Positions 1-64,000 of a stretch of 64,000 bases of DNA are shown in pieces. The position numbers were made by a program, and so were the translations under genes. The notes under the pieces are model-generated. The model saw nothing but the letters and a program-made list of their open reading frames with translations, ran no database searches and was not told the DNA's origin. The stretch covers positions 640,001 through 704,000 of the forward strand of contig CP068257.2 in NCBI GenBank assembly GCA_009914755.4, given 5' to 3'. Source of the DNA: the human T2T-CHM13v2.0 reference genome, Homo sapiens. Within the stretch, counting starts at the first letter, position 1. Every line of letters starts with the position of its first letter.

Positions 1-68
1 TGACATATCTCTGCACTAATCATCCAAGTGATGTAACCCTTGTCTAGGATCTGCCTAAATTAACTTTG

Positions 69-136
69 TGACATAACCCTGTACTGATCATCCAGGTGAT
101 GGGGCTTTTGTCTAGGCTCTGCCTAAGGGGGCATTG
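69..136. repeat. Representative 68-bp monomer (monomer 2 of HOR copy 1).
   Basis: tgacataaccctgtactgatcatccaggtgatggggcttttgtctaggctctgcctaagggggcattg. It is flanked by the next tgacat... monomer starts at positions 1 and 137. Confidence 0.9.
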
Positions 137-884
137 TGACATATTTCTGCATTGATCACCCAGGTGGCGAACTCTTCTCTTGGATCTGCCTATGGGGGCA
201 TTGTGACAAATCTCTGCACTGATCACCCAGGTGATGTAACTGTTGTGTAACCTCTGCCTACAGGGGAATTGTGAGAGATCTCGCCACTGATCACCCAAGT
301 GATGGAACCATTGTCTAGGCTTTGCGTACAGGGGGCTTTGTGACATACCTTTGCACTGATCACCCAGGTGATGTAACACATCTAAGTTCGGCCTAAAGGA
401 GCTTTGTGACATATCTCTGCACTGATCACTTAGGTGATGGAACACTTTTATGAGCACTGCCTACAGGGAATTTTGACAAATCTCTGCACTGATCACCTAG
501 GTGATGTAACGCTTGTCTACCCTCTGTCCAACGGGGCATTGTGAAATATCTCTGCACTGATCACCCAGGTCATTCAACTCTTGACTAGGATCTGCCTACA
601 GAGGTTATTGTGAAATATCTCTGCACTGATAAACTAGGTGGTGTAATCCTTATCGAAGCTCTGCCTACAGGGGCGTTTTCACATATCCCTGAAGTGATGA
701 CTAAGGTGATGTAACCCTTGCCTAGGCTTTGCCTACAGGGGACATAGGACATATATCTGCACTGATCACCCAGGTGATGCGACTCTAGCCTAGGCTTTGC
801 CTACAGGTTACATTGTGACATATCGCTTCAATGATCACCCATGTGATGCAACTCTTGCCTAGGCTTTGCCTACAGGGGACATTG

Positions 885-1156
885 TGACATATCTCTGCAC
901 TGATTTCCCAGGTGCTGTAACATTATTCTAGACTCTGGCTACACGGCATTGTGAGATATCACTGCACTGATCAGCCAGGTGATATAACACTTGTCTAGGC
1001 CCTGCCTACAGGGGGCTTGTGACATATCTCTGCACTGATCACCCAGGTGATATAACTCTTCTCTAGGATCTGCCTACAGGGTGCATTGCGACATATCCCT
1101 GCAATGATCACCCAGGTGATCTAACTCTTGTTTAAGCTCTGCCTAAAGGGGCATTG
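885..1156. repeat. Intra-HOR paralogous block A: 4 monomers, shown here in copy 1.
   Basis: The monomers are tgacatatctctgcactgatttcccaggtgctgtaacattattctagactctggctacacggcattg, ...tgagatatcactgcactgatcagccaggtgatataacac, ...gatataactcttctctaggatctgcctacagggtgc and ...ccctgcaatgatcacccaggtgatctaactc. Each is about 85-91% identical to the monomer 613 bp downstream. Confidence 0.8.
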
Positions 1157-1497
1157 TGACAGACCTCTGCACTGATCACTCAGGTGATGTAACTATTGTC
1201 TAGGCTCTGCTTAAAGGGGCCTTGTCACATACCTCTGCACTGATCACCCAGGTGATGTAACTCTTGTCTAGCCTCTGCTTTCACGGCATATTGTGACATA
1301 TCCATGCGCTGATCACCTTAGTGATGTAACACTTGTGTAGGCTCGGCCTACAGGGGAATATTGACATATCTCTGCACTGTTAACCGAGGTGATTTAACTC
1401 TTGTCTAGGCTGTGCCCACAGGGGGATTGAGACATGTCTCTGCACTGATCCCGAGGTGATCCAACTGTTGCCTGGTCTCTGCCTCCTGGGGACATTG

Positions 1498-1769
1498 TGA
1501 CATATCTCTGCACTGATCTCCCAGGTGCTGTAACTTTAGTCTAGGCTCTGGCTACACGGCATTGTGACATATCACTGCACTGATCACCCAGGTGATATAA
1601 AACTTGTCTAGGCTCTGCCTACAATGGCCTTGTGACATATCTCTGCAGTGATCACCCAGGTGATATAACTCTTCTCTAGGATCTGACCACAGGGTGCTTT
1701 GTGGCATTTCCCTGCAATGATCACCCAGGTGATATACCACTTGCCAAGGCTCTGCCTACAGTGGCATTG
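1498..1769. repeat. Intra-HOR paralogous block B: 4 monomers, 613 bp (9 monomers) downstream of block A.
   Basis: tgacatatctctgcactgatctcccaggtgctgtaactttagtctaggctctggctacacggcattg, ...gatataaaacttg, ...gatataactcttctctaggatctgaccacagggtgc and ...ccctgcaatgatcacccaggtgatataccac align monomer by monomer with block A. Confidence 0.8.
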
Positions 1770-1974
1770 CAATGTATCTCTGCACTGATCATCTCGGTCT
1801 TGTAACTCTTTTCTAGGATCTGCCAACAGGGTGCCTTTTGACGTATCCCAGCAAGGATTACCCAGGTGATGTACCTCTCATCAAGGCTCTGCCTACAGGC
1901 ACATTGCGATGTATCTCTGCACTGATCACCTAGGTCATGTAACTTTTGTCTAGGCTCTGCCTACGATGGCATTG

Positions 1975-3948
1975 TGACATATCTCTGCACTAATCATCCA
2001 AGTGATGTAACCCTTGTCTAGGATCTGCCTAAATTAACTTTGTGACATATCCCTGTACTGATCATCCAGGTGATGGGGCTTTTGTCTAGGCTCTGCCTAA
2101 GGGGGCATTGTGACATATTTCTGCATTGATCACCCAGGTGGCGAACTATTCTCTTGGATCTGCCTATGGGGGCATTGTGACAAATTTCTGCACTGATCAC
2201 CCAGGTGATGTAACTGTTGTGTAACCTCTGCCTACAGGGGAATTGTGAGAGATCTCGCCACTGATCACCCAAGTGATGTAACCATTGTCTAGGGTTTGCG
2301 TACAGGGTGCTTTGTGACATACCTTTGCACTGATCACCCAGGTGATGTAACACATCTAAGTTCGGCCTAAAGGAGCTTTGTGACATATCTCTGCACTGAT
2401 CACTTAAGTGATGGAACACTTTTATAAGCACTGCCTACAGGGAATTTTGACAAATCTCTGCACTGATCACCTAGGTGATGTAACGCTTGTCTACCCTCTG
2501 TCCAACGGGGCATTGTGAAATATCTCTGCACTGATCACACAGGTCATTCAACTCTTGACTAGGATCTGCCTACAGGGGTTATTGTGAAATATCTCTGCAC
2601 TGATAAACTAGGTGGTGTAATCCTTATCGAAGCTCTGCCTACAGGGGCGTCTTCACATATCCCTGAAGTGATGACAAAGGTGATGTAACCCTTGCCTAGG
2701 CTTTGCCTACAGGGGACATAGGACATATATCTGCACTGATCACCCAGGTGATGCAACTCTAGCCTAGGCTTTGCCTACAGGGGACATTGTGACATATCGA
2801 TTCAATGATCACCCATGTGATGCAACTCTTGCCTAGGCTTTGCCTACAGGGGACATTGTGACATATCTCTGCACTGATCTCCCAGGTGCTGTAACATTAG
2901 TCTAGACTCTGGCTACACGGCATTGTGACAAATCACTGCACTGATCAACCAGGTGATATAACTCTTGTCTAGGCCCTGCCTACAGGGGGCTTGTTACATA
3001 TCTCTGCACTGATCACCCAGGTGATATAACTCTTCTCTAGGATCTGCCTACAGGGTGCTTTGCGACATATCCCTGCAATGATCACCCAGGTGATCTAACT
3101 CTTGTTTAAGCTCTGCCTAAAGGGGCATTGTGACAGACCTCTGCACTGATCACTCAGGTGATGTAACTATTGTCTAGGCTCTGCTTAAAGGGGCCTTGTC
3201 ACATACCTCTGCACTGATCACCCAGGTGATGTAACTCTTGTCTAGACTCTGCTTTCACGGCATATTTTGACATATCTATGCGTTGATCACCTTAGTGATG
3301 TAACACTTGTGTAGGCTCGGCCTACAGGGGAATATTGACATATCTCTGCACTGTAAACCGAGGTGATTTAACTCTTGTCTAGGCTGTGCCCACAGGGGGA
3401 TTGAGACATGTCTCTGCACTGATCCCGAGGTGATCCAACTGTTGCCTGGTCTCTGCCTACTGGGGACATTGTGACATATCTCTGCACTGATCTCCCAGGT
3501 GCTGTAACTTTAGTCTAGGCTCTGGCTACACGGCATTGTGACATATCACTGCACTGATCACCCAGGTGATATAAATCTTGTCTAGGCTCTACCTACAATG
3601 GCCTTGTGACATATCTCTGCACTTATCACCCAGGTGATATAACTCTTCTCTAGGATCTGACCACAGGGTGCTTTGTGGCATTTCCCTGCAATGATCACCC
3701 AGGTGATATACCACTTGCCAAGGCTCTGCCTACAGGGGCATTGCAATGTATCTCTGCACTGATCACCTCGGTCTTGTGACTCTTTTCTAGGATCTGCCCA
3801 CAGGGTGCCTTGTGACGTATCCCAGCAAGGATTACCCAGGTGATGTACCTCTCATCAAGGCTCTGCTTACAGGCACATTGCGATGTATCTCTGTACTGAT
3901 CACCTAGGTCATGTAACTTTTGTCTAGGCTCTGCCTACGATGGCATTG
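1975..3948. repeat. HOR copy 2: canonical, 1974 bp.
   Basis: Anchor spacing is 1974. The variants cgaactattctc and gtgacaaatcactgcactg are shared with copies 5 and 8. Confidence 0.9.
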
Positions 3949-5922
3949 TGACATATCTCTGCACTAATCATCCAAGTGATGTAACCCTTGTCTAGGATCT
4001 GCCTAAATTAACTTTGTGACATAACCCTGTACTGATCATCCAGGTGATGGGGCTTTTGTCTAGGCTCTGCCTAAGGGGGCATTGTGACATATTTCTGCAT
4101 TGATCACCCCGGTGGCGAACTCTTCTCTTCGATCTGCCTATGGGGGCATTGTGACAAATCTCTGCACTCATCACCCAGGTGATGTAACTGTTGTGTAACC
4201 TCTGCCTACAGGGGAATTGTGAGAGATCTCGCCACTGATCACCCAAGTGATGTAACCATTGTCTAGGCTTTGCGTACAGGGGGCTTTGTGACATACCTTT
4301 GCACTGATCACCCAGGTGATGTAACACATCTAAGTTCGGCCTAAAGGAGCTTTGTGACATATCTCTGCACTGATCACTTAGGTGATGGAACACTTTTATG
4401 AGCACTGCCTACAGGGAATTTTGACAAATCTCTGTACTGATCACCTAGGTGATGTAACGCTTGTCTACCCTCTGTCCAACGGGGCATTGTGAAATATCTC
4501 TGCACTGATCACCCAGGTCATTCAACTCTTGACTAGGATCTGCCTACAGAGGTTATTGTGAAATATCTCTGCACTGATAAACTAGGTGGTGTAATCCTTA
4601 TCGAAGCTCTGCCTACAGGGGCGTTTTCACATATCCCTGAAGTGATGACAAAGGTGATGTAACCCTTGCCTAGGCTTTGCCTACAGGGGACATAGGACAT
4701 ATATCTGCACTGATCACCCAGGTGATGCGACTCTAGCCTAGGCTTTGCCTACAGGTTACATTGTGACATATCGCTTCAATGATCACCCATGTGATGCAAC
4801 TCTTGCCTAGGCTTTGCCTACAGGGGACATTGTGACATATCTCTGCACTGATTTCCCAGGTGCTGTAACATTATTCTAGACTCTGGCTACACGGCATTGT
4901 GAGATATCACTGCACTGATCAACCAGGTGATATAACACTTGTCTAGGCCCTGCCTACAGGGGGCTTGTGACATATCTCTGCACTGATCACCCAGGTGATA
5001 TAACTCTTCTCTAGGATCTGCCTACAGGGTGCATTGCGACATATCCCTGCAATGATCACCCAGGTGATCTAACTCTTGTTTAAGCTCTGCCTAAAGGGGC
5101 ATTGTGACAGACCTCTGCACTGATCACTCAGGTGATGTAACTATTGTCTAGGCTCTGCTTAAAGGGGCCTTGTCACATACCTCTGCACTGATCACCCAGG
5201 TGATGTAACTCTTGTCTAGCCTCTGCTTTCACGGCATATTGTGACATATCCATGCGCTGATCACCTTAGTGATGTAACACTTGTGTAGGCTCGGCCTACA
5301 GGGGAATATTGACATATCTCTGCACTGTTAAACGAGGTGATTTAACTCTTGTCTAGGCTGTGCCCACAGGGGGATTGAGACATGTCTCTGCACTGATCCC
5401 GAGGTGATCCAACTGTTGCCTGGTCTCTGCCTCCTGGGGACATTGTGACATATCTCTGCACTGATCTCCCAGGTGCTGTAACTTTAGTCTAGGCTCTGGC
5501 TACACGGCATTGTGACATATCACTGCACTGATCACCCAGGTGATATAAATCTTGTCTAGGCTCTGCCTACAATGGCCTTGTGACATATCTCTGCAGTGAT
5601 CACCCAGGTGATATAACTCTTCTCTAGGATCTGACCACAGGGTGCTTTGTGGCATTTCCCTGCAATGATCACCCAGGTGATATACCACTTGCCAAGGCTC
5701 TGCCTACAGGGGCATTGCAATGTATCTCTGCACTGATCATCTCGGTCTTGTAACTCTTTTCTAGGATCTGCCCACAGGGTGCCTTGTGACGTATCCCAGC
5801 AAGGATTACCCAGGTGATGTACCTCTCATCAAGGCTCTGCCTACAGGCACATTGCGATGTATCTCTGCACTGATCACCTAGGTCATGTAACTTTTGTCTA
5901 GGCTCTGCCTACGATGGCATTG
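3949..5922. repeat. HOR copy 3: canonical, 1974 bp.
   Basis: Anchor spacing is 1974. Private variants are caccccggtgg and cttcgatc. Confidence 0.9.
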
Positions 5923-7896
5923 TGACATATCTCTGCACTAATCATCCAAGTGATGTAACACTTGTCTAGGATCTGCCTAAATTAACTTTGTGACATAACC
6001 CTGTACTGATCATCCAGGTGATGGGGCTTTTGTCTAGGCTCTGCCTAAGGGGGCATTGTGACATATTTCTGCATTGATCACCCAGGTGGCGAACTCTTCT
6101 CTTCGATCTGCCTATGGGGGCATTGTGGCAAATCTCTGCACTGATCACCCAGGTGATGTAACTGTTGTGTAACCTCTGCCTACAGGGGAATTGTGAGAGA
6201 TCTCGCCACTGATCACCCAAGTGATGTAACCATTGTCTAGGCTTTGCGTACAGGGTGCTTTGTGACATACCTTTGCACTGATCACCCAGGTGATGTAACA
6301 CATCTAAGTTCGGCCTAAAGGAGCTTTGTGACATATCTCTGCACTGATCACTTAGGTGATGGAACACTTTTATGAGCACTGCCTACAGGGAATTTTGACA
6401 AATCTCTGCACTGATCACCTAGGTGATGTAACGCTTGTCTACCCTCTGTCCAACGGGGCATTGTGAAATATCTCTGCACTGATCACCCAGGTCATTCAAC
6501 TCTTGACTAGGATCTGCCTACAGAGGTTATTGTGAAATATCTCTGCACTGATAAACTAGGTGGTGTAATCCTTATCGAAGCTCTGCCTACAGGGGCGTTT
6601 TCACATATCCCTGAAGTGATGACAAAGGTGATGTAACCCTTGCCTAGGCTTTGCCTACAGGGGACATAGGACATATATCTGCACTGATCACCCAGGTGAT
6701 GCGACTCTAGCCTAGGCTTTGCCTACAGGTTACATTGTGACATATCGCTTCAATGATCACCCATGTGATGCAACTCTTGCCTAGGCTTTGCCTACAGGGG
6801 ACATTGTGACATATCTCTGCACTGATTTCCCAGGTGCTGTAACATTATTCTAGACTCTGGCTACACGGCATTGTGAGATATCACTGCACTGATCAGCCAG
6901 GTGATATAACACTTGTCTAGGCCCTGCCTACAGGGGGCTTGTGACATATCTCTGCACTGATCACCCAGGTGATATAACTCTTCTCTAGGATCTGCCTACA
7001 GGGTGCATTGCGACATATCCCTGCAATGATCACCCAGGTGATCTAACTCTTGTTTAAGCTCTGCCTAAAGGGGCATTGTGACAGACCTCTGCACTGATCA
7101 CTCAGGTGATGTAACTATTGTCTAGGCTCTGCTTAAAGGGGCCTTGTCACATACCTCTGCACTGATCACCCAGGTGATGTAACTCTTGTCTAGCCTCTGC
7201 TTTCACGGCATATTGTGACATATCCATGCGCTGATCACCTTAGTGATGTAACACTTGTGTAGGCTCGGCCTACAGGGGAATATTGACATATCTCTGCACT
7301 GTTAACCGAGGTGATTTAACTCTTGTCTAGGCTGTGCCCACAGGGGGATTGAGACATGTCTCTGCACTGATCCCGAGGTGATCCAACTGTTGCCTGGTCT
7401 CTGCCTCCTGGGGACATTGTGACATATCTCTGCACTGATCTCCCAGGTGCTGTAACTTTAGTCTAGGCTCTGGCTACACGGCATTGTGACATATCACTGC
7501 ACTGATCACCCAGGTGATATAAAACTTGTCTAGGCTCTGCCTACAATGGCCTTGTGACATATCTCTGCAGTGATCACCCAGGTGATATAACTCTTCTCTA
7601 GGATCTGACCACAGGGTGCTTTGTGGCATTTCCCTGCAATGATCACCCAGGTGATATACCACTTGCCAAGGCTCTGCCTACAGTGGCATTGCAATGTATC
7701 TCTGCACTGATCATCTCGGTCTTGTAACTCTTTTCTAGGATCTGCCCACAGGGTGCCTTTTGACGTATCCCAGCAAGGATTACCCAGGTGATGTACCTCT
7801 CATCAAGGCTCTGCCTACAGGCACATTGCGATGTATCTCTGCACTGATCACCTAGGTCATGTAACTTTTGTCTAGGCTCTGCCTACGATGGCATTG
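5923..7896. repeat. HOR copy 4: canonical, 1974 bp.
   Basis: Anchor spacing is 1974. It is near-identical to copy 1 in the region equivalent to 925-1000 and 1740-1850 of copy 1. Confidence 0.9.
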
Positions 7897-9870
7897 TGAC
7901 ATATCTCTGCACTAATCATCCAAGTGATGTAACCCTTGTCTAGGATCTGCCTAAATTAACTTTGTGACATATCCCTGTACTGATCATCCAGGTGATGGGG
8001 CTTTTGTCTAGGCTCTGCCTAAGGGGGCATTGTGACATATTTCTGCATTGATCACCCAGGTGGCGAACTATTCTCTTGGATCTGCCTATGGGGGCATTGT
8101 GACAAATTTCTGCACTGATCACCCAGGTGATGTAACTGTTGTGTAACCTCTGCCTACAGGGGAATTGTGAGAGATCTCGCCACTGATCACCCAAGTGATG
8201 TAACCATTGTCTAGGGTTTGCGTACAGGGTGCTTTGTGACATACCTTTGCACTGATCACCCAGGTGATGTAACACATCTAAGTTCGGCCTAAAGGAGCTT
8301 TGTGACATATCTCTGCACTGATCACTTAAGTGATGGAACACTTTTATAAGCACTGCCTACAGGGAATTTTGACAAATCTCTGCACTGATCACCTAGGTGA
8401 TGTAACGCTTGTCTACCCTCTGTCCAACGGGGCATTGTGAAATATCTCTGCACTGATCACACAGGTCATTCAACTCTTGACTAGGATCTGCCTACAGGGG
8501 TTATTGTGAAATATCTCTGCACTGATAAACTAGGTGGTGTAATCCTTATCGAAGCTCTGCCTACAGGGGCGTCTTCACATATCCCTGAAGTGATGACAAA
8601 GGTGATGTAACCCTTGCCTAGGCTTTGCCTACAGGGGACATAGGACATATATCTGCACTGATCACGCAGGTGATGCAACTCTAGCCTAGGCTTTGCCTAC
8701 AGGGGACATTGTGACATATCGATTCAATGATCACCCATGTGATGCAACTCTTGCCTAGGCTTTGCCTACAGGGGACATTGTGACATATCTCTGCACTGAT
8801 CTCCCAGGTGCTGTAACATTAGTCTAGACTCTGGCTACACGGCATTGTGACAAATCACTGCACTGATCAACCAGGTGATATAACTCTTGTCTAGGCCCTG
8901 CCTACAGGGGGCTTGTGACATATCTCTGCACTGATCACCCTGGTGATATAACTCTTCTCTAGGATCTGCCTACAGGGTGCTTTGCGACATATCCCTGCAA
9001 TGATCACCCAGGTGATCTAACTCTTGTTTTAGCTCTGCATAAAGGGGCATTGTGACAGACCTCTGCACTGATCACTCAGGTGATGTAACTATTGTCTAGG
9101 CTCGGCTTAAAGGGGCCTTGTCACATACCTCTGCACTGATCACCCAGGTGATGTAACTCTTGTGTAGACTCTGCTTTCACGGCATATTTTGACATATCTA
9201 TGCGTTGATCACCTTAGTGAGGTAACACTTGTGTAGGCTCGGCCTACAGGGGAATATTGACATATCTCTGCACTGTTAACCGAGGTGATTTAACTCTTGT
9301 CTAGGCTGTGCCCACAGGGGGATTGAGACATGTCTCTGCACTGATCCCGAGGTGATCCAACTGTTGCCTGGTCTCTGCCTACTGGGGACATTGTGACATA
9401 TCTCTGCACTGATCTCCCAGGTGCTGTAACTTTAGTCTAGGCTCTGGCTACACGGCATTGTGACATATCACTGCACTGATCACCCAGGTGATATAAATCT
9501 TGTCTAGGCTCTACCTACAATGGCCTTGTGACATATCTCTGCACTGATCACCCAGGTGATATAACTCTTCTCTAGGATCTGACCACAGGGTGCATTGTGG
9601 CATTTCCCTGCAATGATCACCCAGGTGATATACCACTTGCCAAGGCTCTGCCTACAGGGGCATTGCAATGTATCTCTGCACTGATCACCTCGGTCTTGTG
9701 ACTCTTTTCCAGGATCTGCCCACAGGGTGCCTTGTGACGTATCCCAGCAAGGATTACCCAGGTGATGTACCTCTCATCAAGGCTCTGCCTACAGGCACAT
9801 TGCGATGTATCTCTGCACTGATCACCTAGGTCATGTAACTTTTGTCTAGGCTCTGCCTACGATGGCATTG
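7897..9870. repeat. HOR copy 5: canonical, 1974 bp.
   Basis: Anchor spacing is 1974. It shares the copy-2 variants actattctc, gtgacaaatcac and gtcttgtgactc. Confidence 0.9.
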
Positions 9871-11844
9871 TGACATATCTCTGCACTAATCATCCAAGTG
9901 ATGTAACCCTTGTCTAGGATCTGCCTAAATTAACTTTGTGACATAACCCTGTACTGATCATCCAGGTGATGGGGCTTTTGTCTAGGCTCTCCCTAAGGGG
10001 GCATTGTGACATATTTCTGCATTGATCACCCAGGTGGCGAACTCTTCTCTTGGATCTGTCTATGGGGGCATTGTGACAAATCTCTGCACTGATCACCCAG
10101 GTGATGTAACTGTTGTGTAACCTCTGCCTACAGGGGAATTGTGAGAGATCTCGCCACTGATCACCCAAGTGATGTAACCATTGTCTAGGGTTTGCGTACA
10201 GGGTGCTTTGTGACATACCTTTGCACTGATCACCCAGGTGATGTAACACATCTAAGTTCGGCCTAAAGGAGCTTTGTGACATAAATCTGCACTGATCACT
10301 TAGGTGATGGAACACTTTTATAAGCACTGCCTACAGGGAATTTTGACAAATCTCTGCACTGATCACCTAGGTGATGTAACGCTTGTCTACCCTCTGTCCA
10401 ACGGGGCATTGTGAAATATCTCTGCACTGATCACCCAGGTGATTCAACTCTTGACTAGGATCTGCCTACAGAGGTTATTGTGAAATATCTCTGCACTGAT
10501 AAACTAGGTGGTGTAATCCTTATCGAAGCTCTGCCTACAGGGGCGTTTTCACATATCCCTGAAGTGATGACAAAGGTGATGTAACCCTTGCCTAGGCTTT
10601 GCGTACAGGGGACATAGGACATATATCTGCACTGATCACCCAGGTGATGCAACTCTAGCCTAGGCTTTGCCTACAGGTTACATTGTGACATATCGCTTCA
10701 ATGATAACCCATGTGATGCAACTCTTGCCTAGGCTTTGCCTACAGGGGACATTGTGACATATCTCTGCACTGATTTCCCAGGGGCTGTAACATTAATCTA
10801 GACTCTGGCTACACGGCATTGTGACATATCACTGCACAGATCAACCAGCTGATATAACACTTGTCTAGGCCCTGCCTACAGGGGGCTTGTGACATATCTC
10901 TGCACTGATCACCCAGGTGATATAACTCTTCTCTAGGATCTGCCTACAGGGTGCTTTGCGACATATCCCTGCAATGATCACCCAGGTGATCTAACTCTTG
11001 TTTAAGCTCTGCCTAAAAGGGCATTGTGACAGACCTCTGCACTGATCACTCAGGTGATGTAACTATTGTCTAGGCTCTGCTTAAAGGGGCCTTGTCACAT
11101 ACCTGTGCACTGATCACCCAGGTGATGTAACTCTTGTCTAGCCTCTGCTTTCACGGCATATTGTGACATATCCATGCGCTGATCACCTTAGTGATGTAAC
11201 ACTTGTGTAGGCTCGGCCTATAGGGGAATATTGACATATCTCTGCACTGTTAACCGAGGTGATTTAACTCTTGTCTATGCTGTGCCCACAGGGGGATTGA
11301 GACATGTCTCTGCACTGATCCCGACGTGATCCAACTGTTGCCTGGTCTCTGCCTACTGGGGACATTGTGACATATCTCTGCACTGATCTCCCAGGTGCTG
11401 TAACTTTAGTCTAGGCTCTGGCTACACGGCATTGTGACATATCACTGCACTGATCACCCAGGTGATATAAATGTTGTCTAGGCTCTGCCTACAATGGCCT
11501 TGTGACATATCTCTGCACTGATCACCCAGGTGATATAACTCTTCTCTAGGATCTGACCACAGGGTGCTTTGTGGCATTTCCCTGCAATGATCACCCAGGT
11601 GATATACCACTTGCCAAGGCTCTGCCTACAGGGGCATTGCAATGTATCTCTGCACTGATCACCTCGGTCTTGTGACTCTTTTCTAGGATCTGCCCACAGG
11701 GTGCCTTGTGACGTATCCCAGCAAGGATTACCCAGGTGATGTACCTCTCATCAAGGCTCTGCCTACAGGCACATTGCGATGTATCTCTGCACTGATCACC
11801 TAGGTCATGTAAATTTTGTCTAGGCTCTGCCTACGATGGCATTG
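9871..11844. repeat. HOR copy 6: canonical, 1974 bp.
   Basis: Anchor spacing is 1974. The variant cacagatcaaccagctgat is shared with copy 9. Confidence 0.9.
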
Positions 11845-13818
11845 TGACATATCTCTGCACTAATCATCCAAGTGATGTAACCCTTGTCTAGGATCTGCCT
11901 AAATTAACTTTGTGACATAACCCTGTTCTGATCATCCAGGTGATGGGGCTTTTGTCTAGGCTCTCCCTAAGGGGGCATTGTGACATATTTCTGCATTGAT
12001 CACACAGGTGGCGAACTCTTCTCTTGGATCTGCCTATGGGGGCATTGTGACAAATCTCTGCACTGATCACCCAGGTGATGTAACTGTTGTGTAACCTCTG
12101 CCTACAGGGGAATTGTGAGAGATCTCGCCACTGATCACCCAAGTGATGTAACCATTGTCTAGGGTTTGCGTACAGGGTGCTTTGTGACATACCTTTGCAC
12201 TGATCACCCAGGTGATGTAACACATCTAAGTTCGACCTAAAGGAGCTTTGTGACATATCTCTGCACTGATCACTTAGGTGATGGAACACTTTTATAAGCA
12301 CTGCCTACAGGGAATTTTGACAAATCTCTGCACTGATCACCTAGGTGATGTAACGCTTGTCTACCCTCTGTCCAACGGGGTATTGTGAAATATCTCTGCA
12401 CTGATCACCCAGGTGATTCAACTCTTGACTAGGATCTGCCTACAGAGGTTATTGTGAAATATCTCTGCACTGATAAACTAGGTTGTGTAATCCTTATCGA
12501 AGCTCTGCCTACAGGGGCGTTTTCACATATCCCTGAAGTGATGACAAAGGTGATGTAACACTTGCCTAGGCTTTGCCTACAGGGGACATAGGACATATAT
12601 CTGCACTGATCACCCAGGTGATGCAACTCTAGCCTAGGCTTTGCCTATAGGTTACATTGTGACATATCGCTTCAATGATCACCCATGTGATGCAACTCTT
12701 GCCTAGGCTTTGCCTACAGGGGACATTGTGACATATCTCTGCACTGATCTCCCAGGGGCTGTAACATTAATCTAGACTCTGGCTACACGGCATTGTGACA
12801 TATCACTGCACAGATCAACCAGGTGATACAACCCTTGTCTAGGCCCTGCCTACAGGGGGCTTGTGACATATCTCTGCACTGATCACCCAGGTGATATAAC
12901 TCTTCTCTAGGATCTGCCTACAGGGTGCTTTGCGACATATCCCTGCAATGATCACCCAGGTGATCTAACTCTTGTTTAAGCTCTGCCTAAAGGGGCATTG
13001 TGACAGACCTCTGCACTGATCACTCAGGTGATGTAACTATTGTCTAGGCTCTGCTTAAAGGGGCCTTGTCACATACCTCTGCACTGATCACCCAGGTGAT
13101 GTAACTCTTGTCTAGACTCTGCTTTCACGGCATATTTTGACATATCTATGCGTTGATCACCTTAGTGATGTAACACTTGTGTAGGCTCGGCCTACAGGGG
13201 AATATTGACATATCTCTGCACTGTTAACCGAGGTGATTTAACTCTTGTCTAGGCTGTGCCCACAGGGGGATTTAGACATGTCTCTGCACTGATCCCGAGG
13301 TGATCCAACTGTTGCCTGGTCTCTGCCTACTGGGGACATTGTGACATATCTCTGCACTGATCTCCCAGGTGCTGTAACTTTAGTCTAGGCTCTGGCTACA
13401 CGGCATTGTGACATATCACTGCACTGATCACCCAGGTGATATAAATCTTGTCTAGGCTCTACCTACAATGGCCTTGTGACATATCTCTGCACTTATCACC
13501 CAGGTGATATAACTCTTCTCTAGGATCTGACCACAGGGTGCTTTGTGGCATTTCCCTGCAATGATCACCCAGGTGATATACCACTTGCCAAGGCTCTGCC
13601 TACAGGGGCATTGCAATGTATCTCTGCACTGATCACCTCGGTCTTGTGACTCTTTTCTAGGATCTGCCCACAGGGTGCCTTGTGACGTATCCCAGCAAGG
13701 ATTACCCAGGTGATGTACCTCTCATCAAGGCTCTGCCTACAGGCACATTGCGATGTATCTCTGTACTGATCACCTAGGTCATGTAACTTTTGTCTAGGCT
13801 CTGCCTACGATGGCATTG
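11845..13818. repeat. HOR copy 7: canonical, 1974 bp.
   Basis: Anchor spacing is 1974. Several variants are shared with copy 10, such as the one behind the LCDQ artifact-peptide variant. Confidence 0.9.
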
Positions 13819-15792
13819 TGACATATCTCTGCACTAATCATCCAAGTGATGTAACCCTTGTCTAGGATCTGCCTAAATTAACTTTGTGACATAACCCTGT
13901 ACTGATCATCCAGGTGATGGGGCTTTTGTCTAGGCTCTCCCTAAGGGGGCATTGTGACATATTTCTGCATTGATCACCCAGGTGGCGAACTCTTCTCTTG
14001 GATCTGCCTATGGGGGCATTGTGACAAATCTCTGCACTGATCACCCAGGTGATGTAACTGTTGTGTAACCTCTGCCTACAGGGGAATTGTGAGAGATCTC
14101 GCCACTGATCACCCAAGTGATGTAACCATTGTCTAGGGTTTGCGTACAGGGTGCTTTGTGACATACCTTTGCACTGATCATCCAGGTGATGTAACACATC
14201 TAAGTTCGGCCTAAAGGAGCTTTGTGACATATCTCTGCACTGATCACATAGGTGATGGAACAGTTTTATAAGCACTGCCTACAGGGAATTTTGACAAATC
14301 TCTGCACTGATCACCTAGGTCATGTAACGCTTGTCTACCCTCTGTCCAACGGGGCATTGTGAAATATCTCTGCACTGATCACCCAGGTCATTCAACTCTT
14401 GACTAGGATCTGCATACAGAGGTTATTGTGAAATATCTCTGCACTGATAAACTAGGTGGTGTAATCCTTATCGAAGCTCTGCCTACAGGGGCGTCTTCAC
14501 ATATCCCTGAAGTGATGACAACGGTGATGTAACCGTTGCCTAGGCTTTGCCTACAGGGGACATAGGACATATATCTGCACTGATCACCCAGGTGATGCAA
14601 CTCTAGCCTAAGCTTTGCCTACAGGGGACATTCTGACATATCGATTCAAGGATCACCCATGTGATGCAACTCTTGCCTAGGCTTTCCCTACAGGGGACAT
14701 TGTGACATATCTCTGCACTGATCTCCCAGGTGCTGTAACATTAGTCTGGACTCTGGCTACACGGCATTGTGACAAATCACTGCACTGATCAACCAGGTGA
14801 TATAACTCTTGTCTAGGCCCTGCCTACATGGGGCTTGTGACATATCTCTGCACTGATCACCCTGGTGATATAACTCTTCTCTAGGATCTGCCTACAGGGT
14901 GCTTTGCGACATATCCCTGCAATGATCACCCAGGTGATCTAACTCTTGTTTAAGCTCTGCATAAAGGGGCATTGTGACAGACCTCTGCACTGATCACTCA
15001 GGTGATGTAACTATTGTCTAGGCTCGGCTTAAAGGGGCCTTGTTACATACCTCTGCACTGATCACCCAGGTGATGTAACTCTTGTCTAGACTCTGCTTTC
15101 ACGGCATATTTTGACATATCTATGCGTTGATCACCTTAGTGATGTAACACTTGTGTAGGCTCGGCCTACAGGGGAATATTGACATATCTCTGCACTGTTA
15201 ACCGAGGTGATTTAACTCTTGTCTAGGCTGTGCCCACAGGGGCATTGAGACATGTCTCTGCACTGATCCCGAGGTGATCCAACTGTTGCCTGGTCTCTGC
15301 CTACTGGGGACATTGTGACATATCTCTGCACTGATCTCCCAGGTGCTGTAACTTTAGTCTAGGCTCTGGCTACACGGCATTGTGACATATCACTGCACTG
15401 ATCACCCAGGTGATATAAATCTTGTCTAGGCTCTACCTACAATGGCCTTGTGACATATCTCTGCACTGATCACCCAGGTGATATAACTCTTCTCTAGGAT
15501 CTGACCACAGGGTGCATTGTGGCATTTCCCTGCAATGATCACCCAGGTGATATACCACTTGCCAAGGCTCTGCCTACAGGGGCATTGCAATGTATCTCTG
15601 CACTGATCACCTCGGTCTTGTGACTCTTTTCCAGGATCTGCCCACAGGGTGCCTTGTGACGTATCCCAGCAAGGATTACCCAGGTGATGTACCTCTCATC
15701 AAGGCTCTGCCTACAGGCACATTGCGATGTATCTCTGCACTGATCACCTAGGTCATGTAACTTTTGTCTAGGCTCTGCCTACGATGGCATTG
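13819..15792. repeat. HOR copy 8: canonical, 1974 bp.
   Basis: Anchor spacing is 1974. It shares gtgacaaatcactgcactgatcaacc with copies 2 and 5. Confidence 0.9.
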
Positions 15793-17766
15793 TGACATAT
15801 CTCTGCACTAATCATCCAAGTGATGTAACCCTTGTCTAGGATCTGCCTAAATTAACTTTGTGACATAACCCTGTACTGATCATCCAGGTGATGGGGCTTT
15901 TGTCTAGGCTCTCCCTAAGGGGGCATTGTGACATATTTCTGCATTGATCACCCAGGTGGCGAACTCTTCTCTTGGATCTGTCTATGGGGGCATTGTGACA
16001 AATCTCTGCACTGATCACCCAGGTGATGTAACTGTTGTGTAAACTCTGCCTACAGGGGAATTGTGAGAGATCTCGCCACTGATCACCCAAGTGATGTAAC
16101 CATTTTCTAGGGTTTGCGTACAGGGTGCTTTGTGACATACCTTTGCACTGATCACCCAGGTGATGTAACACATCTAAGTTCGGCCTAAAGGAGCTTTGTG
16201 ACATAAATCTGCACTGATCACTTAGGTGATGGAACACTTTTATAAGCACTGCCTACAGGGAATTTTGACAAATCTCTGCACTGATCACCTAGTTGATGTA
16301 ACGCTTGTCTACCCTCTGTCCAACGGGGCATTGTGAAATATCTCTGCACTGATCACCCAGGTGATTCAACTCTTGACTAGGATCTGCCTACAGAGGTTAT
16401 TGTGAAATATCTCTGCACTGATAAACTAGGTGGTGTAATCCTTATCGAAGCTCTGCCTACAGGGGCGTTTTCACATATCCCTGAAGTGATGACAAAGGTG
16501 ATGTAACCCTTGCCTAGGCTTTGCCTACAGGGGACATAGGACATATATCTGCACTGATCACCCAGGTGATGCAACTGTAGCCTAGGCTTTGCCTACAGGT
16601 TACATTGTGACATATCGCTTCAATGACAACCCATGTGATGCAACTCTTGCCTAGGCTTTGCCTACAGGGGACATTGTGACATATCTCTGCACTGATCTCC
16701 CAGGGGCTGTAACATTAATCTAGACTCTGGCTACACGGCATTGTGACATATCACTGCACAGATCAACCAGCTGATATAACTCTTGTCTAGGCCCTGCCTA
16801 CCGGGGGCTTGTGACATATCTCTGCACTGATCACCCAGGTGATATAACTCTACTCTAGGATCTGCCTACAGGGTGCTTTGTGACATATCCCTGCAATGAT
16901 CACCCAGGTGATCTAACTCTTGTTTAAGCTCTGCCTAAAAGGGCATTGTGACAGACCTCTGCACTGATCACTCAGGTGATGTAACTATTGTCTAGGCTCT
17001 GCTTAAAGGGGCCTTGTCACATACCTCTGCACTGGTCACCCAGGTGATGTAACTCTTGTCTAGCCTCTGCTTTCACGGCATATTGTGACATATCCATGCG
17101 CTGATCACCTTAGTGATGTAACACTTGTGTAGGCTCGGCCTACAGGGGAATATTGACATATCTCTGCACTGTTAACCGAGGTGATTTAACTCTTGTCTAT
17201 GCTGTGCCCACAGGGGGATTGAGATATGTCTCTGCACTGATCCCGAGGTGATCCAACTGTTGCCTGGTCTCTGCCTACTGGGGACATTGTGACATATCTC
17301 TGCACTGATCTCCCAGGTGCTGTAACTTTAGTCTAGGCTCTGGCTACACGGCATTGTGACATATCACTGCACTGATCACCCAGGTGATATAAATCTTGTC
17401 TAGGCTCTGCCTACAATGGCCTTGTGACATATCTCTGCACTGATCACCCAGGTGATATAACTCTTCTCTAGGATCTGACCACAGGGTGCTTTGTGGCATT
17501 TCCCTGCAATGATCACCCAGGTGATATACCACTTGCCAAGGCTCTGCCTACAGGGGCATTGCAATGTATCTCTGCACTGATCACCTCGGTCTTGTGACTC
17601 TTTTCTAGGATCTGCCCACAGGGTGCCTTGTGACGTATCCCAGCAAGGATTACCCAGGTGATGTACCTCTCATCAAGGCTCTGCCTACAGGCACATTGCG
17701 ATGTATCTCTGCACTGATCACCTAGGTCATGTAAATTTTGTCTAGGCTCTGCCTACGATGGCATTG
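15793..17766. repeat. HOR copy 9: canonical, 1974 bp.
   Basis: Anchor spacing is 1974. It resembles copy 6 (cacagatcaaccagctgat, gacataaatctgcactg). Confidence 0.9.
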
Positions 17767-19740
17767 TGACATATCTCTGCACTAATCATCCAAGTGATGT
17801 AACCCTTGTCTAGGATCTGCCTAAATTAACTTTGTGACATAACCCTGTACTGATCATCCAGGTGATGGGGCTTTTGTCTAGGCTCTCCCTAAGGGGGCAT
17901 TGTGACATATTTCTGCATTGATCACACAGGTGGCGAACTCTTCTCTTGGATCTGCCTATGGGGGCATTGTGACAAATCTCTGCACTGATCACCCAGGTGA
18001 TGTAACTGTTGTGTAACCTCTGCCTACAGGGGAATTGTGAGAGATCTCGCCACTGATCACCCAAGTGATGTAACCATTGTCTAGGGTTTGCGTACAGGGT
18101 GCTTTGTGACATACCTTTGCACTGATCACCCAGGTGATGTAACACATCTAAGTTCGGCCTAAAGGAGCTTTGTGACATATCTCTGCACTGATCACTTAGG
18201 TGATGGAACACTTTTATAAGCACTGCCTACAGGGAATTTTGACAAATCTCTGCACTGATCACCTAGGTGATGTAACGCTTGTCTACCCTCTGTCCAACGG
18301 GGTATTGTGAAATATCTCTGCACTGATCACCCAGGTGATTCAACTCTTGACTAGGATCTGCCTACAGAGGTTATTGTGAAATATCTCTGCACTGATAAAC
18401 TAGGTGGTGTAATCCTTATCGAAGCTCTGCCTACAGGGGCGTTTTCACATATCCCTGAAGTGATGACAAAGGTGATGTAACACTTGCCTAGGCTTTGCCT
18501 ACAGGTGACATAGGACATATATCTGCACTGATCACCCAGGTGATGCAACTCTAGCCTAGGCTTTGCCTACAGGGGAGATTGTGACATATCGCTTCAATGA
18601 TCACCCATGTGATGCAACTCTTGCCTTGGCTTTGCCTACAGGGCACATTGTGACATATCTCTGCACTGATCTCCCAGGTGCTGTAACATTAGTCTAGACT
18701 CTGGCTACACGGCATTGTGACATATCACTGCACTGATCAACCAGGTGATATAACTCTTGTCTAGGCCCTGCCTACAGGGGGCTTGTGACATATCTCTGCA
18801 CTGATCACCCAGGTGATATAACTCTTCTCTAGGATCTGCCTACAGGGTGCTTTGTGACATATCCCTGCAATGATCACCCAGGTGATCTAACTCTGGTTTA
18901 AGCTTTGCCTAAAGGGTCATTGTGACAGATCTCTGCACTGATCACTCAGATGATGTAACTATTGTCTAGGCTCTGCTTAAAGGGGCCTTGTCACATACCT
19001 CTGCACTGATCACCCAGGTGATGTAACTCTTGTCTAGCCTCTGCTTTCACGGCATATTGTGACATATCCATGCGCTGATCACCTTAGTGATGTAACACTT
19101 GTGTAGGCTCGGCCTATAGGGGAATATTGACATATCTCTGCACTGTTAACCGAGGTGATTTAACTCTTGTCTAGGCTGTGCCCACAGGGGGATTGAGACA
19201 TATCTCTGCACTGATCCCGAGGTGATCCAACTGTTGCCTGGTCTCTACCTACTGGGGACATTGTGACATATCTCTGCACTGATCTCCCAGGTGCTGTAAC
19301 TTTAGTCTAGGCTCTGGCTACACGGCATTGTGACATATCACTGCACTGATCACCCAGGTGATATAAATCTTGTCTAGGCTCTGCCTACAATGGCCTTGTG
19401 ACATATCTCTGCACTGATCACCCAGGTGATATAACTCTTCTCTAGGATCTGACCGCAGGGTGCTTTGTGGCATTTCCCTGCAATGATCACCCAGGTGATA
19501 TACCACTTGCCAAGGCTCTGCCTACAGGGGCATTGCAATGTATCTCTGCACTGATCACCTCGGTCTTGTAACTCTTTTCTAGGATCTGCGCAGAGGGTGC
19601 CTTGTGACGTATCCCAGCAAGGATTACCCAGGTGATGTACCTCTCATCAAGGCTCTGCCTACAGGCACATTGCGATGTATCTCTGCACTGATCACCTAGG
19701 TCATGTAACTTTTGTCTAGGCTCTGCCTACGATGGCATTG
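17767..19740. repeat. HOR copy 10: canonical, 1974 bp.
   Basis: Anchor spacing is 1974. It resembles copy 7 over its first ~500 bp. Confidence 0.9.
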
Positions 19741-21714
19741 TGACATATCTCTGCAGTAATCATCCAAGTGATGTAACACTTGTCTACGATCTGCCTAAAT
19801 TAACTTTGTGACATAACCCTGTACTGATCATCCAGGTGATGGGGCTTTTGTCTAGGCTCTGCCTAAGGGGGCATTGTGACATATTTCTGCATTGATCACC
19901 CAGGTGGCGAACTCTTCTCTTGGATCTGCCTATGGGGGCGTTGTGACAAATCTCTGCACTGATCACCCAGGTGATGTAACAGTTGTGTAACCTCTGCCTA
20001 CAGGGGAATTGTGAGAGATCTCGCCACTGATCACCCAAGTGATGTAACCATTGTCTAGGCTTTGCGTACAAGGGGCTTTGTGACATACATTTGCACTGAT
20101 CACCCAGGTGATGTAACACATCTAAGTTCGGCCTAAAGGAGCTTTGTGACATATCTCTGCACTGATCACTTAGGTTATGGAACACTTTTATAAGCACTGC
20201 CTACAGGGAATTTTGACAAATCTCTGCACTGATCACCTAGGTGATGTAACGCTTGTCTACCCTCTGTCCAACGGGGCATTGTGAAATATCTCTGCACTGA
20301 TCACCCAGGTGATTCAACTCTTGACTAGGATCTGCCTACAGAGGTTATTGTGAAATATCTCTGCACTGATAAACTAGGTGGTGTAATCCTTATCGAAGCT
20401 CTGCCTACAGGGGCGTTTTCACATATCCCTGAAGTGATGACAAAGGTGATGTAACTCTTGCCTAGGCTTTGCCTACAGGGGACATAGGACATATATCTGC
20501 ACTGATCACCCAGGTGATGCAACTCTAGCCTAGGCTTTGCCTACAGGGGAGATTGTGACATATCGCTTCAGTGATCACCTATGTGATGCAACTCTTGCCT
20601 TGGCTTTGCCTACAGGGCACATTGTGACATATCTCTGCACTGATCTCCCAGGTGCTGTAACATTAGTCTAGACTCTGGCTACACGGCATTGTGACATATC
20701 ACTGCACTGATCAACCAGGTGATATAACTCTTGTCTAGGCCCTGCCTACAGGGGGCTTGTGACATATCTCTGCACTGATCACGAAGGTGATATAACTCTT
20801 CTCTAGGATCTGCCTACAGGGTGCTTTGTGACATATCCCTGCAATGATCACCCAGGTGATCTAACTCTGGTTTAAGCTTTGCCTAAAGGGTCATTGTGAC
20901 AGATCTCTGCACTGATCACTCAGATGATGTAACTATTGTCTAGGCTCTGCTTAAAGGGGCCTTGTCACATACCTCTGCACTGATCACCCAGGTGATGTAA
21001 CTCTTGTCTAGCCTCTGCTTTCACGGCATATTGTGACATATCCATGCGCTGATCACCTTAGTGATGTAACACTTGTGTAGGCTCGGCCTATAGGGGAATA
21101 TTGACATATCTCTGCACTGTTAACCGAGGTGATTTAACTCTTGTCTAGGCTGTGCCCACAGGGGGATTGAGACATATCTCTGCACTGATCCCGAGGTGAT
21201 CCAACTGTTGCCTGGTCTCTGCCTACTGGGGACATTGTGACATATCTCTGCACTGATCTCCCAGGTGCTGTAACTTTAGTCTAGGCTCTGGCTACACGGC
21301 ATTGTGACATATCACTGCACTGATCACCCAGGTGATATAAGTCTTGTCTATGCTCTGCCTACAATGGCCTTGTGACATATCTCTGCACTGATCACCCAGG
21401 TGATATAACTCTTCTCTAGGATCTGACCACAGGGTGCTTTGTGGCATTTCCCTGCAATGATCACCCAGGTGATATACCACTTGCCAAGGCTCTGCCTACA
21501 GGGGCATTGCAATGTATCTCTGCACTGATCACCTCGGTCTTGTAACTCTTTTCTAGGATCTGCGCAGAGGGTGCCTTGTGACGTATCCCAGCAAGGATTA
21601 CCCAGGTGATGTACCTCTCATCAAGGCTCTGCCTACAGGCACATTGCGATGTATCTCTGCACTGATCACCTAGGTCATGTAACTTTTGTCTAGGCTCTGC
21701 CTACGATGGCATTG
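19741..21714. repeat. HOR copy 11: canonical, 1974 bp.
   Basis: Anchor spacing is 1974. The variants gtctacgatctgcc and ctgcagtaatcatcc are shared with copy 12. Confidence 0.9.
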
Positions 21715-23688
21715 TGACATATCTCTGCAGTAATCATCCAAGTGATGTAACCCTTGTCTACGATCTGCCTAAATTAACTTTGTGACATAACCCTGTACTG
21801 ATCATCCAGGTGATGGGGCTTTTGTCTAGGCTCTGCCTAAGGGGGCATTGTGACATATTTCTGCATTGATCACCCAGGTGGCGAACTCTTCTCTTGGATC
21901 TGCCTATGGGGGCGTTGTGACAAATCTCTGCACTGATCACCCAGGTGATGTAACTGTTGTGTAACCTCTGCCTACAGCGGAGTTGTGAGAGATCTCGCCA
22001 CTGATCAACCAAGTGATGTAACCATTGTCTAGGCTTTGCGTACAGGGGGCTTTGTGACATACATTTGCACTGATCACCCAGGTGATGTAACACATCTAAG
22101 TTCGGCCTAAAGGAGCTTTGTGACATATCTCTGCACTGATCACTTAGGTTATGGAACACTTTTATAAGCACTGCCTACAGGGAATTTTGACAAATCTCTG
22201 CACTGATCACCTAGGTGATGTAACGCTTGTCTACCCTCTGTCCAACGGGGCATTGTGAAATATCTCTGCACTGATCACCCAGGTGATTCAACTCTTGACT
22301 AGGATCTGCCTACAGAGGTTATTGTGAAATATCTCTGCACTGATAAACTAGGTGGTGTAATCCTTATCGAAGCTCTGCCTACAGGGGCGTTTTCACATAT
22401 CCCTGAAGTGATGACAAAGGTGATGTAACTCTTGCCTAGGCTTTGCCTACAGGGGACATAGGACATATATCTGCACTGATCACCCAGGTGATGCAACTCT
22501 AGCCTAGGCTTTGCCTACAGGGGACATTGTGACATATCGCTTCAGTGATCACCCATGTGATGCAACTCTTGCCTTGGCTTTGCCTACAGGGGACATTGTG
22601 ACATATCTCTGCACTGATCTCCCAGGTGCTGTAACATTAGTCTATACTCTGGCTACACGGCATTGTGACATATCACTGCACTGATCAACCAGGTGATATA
22701 ACTCTTGTCTAGGCCCTGCCTACAGGGGGCTTGTGACATATCTCTGCACTGATCACCCAGGTGACATAACTCTTCTCCAGGATCGGCCTACAGGGTGCTT
22801 TGTGACATATCCCTGCAATGATCACCCAGGTGATCTAACTCTTGTTTAAGCTCTGCCTAAAGGGGCATTGTGACAGATCTCTGCACTGATCACTCAGGTG
22901 ATGTAACTATTGTCTAGGCTCTGCTTAAAGGGGCCTTGTCACATACCTCTGCACTGATCACCCAGGTGATGTAACTCTTGTCTAGCCTCTGCTTTCACGG
23001 CATATTGTGACATATCCATGCGCTGATCACCTTAGTGATGTAACACTTGTGTAGGCTCGGCCTATAGGGGAATATTGACATATCTCTGCACTGTTAACCG
23101 AGGTGATTTAACTCTTGTCTAGGCTGTGCCCACAGGGGGATTGAGACATATCTCTGCACTGATCCCGAGGTGATCCAACTGTTGCCTGGTCTCTGCCTAC
23201 TGGGGACATTGTGACATATCTCTGCACTGATCTCCCAGGTGCTGTAACTTTAGTCTAGGCTCTGGCTACACGGCATTGTGACATATCACTGCACTGATCA
23301 CCCAGGTGATATAAATCTTGTCTAGGCTCTGCCTACAATGGCCTTGTGACATATCTCTGCACTGATCACCCAGGTGATATAACTCTTCTCTAGGATCTGA
23401 CCACAGGGTGCTTTGTGGCATTTCCCTGCAATGATCACCCAGGTGATATACCACTTGCCAAGGCTCTGCCTACAGGGGCATTGCAATGTATCTCTGCACT
23501 GATCACCTCGGTCTTGTAACTCTTTTCTAGGATCTGCCCACAGGGTGCCTTGTGACGTATCCCAGCAAGGATTACCCAGGTGATGTACCTCTCATCAAGG
23601 CTCTGCCTACAGGCACATTGCGATGTATCTCTGCACTGATCACCTAGGTCATGTAACTTTTGTCTAGGCTCTGCCTACGATGGCATTG
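21715..23688. repeat. HOR copy 12: canonical, 1974 bp.
   Basis: Anchor spacing is 1974. It resembles copy 11. Confidence 0.9.
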
Positions 23689-25662
23689 TGACATGTCTCT
23701 GCAGTAATCATACAAGTGATGTAACACGTGTCTAGGATCTGCCTTAATTAACTTTGTGACATAACCCTGTACTGATCATCCAGGTGATGGGGCTTTTGTC
23801 TAGGCTCTGCCTAAGGGGGCATTGTGACATATTTCTGCATTGATCACCCAGGTGGCGAACTCTTCTCTTGGATCTGCCTATGGGGGCATTGTGACAAATC
23901 TCTGCTCTGATCACCCAGGGGATGTAACTGTTGTGTAACCTCTGCCTACAGGGGAATTGTGAGAGAACTCGCCACTGATCACCCAAGTGATGTAACCATT
24001 GTCTAGGCTTTGCGTACAGGGGGCTTTGTGACATACCTTTGCACTGATCACCCAGGTGATGTAACACATCTAAGTTCGGCCTAAAGGAGCTTTGTGACAT
24101 ATCTCTGCACTGATCACTTAGGTTATGGAACACTTTTATAAGCACTGCCTACAGGGAATTTTGACAAATCTCTGCACTGATCACCTAGGTGATGTAACGC
24201 TTGTCTACCCTCTGTCCAACGGGGCATTGTGAAATATCTCTGCACTGATCACCCAGGTGATTCAACTCTTGACTAGGATCTGCCTACAGAGGTTATTGTG
24301 AAATATCTCTGCACTGATAAACTAGGTGGTGTAATCCTTATCGAAGCTCTGCCTACAGGGGCGTTTTCACATATCCCTGAAGTGATGACAAAGGTGATGT
24401 AACTCTTGCCTAGGCTTTGCCTACAGGGGACATAGGACATATATCTGCACTGATCACCCAGGTGATGCAACTCTAGCCTAGGCTTTGCCTACAGGGGACA
24501 TTGTGACATATCGCTTCAGTGATCACCCATGTGATGCAACTCTTGCCTTGGCTTTGCCTACAGGGCACATTGTGACATATCTCTGCACTGATCTCCCAGG
24601 TGCTATAACATTAGTCTAGACTCTGGCTACACGGCATTGTGACATATCACTGCACTGATCAACCAGGTGATATAACACTTGTCTAGGCCCTGCCTACAGG
24701 GGGCTTGTGACATATCTCTGCACTGATCACCCACGTGATATAACTCTTCTCTAGCATCTGCCTACAGGGTGCTTTGTGACATATCCCTGCAATGATCACC
24801 CAGGTGATCTAACTCTGGTTTAAGCTCTGCCTAAAGTGTCATTGTGACAGATCTCTGCACTGATCACTCAGGTGATGTAACTATTGTCTAGGCTCTGCTT
24901 AAAGGGGCCTTGTCACATACCTTTGCACTGATCACCCAGGTGATGTAACTCTTGTCTAGCCTCTGCTTTCACGGCATATTGTGACATAACCATGCGCTGA
25001 TCACCTTAGTGATGTAACACTTGTGTAGGCTCGGCCTATAGGGGAATATTGACATATCTCTGCACTGTTAACTGAGGTGATTTAACTCTTGTCTAGGCTG
25101 TGCCCACAGGGGGATTGAGACATATCTCTGCACTGATCCCGAGGTGATCCAACTGTTGCCTGTTCTCTGCCTACTGGGGACATTGTGACATATCTCTGCA
25201 CTGATCTCCCAGGTGCTGTAACTTTAGTCTAGGCTCTGGCTACACGGCATTGTGACATATCACTGCACTGATCACCCAGGTGATATAAATCTTGTCTAGG
25301 CTCTGCCTACACTGGCCTTGTGACATATCTCTGCACTGATCACCCAGGTGATATAACTCTTCTCTAGGATCTGACCACAGGGTGCTTTGTGGCATTTCCC
25401 TGCAATGATCACCCAGGTGATATACCACTTGCCAAGGCTCTGCCTACAGGGGCATTGCAATGTATCTCTGCACTGATCACCTCGGTCTTGTAACTCTTTT
25501 CTAGGATCTGCGCACAGGGTGCCTTGTGACGTATCCCAGCAAGGATTACCCAGGTGATGTACCTCTCATCAAGGCTCTGCCTACAGGCACATTGCGATGT
25601 ATCTCTGCACTGATAACCTAGGTCATGTAACTTTTGTCTAGGCTCTGCCTACGATGGCATTG
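23689..25662. repeat. HOR copy 13: canonical length, 1974 bp.
   Basis: Anchor spacing is 1974. The head variants gacatgtctctgcagtaatcatacaagtg and gccttaattaac are shared with copies 18 and 19. Confidence 0.9.
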
Positions 25663-27636
25663 TGACATATCTCTGCAGTAATCATCCAACTGATGTAACC
25701 CTTGTCTAGGATCTGCCTAAATTAACTTTGTGACATAACCCTGTACTGATCATCCAGGTGATGGGGCTTTTGTCTAGGCTCTGCCTAAGGGGGCATTGTG
25801 ACATATTTCTGCATTGATCACCCAGGTGGCGAACTCTTCTCTTGGATCTGCCTATGGGGGCATTGTGACAAATCTCTGCACTGATCACCCAGGTGATGTA
25901 ACTGTTGTGTAACCTCTGCCTACAGGGGAATTGTGAGAGGTCTCTCCACTGATCACCCAAGTGATGTAACCATTGTCTAGGCTTTGCGTACAGGGGGCTT
26001 TGTGACATACCTTTGCACTGATCACCCAGGTGATGTAACACATCTAAGTTCGGCCTAAAGGAGCTTTGTGACATATCTCTGCACTGATCACTTAGGTGAT
26101 GGAACACTTTTATAAGCACTGCCCACAGGGAATTTTGACAAATCTCTGCTCTGATCACCTAGGTGATGTAACGCTTGTCTACCCTCTGTCCAACGGGGCA
26201 TTGTGAAATATCTCTGCACTGATCACCCAGGTGATTCAACTCTTGACTAGGATCTGCCTACAGAGGTTATTGTGAAATATCTCTGCACTGATAAACTAGG
26301 TGGTGTAATCCTTATCGAAGCTCTGCCTACAGGGGCGTTTTCACATATCCCTGAAGTGATGACAAAGGTGATGTAACTCTTGCCTAGGCTTTGCCTACAG
26401 GGGACATAGGACATATAACTGCACTGATCACCCAGGTGATGCAACTCTAGCCTAGGCTTTGCCTACAGGGGACATTGTGACATATCGCTTCAGTGATCAC
26501 CCATGTGATGCAACTCTTGCCTAGGCTTTGCCTACAGGGGACATTGTGACATATCTCTGCACTGATCTCCCATGTGCTGTAACATTAGTCTAGACTCTGG
26601 CTACACGGCATTGTGACATATCACTGCACTGATCAACCAGGTGATATAACTCTTGTCTAGGCCCTGCCTACAGGGGGCTTGTGACATATCTCTGCACTGA
26701 TCACCCAGGTGATATAACTCTTCTCTAGGATCTGCCTACAGGGTGCTTTGCGACATATCCCTGCAATGATCACCCAGGTGATCTAACTCTTTTTTAAGCT
26801 CTGCCTAAAGGGGCATTGTGACAGACCTCTGCACTGATCACTCAGGTGATGTAACTATTGTCTAGGCTCTGCTTAAAGGGGCCTTGTCACATACCTCTGC
26901 ACTGATCACCCAGGTGATGTAACTCTTGTCTAGCCTCTGCTTTCACGGCATATTGTGACATATCCATGCGCTGATCACCTTAGTGATGTAACACATGTGT
27001 AGGCTCGGCCTACAGGAGAATATTGACATATCTCTGCACTGTTTACCGAGGTGATTTAACTCCTGTCTAGGCTGTGCCCACAGGGGGATTGAGACATGTC
27101 TCTGCACTTATCCCGAGGTGATCCAACTGTTGCCTGGTCTCTGCCTACTGGGGACATTGTGACATATCTCTGCACTGATCTCCCAGGTGCTGTAACTTTA
27201 GTCTAGGCTCTGGCTACACGGCATTGTGACATATCACTGCACTGATCACCCAGGTGATATAAATCTTGTCTAGGCTCTGCCTACAATGGCCTTGTGACAT
27301 ATCTCTGCACTGATCACCCAGGTGATATAACTCTTCTCTAGGATCTGACCACAGGGTGCTTTGTGGCATTTCCCTGCAATGATCACCCAGGTGATATACC
27401 ACTTGCCAAGGCTCTGCCTACAGGGGCATTGCAATGTATCTCTGCACTGATCACCTCGGTCTTGTAACTCTTTTCTAGGATCTGCCCACAGGGTGCCTTG
27501 TGACGTATCCCAGCAAGGATTACCCAGGTGATGTACCTCTCATCAAGGCTCTGCCTACAGGCACATGGCGATGTATCTCTGCACTGATCACCTAGGTCAT
27601 GTAACTTTTGTCTAGGCTCTGCCTACGATGGCATTG
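25663..27636. repeat. HOR copy 14: canonical, 1974 bp.
   Basis: Anchor spacing is 1974. The 150-aa artifact ORF 25706..26158 is simply a loss of a stop codon. Confidence 0.9.
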
Positions 27637-29610
27637 TGACATATCTCTGCAGTAATCATCCAAGTGATGTAACCCTTGTCTAGGATCTGCCTAAATTAAC
27701 TTTGTGACATAACCGTGTACTGATCATCCAGGTGATGGGGCTTTTGTCTAGGCTCTGCCTAAGGGGGCATTGTGACATATTTCTGCATTGATCACCCAGG
27801 TGGCGAACTCTTCTCTTGGATCTGCCTATGGGGGCATTGTGACAAATCTCTGCACTGATCACCCAGGTGATGTAACTGTTGTGTAATCTCTGCCTACAGG
27901 GGAATTGTGAGAGATCTCGCCACTGATCACCCAAGTGATGTAACCATTTTCTAGGCTTTGCGTACAGTGGGCTTTGTGACATACATTTGCACTGATCACC
28001 AAGGTGATGTAACACATCTAAGTTCGGCCTAAAGGAGCTTTGTGACATATGTCTGCACTGATCACTTAGGTGATGGAACACTTTTATAAGCACTGCCTAC
28101 AGGGAATTTTGACAAATCTCTGCACTGATCACCTAGGTGATGTAACGCTTGTCTACCCTCTGTCCAACGGGGCATTGTGAAATATCTCTGCACTGATCAC
28201 CCAGGTGATTCAACTCTTGACTAGGATCTGCCTACAGAGGTTATTGTGAAATATCTCTGCACTGATAAACTAGGTGGTGTAATACTTATCGAAGCTCTGC
28301 CTACAGGGGCGTTTTCACATATCCCTGAAGTGATGACAAAGGTGATGTAACTCTTGCCTAGGCTTTGCCTACAGGGGACATAGGACATATATCTGCACTG
28401 ATCACCCAGGTGATGCAACTCTAGCCTAGGCTTTGCCTACAGGGGACATTGTGACATATCGCTTCAATGATCACCCATGTGATGCAACTCTTTCCTTGGC
28501 TTTGCCTACAGGGGACATTGTGACATATCTCTGCACTGATCTCCCAGGTGCTGTAACATTAGTCTAGACTCTGGCTACACGGCATTGTGACATATCACTG
28601 CACTGATCAACCAGGTGATATAACTCTTGTCTAGGCCCTGCCTACAGGGGGCTTGTGACATATCTCTGCACTGATCACCCAGGTGATATAACTCTTCTCT
28701 AGGATCTGCCTACAGGGTGCTTTGTGACATATCCCTGCAATGATCACCCAGGTGATCTAACTCTTGTTTAAGCTCTGCCTAAAGGGGCATTTTGACAGAT
28801 CTCTGCACTGATCACTCAGGTGATGTAACTGTTGTCTGGGCTCTGCTTAAAGGGGCCTTGTCACATACCTCTGCACTGATCACCCAGGTGATGTAACTCT
28901 TGTCTAGCCTCTGCTTTCACGGCATATTGTGACATATCTATGCGCTGATCACCTTAGTGATGTAACACTTGTGTAGGCTCGGCCTACAGGGGAATATTGA
29001 CATATCTCTGCACTGTTAACCGAGGTGATTTAACGCTTGTCTGGGCTGTGCCCACAGGGTTATTGAGACATATCTCTGCACTGATCCCGAGGTGATCCAA
29101 CTGTTGCCTGGTCCCTGCCTACTGGGGACATTGTGACATATCTCTGCACTGATCTCCCAGGTGCTGTAACTTTAGTCTAGGCTCTGGCTACACGGCATTG
29201 TGACATATCACTGCACTGATCACCCAGGTGATATAAATCTTGTCTAGGCTCTGCCTACAATGGCCTTGTGACATATCTCTGCACTGATCACCCAGGTGAT
29301 ATAACTCTTCTCTAGGATCTGACCACAGGGTGCTTTGTGGCATTTCCCTGCAATGATCACCCAGGTGATATACCACTTGCCAAGGCTCTGCCTACAGGGG
29401 CATTGCAATGTATCTCTGCACTGATCACCTCGGTCTTGTAACTCTTTTCTAGGATCTGCCCACATGGTGCCTTGTGACGTATCCCAGCAAGGATTACCCA
29501 GGTGATGTACCACTCATCAAGGCTCTGCCTACAGGCACATTGCGATGTATCTCTGCACTGATCACCTAGGTCATGTAACTTTTGTCTAGGCTCTGCCTAC
29601 GATGGCATTG
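27637..29610. repeat. HOR copy 15: canonical, 1974 bp.
   Basis: Anchor spacing is 1974. Confidence 0.9.
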
Positions 29611-31583
29611 TGACATATCTCTGCACTAATCATCCAAGTGATGTAACCCTTGTCTAGGATCTGCCTAAATTAACTTTGTGACATAACCCTGTACTGATCA
29701 TCCAGGTGATGGGGCTTTTGTCTAGGCTCTGCCTAAGGGGGCATTGTGACATATTTCTGCATTGATCACCCAGGTGGCGAACTCTTCTCTTGGATCTGCC
29801 TATGGGGGCATTGTGACAAATCTCTGCACTGATCACCCAGGTGATGTAACTGTTGTGTAACCTCTGCCTACAGGGGAATTGTGAGAGATCTCGCCACTGA
29901 TCACCCAAGTGATGTAACCATTGTCTAGGGTTTGCGTACAGGGTGCTTTGTGACATACCTTTGCACTGATCACCCAGGTGATGTAACACATCTAAGTTCG
30001 GCCTAAAGGAGCTTTGTGACATATCTCTGCACTGATCACTTAGGTGATGGAACACTTTTATAAGCACTGCCTACAGGGAATTTTGACAAATCTCTGCACT
30101 GATCACCTACCTGATGTAACGCTTGTCTACCCTCTGTCCAACGGGGCATTGTGAAATATCTCTGCACTGATCACCCAGGTGATTCAACTCTTGACTAGGA
30201 TCTGCCTACAGAGGTTATTGTGAAATATCTCTGCACTGATAAACTAGGTGGTGTAATCCTTATCGAAGCTCTGCCTACAGGGGCGTTTTCACATATCCGT
30301 GAAGTGATGACAAAGGTGATGTAACCGTTGCCTAGGCTTTGCCTACAGGGGACATAGGACATATATCTGCACTGATCACCCAGGTGATGCAACTCTAGCC
30401 TAGGCTTTGCCTACAGGGGACATTGTGACATATCGCTTCAATGATCACCCATGTGATGCAAATCTTGCCTAGCCTTTGCCTACAGGGGACATTGTGACAT
30501 ATCTCTGCACTGATCTCCCAGGTGCTGTAACATTAGCCTAGACTCTGGCTACACGGCATTGTGACATATCACTGCACTGATCAACCAGGTGATATAACTC
30601 TTGTCTAGGCCCTGCCTACAGGGGGCTTGTGACATATCTCTGCACTGATCACCCAGGTGATATAACTCTTCTCTAGGATCTGCCTACAGGGTGCTTTGCG
30701 ACATATCCCTGCAATGATCACCCAGGTGATCTAACTCTTGTTTAAGCTCTGCCTAAAGGGGCATTGTGACAGACCTCTGCACTGATCACTCAGGTGATGT
30801 AACTATTGTCTAGGCTCTGCTTAAAGGGCCTTGTCACATACCTCTGCACTGATCACCCAGGTGATGTAACTCTTGTCTAGCCTCTGCATTCAGGGCATAT
30901 TGTGACATATCCATGCGCTGATCACCTTAGTGATGTAACACTTGTGTAGGCTCGGCCTACAGGGGAATATTGACATATCTCTGCACTGTTAACCGAGGTG
31001 ATTTAAATCTTGTCTAGGCTGTGCCCACAGGGGGATTGAGACATGTCTCTGCACTGATCCCGAGGTGATCCAACTGTTGCCTGGTCTCTGCCTACTGGGG
31101 ACATTGTGACATATCTCTGCACTGATCTCCCAGGTGCTGTAACTTTAGTCTAGGTTCTGGCTACACGGCATTGTGACATATCACTGCACTGATCACCCAG
31201 GAGAGATAAATCTTGTCTAGGCTCTGCCTACAATGGCCTTGTGACATATCTCTGCACTGATCACCCAGGTGATATAACTCTTCTCTAGGATCTGACCACA
31301 GGGTGCTTTGTGGCATTTCCCTGCAATGATCACCCAGGTGATATACCACTTGCCAAGGCTCTGCCTACAGGGGCATTGCAATGTATCTCTGCACTGATCA
31401 CCTCGGTCTTGTAACTCTTTTCTAGGATCTGCCCACAGGGTGCCTTGTGATGTATCCCAGCAGGGATTACCCAGGTGATGTACCTCTCATCAAGGCTCTG
31501 CCTACAGGCACATTGCGATGTATCTCTGCACTGATCACCTAGGTCATGTAACTTTTGTCTAGGCTCTGCCTACGATGGCATTG
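29611..31583. repeat. HOR copy 16: 1973 bp, with a 1-bp deletion.
   Basis: At about 30827, gggg becomes ggg (ttaaagggcc). The variant cacccaggagagataaatc is shared with copies 26 and 31. Confidence 0.88.
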
Positions 31584-33488
31584 TGACATATCTCTGCACT
31601 AATCATCCAAGTGATGTAACCCTTGTCTAGGATCTGCCTAAATTAACTTTGTGACATAACCCTGTACTGATCATCCAGGTGATGGGGCTTTTGTCTAGGC
31701 TCTGCCTAAGGGGGCATTGTGACATATTTCTGCATTGATCACCCAGGTGGCGAACTCTTCTCTTGGATCTGCCTATGGGGGCATTGTGAGAAATCTCTGC
31801 ACTGATCACCCAGGTGATGTAACTGTTGTGTAACCTCTGCCTACAGGGGAATTGTGAGAGATCTCGCCACTGATCACCCAAGTGATGTAACCATTGTCTA
31901 GGCTTTGCGTACAGGGGGCTTTGTGACATACCTTTGCACTGATCACCCAGGTGATGTAACACATCTAAGTTCGGCCTAAAGGAGCTTTGTGACATATCTC
32001 TGCACTGATCACTTAGGTGATGGAACACTTTTATAAGCACTGCCTACAGGGAATTTTGACAAATCTCTGCACTGATCACCTAGGTGATGTAACGCTTGTC
32101 TACCCTCTGTCCAACGGGGCATTGTGAAATATCTCTGCACTGATCACCCAGGTGATTCAACTCTTGACTAGGATCTGCCTACAGAGGTTATTGTGAAATA
32201 TCTCTGCACTGATAAACTAGGTGGTGTAATCCTTATCGAAGCTCTGCCTACAGGGGCGTTTTCACATATCCCTGAAGTGATGACAAAGGTGATGTAACTC
32301 TTGCCTAGGCTTTGCCTACAGGGGACATAGGACATATATCTGCACTGATCACCCAGGTGATGCAACTGTAGCCTAGGCTTTGCCTACAGGGGACATTGTG
32401 ACATATCGCTTCAATGATCACCCATGTGATGCAACTCTTGCCTAGGCTTTGCCTACAGGGGACATTGTGACATATCTCAGCACTGATGTCCCAGGTGCTT
32501 TAACATTAGTCTAGACTCTGGCTACACGGCATTGTGACATATCACTGCACTGATCAACCAGGTGATATAACTCTTGTCTAGGCTCTGCCTACAGGGGGCT
32601 TGTGACATATCCCTGCAATGATCACCCAGGTGATCTAACTCTTGTTTAAGCTCTGCCTAAAGGGGCATTGTGACAGATCTCTGCACTGATCACTCAGGTG
32701 ATGTAACTATTGTCTAGGCTCTGCTTCAAGGGGCCTTGTCACATACCTCTGCACTGATCACCCAGGTGATGTAACTCTTGTCTAGCCTCTGCTTTCACGG
32801 CATATTGTGACATATCCATGCGCTGATCACCTTAGTGATGTAACACTTGTGTAGGCTCGGCCTACAGGGGAATATTGACATATCTCTGCACTGTTAACCG
32901 AGGTGATTTAACTCTTGTCTAGGCTGTGCCCACAGGGGGATTGAGACATGTCTCTGCACTGATCCCGAGGTGATCCAACTGTTGCCTGGTCTCTGCCTAC
33001 TGGGGACATTGTGACATATCTCTGCACTGATCTCCCAGGTGCTGTAACTTTAGTCTAGGCTCTGGCTACACGGCATTGTGACATATCACTGCACTGATCA
33101 CCCAGGTGATATAAATGTTGTCTAGGCTCTGCCTACAATGGCCTTGTGACATATCTCTGCACTGATCACCCAGGTGATATAACTCTTCTCTAGGATCTGA
33201 CCACAGGGTGCTTTGTGGCATTTCCCTGCAATGATCACCCAGGTGATATACCACTTGCCAAGGCTCTGCCTACAGGGGCATTGCAATGTATCTCTGCACT
33301 GATCACCTCGGTCTTGTAACTCTTTTCTAGGATCTGCGCAGAGGGTGCCTTGTGACGTATCCCAGCAAGGATTACCCAGGTGATGTACCTCTCATCAAGG
33401 CTCTGCCTACAGGCACATTGCGATGTATCTCTGCACTGATCACCTAGGTCATGTAACTTTTGTCTAGGCTCTGCCTACAATGGCATTG
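31584..33488. repeat. HOR copy 17: 28-monomer D1 deletion variant, 1905 bp.
   Basis: One monomer is missing at the junction gggggcttg|tgacatatccctgcaatg at about 32603-32611. The linked variants ggctctgcc and atctcagcactgatgtccc are present. Confidence 0.88.
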
Positions 33489-35461
33489 TGACATGTCTCT
33501 GCAGTAATCATACAAGTGATGTAACACTTGTCTAGGATCTGCCTTAATTAACTTTGTGACATAACCCTGTACTGATCATCCAGGTGATGGGGCTTTTGTC
33601 TAGGCTCTGCCTAAGGGGGCATTGTGACATATTTCTGCATTGATCACCCAGGTGGCGAACTCTTCTCCTGGATCTGCCTATGGGGGCATTGTGACAAATC
33701 TCTGCTCTGATCACCCAGGGGATGTAAGTGTTGTGTAACCTCTGCCTACAGGGGAATTGTGAGAGAACTCGCCACTGATCACCCAAGTGATGTAACCATT
33801 GTCTAGGCTTTGCGTACAGGGGGCTTTGTGACATACCTTTGCACTGATCACCCAGGTGATGTAACACATCTAAGTTCGGCCTAAAGGAGCTTTGTGACAT
33901 ATCTCTGCACTGATCACTTAGGTGATGGAACACTTTTATAAGCACTGCCTACAGGGAATTTCGACAAATCTCTGCACTGATCACCTAGGTGATGTAACGC
34001 TTGTCTACCCTCTGTCCAACGGGGCATTGTGAAATATCTCTGCACTGATCACCCAGGTGATTCAACTCTTGACTAGGATCTGCCTACAGAGGTTATTGTG
34101 AAATATCTCTGCACTGATAAACTAGGTGGTGTAATCCTTATCGAAGCTCTGCCTACAGGGCGTTTTCACATATCCCTGAAGTGATGACAAAGGTGATGTA
34201 ACTCTTGCCTAGGCTTTGCCTACAGGGGACATAGGACATATATCTGCACTGATCACCCAGGTGATGCAACTCTAGCCTAGGCTTTGCCTACAGGGGACAT
34301 TGTGACATATCGCTTCAGTGATCACCCATGTGATGCAACTCTTGCCTTGGCTTTGCCTACAGGGCACATTGTGACATATCTCTGCACTGATCTCCCAGGT
34401 GCTATAACATTAGTCTAGACTCTGGCTACACGGCATTGTGACATATCACTGCACTGATCAACCAGGTGATATAACACTTGTCTAGGCCCTGCCTACAGGG
34501 GGCTTGTGACATATCTCTGCACTGATCACCCACGTGATATAACTCTTCTCTAGGATCTGCCTACAGGGTGCTTTGTGACATATCCCTGCAATGATCACCC
34601 AGGTGATCTAACTCTGGTTTTAGCTCTGCCTAAAGGGTCATTGTGACAGATCTCTGCACTGATCACTCAGGTGATGTAACTATTGTCTAGGCTCTGCTTA
34701 AAGGGGCCTTGTCACATACCTCTGCACTGATCACCCATGTGATGTAACTCTTGTCTAGCCTCTGCTTTCACGGCATATTGTGACATATCCATGCGCTGAT
34801 CACCTTAGTGATGTAACACTTGTGTAGGCTCGGCCTATAGGGGAATATTGACATATCTCTGCACTGTTAACCGAGGTGATTTAACTCTTGTCTAGGCTGT
34901 GCCCACAGGGGGATTGAGACATATCTCTGCACTGATCCCGAGGTGATCCAACTGTTGCCTGGTCTCTGCCTACTGGGGACATTGTGACATATCTCTGCAC
35001 TGATCTCCCAGGTGCTGTAACTTTAGTCTAGGCTCTGGCTACACGGCATTGTGACATATCAGTGCACTGACCACCCAGGTGATATAAATCTTGTCTAGGC
35101 TCTGCCTACAATGGCCTTGTGACATATCTCTGCACTGATCACCCAGGTGATATAACTCTTCTCTAGGATCTGACCACAGGGTGCTTTGTGGCATTTCCCT
35201 GCAATGATCACCCAGGTGATATACCACTTGCCAAGGCTCTGCCTACAGGGGCATTGCCATGTATCTCTGCACTGATCACCTCGGTCTTGTAACTCTTTTC
35301 TAGGATCTGCGCACAGGGTGCCTTGTGACGTATCCCAGCAAGGATTACCCAGGTGATGTACCTCTCATCAAGGCTCTGCCTACAGGCACATTGCGATGTA
35401 TCTCTGCACTGATCACCTAGGTCATGTAACTTTTGTCTAGGCTCTACCTACGATGGCATTG
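33489..35461. repeat. HOR copy 18: 1973 bp, with a 1-bp deletion.
   Basis: At about 34159 the sequence reads cctacagggcgttttc. The head resembles copy 13 (gccttaattaac). Confidence 0.88.
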
Positions 35462-37434
35462 TGACATGTCTCTGCAGTAATCATCCAAGTGATGTTACAC
35501 TTGTCTAGGATCTGCCTTAATTAACTTTGTGACATAACCCTGTACTGATCATCCAGGTGATGGGGCTTTTGTCTAGGCTCTGCCTAAGGGGGCATTGTGA
35601 CATATTTCTGAATTGATCACCCAGGTGGCGAACTCTTCTCTTGGATCTGCCTATGGGGGCATTGTGACAAATCTCTGCACTGATCACCCAGGTGATGTAA
35701 CTGTTGTGTAACCTCTCCTACAGGGGAATTGTGAGAGATCTCTCCACTGATCACCCAAGTGATGTAACCATTGTCTAGGCTTTGCGTACAGGGGGCTTTG
35801 TGACATACCTTTGCACTGATCACCCAGGTGATGTAACACATCTAAGTTCGGCCTAAAGGAGCTTTGTGACATATCTCTGCACTGATCACTTAGCTGATGG
35901 AACACTTTTATAAGCACTGCCTACAGGGAATTTTGACAAATCTCTGCACTGATCACCTAGGTGATGTAACGCTTGTCTACCCTCTGTCCAACGGGGCATT
36001 GTGAAATATCTCTGCACTGATCACCCAGGTGATTCAACTCTTGACTAGGATCTGCCTACAGAGGTTATTGTGAAATATCTCTGCACTGATAAACTAGGTG
36101 GTGTAATCCTTATCGAAGCTCTGCCTACAGGGGCGTTTTCACATATCCCTGAAGTGATGACAAAGGTGATGTAACTCTTGCCTAGGCTTTGCCTACAGGG
36201 GACATAAGACATATATCTGCACTGATCACCCAGGTGATGCAACTCTAGCCTAGGCTTTGCCTACAGGGGACATTGTGACATATCGCTTCAGTGATCACCC
36301 ATGTGATGCAACTCTTGCCTTGGCTTTGCCTACAGGGCACATTGTGACAGAACTCTGCACTGATCTCCCAGGTGCTGTAACATTATTCTAGACTCTGGCT
36401 ACACGGCATTGTGACATATCACTGCACTGATCAACCAGGTGATATAACTCTTGTCTAGGCCCTGCCTACAGGGGGCTTGTGACATATCTCTGCACTGATC
36501 ACCCAGGTGATATAACTCTTCTCAAGGATCTGCCTACAGGGTGCTTTGTGACATATCCCTGCAATGATCACCCAGGTGATCTAACTCTGGTTTAAGCTTT
36601 GCCTAAAGGGTCATTGTGACAGATCTCTGCACTGATCACTCAGCTGATGTAACTATTGTCTAGGCTCTGCTTAAAGGGGCCTTGTCACATACCTCTGCAC
36701 TGATCACCCAGGTGATATAACTCTTGTCTAGCCTCTGCTTTCAGGGCATATTGTGACATATCCATGCGCTAATCACCTTAGTGATGTAACACTTGTGTAG
36801 GCTCGGCCTATAGGGGAATATTGACATATCTCTGCACTGTTAACCGAGGTGATTTAACTCTTGTCTAGGCTGTGCCCACAGGGGGATTGAGACATATATC
36901 TGCACTGATCCCGAGGTGATCCAACTGTTTCCTGGTCTCTGCCTACTGGGGATATTGTGACATATCTCTGCACTGATCTCCCAGGTGCTGTAACTTTAGT
37001 CTAGGCTCTGGCTACACGGCATTGTGACATATCACTGCACTGAACACCCAGGTGATATAAATCTTTTCTAGGCTCTGCCTACAATGGCCTTGTTACATAT
37101 CTCTGCACTGATCACCCAGGTGATATAACTCTTCTCTAGGATCTGACCACAGGGTGCTTTGTGGCATTTCCCTGCAATGATCACCCAGGTGATATACCAC
37201 TTGCCAAGGCTCTGCCTACAGGGGCATTGCAATGTATCTCTGCACTGATCACCTCGGTCTTGTAACTCTTTTCTAGGATCTGCCCACAGGGTGCCTTGTG
37301 ACGTATCGCAGCAAGGATTACCCAGGTGATGTACCTCTCATCAAGGCTCTGCCTACAGGCACATTGCGATGTATCTCTGCACTGATCACCTAGGTCATGT
37401 AACTTTCGTCTAGGCTCTGCCTACGATGGCATTG
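35462..37434. repeat. HOR copy 19: 1973 bp, 1-bp-deletion subfamily.
   Basis: At about 35716, acctctgcctac becomes acctctcctac, together with atctctccactg. Copies 20, 28 and 29 carry the same changes. The head resembles copies 13 and 18. Confidence 0.88.
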
Positions 37435-39407
37435 TGACATATCTCTGCACTAATCATCCAAGTGATGTAACCCTTGTCTAGGATCTGCCTAAATTAACTT
37501 TGTGACATAACCCTGTACTGATCATCCAGGTGATGGGGCTTTTGTCTAGGCTCTGCCTAAGGGGGCATTGTGACATATTTCTGCATTGATCACCCAGGTG
37601 GCGAACTCTTCTCTTGGATCTGCCTATGGGGGCATTGTGACAAATCTCTGCACTGATCACCCAGGTGATGTAACTGTTGTGTAACCTCTCCTACAGGGGA
37701 ATTGTGAGAGATCTCTCCACTGATCACCCAAGTGATGTAACCATTGTCTAGGCTTTGCGTACAGGGGGCTTTGTGACATACCTTTGCACTGATCACCCAG
37801 GTGATGTAACACATCTAAGTTCGGCCTAAAGGAGCTTTGTGACATATCTCTGCACTGATCACTTAGGTGATGGAACACTTTTATAAGCACTGCCTACAGG
37901 GAATTTTGACAAATCTCTGCACTGATCACCTAGGTGATGTAACGCTTGTCTACCCTCTGTCCAACGGGGCATTGTGAAATATCTCTGCACTGATCACCCA
38001 GGTGATTCAACTCTTGACTAGGATCTGCCTACAGAGGTTATTGTGAAATATCTCTGCACTGATAAACTAGGTGGTGTAATCCTTATCGAAGCTCTGCCTA
38101 CAGGGGCGTTTTCACATATCCCTGAAGTGATGACAAAGGTGATGTAACTCTTGCCTAGGCTTTGCCTACAGGGGACATAGGACATATATCTGCACTGATC
38201 ACCCAGGTGATGCAACTCTAGCCTAGGCTTTGCCTACAGGGGACATTGTGACATATCGCTTCAGTGATCACCCATGTGATGCAACTCTTGCCTTGGCTTT
38301 GCCTACAGGGCACATTGTGACATAACTCTGCACTGATCTCCCAGGTGCTGTAACATTAGTCTAGACTCTGGCTACACGGCATTGTGACATATCACTGCAC
38401 TGATCAACCAGGTGATATAACTCTTGTCTAGGCCCTGCCTACAGGGGGCTTGTGACATATCTCTGCACTGATCACCCAGGTGATATAACTCTTCTCTAGG
38501 ATCTGCCTACAGGGTGCTTTGTGACATATCCCTGAAATGATCACCCAGGTGATCTAACTCTGGTTTAAGCTCTGCCTAAAGGGTCATTGTGACAGATCTC
38601 TGCACTGATCACTCAGGTGATGTAACTATTGTCTAGGCTCTGCTTCAAGGGGCCTTGTCACATACCTCTGCACTGATCACCCAGGTGATGTAACTCTTGT
38701 CTAGCCTCTGCTTTCACGGCATATTGTGACATATCCATGCGCTGACCACCTTAGTGATGTAACACTTGTGTAGGCTCGGCCTACAGGGGAATATTGACAT
38801 ATCTCTGCACTGTTAACCGAGGTGATTTAACTCTTGTCTAGGCTGTGCCCACAGGGGGATTGAGACATATCTCTGCACTGATCCCGAGGTGATCCAACTG
38901 TTGCCTGGTCTCTGCCTACTGGGGACATTGTGACATATCTCTGCACTGATCTCCCAGGTGCTGTAACTTTAGTCTAGGCTCTGGCTACACGGCATTGTGA
39001 CATATCACTGCACTGATCACCGAGGTGATATAAATCTTGTCTAGGCTCTGCCTACAATGGCCTTGTGACATATCTCTGCACTGATCACCCAGGTGATATA
39101 ACTCTTCTCTAGGATCTGACCACAGGGTGCTTTGTGGCATTTCCCTGCAATGATCACCCAGGTGATATACCACTTGCCAAGGCTCTGCCTACAGGGGCAT
39201 TGCAATGTATCTCTGCACTGATCACCTCGGTCTTGTAACTCTTTTCTAGGATCTGCCCACAGGGTGCCTTGTGACGTATCCCAGCAAGGATTACCCAGGT
39301 GATGTACCTCTCATCAAGGCTCTGCCTACAGGCACATTGCGATGTATCTCTGCACTGATCACCTAGGTCATGTAACTTTTGTCTAGGCTCTGCCTACGAT
39401 GGCATTG
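37435..39407. repeat. HOR copy 20: 1973 bp, same 1-bp-deletion subfamily.
   Basis: The deletion is at about 37689. The variants are the same as in copies 19, 28 and 29. Confidence 0.88.
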
Positions 39408-41381
39408 TGACATATCTCTGCAGTAATCATCCAAGTGATGTAACCCTTGTCTAGGATCTGCCTAAATTAACTTTGTGACATAACCCTGTACTGATCATCC
39501 AGGTGATGGGGCTTTTGTCTAGGCTCTGCCTGAGGGGGCATTGTGACATATTTCTGCATTGATCACCCAGGTGGCGAACTCTTCTCTTGGATCTGCCTAT
39601 GGGGGCATTGTGACAAATCTCTGCACTGATCACCCAGGTGATGTAACTGTTGTGTAACCTCTGCCTACAGGGGAATTGTGAGAGATCTCGCCACTGATCA
39701 CCCAAGTGATGTAACCATTGTCTAGGCTTTGCGTACAGGGGGCTTTGTGACATACCTTTGCACTGATCACCCAGGTGATGTAACACATCTAAGTTCGGCC
39801 TAAAGGAGCTTTGTGACATATCTCTGCACTGATCACTTAGGTGATGGAACACTTTTATAAGCACTGCCTACAGCGAATTTTGACAAATCTCTGCACTGAT
39901 CACCTAGGTGATGTAACGCTTGTCTACCCTCTGTCCAACGGGGCATTGTGAAATATCTCTGCACTGATCACCCAGGTGATTCAACTCTTGAGTAGGATCT
40001 GCCTACAGAGGTTATTGTGAAATATCTCTGCACTGATAAACTTGGTGGTGTAATCATTACCGAAGCTCTGCCTGCAGGGGCGTTTTCACATATCCCTGAA
40101 GTGATGACAAAGGTGATGTAACTCTTGCCTAGGCTTTGCCTACAGGGGACATAGGACATATATCTGCACTGATCACCCAGGTGATGCAACTCTAGCCTAG
40201 GCTTTGCCTACAGGGGACATTGTGACATATCGCTTCAATGATCACCCATGTGATGCAACTCTTGCCTAGGCTTTGCCTACAGGGGACATTGTGACATATC
40301 TCTGCACTGATCTCCCAGGTGCTGTAACATTAGTCTAGACTCTGGCTACACGGCATTGTGACATATCACTGCACTGATCAACCAGGTGTTATAACTCTTG
40401 TCTAGGCCCTGCCTACAGGGGGCTTGTGACATATCTCTGCACTGATCACCCAGGTGATATAACTCTTCTCTAGGATCTGCCTACAGGGTGCTTTGCGACA
40501 TATCCCTGCAATGATCACCCAGGTGATCTAACTCTTGTTTAAGCTCTGCCTAAAGGGGCCTTGTGACAGATCTCTGCACTGATCACTCAGGTGATGTAAC
40601 TATTGTCTAGGCTCTGCTTCAAGGGGCCTTGTCACATACCTCTGCACTGATCACCCAGGTGATGTAACTCTTCTCTAGCCTCTGCTTTCACGGCATATTG
40701 TGACATATCCATGCGCTGATCACCTTAGTGATGTAACACTTGTGTAGGCTCGGCCTACAGGGGAATATTGACATATCTCTGCACTGTTAACTGAGGTGAT
40801 TTAACTCTTGTCTAGGCTGTGCCCACAGGGGGATTGAGACATGTCTCTGCACTGATCCCGAGGTGATCCAACTGTTGCCTGGTCTCTGCCTACTGGGGAC
40901 ATTGTGACATATCTCTGCACTGATCTCCCAGGTGCTGTAACTTTAGTCTAGGCTCTGGCTACACGGCATTGTGACATATCACTGCACAGATCACCCAGGT
41001 GATATAAATCTTGTCTAGGCTCTGCCTACAATGGCCTTGTGACATATCTCTGCACTGATCACCCATGTGATATAACTCTTCTCTAGGATCTGACCACAGG
41101 GTGCTTTGTGGCATTTCCCTGCAATGATCACCCAGGTGATATACCACTTGCCAAGGCTCTGCCTACAGGGGCATTGCAATGTATCTCTGCACTGATCACC
41201 TCGGTCTTGTAACTCTTTTCTAGGATCTGCCCACAGGGTGCCTTGTGACGTATCCCAGCAAGGATTACCCAGGTGATGTACCTCTCATCAAGGCTCTGCC
41301 TACAGGCACATTGCGATGTATCTCTGCACTGATCACCTAGGTCATGTAACTTTCGTCTAGGCTCTGCCTACGATGGCATTG
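39408..41381. repeat. HOR copy 21: canonical length, 1974 bp.
   Basis: The variants cagcgaattttgac, cttgagtaggatc, aaacttggtggtgtaatcattaccgaagctctgcctgcagg and gtgttataactc are shared with copy 27. Confidence 0.9.
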
Positions 41382-43355
41382 TGACATATCTCTGCACTAA
41401 TCATCCAAGTGATGTAAACCTTGTCTAGGATCTGCCTAAATTAACTTTGTGACATAACCCTGTACTGATCATCCAGGTGATGGGGCTTTTGTCTAGGCTC
41501 TGCCTAAGGGGGTATTGTGACATATTTCTGCATTGATCACCCAGGTGGCGAACTCTTCTCTTGGATCTGCCTATGGGGGCAATTTGACAAATCTCTGCAC
41601 TGATCACCCAGGTGATGTAACTGTTGTGTAACCTCTGCCTACAGGGGAATTGTGAGAGATCTCGCCACTGATCACCCAAGTGATGTAACCATTGTCTAAG
41701 CTTTGCGTACAGGGGGCTTTGTGACATACCTTTGCACTGATCACCCAGGTGATGTAACACATCTAAGTTCGGCCTAAAGGAGCTTTGTGACATATCTCTG
41801 CACTGATCACTTAGGTGATGGAACACTTTTATAAGCACTGCCTACAGGGAATTTTGACAAATCTCTGCACTGATCACCTAGGTGATGTAACGCTTGTCTA
41901 CCCTCTGTCCAACGGGGCATTGTGAAATATCTCTGCACTGATCACCCAGGTGATTCAACTCTTGACTAGGATCTGCCTACAGAGGTTATTGTGAAATATC
42001 TCTGCACTGATAAACTAGGTGGTGTAATCCTTATCGAAGCTCTGCCTACAGGGGCGTTTTCACATATCCCTGAAGTGATGACAAAGGTGATGTAACTCTT
42101 GCCTAGGCTTTGCCTACAGGGGACATAGGACATATATCTGCACTGATCACCCAGGTGATGCAACTCTAGCCTAGGCTTTGCCTACAGGGGACATTGTGAC
42201 ATATCGCTTCAATGATCACCCATGTGATGCAACTCTTGCCTTGGCTTTGCCTACAGGGGACATTGTGACATATCTCTGCACTGATCTCCCAGGTGCTGTA
42301 ACATTAGTCTAGACTCTGGCTACACGGCATTGTGACATATCACTGCACTGATCAACCAGGTGATATAACTCTTGTCTAGGCCCTGCCTACAGGGGGCTTG
42401 TGACATATCTCTGCACTGATCACCCAGGTGATATAACTCTTCTCTAGGATCTGCCTACAGGGTGCTTTGTGACATATCCCTGCAATGATCACCCAGGTGA
42501 TCTAACTCTTGTTTAAGCTCTGCCTAAAGGGCCATTTTGACAGATCTCTGCACTGATCACTCAGGTGATGTAACTATTGTCGAGGCTCTGCTTAAAGGGG
42601 CCTTGTCACATACCTCTGCACTGATCACCCAGGTGATGTAACTCTTGTCTAGCCTCTGCTTTCACGGCATATTGTGACATATCCATGCGCTGATCACCTT
42701 AGTGATGTAACACTTGTGTAGGCTCGGCCTACAGGGGAATATTGACATATCTCTGCACTGTTAACCGAGGTGATTTAACTCTTGTCTAGGCTGTGCCCAC
42801 AGGGGGATTGAGACATATCTCTGCACTGATCCCGAGGTGATCCAACTGTTGCCTGGTCTCTGCCTACTGGGGACATTGTGACATATCTCTGCACTGATCT
42901 CCCAGGTGCTGTAACTTTAGTCTAGGCTCTGGCTACACGGCATTGTGACATATCACTGCACTGATCACCGAGGTGATATAAATCTTGTCTAGGCTCTGCC
43001 TACAATGGCCTTGTGACATATCTCTGCACTGATCACCCAGGTGATATAACTCTTCTCTAGGATCTGACCACAGGGTGCTTTGTGGCATTTCCCTGCAATG
43101 ATCACCCAGGTGATATACCACTTGCCAAGGCTCTGCCTACAGGGGCATTGCAATGTATCTCTGCACTGATCACCTCGGTCTTGTAACTCTTTTCTAGGAT
43201 CTGCCCACAGGGTGCCTTGTGACGTATCCCAGCAAGGATTACCCAGGTGATGTACCTCTCATCAAGGCTCTGCCTACAGGCACATTGCGATGTATCTCTG
43301 CACTGATCACCTAGGTCATGTAACTTTTGTCTAGGCTCTGCCTACGATGGCATTG
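41382..43355. repeat. HOR copy 22: canonical length, 1974 bp.
   Basis: The variants gtaaaccttg, gggggtattgtgac, ggcaatttgacaaatc and gtctaagctttgcg are shared with copy 24. Confidence 0.9.
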
Positions 43356-45257
43356 TGACATATCTCTGCAGTAATCATCCAAGTGATGTAACCCTTGTCT
43401 AGGATCTGCCTAAATTAACTTTGTGACATAACCCTGTACTGATCATCCAGGTGATGGGGCTTTTGTCTAGGCTCTGCCTAAGGGGGCATTGTGACATATT
43501 TCTGCATTGATCACCCAGGTGGCGAACTCTTCTCTTGGATCTGCCTATGGGGGCATTGTGACAAATCTCTGCACTGATCACCCAGGTGATGTAACTGTTG
43601 TGTAACCTCTGCCTACAGGGCAATTGTGAGAGATCTCGCCACTGATCACCCAAGTGATGTAACCATTGTCTAGGCTTTGCGTACAGGGGGCTTTGTGACA
43701 TACCTTTGCACTGATCACCCAGGTGATGTAACACATCTAAGTTCGGCCTAAAGGAGCTTTGTGACATATCTCTGCACTGATCACTTAGGTGATGGAACAC
43801 TTTTATAAGCACTGCCTACAGGGAATTTTGACAAATCTCTGCATTGATCACCTAGGTGATGTACTTGTCTACCCTCTGCCCAACGGTGCATTGTGAAATA
43901 TCTCTGCACTGATCACCCAGGTGATTCAACTCTTGACTAGGATCTGCCTACAGAGGTTATTGTGAAATATCTCTGCACTGATAAACTAGGTGGTGTAATC
44001 ATTACCGAAGCTCTGCCTACAGGGGCGTTTTCACATATCCCTGAAGTGATGACAAAGGTGATGTAACTATTGCCTAGGCTTTGCCTACAGGGGACATAGG
44101 ACATATATCTGCACTGATCACCCAGGTGATGCAACTGTAGCCTAGGCTTTGCCTACAGGGGACATTGTGACATATCGCTTCAATGATCACCCATGTGATG
44201 CAACTCTTGCCTAGGCTTTGCCTACAGGGGACATTGTGACATATCTCAGCACTGATGTCCCAGGTGCTGTAACATTAGTCTAGACTCTGGCTACACGGAA
44301 TTGTGACATATCACTGCACTGATCAACCAGGTGATATAACTCTTGTCTAGGCTCTGCCTACAGGGGGCTTGTGACATATCCCTGCAATGATCACCCAGGT
44401 GATCTAACTCTTGTTTAAGCTCTGCCTAAAGGGTCATTGTGACAGATCTCTGCACTGATCACTCAGGTGATGTAACTATTGTCTAGGCTCTGCTTAAAGG
44501 GGCCTTGTCACATACCTCTGCACTGATCACCCAGGTGATGTAACTCTTGTCTAGCCTCCTCTTTCACGGCATATTGTGACATATCCATGCGCTGATCACC
44601 TTAGTGATGTAACACTTGTGTAGGCTCGGCCTACAGGGGAATATTGACATATCTCTGCACTGTTAACCGAGGTGATTTAAATCTTGTCTAGGCTGTGCCC
44701 ACAGGGGGATTGAGACATGTCTCTGCACTGATCCCGAGGTGATCCAACTGTTTCCTGGTCTCTGCCTACTGGGGACATTGTGACATATCTCTGCACTGAT
44801 CTCCCAGGTGCTGTAAATTTAGTCTAGGCTCTGGCTACACGGCATTGTGACATATCACTGCACTGAACACCCAGGTGATATAAATCTTTTCTAGGCTCTG
44901 CCTACAATGGCCTTGTGACATATCACTGCACTGATCACCCAGGTGATATAACTCTTCTCTAGGATCTGACCACAGGGTGCTTTGTGGCATTTCCCTGCAA
45001 TGATCACCCAGGTGATATACCACTTGCCAAGGCTCTGCCTACAGGGGCATTGCAATGTATCTCTGCACTGATCACCTCGGTCTTGTAACTCTTTTCTAGG
45101 ATCTGCCCACAGGGTGCCTTGTGACGTATCCCAGCAAGGATTACCCAGGTGATGTACCTCTCATCAAGGCTCTGCCTACAGGCACATTGCGATGTATCTC
45201 TGCACTGATCACCTAGGTCATGTAACTTTCGTCTAGGCTCTGCCTACGATGGCATTG
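43356..45257. repeat. HOR copy 23: D1 variant with an added 3-bp deletion, 1902 bp.
   Basis: A 3-bp deletion, gtaacgcttg to gtacttg, lies at about 43862. The D1 junction is at about 44372-44380. This copy resembles copy 25. Confidence 0.88.
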
Positions 45258-47231
45258 TGACATATCTCTGCACTAATCATCCAAGTGATGTAAACCTTGT
45301 CTAGGATCTGCCTAAATTAACTTTGTGACATAACCCTGTACTGATCATCCAGGTGATGGGGCTTTTGTCTAGGCTCTGCCTAAGGGGGTATTGTGACATA
45401 TTTCTGCATTGATCACCCAGGTGGCGAACTCTTCTCTTGGATCTGCCTATGGGGGCAATTTGACAAATCTCTGCACTGATCACCCAGGTGATGTAACTGT
45501 TGTGTAACCTCTGCCTACAGGGGAATTGTGAGAGATCTCGCCACTGATCACCCAAGTGATGTAACCATTGTCTAAGCTTTGCGTACAGGGGGCTTTGTGA
45601 CATACCTTTGCACTGATCACCCAGGTGATGTAACACATCTAAGTTCGGCCTAAAGGAGCTTTGTGACATATCTCTGCACTGATCACTTAGGTGATGGAAC
45701 ACTTTTATAAGCACTGCCTACAGGGAATTTTGACAAATCTCTGCACTGATCACCTAGGTGATGTAACGCTTGTCTACCCTCTGTCCAACGGGGCATTGTG
45801 AAATATCTCTGCACTGATCACCCAGGTGATTCAACTCTTGACTAGGATCTGCCTACAGAGGTTATTGTGAAATATCTCTGCACTGATAAACTAGGTGGTG
45901 TAATCCTTATCGAAGCTCTGCCTACAGGGGCGTTTTCACATATCCCTGAAGTGATGACAAAGGTGATGTAACTCTTGCCTAGGCTTTGCCTACAGGGGAC
46001 ATAGGACATATATCTGCACTGATCACCCAGGTGATGCAACTCTAGCCTAGGCTTTGCCTACAGGGGACATTGTGACATATCGCTTCAATGATCACCCATG
46101 TGATGCAACTCTTGCCTTGGCTTTGCCTACAGGGGACATTGTGACATATCTCTGCACTGATCTCCCAGGTGCTGTAACATTAGTCTAGACTCTGGCTACA
46201 CGGCATTGTGACATATCACTGCACTGATCAACCAGGTGATATAACTCTTGTCTAGGCCCTGCCTACAGGGGGCTTGTGACATATCTCTGCACTGATCACC
46301 CAGGTGATATAACTCTTCTCTAGGATCTGCCTACAGGGTGCTTTGTGACATATCCCTGCAATGATCACCCAGGTGATCTAACTCTTGTTTAAGCTCTGCC
46401 TAAAGGGCCATTTTGACAGATCTCTGCACTGATCACTCAGGTGATGTAACTATTGTCGAGGCTCTGCTTCAAGGGGCCTTGTCACATACCTCTGCACTGA
46501 TCACCCAGGTGATGTAACTCTTGTCTAGCCTCTGCTTTCACGGCATATTGTGACATATCCATGCGCTGATCACCTTAGTGATGTAACACTTGTGTAGGCT
46601 CGGCCTACAGGGGAATATTGACATATCTCTGCACTGTTAACCGAGGTGATTTAACTCTTGTCTAGGCTGTGCCCACAGGGGGATTGAGACATATCTCTGC
46701 ACTGATCCCGAGGTGATCCAACTGTTGCCTGGTCTCTGCCTACTGGGGACATTGTGACATATCTCTGCACTGATCTCCCAGGTGCTGTAACTTTAGTCTA
46801 GGCTCTGGCTACACGGCATTGTGACATATCACTGCACTGATCACCGAGGTGATATAAATCTTGTCTAGGCTCTGCCTACAATGGCCTTGTGACATATCTC
46901 TGCACTGATCACCCAGGTGATATAACTCTTCTCTAGGATCTGACCACAGGGTGCTTTGTGGCATTTCCCTGCAATGATCACCCAGGTGATATACCACTTG
47001 CCAAGGCTCTGCCTACAGGGGCATTGCAATGTATCTCTGCACTGATCACCTCGGTCTTGTAACTCTTTTCTAGGATCTGCCCACAGGGTGCCTTGTGACG
47101 TATCCCAGCAAGGATTACCCAGGTGATGTACCTCTCATCAAGGCTCTGCCTACAGGCACATTGCGATGTATCTCTGCACTGATCACCTAGGTCATGTAAC
47201 TTTTGTCTAGGCTCTGCCTACGATGGCATTG
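45258..47231. repeat. HOR copy 24: canonical length, 1974 bp.
   Basis: It matches copy 22 at all of that copy's diagnostic sites. Confidence 0.9.
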
Positions 47232-49133
47232 TGACATATCTCTGCAGTAATCATCCAAGTGATGTAACCCTTGTCTAGGATCTGCCTAAATTAACTTTGT
47301 GACATAACCCTGTACTGATCATCCAGGTGATGGGGCTTTTGTCTAGGCTCTGCCTAAGGGGGCATTGTGACATATTTCTGCATTGATCACCCAGGTGGCG
47401 AACTCTTCTCTTGGATCTGCCTATGGGGGCATTGTGACAAATCTCTGCACTGATCACCCAGGTGATGTAACTGTTGTGTAACCTCTGCCTACAGGGCAAT
47501 TGTGAGAGATCTCGCCACTGATCACCCAAGTGATGTAACCATTGTCTAGGCTTTGCGTACAGGGGGCTTTGTGACATACCTTTGCACTGATCACCCAGGT
47601 GATGTAACACATCTAAGTTCGGCCTAAAGGAGCTTTGTGACATATCTCTGCACTGATCACTTAGGTGATGGAACACTTTTATAAGCACTGCCTACAGGGA
47701 ATTTTGACAAATTTCTGCATTGATCACCTAGGTGATGTACTTGTCTACCCTCTGCCCAACGGGGCATTGTGAAATATCTCTGCACTGATCACCCAGGTGA
47801 TTCAACTCTTGACTAGGATCTGCCTACAGAGGTTATTGTGAAATATCTCTGCACTGATAAACTAGGTGGTGTAATCATTACCGAAGCTCTGCCTACAGGT
47901 GCGTTTTCACATATCCCTGAAGTGATGACAAAGGTGATGTAACTATTGCCTAGGCTTTGCCTACAGGGGACATAGGACATATATCTGCACTGATCACCCA
48001 GGTGATGCAACTCTAGCCTAGGCTTTGCCTACAGGGGACATTGTGACATATCGCTTCAATGATCACCCATGTGATGCAACTCTTGCCTAGGCTTTGCCTA
48101 CAGGGGACATTGTGACATATCTCAGCACTGATGTCCCAGGTGCTGTAACATTAGTCTAGACTCTGGCTACACGGAATTGTGACATATCACTGCACTGATC
48201 AACCAGGTGATATAACTCTTGTCTAGGCTCTGCCTACAGGGGGCTTGTGACATATCCCTGCAATGATCACCCAGGTGATCTAACTCTTGTTTAAGCTCTG
48301 CCTAAAGGGTCATTGTGACAGATCTCTGCACTGATCACTCAGGTGATGTAACTATTGTCTAGGCTCTGCTTAAAGGGGCCTTGTCACATACCTCTGCACT
48401 GATCACCCAGGTGATGTAACTCTTGTCTAGCCTCCTCTTTCACGGCATATTGTGACATATCCATGCGCTGATCACCTTAGTGATGTAACACTTGTGTAGG
48501 CTCGGCCTACAGGGGAATATTGACATATCTCTGCACTGTTAACCGAGGTGATTTAAATCTTGTCTAGGCTGTGCCCACAGGGGGATTGAGACATGTCTCT
48601 GCACTGATCCCGAGGTGATCCAACTGTTTCCTGGTCTCTGCCTACTGGGGACATTGTGACATATCTCTGCACTGATCTCCCAGGTGCTGTAAATTTAGTC
48701 TAGGCTCTGGCTACACGGCATTGTGACATATCACTGCACTGAACACCCATGTGATATAAATCTTTTCTAGGCTCTGCCTACAATGGCCTTGTGACATATC
48801 TCTGCACTGATCACCCAGGTGATATAACTCTTCTCTAGTATCTGACCACAGGGTGCTTTGTGGCATTTCCCTGCAATGATCACCCAGGAGATATAGCACT
48901 TGCCAAGGCTCTGCCTACAGGGGCATTGCAATGTATCTCTGCACTGATCAAATCGGTCTTGTAACTCTTTTCTAGGATCTGCCCACAGGGTGCCTTGTGA
49001 CGTATCCCAGCAAGGATTACCCAGGTGATGTACCTCTCATCAAGGCTCTGCCTACAGGCACATTGCGATGTATCTCTGCACTGATCACCTAGGTCATGTA
49101 ACTTTCGTCTAGGCTCTGCCTACGATGGCATTG
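47232..49133. repeat. HOR copy 25: D1 variant with a 3-bp deletion, 1902 bp.
   Basis: The 3-bp deletion is at about 47740 and the D1 junction at about 48247-48255. This copy resembles copy 23. Confidence 0.88.
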
Positions 49134-51040
49134 TGACATATCTCTGCACTAATCATCCAAGTGATGTAACACTTGTCTAGGATCTGCCTAAATTAACTTT
49201 GTGACATAACCCTGTACTGATCATCCAGGTGATGGGGCTTTTGTCTAGGCTCTGCCTAAGGGGGCATTGTGATATATTTCTGCATTGATCACCCAGGTGG
49301 CGAACTCATCTCTTGGATCTGCCTATGGGGGCATTGTGACAAATCTCTGCACTCATCACCCAGGTGATGTAACTGTTGTGTAACCTCTGCCTACAGGGGA
49401 ATTGTGAGAGATCTCGCCACTGATCACCCAAGTGATGTAGCCATTGTCTAGGGTTTGCGTACAGGGTGCTTTGTGACATACCTTTGCACTGATCACCCAG
49501 GTGATGTAACACATCTAAGTTCGGCCTAAAGGAGCTTTGTGACATATCTCTGCACTGATCACTTAGGTGATGGAACACTTTTATAAGCACTGCCTACAGG
49601 GAATTTTGACAAATCTCTGCACTGATCACCTAGGTGATGTAACGCTTGTCTACCCTCTGTCCAACGGGGCATTGTGAAATATCTCTGCACTGATCACCCA
49701 GGTGATTCAACTCTTGACTAGGATCTGCCTACAGAGGTTATTGTGAAATATCTCTGCACTGATAAACTAGGTGGTGTAATCCTTATCGAAGCTCTGCCTA
49801 CAGGGGCGTTTTCACATATCCCTGAAGTGATGACAAAGGTGATGTAACCCTTGCCTAGGCTTTGCCTACAGGGGACATAGGACATATATCTGCACTGATC
49901 ACCCAGGTGATGCAACTCTAGCCTAGGCTTTGCCTACAGGGGACATTGTGACATATCGCTTCAATGATCACCCATGTGATGCAAATCTTGCCTAGCCTTT
50001 GCCTACAGGGGACATTGTGACATATCTCTGCACTGATCTCCCAGGTGCTGTAACATTAGCCTAGACTCTGGCTACACGGCATTGTGACATATCACTGCAC
50101 TGATCAACCAGGTGATATAACTCTTGTCTAGGCCCTGCCTACAGGGGGCTTGTGACATATCTCTGCACTGATCACCCAGGTGATATAACTCTTCTCTAGG
50201 ATCTGCCTACAGGGTGCTTTGTGACATCTCCCTGCAATGATCACCCAGGTGATCTAACTCTTGTTTAAGCTCTGCCTAAAGGGGCATTGTGACAGACCTC
50301 TGCACTGATCACTCAGGTGATGTAACTATTGTCTAGGCTCTGCTTAAAGGGGCCTTGTCACATACCTCTGCACTGATCACCCAGGTGATGTAACTCTTGT
50401 CTAGCCTCTGCTTTCACGGCATATTGTGACATATCCATGCGCTGATCACCTTAGTGATGTAACACTTGTGTAGGCTCGGCCTACAGGGGAATATTGACAT
50501 ATCTCTGCACTGTTAACCGAGGTGATTTAAATCTTGTCTAGGCTGTGCCCACAGGGGGATTGAGACATGTCTCTGCACTGATCCCGAGGTGATCCAACTG
50601 TTGCCTGGTCTCTGCCTACTGGGGACATTGTGACATATCACTGCACTGATCACCCAGGAGAGATAAATCTTGTCTAGGCTCTGCCTACAATGGCCTTGTG
50701 ACATATCTCTGCACTGATCACCCAGGTGATATAACTCTTCTCTAGGATCTGACCACAGGGTGCTTTGTGGCATTTCCCTGCAATGATCACCCAGGTGATA
50801 TACCACTTGCCAAGGCTCTGCCTACAGGGGCATTGCAATGTATCTCTGCACTGATCACCTCGGTCTTGTAACTCTTTTCTAGGATCTGCCCACAGGGTGC
50901 CTTGTGACGTATCCCAGCAGGGATTATCCAGGTGATGTACCTCTCATCAAGGCTCTGCCTACAGGCACATTGCGATGTATCTCTGCACTGATCACCTAGG
51001 TCATGTAACTTTTGTCTAGGCTCTGCCTACGATGGCATTG
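49134..51040. repeat. HOR copy 26: D2 variant, with a different monomer deleted, 1907 bp.
   Basis: The junction tgacatatc|actgcactgatcacccaggagag lies at about 50631-50640. It removes the monomer tctctgcactgatctcccaggtgctgtaactttagtc...cacggcattgtgacata. Confidence 0.88.
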
Positions 51041-53014
51041 TGACATATCTCTGCACTAATCATCCAAGTGATGTAACCCTTGTCTAGGATCTGCCTAAAT
51101 TAACTTTGTGACATAACCCTGTACTGATCATCCAGGTGATGGGGCTTTTGTCTAGGCTCTGCCTAAGGGGGCATTGTGACATATTTCTGCATTGATCACC
51201 CAGGTGGCGAACTCTTCTCTTGGATCTGCCTATGGGGGCATTGTGACAAATCTCTGCACTGATCACCCAGGTGATGTAACTGTTGTGTAACCTCTGCCTA
51301 CAGGGGAATTGTGAGAGATCTCGCCACTGATCACCCAAGTGATGTAACCATTGTCTAGGCTTTGCGTACAGGGGGCTTTGTGACATACCTTTGCACTGAT
51401 CACCCAGGTGATGTAACACATCTAAGTTCGGCCTAAAGGAGCTTTGTGACATATCTCTGCACTGATCACTTAGGTGATGGAACACTTTTATAAGCACTGC
51501 CTACAGCGAATTTTGACAAATCTCTGCACTGATCACCTAGGTGATGTAACGCTTGTCTACCCTCTGTCCAACGGGGCATTGTGAAATATCTCTACACTGA
51601 TCACCCAGGTGATTCAACTCTTGAGTAGGATCTGCCTACAGAGGTTATTGTGAAATATCTCTGCACTGATAAACTTGGTGGTGTAATCATTACCGAAGCT
51701 CTGCCTGCAGGGGCGTTTTCACATATCCCTGTAGTGATGACAAAGGTGATGTAACTCTTGCCTAGGCTTTGCCTACAGGGGACATAGGACATATATCTGC
51801 ACTGATCACCCAGGTGATGCAACTCTAGCCTAGGCTTTGCCTACAGGGGACATTGTGACATATCGCTTCAATGATCACCCATGTGATGCAACTCTTGCCT
51901 AGGCTTTGCCTACAGGGGACATTGTGACATATCTCTGCACTGATCTCCCAGGTGCTGTAACATTAGTCTAGACTCTGGCTACACGGCATTGTGACATATC
52001 ACTGCACTGATCAACCAGGTGTTATAACTCTTGTCTAGGCCCTGCCTACAGGGGGCTTGTGACATATCTCTGCACTGATCACCCAGGTGATATAACTCTT
52101 CTCTAGGATCTGCCTACAGGGTGCTTTGTGACATATCCCTGCAATGATCACCCAGGTGATCTAACTCTTGTTTAAGCTCTGCCTAAAGGGGCATTTTGAC
52201 AGATCTCTGCACTGATCACTCAGGTGATGTAACTATTGTCGAGGCTCTGCTTCAAGGGGCCTTGTCACATACCTCTGCACTGATCACCCAGGTGATGTAA
52301 CTCTTGTCTAGCCTCTGCTTTCACGGCATATTGTGACATATCCATGCGCTGATCACCTTAGTGATGTAACACTTGTGTAGGCTCGGCCTACAGGGGAATA
52401 TTGACATATCTCTGCACTGTTAACCGAGGTGATTTAACTCTTGTCTAGGCTGTGCCCACAGGGGGATTGAGACATGTCTCTGCACTGATCCCGAGGTGAT
52501 CCAATTGTTTCCTGGTCTCTGCCTACTGGGGACATTGTGACATATCTCTGCACTGATCTCCCAGGTGCTGTAACTTTAGTCTAGGCTCTGGCTACATGGC
52601 ATTGTGACATATCACTGCACTGAACACCCAGGTGATATAAATCTTTTCTAGGCTCTGCCTACAATGGCCTTGTGACATATCTCTGCACTGATCACCCAGG
52701 TGATATAACTCTTCTCTAGGATCTGACCACAGGGTGCTTTGTGGCATTTCCCTGCAATGATCACCCAGGTGATATACCACTTGCCAAGGCTCTGCCTACA
52801 GGGGCATTGCAATGTATCTCTGCTCTGATCACCTCGGTCTTGTAACTCTTTTCTAGGATCTGCCCACAGGGTGCCTTGTGACGTATCCCAGCAAGGATTA
52901 CCCAGGTGATGTACCTCTCATCAAGGCTCTGCCTACAGGCACATTGCGATGTATCTCTGCACTGATCACCTAGGTCATGTAACTTTCGTCTAGGCTCTGC
53001 CTACGATGGCATTG
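51041..53014. repeat. HOR copy 27: canonical length, 1974 bp.
   Basis: The first ~1.2 kb resembles copy 21. The tail variant gatccaattgtttcctgg is shared with copy 28. Confidence 0.9.
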
Positions 53015-54987
53015 TGACATATCTCTGCACTAATCATCCAAGTGATGTAACCCTTGTCTAGGATCTGCCTAAATTAACTTTGTGACATAACCCTGTACTG
53101 ATCATCCAGGTGATGGGGCTTTTGTCTAGGCTCTGCCTAAGGGGGCTTTGTGACATATTTCTGCATTGATCACCCAGGTGGCGAACTCTTCTCTTGGATC
53201 TGCCTATGGGGGCATTGTGACAAATCTCTGCACTGATCACCCAGGTGATGTAACTGTTGTGTAACCTCTCCTACAGGGGAATTGTGAGAGATCTCTCCAC
53301 TGATCACCCAAGTGATGTAACCATTGTCTAGGCTTTGCGTACAGGGGGCTTTGTGACATACCTTTGCACTGATCACCCAGGTGATGTAACACATCTAAGT
53401 TCGGCCTAAAGGAGCTTTGTGACATATCTCTGCACTGATCACTTAGGTGATGGAACACTTTTATAAGCACTGCCTACAGGGAATTTTGACAAATCTCTGC
53501 ACTGATCACCTAGGTGATGTAACGCTTGTCTACCCTCTGTCCAACGGGGCATTGTGAAATATCTCTGCACTGATCACCCAGGTGATTCAACTCTTGACTA
53601 GGATCTGCCTACAGAGGTTATTGTGAAATATCTCTGCACTGATAAACTAGGTGGTGTAATCCTTATCGAAGCTCTGCCTACAGGGGCGTTTTCACATATC
53701 CCTGAAGTGATGACAAAGGTGATGTAACTCTTGCCTAGGCTTTGCCTACAGGGGACATAGGACATATATCTGCACTGATCACCCAGGTGATGCAACTCTA
53801 GCCTAGGCTTTGCCTACAGGGGACATTGTGACATATCGCTTCAGTGATCACCCATGTGATGCAACTCTTGCCTTGGCTTTGCCTACAGGGCACATTGTGA
53901 CATAACTCTGCACTGATCTCCCAGGTGCTGTAACATTAGTCTAGACTCTGGCTACACGGCATTGTGACATATCACTGCACTGATCAACCAGGTGATATAA
54001 CTCTTGTCTAGGCCCTGCCTACAGGGGGCTTGTGACATATCTCTGCACTGATCACCCAGGTGATATAACTCTTCTCTAGGACCTGCCTACAGGGTGCTTT
54101 GTGACATATCCCTGCAATGATAACCCAGGTGATCTAACTCTTGTTTAAGCTCTGCCTAAAGGGGCATTTTGACAGATCTCTGCACTGATCACTCAGGTGA
54201 TGTAACTATTGTCGAGGCTCTGCTTCAAGGGGCCTTGTCACATACCTCTGCACTGATCACCCAGGTGATGTAACTCTTGTCTAGCCTCTGCTTTCACGGC
54301 ATATTGTGACATATCCATGCGCTGATCACCTTAGTGATGTAACACTTGTGTAGGCTCGGCATACAGGGGAATATTGACATATCTCTGCACTGTTAACCGA
54401 GGTGATTTAACTCTTGTCTAGGCTGTGCCCACAGGGGGATTGAGACATGTCTCTGCACTGATCCCGAGGTGATCCAATTGTTTCCTGGTCTCTGCCTACT
54501 GGGGACATTGTGACATATCTCTGCACTGATCTCCCAGGTGCTGTAACTTTAGTCTAGGCTCTGGCTACACGGCATTGTGAGATATCACTGCACTGAACAC
54601 CCAGGTGATATAAATCTTTTCTAGGCTCTGCCTACAATGGCCTTGTGACATATCTCTGCACTGATCACCCAGGTGATATAACTCTTCTCTAGGATCTGAC
54701 CACAGGGTGCTTTGTGGCATTTCCCTGCAATGATCACCCAGGTGATATACCACTTGCCAAGGCTCTGCCTACAGGGGCATTGCAATGTATCTCTGCACTG
54801 ATCACCTCGGTCTTGTAACTCTTTTCTAGGATCTGCCCACAGGGTGCCTTGTGACGTATCCCAGCAAGGATTACCCAGGTGATGTACCTCTCATCAAGGC
54901 TCTGCCTACAGGCACATTGCGATGTATCTCTGCACTGATCACCTAGGTCATGTAACTTTCGTCTAGGCTCTGCCTACGATGGCATTG
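53015..54987. repeat. HOR copy 28: 1973 bp, 1-bp-deletion subfamily.
   Basis: The deletion is at about 53279 (acctctcctac). It matches the one in copies 19, 20 and 29. Confidence 0.88.
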
Positions 54988-56960
54988 TGACATATCTCTG
55001 CACTAATCATCCAAGTGATGTAACCCTTGTCTAGGATCTGCCTAAATTAACTTTGTGACATAACCCTGTACTGATCATCCAGGTGATGGGGCTTTTGTCT
55101 AGGCTCTGCCTAAGGGGGCATTGTGACATATTTCTGCATTGATCACCCAGGTGGCGAACTCTTCTCTTGGATCTGCCTATGGGGGCATTGTGACAAATCT
55201 CTGCACTGATCACCCAGGTGATGTAACTGTTGTGTAACCTCTCCTACAGGGGAATTGTGAGAGATCTCTCCACTGATCACCCAAGTGATGTAACCATTGT
55301 CTAGGCTTTGCGTACAGGGGGCTTTGTGACATACCTTTGCACTGATCACCCAGGTGATGTAACACATCTAAGTTCGGCCTAAAGGAGCTTTGTGACATAT
55401 CTCTGCACTGATCACTTAGGTGATGGAACACTTTTATAAGCACTGCCTACAGGGAATTTTGACAAATCTCTGCACTGATCACCTAGGTGATGTAACGCTT
55501 GTCTACCCTCTGTCCAACGGGGCATTGTGAAATATCTCTGCACTGATCACCCAGGTGATTCAACTCTTGACTAGGATCTGCCTACAGAGGTTATTGTGAA
55601 ATATCTCTGCACTGATAAACTAGGTGGTGTAATCCTTATCGAAGCTCTGCCTACAGGGGCGTTTTCACATATCCCTGAAGTGATGACAAAGGTGATGTAA
55701 CTCTTGCCTAGGCTTTGCCTACAGGGGACATAGGACATATATCTGCACTGATCACCCAGGTGATGCAACTCTAGCCTAGGCTTTGCCTACAGGGGACATT
55801 GTGACATATCGCTTCAGTGATCACCCATGTGATGCAACTCTTGCCTTGGCTTTGCCTACAGGGCACATTGTGACATAACTCTGCACTGATCTCCCAGGTG
55901 CTGTAACATTAGTCTAGACTCTGGCTACACGGCATTGTGACATATCACTGCACTGATCAACCAGGTGATATAACTCTTGTCTAGGCCCTGCCTACAGGGG
56001 GCTTGTGACATATCTCTGCACTGATCACCCAGGTGATATAACTCTTCTCTAGGATCTGCCTACAGGGTGCTTTGTGACATATCCCTGAAATGATCACCCA
56101 GGTGATCTAACTCTGGTTTAAGCTCTGCCTAAAGGGTCATTGTGACAGATCTCTGCACTGATCACTCAGGTGATGTAACTATTGTCTAGGCTCTGCTTCA
56201 AGGGGCCTTGTCACATACCTCTGCACTGATCACCCAGGTGATGTAACTCTTGTCTAGCCTCTGCTTTCACGGCATATTGTGACATATCCATGCGCTGATC
56301 ACCTTAGTGATGTAACACTTGTGTAGGCTCGGCCTACAGGGGAATATTGACATATCTCTGCACTGTTAACCGAGGTGATTTAACTCTTGTCTAGGCTGTG
56401 CCCACAGGGGTATTGAGACATATCTCTGCACTGATCCCGAGGTGATCCAACTGTTGCCTGGTCTCTGCCTACTGGGGACATTGTGACATATCTCTGCACT
56501 GATCTCCCAGGTGCTGTAACTTTAGTCTAGGCTCTGGCTACACGGCATTGTGACATATCACTGCACTGATCACCGAGGTGATATAAATCTTGTCTAGGCT
56601 CTGCCTACAATGGCCTTGTGACATATCTCTGCACTGATCACCCAGGTGATATAACTCTTCTCTAGGATCTGACCACAGGGTGCTTTGTGGCATTTCCCTG
56701 CAATGATCACCCAGGTGATATACCACTTGCCAAGGCTCTGCCTACAGGGGCATTGCAATGTATCTCTGCACTGATCACCTCGGTCTTGTAACTCTTTTCT
56801 AGGATCTGCCCACAGGGTGCCTTGTGACGTATCCCAGCAAGGATTACCCAGGTGATGTACCTCTCATCAAGGCTCTGCCTACAGGCACATTGCGATGTAT
56901 CTCTGCACTGATCACCTAGGTCATGTAACTTTTGTCTAGGCTCTGCCTACGATGGCATTG
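54988..56960. repeat. HOR copy 29: 1973 bp, 1-bp-deletion subfamily.
   Basis: The deletion is at about 55243. It matches the one in copies 19, 20 and 28. Confidence 0.88.
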
Positions 56961-58862
56961 TGACATATCTCTGCAGTAATCATCCAAGTGATGTAACCCT
57001 TGTCTAGGATCTGCCTAAATTAACTTTGTGACATAACCCTGTACTGATCATCCAGGTGATGGGGCTTTTGTCTAGGCTCTGCCTAAGGGGGCATTGTGAC
57101 ATATTTCGGCATTGATCACCCAGGTGGCGAACTCTTCTCTTGGATCTGCCTATGGGGGCATTGTGACAAATCTCTGCACTGATCACCCAGGTGATGTAAC
57201 TGTTGTGTAACCTCTGCCTACAGGGCAATGGTGAGAGATCTCGCCACTGATCACCCAAGTGATGTAACCATTGTCTAGGCTTTGCGTACAGGGGGCTTTG
57301 TGACATACCTTTGCACTGATCACCCAGGTGATGTAACACATCTAAGTTCGGCCTAAAGGAGCTTTGTGACATATCTCTGCACTGATCACTTAGGTGATGG
57401 AACACTTTTATAAGCACTGCCTACAGGGAATTTTGACAAATCTCTGCATTGATCACCTAGGTGATGTACTTGTCTACCCTCTGCCCAACGGGGCATTGTG
57501 AAATATCTCTGCACTGATCACCCAGGTGATTCAACTCTTGACTAGGATCTGCCTACAGAGGTTATTGTGAAATATCTCTGCACTGATAAACTAGGTGGTT
57601 TAATCATTACCGAAGCTCTGCCTACAGGGGAGTTTTCACATATCCCTGAAGTGATGACAAAGGTGATGTAACTCTTGCCTAGGCTTTGCCTACAGGGGAC
57701 ATAGGACATATATCTGCACTGATCACCCAGGTGATGCAACTCTAGCCTAGGCTTTGCCTACAGGGGACATTGTGACATATCGCTTCAATGATCACCCATG
57801 TGATGCAACTCTTGCCTAGGCTTTGCCTACAGGGGACATTGTGACATATCTCAGCACTGATGTCCCAGGTGCTGTAACATTAGTCTAGACTCTGGCTACA
57901 CGGAATTGTGACATATCACTGCACTGATCAACCAGGTGATATAACTCTTGTCTAGGCTCTGCCTACAGGGGGCTTGTGACATATCCCTGCAATGATCACC
58001 CAGGTGATCTAACTCTTGTTTAAGCTTTGCCTAAAGGGTCATTGTGACAGATCTCTGCACTGATCACTCAGGTGATGTAACTATTGTCTAGGCTCTGCTT
58101 AAAGGGGCCTTGTCACATACCTCTGCACTGATCACCCAGGTGATGTAACTCTTGTCTAGCCTCTGCTTTCACGGCATATTGTGACATATCAATGCGCTGA
58201 TCACCTTAGTGATGTAACACTTGTGTAGGCTCGGTCTACAGGGGAATATTGACATATCTCTGCACTGTTAACCGAGGTGATTTAAATCTTGTCTAGGCTG
58301 TGCCCACAGGGGGATTGAGACATGTCTCTGCACTGATCCCGAGGTGATCCAACTGTTTCCTGGTCTCTGCCTACTGGGGACATTGTGACATATCTCTGCA
58401 CTGATCTCCCAGGTGCTGTAAATTTAGTCTAGGCTCTGGCTACACGGCATTGTGACATATCACTGCACTGAACACCCAGGTGATATAAATCTTTTCTAGG
58501 CTCTGCCTACAATGGCCTTGTGACATATCTCTGCACTGATCACCCAGGTGATATAACTCTTCTCTAGGATCTGACCACAGGGTGCTTTGTGGCATTTCCC
58601 TGCAATGATCACCCAGGTGATATACCACTTGCCAAGGCTCTGCCTACAGGGGCATTGCAATGTATCTCTGCACTGATCACCTCGGTCTTGTAACTCTTTT
58701 CTAGGATCTGCCCACAGGGTGCCTTGTGACGTATCCCAGCAAGGATTACCCAGGTGATGTACCTCTCATCAAGGCTCTGCCTACAGGCACATTGCGATGT
58801 ATCTCTGCACTGATCACCTAGGTCATGTAACTTTCGTCTAGGCTCTGCCTACGATGGCATTG
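56961..58862. repeat. HOR copy 30: D1 variant with a 3-bp deletion, 1902 bp.
   Basis: The 3-bp deletion is at about 57470 and the D1 junction at about 57976-57984. The variant cagggcaatggtgag is related to cagggcaattgtgag in copies 23 and 25. Confidence 0.88.
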
Positions 58863-60836
58863 TGACATATCTCTGCACTAATCATCCAAGTGATGTAACA
58901 CTTGTCTAGGATCTGCCTAAATTAACTTTGTGACATAACCCTGTACTGATCATCCAGGTGATGGGGCTTTTGTCTAGGCTCTGCCTAAGGGGGCATTGTG
59001 ACATATTTCTGCATTGATCACCCAGGTGGCGAACTCTTCTCTTGGATCTGCCTATGGGGGCATTGTGACAAATCTCTGCACTCATCACCCAGGTGATGTA
59101 ACTGTTGTGTAACCTCTGCCTACAGGGGAATTGTGAGAGATCTCGCCACTGATCACCCAAGTGATGTAACCATTGTCTAGGGTTTGCGTACAGGGTGCTT
59201 TGTGACATACCTTTGCACTGATCACCCAGGTGATGTAACACATCTAAGTTCGGCCTAAAGGAGCTTTGTGACATATCTCTGCACTGATCACTTAGGTGAT
59301 GGAACACTTTTATAAGCACTGCCTACAGGGAATTTTGACAAATCTCTGCACTGATCACCTAGGTGATGTAACGCTTGTCTACCCTCTGTCCAACGGGGCA
59401 TTGTGAAATATCTCTGCACTGATCACCCAGGTGATTCAACTCTTGACTAGGATCTGCCTACAGAGGTTATTGTGAAATATCTCTGCACTGATAAACTAGG
59501 TGGTGTAATCCTTATCGAAGCTCTGCCTACAGGGGCGTTTTCACATATCCCTGAAGTGATGACAAAGGTGATGTAACCCTTGCCTAGGCTTTGCCTACAG
59601 GGGACATAGGACATATATCTGCACTGATCACCCAGGTGATGCAACTCTAGCCTAGGCTTTGCCTACAGGGGACATTGTGACATATCGCTTCAATGATCAC
59701 CCATGTGATGCAAATCTTGCCTAGCCTTTGCCTACAGGGGACATTGTGACATATCTCTGCACTGATCTCCCAGGTGCTGTAACATTAGCCTAGACTCTGG
59801 CTACACGGCATTGTGACATATCACTGCACTGATCAACCAGGTGATATAACTCTTGTCTAGGCCCTGCCTACAGGGGGCTTGTGACATATCTCTGCACTGA
59901 TCACCCAGGTGATATAACTCTTCTCTAGGATCTGCCTACAGGGTGCTTTGTGACATCTCCCTGCAATGATCACCCAGGTGATCTAACTCTTGTTTAAGCT
60001 CTGCCTAAAGGGGCATTGTGACAGACCTCTGCACTGATCACTCAGGTGATGTAACTATTGTCTAGGCTCTGCTTAAAGGGGCCTTGTCACATACCTCTGC
60101 ACTGATCACCCAGGTGATGTAACTCTTGTCTAGTCTCCTCTTTCACGGCATATTGTGACATATCCATGCGCTGATCACCTTAGTGATGTAACACTTGTGT
60201 AGGCTCGGCCTACAGGGGAATATTGACATATCTCTGCACTGTTAACCGAGGTGATTTAAATCTTGTCTAGGCTGTGCCCACAGGGGGATTGAGACATGTC
60301 TCTGCACTGATCCCGAGGTGATCCAACTGTTGCCTGGTCTCTGCCTACTGGGGACATTGTGACATATCTCTGCACTGATCTCCCAGGTGCTGTAACTTTA
60401 GTCTAGGCTCTGGCTACACGGCATTGTGACATATCACTGCACTGATCACCCAGGAGAGATAAATCTTGTCTAGGCTCTGCCTACAATGGCCTTGTGACAT
60501 ATCTCTGCACTGATCACCCAGGTGATATAACTCTTCTCTAGGATCTGACCACAGGGTGCTTTGTGGCATTTCCCTGCAATGATCACCCAGGTGATATACC
60601 ACTTGCCAAGGCTCTGCCTACAGGGGCATTGCAATGTATCTCTGCACTGATCACCTCGGTCTTGTAACTCTTTTCTAGGATCTGCCCACAGGGTGCCTTG
60701 TGACGTATCCCAGCAGGGATTACCCAGGTGATGTACCTCTCATCAAGGCTCTGCCTACAGGCACATTGCGATGTATCTCTGCACTGATCACCTAGGTCAT
60801 GTAACTTTTGTCTAGGCTCTGCCTACGATGGCATTG
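58863..60836. repeat. HOR copy 31: canonical length, 1974 bp.
   Basis: Anchor spacing is 1974. The variant cacccaggagagataaatc is shared with copies 16 and 26. Confidence 0.9.
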
Positions 60837-62741
60837 TGACATATCTCTGCACTAATCATCCAAGTGATGTAACCCTTGTCTAGGATCTGCCTAAATTAAC
60901 TTTGTGACATAACCCTGTACTGATCATCCAGGTGATGGGGCTTTTGTCTAGGCTCTGCCTAAGGGGGCATTGTGACATATTTCTGCATTGATCACCCAGG
61001 TGGCGAACTCTTCTCTTGGATCTGCCTATGGGGGCATTGTGACAAATCTCTGCACTGATCACCCAGGTGATGTAACTGTTGTGTAACCTCTGCCTACAGG
61101 GGAATTGTGAGAGATCTCGCCACTGATCACCCAAGTGATGTAACCATTGTCTAGGCTTTGCGTACAGGGGGCTTTGTGACATACCTTTGCACTGATCACC
61201 CAGGTGATGTAACACATCTAAGTTCGGCCTAAAGGAGCTTTGTGACATATCTCTGCACTGATCACTTAGGTGATGGAACACTTTTATAAGCACTGCCTAC
61301 AGGGAATTTTGACAAATCTCTGCACTGATCACCTAGGTGATGTAACGCTTGTCTACCCTCTGTCCAACGGGGCATTGTGAAATATCTCTGCACTGATCAC
61401 CCAGGTGATTCAACTCTTGACTAGTATCTGCCTACAGAGGTTATTGTGAAATATCTCTGCACTGATAAACTAGGTGGTGTAATCCTTATCGAAGCTCTGC
61501 CTACAGGGGCGTTTTCACATATCCCTGAAGTGATGACAAAGGTGATGTAACTCTTGCCTAGGCTTTGCCTACAGGGGACATAGGACATATATCTGCACTG
61601 ATCACCCAGGTGATGCAACTGTAGCCTAGGCTTTGCCTACAGGGGACATTGTGACATATCGCTTCAATGATCACCCATGTGATGCAACTCTTGCCTAGGC
61701 TTTGCCTACAGGGGACATTGTGACATATCTCAGAAGTGATGTCCCAGGTGCTGTAACATTAGTCTAGACTCTGGCTACACGGCATTGTGACATATCACTG
61801 CACTGATCAACCAGGTGATATAACTCTTGTCTAGGCTCTGCCTACAGGGGGCTTGTGACATATCCCTGCAATGATCACCCAGGTGATCTAACTCTTGTTT
61901 AAGCTCTGCCTAAAGGGGCATTGTGACAGATCTCTGCACTGATCACTCAGGTGATGTAACTATTGTCTAGGCTCTGCTTAAAGGGGCCTTGTCACATACC
62001 TCTGCACTGATCACCCAGGTGACGTAACTCTTGTCTAGCCTCTGCTTTCACGGCATATTGTGACATATCCATGCGCTGATCACCTTGGTGATGTAACACA
62101 TGTGTAGGCTCGGCCTACAGGAGAATATTGACATATCTCTGCACTGTTAACCGAGGTGATTTAACTCCTGTCTAGGCTGTGCCCACAGGGGGATTGAGAC
62201 ATGTCTCTGCACTGATCCCGAGGTGATCCTACTGTTGCCTCGTCTCTGCCTACTGGGGACATTGTGACATATCTCTGCACTGATCTCCCAGGTGCTGTAA
62301 CTTTAGTCTAGGCTCTGGCTACACGGCATTGTGACATATCACTGCACTGATCACCCAGGTGATATAAATCTTGTCTAGGCTCTGCCTACAATGGCCTTGT
62401 GACATATCTCTGCACTGATCACCCAGGTGATATAACTCTTCTCTAGGATCTGACCACAGGGTGCTTTGTGGCATTTCCCTGCAATGATCACCCTGGTGAT
62501 ATACCACTTGCCAAGGCTCTGCCTACAGGGGCATTGCAATGTATCTCTGCACTGATCACCTCGGTCTTGTAACTCTTTTCTAGGATCTGCCCACAGGGTA
62601 CCTTGTGACGTATCCCAGCAAGGATTACCCAGGTGATGTACCTCTCATCAAGGCTCTGCCTACAGGCACATTGCGATGTATCTCTGCACTGATCACCTAG
62701 GTCATGTAACTTTTGTCTAGGCTCTGCCTACGATGGCATTG
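60837..62741. repeat. HOR copy 32: D1 variant, 1905 bp.
   Basis: The D1 junction is at about 61855-61863. The linked variants ggctctgcc and atctcagaagtgatgtccc are present. Confidence 0.88.
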
Positions 62742-64000
62742 TGACATATCTCTGCAGTAATCATCCAAGTGATGTAACCCTTGTCTAGGATCTGCCTAAA
62801 TTAACTTTGTGACATAACCCTGTACTGATCATCCAGGTGATGGGGCTTTTGTCTAGGCTCTGCCTAAGGGGGCATTGTGACATATTTCGGCATTGATCAC
62901 CCAGGTGGTGAACTCTTCTCTTGGATCTGCCTATGGGGGCATTGTGACAAATCTCTGCACTGATCACCCAGGTGATGTAACTGTTGTGTAACCTCTGCCT
63001 ACAGGGGAATTGTGAGAGATCTCGCCACTGATCACCCAAGTGATGTAACCATTGTCTAGGCTTTGCATACAGGGGGCTTTGTGACATACCTTTGCACTGA
63101 TCACCCAGGTGATGTAACACATCTAAGTTCGGCCTAAAGGAGCTTTGTGACATATCTCTGCACTGATCACTTAGGTGATGGAACACTTTTATAAGCACTG
63201 CCTACAGGGAATTTTGACAAATCTCTGCACTGATCACCTAGGTGATGTAACGCTTGTCTACCCTCTGTCCAACGGGGCATTGTGAAATATCTCTGCACTG
63301 ATCACCCAGGTGATTCAACTCTTGACTAGGATCTGCCTACAGAGGTTATTGTGAAATATCTCTGCACTGATAAACTAGGTGGTGTAATCCTTATCGAAGC
63401 TCTGCCTTCAGGGGCGTTTTCACATATCCCTGAAGTGATGACAAAGGTGATGTAACTCTTGCCTAGGCTTTGCCTACAGGGGACATAGGACATATATCTG
63501 CACTGATCACCCAGGTGATGCAACTCTAGCCTAGGCTTTGCCTACAGGGGACATTGTGACATATCGCTTCAATGATCACCCATGTGATGCAACTCTTGCC
63601 TAGCCTTTGCCTACAGGGGACATTGTGACATATCTCTGCACTGATCTCCCAGGTGCTGTAACATTAGCCTAGACTCTGGCTACACGGCATTGTGACATAT
63701 CACTGCACTGATCAACCAGGTGATATAACTCTTGTCTAGGCCCTGCCTACAGGGGGCTTGTGACATATCTCTGCACTGATCACCCAGGTGATATAACTCT
63801 TCTCTAGGATCTGCCTACAGGGTGCTTTGCGACATATCCCTGCAATGATCACCCAGGTGATCTAACTCTTGTTTAAGCTCTGCCTAAAGGGGCATTGTGA
63901 CAGACCTCTGCACTGATCACTCAGGTGATGTAACTATTGTCTAGGCTCTGCTTAAAGGGGCCTTGTCACATACCTCTGCACTGATCACCCAGGTGATGTA
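62742..64000. repeat. HOR copy 33: partial, cut off by the end of the window.
   Basis: It starts at the boundary monomer (tgacatatctctgcagtaatcatccaagtg). Only the first 1259 bp are present. Confidence 0.85.

What the first reader, a model, noticed from the sequence alone, without database searches (positions are those of the whole stretch)
41382..49133. A two-HOR unit (3876 bp) is tandemly duplicated: copies 22-23 match copies 24-25.
The private variants of copy 22 are gtaaaccttgtctagg, gggggtattgtgac, ggcaatttgacaaatc and gtctaagctttgcg. Those of copy 23 are cagggcaattgtgag, the 3-bp deletion gtacttgtctaccctctgccc, the D1 deletion, ccaactgtttcctgg, the EKIYITWVFSAV-type variant and aactttcgtctagg. 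All of them reappear exactly 3876 bp downstream in copies 24 and 25. This is a very recent super-HOR duplication. Copy 30 belongs to the same subfamily as copies 23 and 25.
Basis: seen in the sequence. Interest (0 to 1): 0.5.

Follow-up and report, generated by a model that had tools for sequence, protein, structure and literature searches.

The report
Recent two-HOR duplication in beta satellite
Inside a long, uniform 68-bp satellite array (almost certainly primate beta satellite), one 3.9-kb block made of two neighbouring higher-order repeat units has been copied head-to-tail; the copy is real, but it is the ordinary way such arrays grow and shrink.

Summary
Segments 41382-45257 and 45258-49133 align without gaps and differ at 12 of 3876 positions (99.69%). 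This is the closest of all 465 in-register two-HOR comparisons in the window (mean 76.5 differences, sd 15.8).

The whole window is one 68-bp satellite array with Sau3A (GATC) sites. It is organised as a 1974-bp, 29-monomer higher-order repeat (HOR), present in 32.4 copies. This fits beta satellite.

The duplicated unit is an "A" HOR (1974 bp) followed by a "B" HOR (1902 bp, which lacks one monomer and 3 bp). The most likely cause is out-of-register exchange, offset by two HORs.

Caveats:
- The differences are uneven: 1 between c22 and c24, 11 between c23 and c25, with 7 of the 12 inside 202 bp. A single event followed by clock-like mutation does not fit.
- c23/c25 (11 differences) is only slightly closer than c23/c30 (13).
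- Several variants called private are shared with c19, c21, c27, c28 or c30.
- The best register is 41067-44942 against 44943-48818 (7 mismatches), not the HOR boundary.
- Similar tracts at about 99.9% identity occur elsewhere in the window, including one pair 17.5 kb apart.

This is ordinary satellite turnover of an already known kind, and of low interest.

The parts
1..64000 (+). One uninterrupted 68-bp satellite array in a single orientation. It is organised as a 1974-bp (29-monomer) higher-order repeat, with 32 full copies and one partial copy.
   Evidence: TRF finds period 68 over 1-64000. Self-identity peaks at 1974 and its multiples. GC is flat at 0.47 and skew is constant. GATC occurs 1.1 times per 68 bp, at a conserved monomer position.
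41382..43355 (+). HOR copy 22: A-type, full 29-mer, 1974 bp.
   Evidence: It differs from c24 by a single substitution, 42594 A against 46470 C. The next closest copies are c20 and c29, at 16 differences.
43356..45257 (+). HOR copy 23: B-type 28-mer, 1902 bp. It lacks 3 bp (between about 43863 and 43864) and one 69-bp monomer (between about 44372 and 44373).
   Evidence: Gap columns are 509-511 and 1021-1089. It has 11 substitutions against c25 and 13 against c30.
45258..47231 (+). HOR copy 24: A-type, 1974 bp. The downstream twin of c22.
47232..49133 (+). HOR copy 25: B-type, 1902 bp. The downstream twin of c23. It carries 8 substitutions found in no other copy.
41067..44942 (+). Upstream copy of the duplicated 3876-bp block in the register with the fewest mismatches. 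It runs from c21 column 1660 to c23 column 1659.
   Evidence: No mismatch occurs at a shift of 3876 between 41067 and 42593; the last c21/c23 mismatch is at 41066. There are 7 mismatches against 44943-48818.
44943..48818 (+). Downstream copy of the duplicated block in the minimum-mismatch register.
44943..44962 (+). Candidate crossover junction, if present-day c23 is a recombinant of a c25-like head and a c21-like tail. This is inferred, not demonstrated.
   Evidence: From column 1151 up to column 1659, c23 = c25 but differs from c21 at 13 sites, with two exceptions at columns 1591 and 1642. From column 1680 onwards, c23 = c21 but differs from c25 at 5 sites, with no exceptions.
48750..48952 (+). 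Cluster of six substitutions private to c25: G>T, G>T, T>A, C>G and a tandem CC>AA, all transversions. It accounts for half of all differences between the two units.
   Evidence: None of the derived 13-mers at 48839, 48889, 48896, 48951 and 48952 occurs anywhere else in the window; the one at 48750 has a single other occurrence, at 41066.
54988..58862 (+). Third, older A-B unit (c29 + c30, 3875 bp).
   Evidence: c22/c29 differ by 16 and c23/c30 by 13 substitutions. c24/c29 differ by 15 and c25/c30 by 18.

Best explanation
What it is. The window is a stretch of a beta-satellite-type array: 68-bp Sau3A-family monomers arranged as a 29-monomer, 1974-bp HOR. It is non-coding and in one orientation throughout. 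Within it, a block of two neighbouring HOR variants has been duplicated head-to-tail. The block is an A-type 29-mer followed by a B-type 28-mer, 3876 bp together.

How it most likely arose. The likely mechanism is an out-of-register exchange offset by exactly two HORs. This could be unequal sister-chromatid or homologue crossover, or an equivalent replication template switch. One product gains a unit and the reciprocal product loses one.

What is shown. The two blocks are adjacent, in direct orientation, of equal length and 99.7-99.8% identical, against about 98% for the array in general. They share variants, and c23 and c25 are sister copies.

What is inferred. The mechanism itself is inferred. 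So is the junction, which lies somewhere between window positions 41067 and 41418 in the upstream frame. One attractive placement is HOR columns 1660-1680, which would make present-day c23 a hybrid of a c25-like head and a c21-like tail.

What else is needed. Clock-like decay after the event does not account for the differences. Further local events must have contributed. These could be a clustered multi-base change or patch conversion in c25, or later re-homogenisation of the c22/c24 part.

Context. The same A-B unit occurs a third time, at c29-c30, at an older and even depth. The young event is therefore the latest round of a repeated multi-HOR amplification.
For: - The two blocks differ at 12 of 3876 positions with no indels.
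- This is the lowest of 465 two-HOR comparisons, about 4 sd below the mean.
- It is the longest low-divergence in-register tract in the window: 3807 bp with 5 mismatches, about one period long, as a tandem duplication predicts.
- The variant strings private to c22/c24 and c23/c25, and both deletions, recur at exactly +3876 bp.
- ((c23,c25),c30) is supported by three sites with none in conflict.
- The array has no general two-HOR periodicity. Mean differences at shifts of 1, 2 and 3 HORs are 34.4, 33.6 and 33.8. The similarity is therefore local.
- There is a clean switch in the affinity of c23, from c25-like to c21-like, between columns 1659 and 1680.
- The older A-B unit shows balanced divergence: A copies 15-16 and B copies 13-18.
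- Published T2T work describes recent, nested local HOR duplications and HOR-haplotypes in alpha satellite, and HORs in beta-satellite arrays (bioRxiv 10.1101/2021.07.12.452052).
Against: - The differences are strongly non-uniform: 1 in the A half against 11 in the B half (P = 0.0026), and 7 of 12 within 202 bp (P about 1e-4).
- c23/c25 (11 differences) is hardly closer than c23/c30 (13).
- The proposed junction is not uniquely determined. From column 1660 onwards the tail of c21 is identical to those of c23, c28 and c30, so c21 = c23 there may simply reflect a shared subfamily state.
- No pre-duplication allele and no read-level evidence are available.
- Human or primate origin rests only on indirect evidence, namely contaminant contigs and family features.
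Confidence: 0.6

Rival explanations
1. A two-step history. An older A-B duplication produced c22-c23 and c24-c25, with B-half divergence of about 0.5%, close to the depth of the split from c30. A later long-tract gene conversion, or a second exchange, then re-homogenised about 2.8 kb: 41067-43836 with 44943-47712. That left a single difference there.
For: - The tract 41067-43836 has 1 mismatch in 2770 bp.
- The 1 against 11 split has P = 0.0026.
- c23/c25 differ by 11 and c23/c30 by 13.
- Other near-perfect tracts of 2.4-2.7 kb with breakpoints off the HOR boundary occur elsewhere. One pair lies 17.5 kb apart (37095-39531 against 54648-57084), which resembles conversion more than adjacent duplication.
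Against: - Eight of the 11 B-half differences are singletons private to c25. Six of them fall in one 203-bp cluster, so one local event in c25 could explain most of the imbalance.
- The boundaries of the low-divergence tract were chosen after looking at the data.
- This history needs one more event than a single duplication.
Confidence: 0.3
2. No local event took place. The A-B-A-B pattern reflects an ancestral dimeric (two-HOR) periodicity of the array, so any A resembles any A and any B resembles any B.
For: A-B recurs a third time at c29-c30. An A-B-C order occurs twice, at c24-26 and c29-31.
Against: - Mean divergence at a shift of 2 HORs (33.6) is no lower than at shifts of 1 or 3.
- c22/c24 differ by 1, while c22/c29 differ by 16.
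- Four variant strings are private to c22 and c24 only.
- Most of the window (c1-c19) shows no A-B alternation.
Confidence: 0.05
3. An assembly artefact. A single A-B unit was falsely duplicated by the assembler.
For: Satellite arrays are prone to misassembly (general knowledge). The c25-private cluster of six transversions could be a low-quality patch.
Against: - The copies are not identical. They show 12 differences, and each copy carries alleles shared with other HOR copies. Examples are 46470 C, shared with seven copies, and 44137 G, shared with c9, c17 and c32.
- The unit is only 3.9 kb, so ordinary long reads would easily span it.
- This cannot be tested without reads.
Confidence: 0.03

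Closest known systems
Human/primate beta satellite (Sau3A family; HOR types such as pB3 on chr9 and pB4 on the acrocentrics)
   Same: The monomer is 68 bp and a GATC site sits in most monomers. GC is 47%. The monomers form a multimeric HOR that is tandemly reiterated with about 98% identity between copies. The family description comes from PMC8125562, PMC8122249, bioRxiv 589531 and bioRxiv 10.1101/2021.07.12.452052. From memory, the monomer consensus also matches the Repbase BSR/beta consensus; no tool could test this.
   Different: I could not assign this 29-mer, 1974-bp HOR to any named beta-satellite subfamily or chromosome. No reference beta-satellite sequence was available to the tools. 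GC (47.4%) is at the low end of published figures (47-52%).
Recent local and nested HOR duplications and HOR-haplotypes in alpha-satellite arrays (T2T-CHM13 centromere maps)
   Same: Blocks of several HORs are duplicated in tandem within a homogeneous array. Near-identical tracts stand out against background divergence of 1-2%. HOR copies cluster into haplotypes that recur in a fixed order (paper).
   Different: This is a different satellite family (68-bp monomers rather than 171-bp) and presumably pericentromeric rather than kinetochore-associated. The event here is small, at two HORs or 3.9 kb.
Unequal crossing-over model of tandem-array evolution (Smith 1976; cited from own knowledge, and via Charlesworth et al. 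1994 in bioRxiv 589531)
   Same: Out-of-register exchange produces a tandem duplication whose period is a whole number of repeat units. A recombinant unit can mark the junction.
   Different: The model alone predicts uniform divergence after the event. The 12 differences here are clustered, so extra conversion or a clustered mutation is needed.

Membership tests
Beta satellite (Sau3A family) | Tandem monomers of about 68 bp | tested here: met
   TRF reports period 68 with 940 copies over 1-64000. Manual decomposition of c22 gives 29 monomers of 68 bp.
Beta satellite (Sau3A family) | A Sau3A (GATC) site in nearly every monomer | tested here: met
   There are 1050 GATC sites, or 1.1 per 68 bp. 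The dominant spacings are 68, 69 and 67 bp. The criterion is taken from bioRxiv 589531.
Beta satellite (Sau3A family) | Monomers organised in multimeric higher-order repeats | tested here: met
   The HOR is 1974 bp. Its copies are about 98% identical, while monomers within it are about 74% alike.
Beta satellite (Sau3A family) | Sequence similarity to a reference beta-satellite monomer or HOR | not testable with these tools
   No reference sequence is available in the tools. k-mer searches of the paper library found nothing. The resemblance to the Repbase BSR consensus is recalled from memory only.
Beta satellite (Sau3A family) | Primate (human or great ape) genomic origin | tested here: inconclusive
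   The generic monomer 20-mer occurs in 27 contigs, most of them short and many of very low coverage, from taxonomically unrelated bacterial assemblies. This is the pattern expected of human contamination. Several of these contigs align in register to this HOR at 96-98%. One metagenome contig (L029) is 99.5% identical to c22 over 1624 bp. The evidence is indirect.
Tandem segmental duplication by unequal exchange | Two adjacent direct copies of equal length with no spacer | tested here: met
   41382-45257 and 45258-49133 are each 3876 bp and align without gaps.
Tandem segmental duplication by unequal exchange | Identity between the copies clearly above the array background, over about one period | tested here: met
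   Twelve differences against a mean of 76.5 (sd 15.8), the lowest of 465 comparisons. The low-divergence tract is 3807 bp, close to one period.
Tandem segmental duplication by unequal exchange | Divergence spread evenly along the unit (single event plus independent mutation) | tested here: not met
   Seven of 12 mismatches lie within 202 bp (P about 1e-4). The split between the halves is 1 against 11 (P = 0.0026).
Tandem segmental duplication by unequal exchange | An identifiable recombinant junction | tested here: inconclusive
   c23 switches from c25-like to c21-like between columns 1659 and 1680. However, the c21-like state there is the subfamily consensus, and the c25 states are singletons.
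Tandem segmental duplication by unequal exchange | Presence/absence polymorphism, or a pre-duplication allele in other haplotypes | not testable with these tools
   No human or primate assemblies can be searched. The only closely related external contig (L029) covers a different part of the array.

The most novel reading that the evidence does not exclude
The duplication may have been made by an error-prone replicative mechanism of the break-induced-replication or template-switch type, rather than by clean unequal crossover. The evidence is a cluster of six transversions, including a tandem CC>AA, within 203 bp (48750-48952). The cluster straddles the predicted right-hand edge of the duplicated block (48818/48819 in the minimum-mismatch register). 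If so, the transversion-rich spectrum across the whole array (Ti/Tv about 0.47 in every frequency class) would be the accumulated scar of many such events. Beta-satellite sequence variation would then be generated largely by its own amplification process.
Probability: 0.08. Interest if true: 0.45.

Novelty: already known. Interest (0 to 1): 0.1.

Why it matters
It matters little on its own. It is a clean, base-resolved example of how satellite arrays turn over, by local multi-HOR duplication with breakpoints that need not sit at HOR boundaries, in a family (beta satellite) studied far less than alpha satellite. The 12 distinguishing bases could serve as markers for anchoring reads or for typing a presence/absence structural variant in population assemblies. 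The uneven divergence between the two halves is a small caution. The count of differences between duplicated satellite blocks is not a reliable clock, because patchy conversion or clustered mutation acts on the same scale.

Tried and rejected
- The repeat finder on 39000-52000 (one search was a parameter error). The tool cuts reference copies to 300 nt and returned only monomer and HOR families, so it did not help delimit the 3.9-kb unit. I used scripted shift comparisons instead.
- Searching papers for beta-satellite k-mers, to obtain a reference sequence, gave 0 hits. The Waye & Willard 1989 paper is not held. A search for D9Z5 gave 0 hits.
- An HOR-specific 23-mer has no match in genome contigs or viral contigs. 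It has four matches in metagenome contigs. Only L029 is a close relative, and its full HOR copy is a different variant: 58 or more differences, with a 68-bp deletion at columns 1583-1650. It says nothing about the c22-c25 duplication.
- Coding or RNA function is rejected. Most HOR copies (28 of the 33 full or partial copies) carry one 133-150-aa ORF (137 aa in most) on the minus strand starting with GTG; five copies (c19, c20, c26, c28, c29) have none of at least 100 aa. It has no Pfam match above threshold (best E = 0.069). Rfam gives no match at gathering threshold over 39000-51100.
- Inter-monomer (out-of-register) patch conversion, as the source of private variants and of the low Ti/Tv, is not supported. 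Derived k-mers are no commoner elsewhere in the window than control-base k-mers: 36 against 30.5 sites for 9-mers and 18 against 12.5 for 13-mers. c25's derived 13-mers are unique.
- A general two-HOR periodicity is rejected.


Full report
**What the window is.** Tandem Repeats Finder reports a single array covering 1-64000, with a 68-bp unit and about 74% identity between monomers. GC is flat at 0.47 and the strand skews are constant, so there is no inversion or interruption. Ungapped self-comparison peaks at a shift of 1974 bp and its multiples.

A canonical HOR holds 29 monomers. Most monomers carry a GATC (Sau3A) site at a fixed position: 1050 sites in all, or 1.1 per 68 bp. A 68-bp monomer, a Sau3A site in nearly every unit, GC near 47-52% and multimeric HORs are the published description of beta satellite (PMC8125562, PMC8122249, bioRxiv 589531, bioRxiv 10.1101/2021.07.12.452052).

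No tool could compare the sequence with a reference beta-satellite sequence. From memory, the consensus also resembles the Repbase BSR consensus. There is indirect evidence of human origin:
- The commonest monomer 20-mer occurs in 27 contigs, mostly short and many of very low coverage, from unrelated bacterial assemblies. This is the usual signature of human contamination.
- Several of those contigs align in register with this very HOR at 96-98%.
- One metagenome contig (L029) is 99.5% identical to c22 over 1624 bp.

Nothing suggests coding or structured-RNA function.

**Checking the observation.** The two claimed segments, 41382-45257 and 45258-49133, align base for base with 12 mismatches in 3876 positions, or 99.69%. 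I aligned all 32 HOR copies with MAFFT (1974 columns).
- c22 and c24 differ by one substitution.
- c23 and c25 differ by eleven substitutions, with no indel.
- The mean over all 496 pairs is 38.2 differences (sd 10.0).
- Taken as two-HOR units, 12 differences is the smallest of 465 comparisons. The mean is 76.5 (sd 15.8) and the next smallest is 21.

The 3-bp deletion (columns 509-511) and the one-monomer 69-bp deletion (columns 1021-1089) are shared by c23, c25 and c30.

Two details need correcting. First, four of the variants called private to c23 are subfamily variants also found in c19, c21, c27, c28 or c30, and the 69-bp deletion is also in c17 and c32. Second, the B half alone (c23/c25, 99.42%) is only just closer than c23/c30 (99.32%).

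**Anatomy of the event.** Clustering the copies at 20 or fewer differences gives these HOR types:

| Type | Copies |
|---|---|
| A | 20, 22, 24, 29 |
| B | 23, 25, 30 |
| C | 16, 26, 31 |
| D | 21, 27 |
| E | 17, 32 |

From c16 onwards the order is C E . . A D A B A B C D . A B C E. The duplicated unit is therefore A+B, that is 29-mer plus 28-mer, 1974 + 1902 = 3876 bp.

A scan of all in-register diagonals for low-divergence segments puts this event first. Its tract is 3807 bp with 5 mismatches, about one period long, as a tandem duplication predicts. It runs from c21 column 1660 to c23 column 1590, not from the HOR boundary.

Perfect identity at a shift of 3876 begins at 41067, since the last c21/c23 mismatch is at 41066. 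It continues, apart from the listed mismatches, to 45293. Beyond that point c24 against c26 shows ordinary divergence. The register with the fewest mismatches is 41067-44942 against 44943-48818, with 7 mismatches or 99.82%. The breakpoint can lie anywhere between about 41067 and 41418 in the upstream frame.

One specific reading is attractive. From column 1151 up to column 1659, c23 agrees with c25 against c21 at 13 sites, with two exceptions. From column 1680 on, c23 agrees with c21 against c25 at five sites, with no exception. An unequal crossover between the tail of c21 and the tail of the original B copy would leave exactly this pattern. Present-day c23 would be the recombinant and c25 the original. 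This is not proven. The c21-like states are simply the subfamily consensus, and the c25 states are singletons.

**Is it one recent event?** Relative to c30, c23 and c25 are sisters. They share derived bases at columns 717 and 1276/1277, with no conflicting site. Branch lengths are 3 for c23, 8 for c25, 3 for the shared stem and 7 for c30.

The 12 differences are far from evenly spread:
- One falls in the A half and eleven in the B half (P = 0.0026).
- Seven fall within 202 bp (P about 1e-4 by simulation).
- Eight of the eleven B-half differences are private to c25, and seven of those eight are transversions.
- Six lie at 48750-48952, including a tandem CC>AA.
- The derived 13-mers at five of those six positions occur nowhere else in the window; the one at 48750 has one other occurrence, at 41066. 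They were therefore not copied from another monomer present here.

By contrast, the older A-B relationship is balanced. A copies c22/c24 differ from c29 by 15-16, and B copies c23/c25 differ from c30 by 13-18.

The young event therefore needs something extra. One option is a clustered change or a patch conversion from an unsampled donor in c25. This may have occurred before the duplication, if c23 is the recombinant. The other option is a later re-homogenisation of about 2.8 kb (41067-43836 with 44943-47712, one mismatch in 2770 bp). I cannot separate these two.

**Context within the array.** The event is the largest of its kind here but not unique.

| Tract pair | Length | Mismatches | Separation |
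|---|---|---|---|
| 335-2994 vs 6257-8916 | 2660 bp | 3 | 3 HORs |
| 37095-39531 vs 54648-57084 | 2437 bp | 3 | 17.5 kb |
| c25:1794-c27:466 vs c30:1794-c32:466 | 2555 bp | 8 | 5 HORs |

In the second pair, c20 and c29 differ by only 2 bases. Breakpoints generally do not sit at HOR boundaries. The array has no general two-HOR periodicity: mean differences at shifts of 1, 2 and 3 HORs are 34.4, 33.6 and 33.8. The array is thus a patchwork built by repeated multi-HOR exchange and conversion. The same picture has been published for alpha-satellite arrays (HOR-haplotypes, zones of recent nested duplication), and the same study reports HORs in beta-satellite arrays (bioRxiv 10.1101/2021.07.12.452052).

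**Mechanism and rivals.**
- Best explanation (0.6): a single out-of-register exchange offset by two HORs, followed or preceded by local clustered change.
- Two-step history (0.3): an older duplication followed by long-tract conversion.
- Standing A-B periodicity (0.05): largely excluded by c22/c24 = 1 against c22/c29 = 16, and by the shift statistics.
- False duplication by the assembler (0.03): unlikely, because the copies differ at 12 sites and several of the differing alleles are shared with other HOR copies. Only reads can settle this.

**Age.** A nominal human rate of about 0.5e-9 per bp per year (own knowledge; it may not apply to satellites) gives very different ages for different parts:
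- 1 difference in 1974 bp corresponds to roughly 0.5 million years.
- 12 differences in 3876 bp correspond to roughly 3 million years.

The discrepancy illustrates that the differences are not clock-like. "Very recent" is justified only relative to the rest of the array.

**Novelty and interest.** This is an ordinary instance of a well-known process in a known satellite family. I rate it "already known" with interest about 0.1. The only mildly unusual points are side observations:
- The transversion-rich variant spectrum, with Ti/Tv about 0.47 in every frequency class.
- The transversion cluster next to one possible edge of the duplication.
- The near-identical tracts 17.5 kb apart.

A speculative reading ties the first two to an error-prone replicative duplication mechanism. 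I give that about 8%.

Noticed in passing
window 37095-39531 vs 54648-57084: A 2437-bp tract is 99.88% identical (3 mismatches) between copies 17,553 bp (nine HORs) apart. c20 and c29 differ by only 2 bases. Because the copies are not adjacent, this looks more like long-tract conversion, or the remnant of a larger duplication, than a simple tandem event.
   Followed up: partly
window 335-2994 vs 6257-8916: A 2660-bp tract with 3 mismatches (99.89%) lies at a shift of three HORs (c1-c2 against c4-c5). This is another recent multi-HOR event whose breakpoints fall inside HOR units.
   Followed up: partly
whole window (alignment of 32 HOR copies): The variant spectrum is rich in transversions in every frequency class. 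Transitions/transversions are 49/103 for singletons, 26/60 for variants in 2-3 copies and 12/25 for those in 4 or more copies. G>T plus C>A is the largest class (73 of 275). Copying from other monomers does not explain it. CpG is strongly depleted, at 20 in the 1974-bp consensus.
   Followed up: partly
window 48750-48952 (c25): Six substitutions private to c25, all transversions and including a tandem CC>AA, lie within 203 bp. They sit next to one possible edge (48818/48819) of the duplicated block. The cause could be a clustered mutation, conversion from a donor outside the window, or sequence error.
   Followed up: partly
window 29611-64000 (c16-c32): HOR types recur in a fixed order. A-B-C occurs at c24-26 and c29-31 (15, 18 and 7 differences). 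C-E occurs at c16-17 and c31-32 (15 and 19 differences). This suggests older duplications of three or more HORs underneath the young one.
   Followed up: partly
window 1-17766 vs 17767-62741: Copies c1-c9 form a different layer from c10-c32. Mean differences are 36.5 and 33.5 within the two groups and 44.2 between them. This indicates a boundary between HOR-haplotype domains near 17.8 kb.
   Followed up: no
alignment columns 1021-1089 (c17, c23, c25, c30, c32); columns 1493-1559 (c26, window about 50626); L029 columns 1583-1650: Three different deletions of one monomer (69, 67 and 68 bp) turn the 29-mer into 28-mer HOR variants. The 69-bp deletion is shared by two otherwise distinct HOR types, B and E.
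   Followed up: partly
window, minus strand, e.g. 41425-41838, once per HOR: A GTG-start ORF of 133-150 aa (137 aa in most) recurs once per HOR in 28 of the 33 copies. Five copies (c19, c20, c26, c28, c29) have no ORF of at least 100 aa. It has no significant Pfam match and appears to be a chance ORF of the repeat.
   Followed up: yes
loci L002-L027 (genome contigs), L028-L031 (metagenome contigs): Fragments of beta satellite, some 96-99.5% identical to this HOR, sit as short contigs, many of very low coverage, in assemblies labelled Streptomyces, Campylobacter, Legionella, Streptococcus and others, and in metagenomes. These are presumably human DNA contamination in public bacterial records.
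   Followed up: partly
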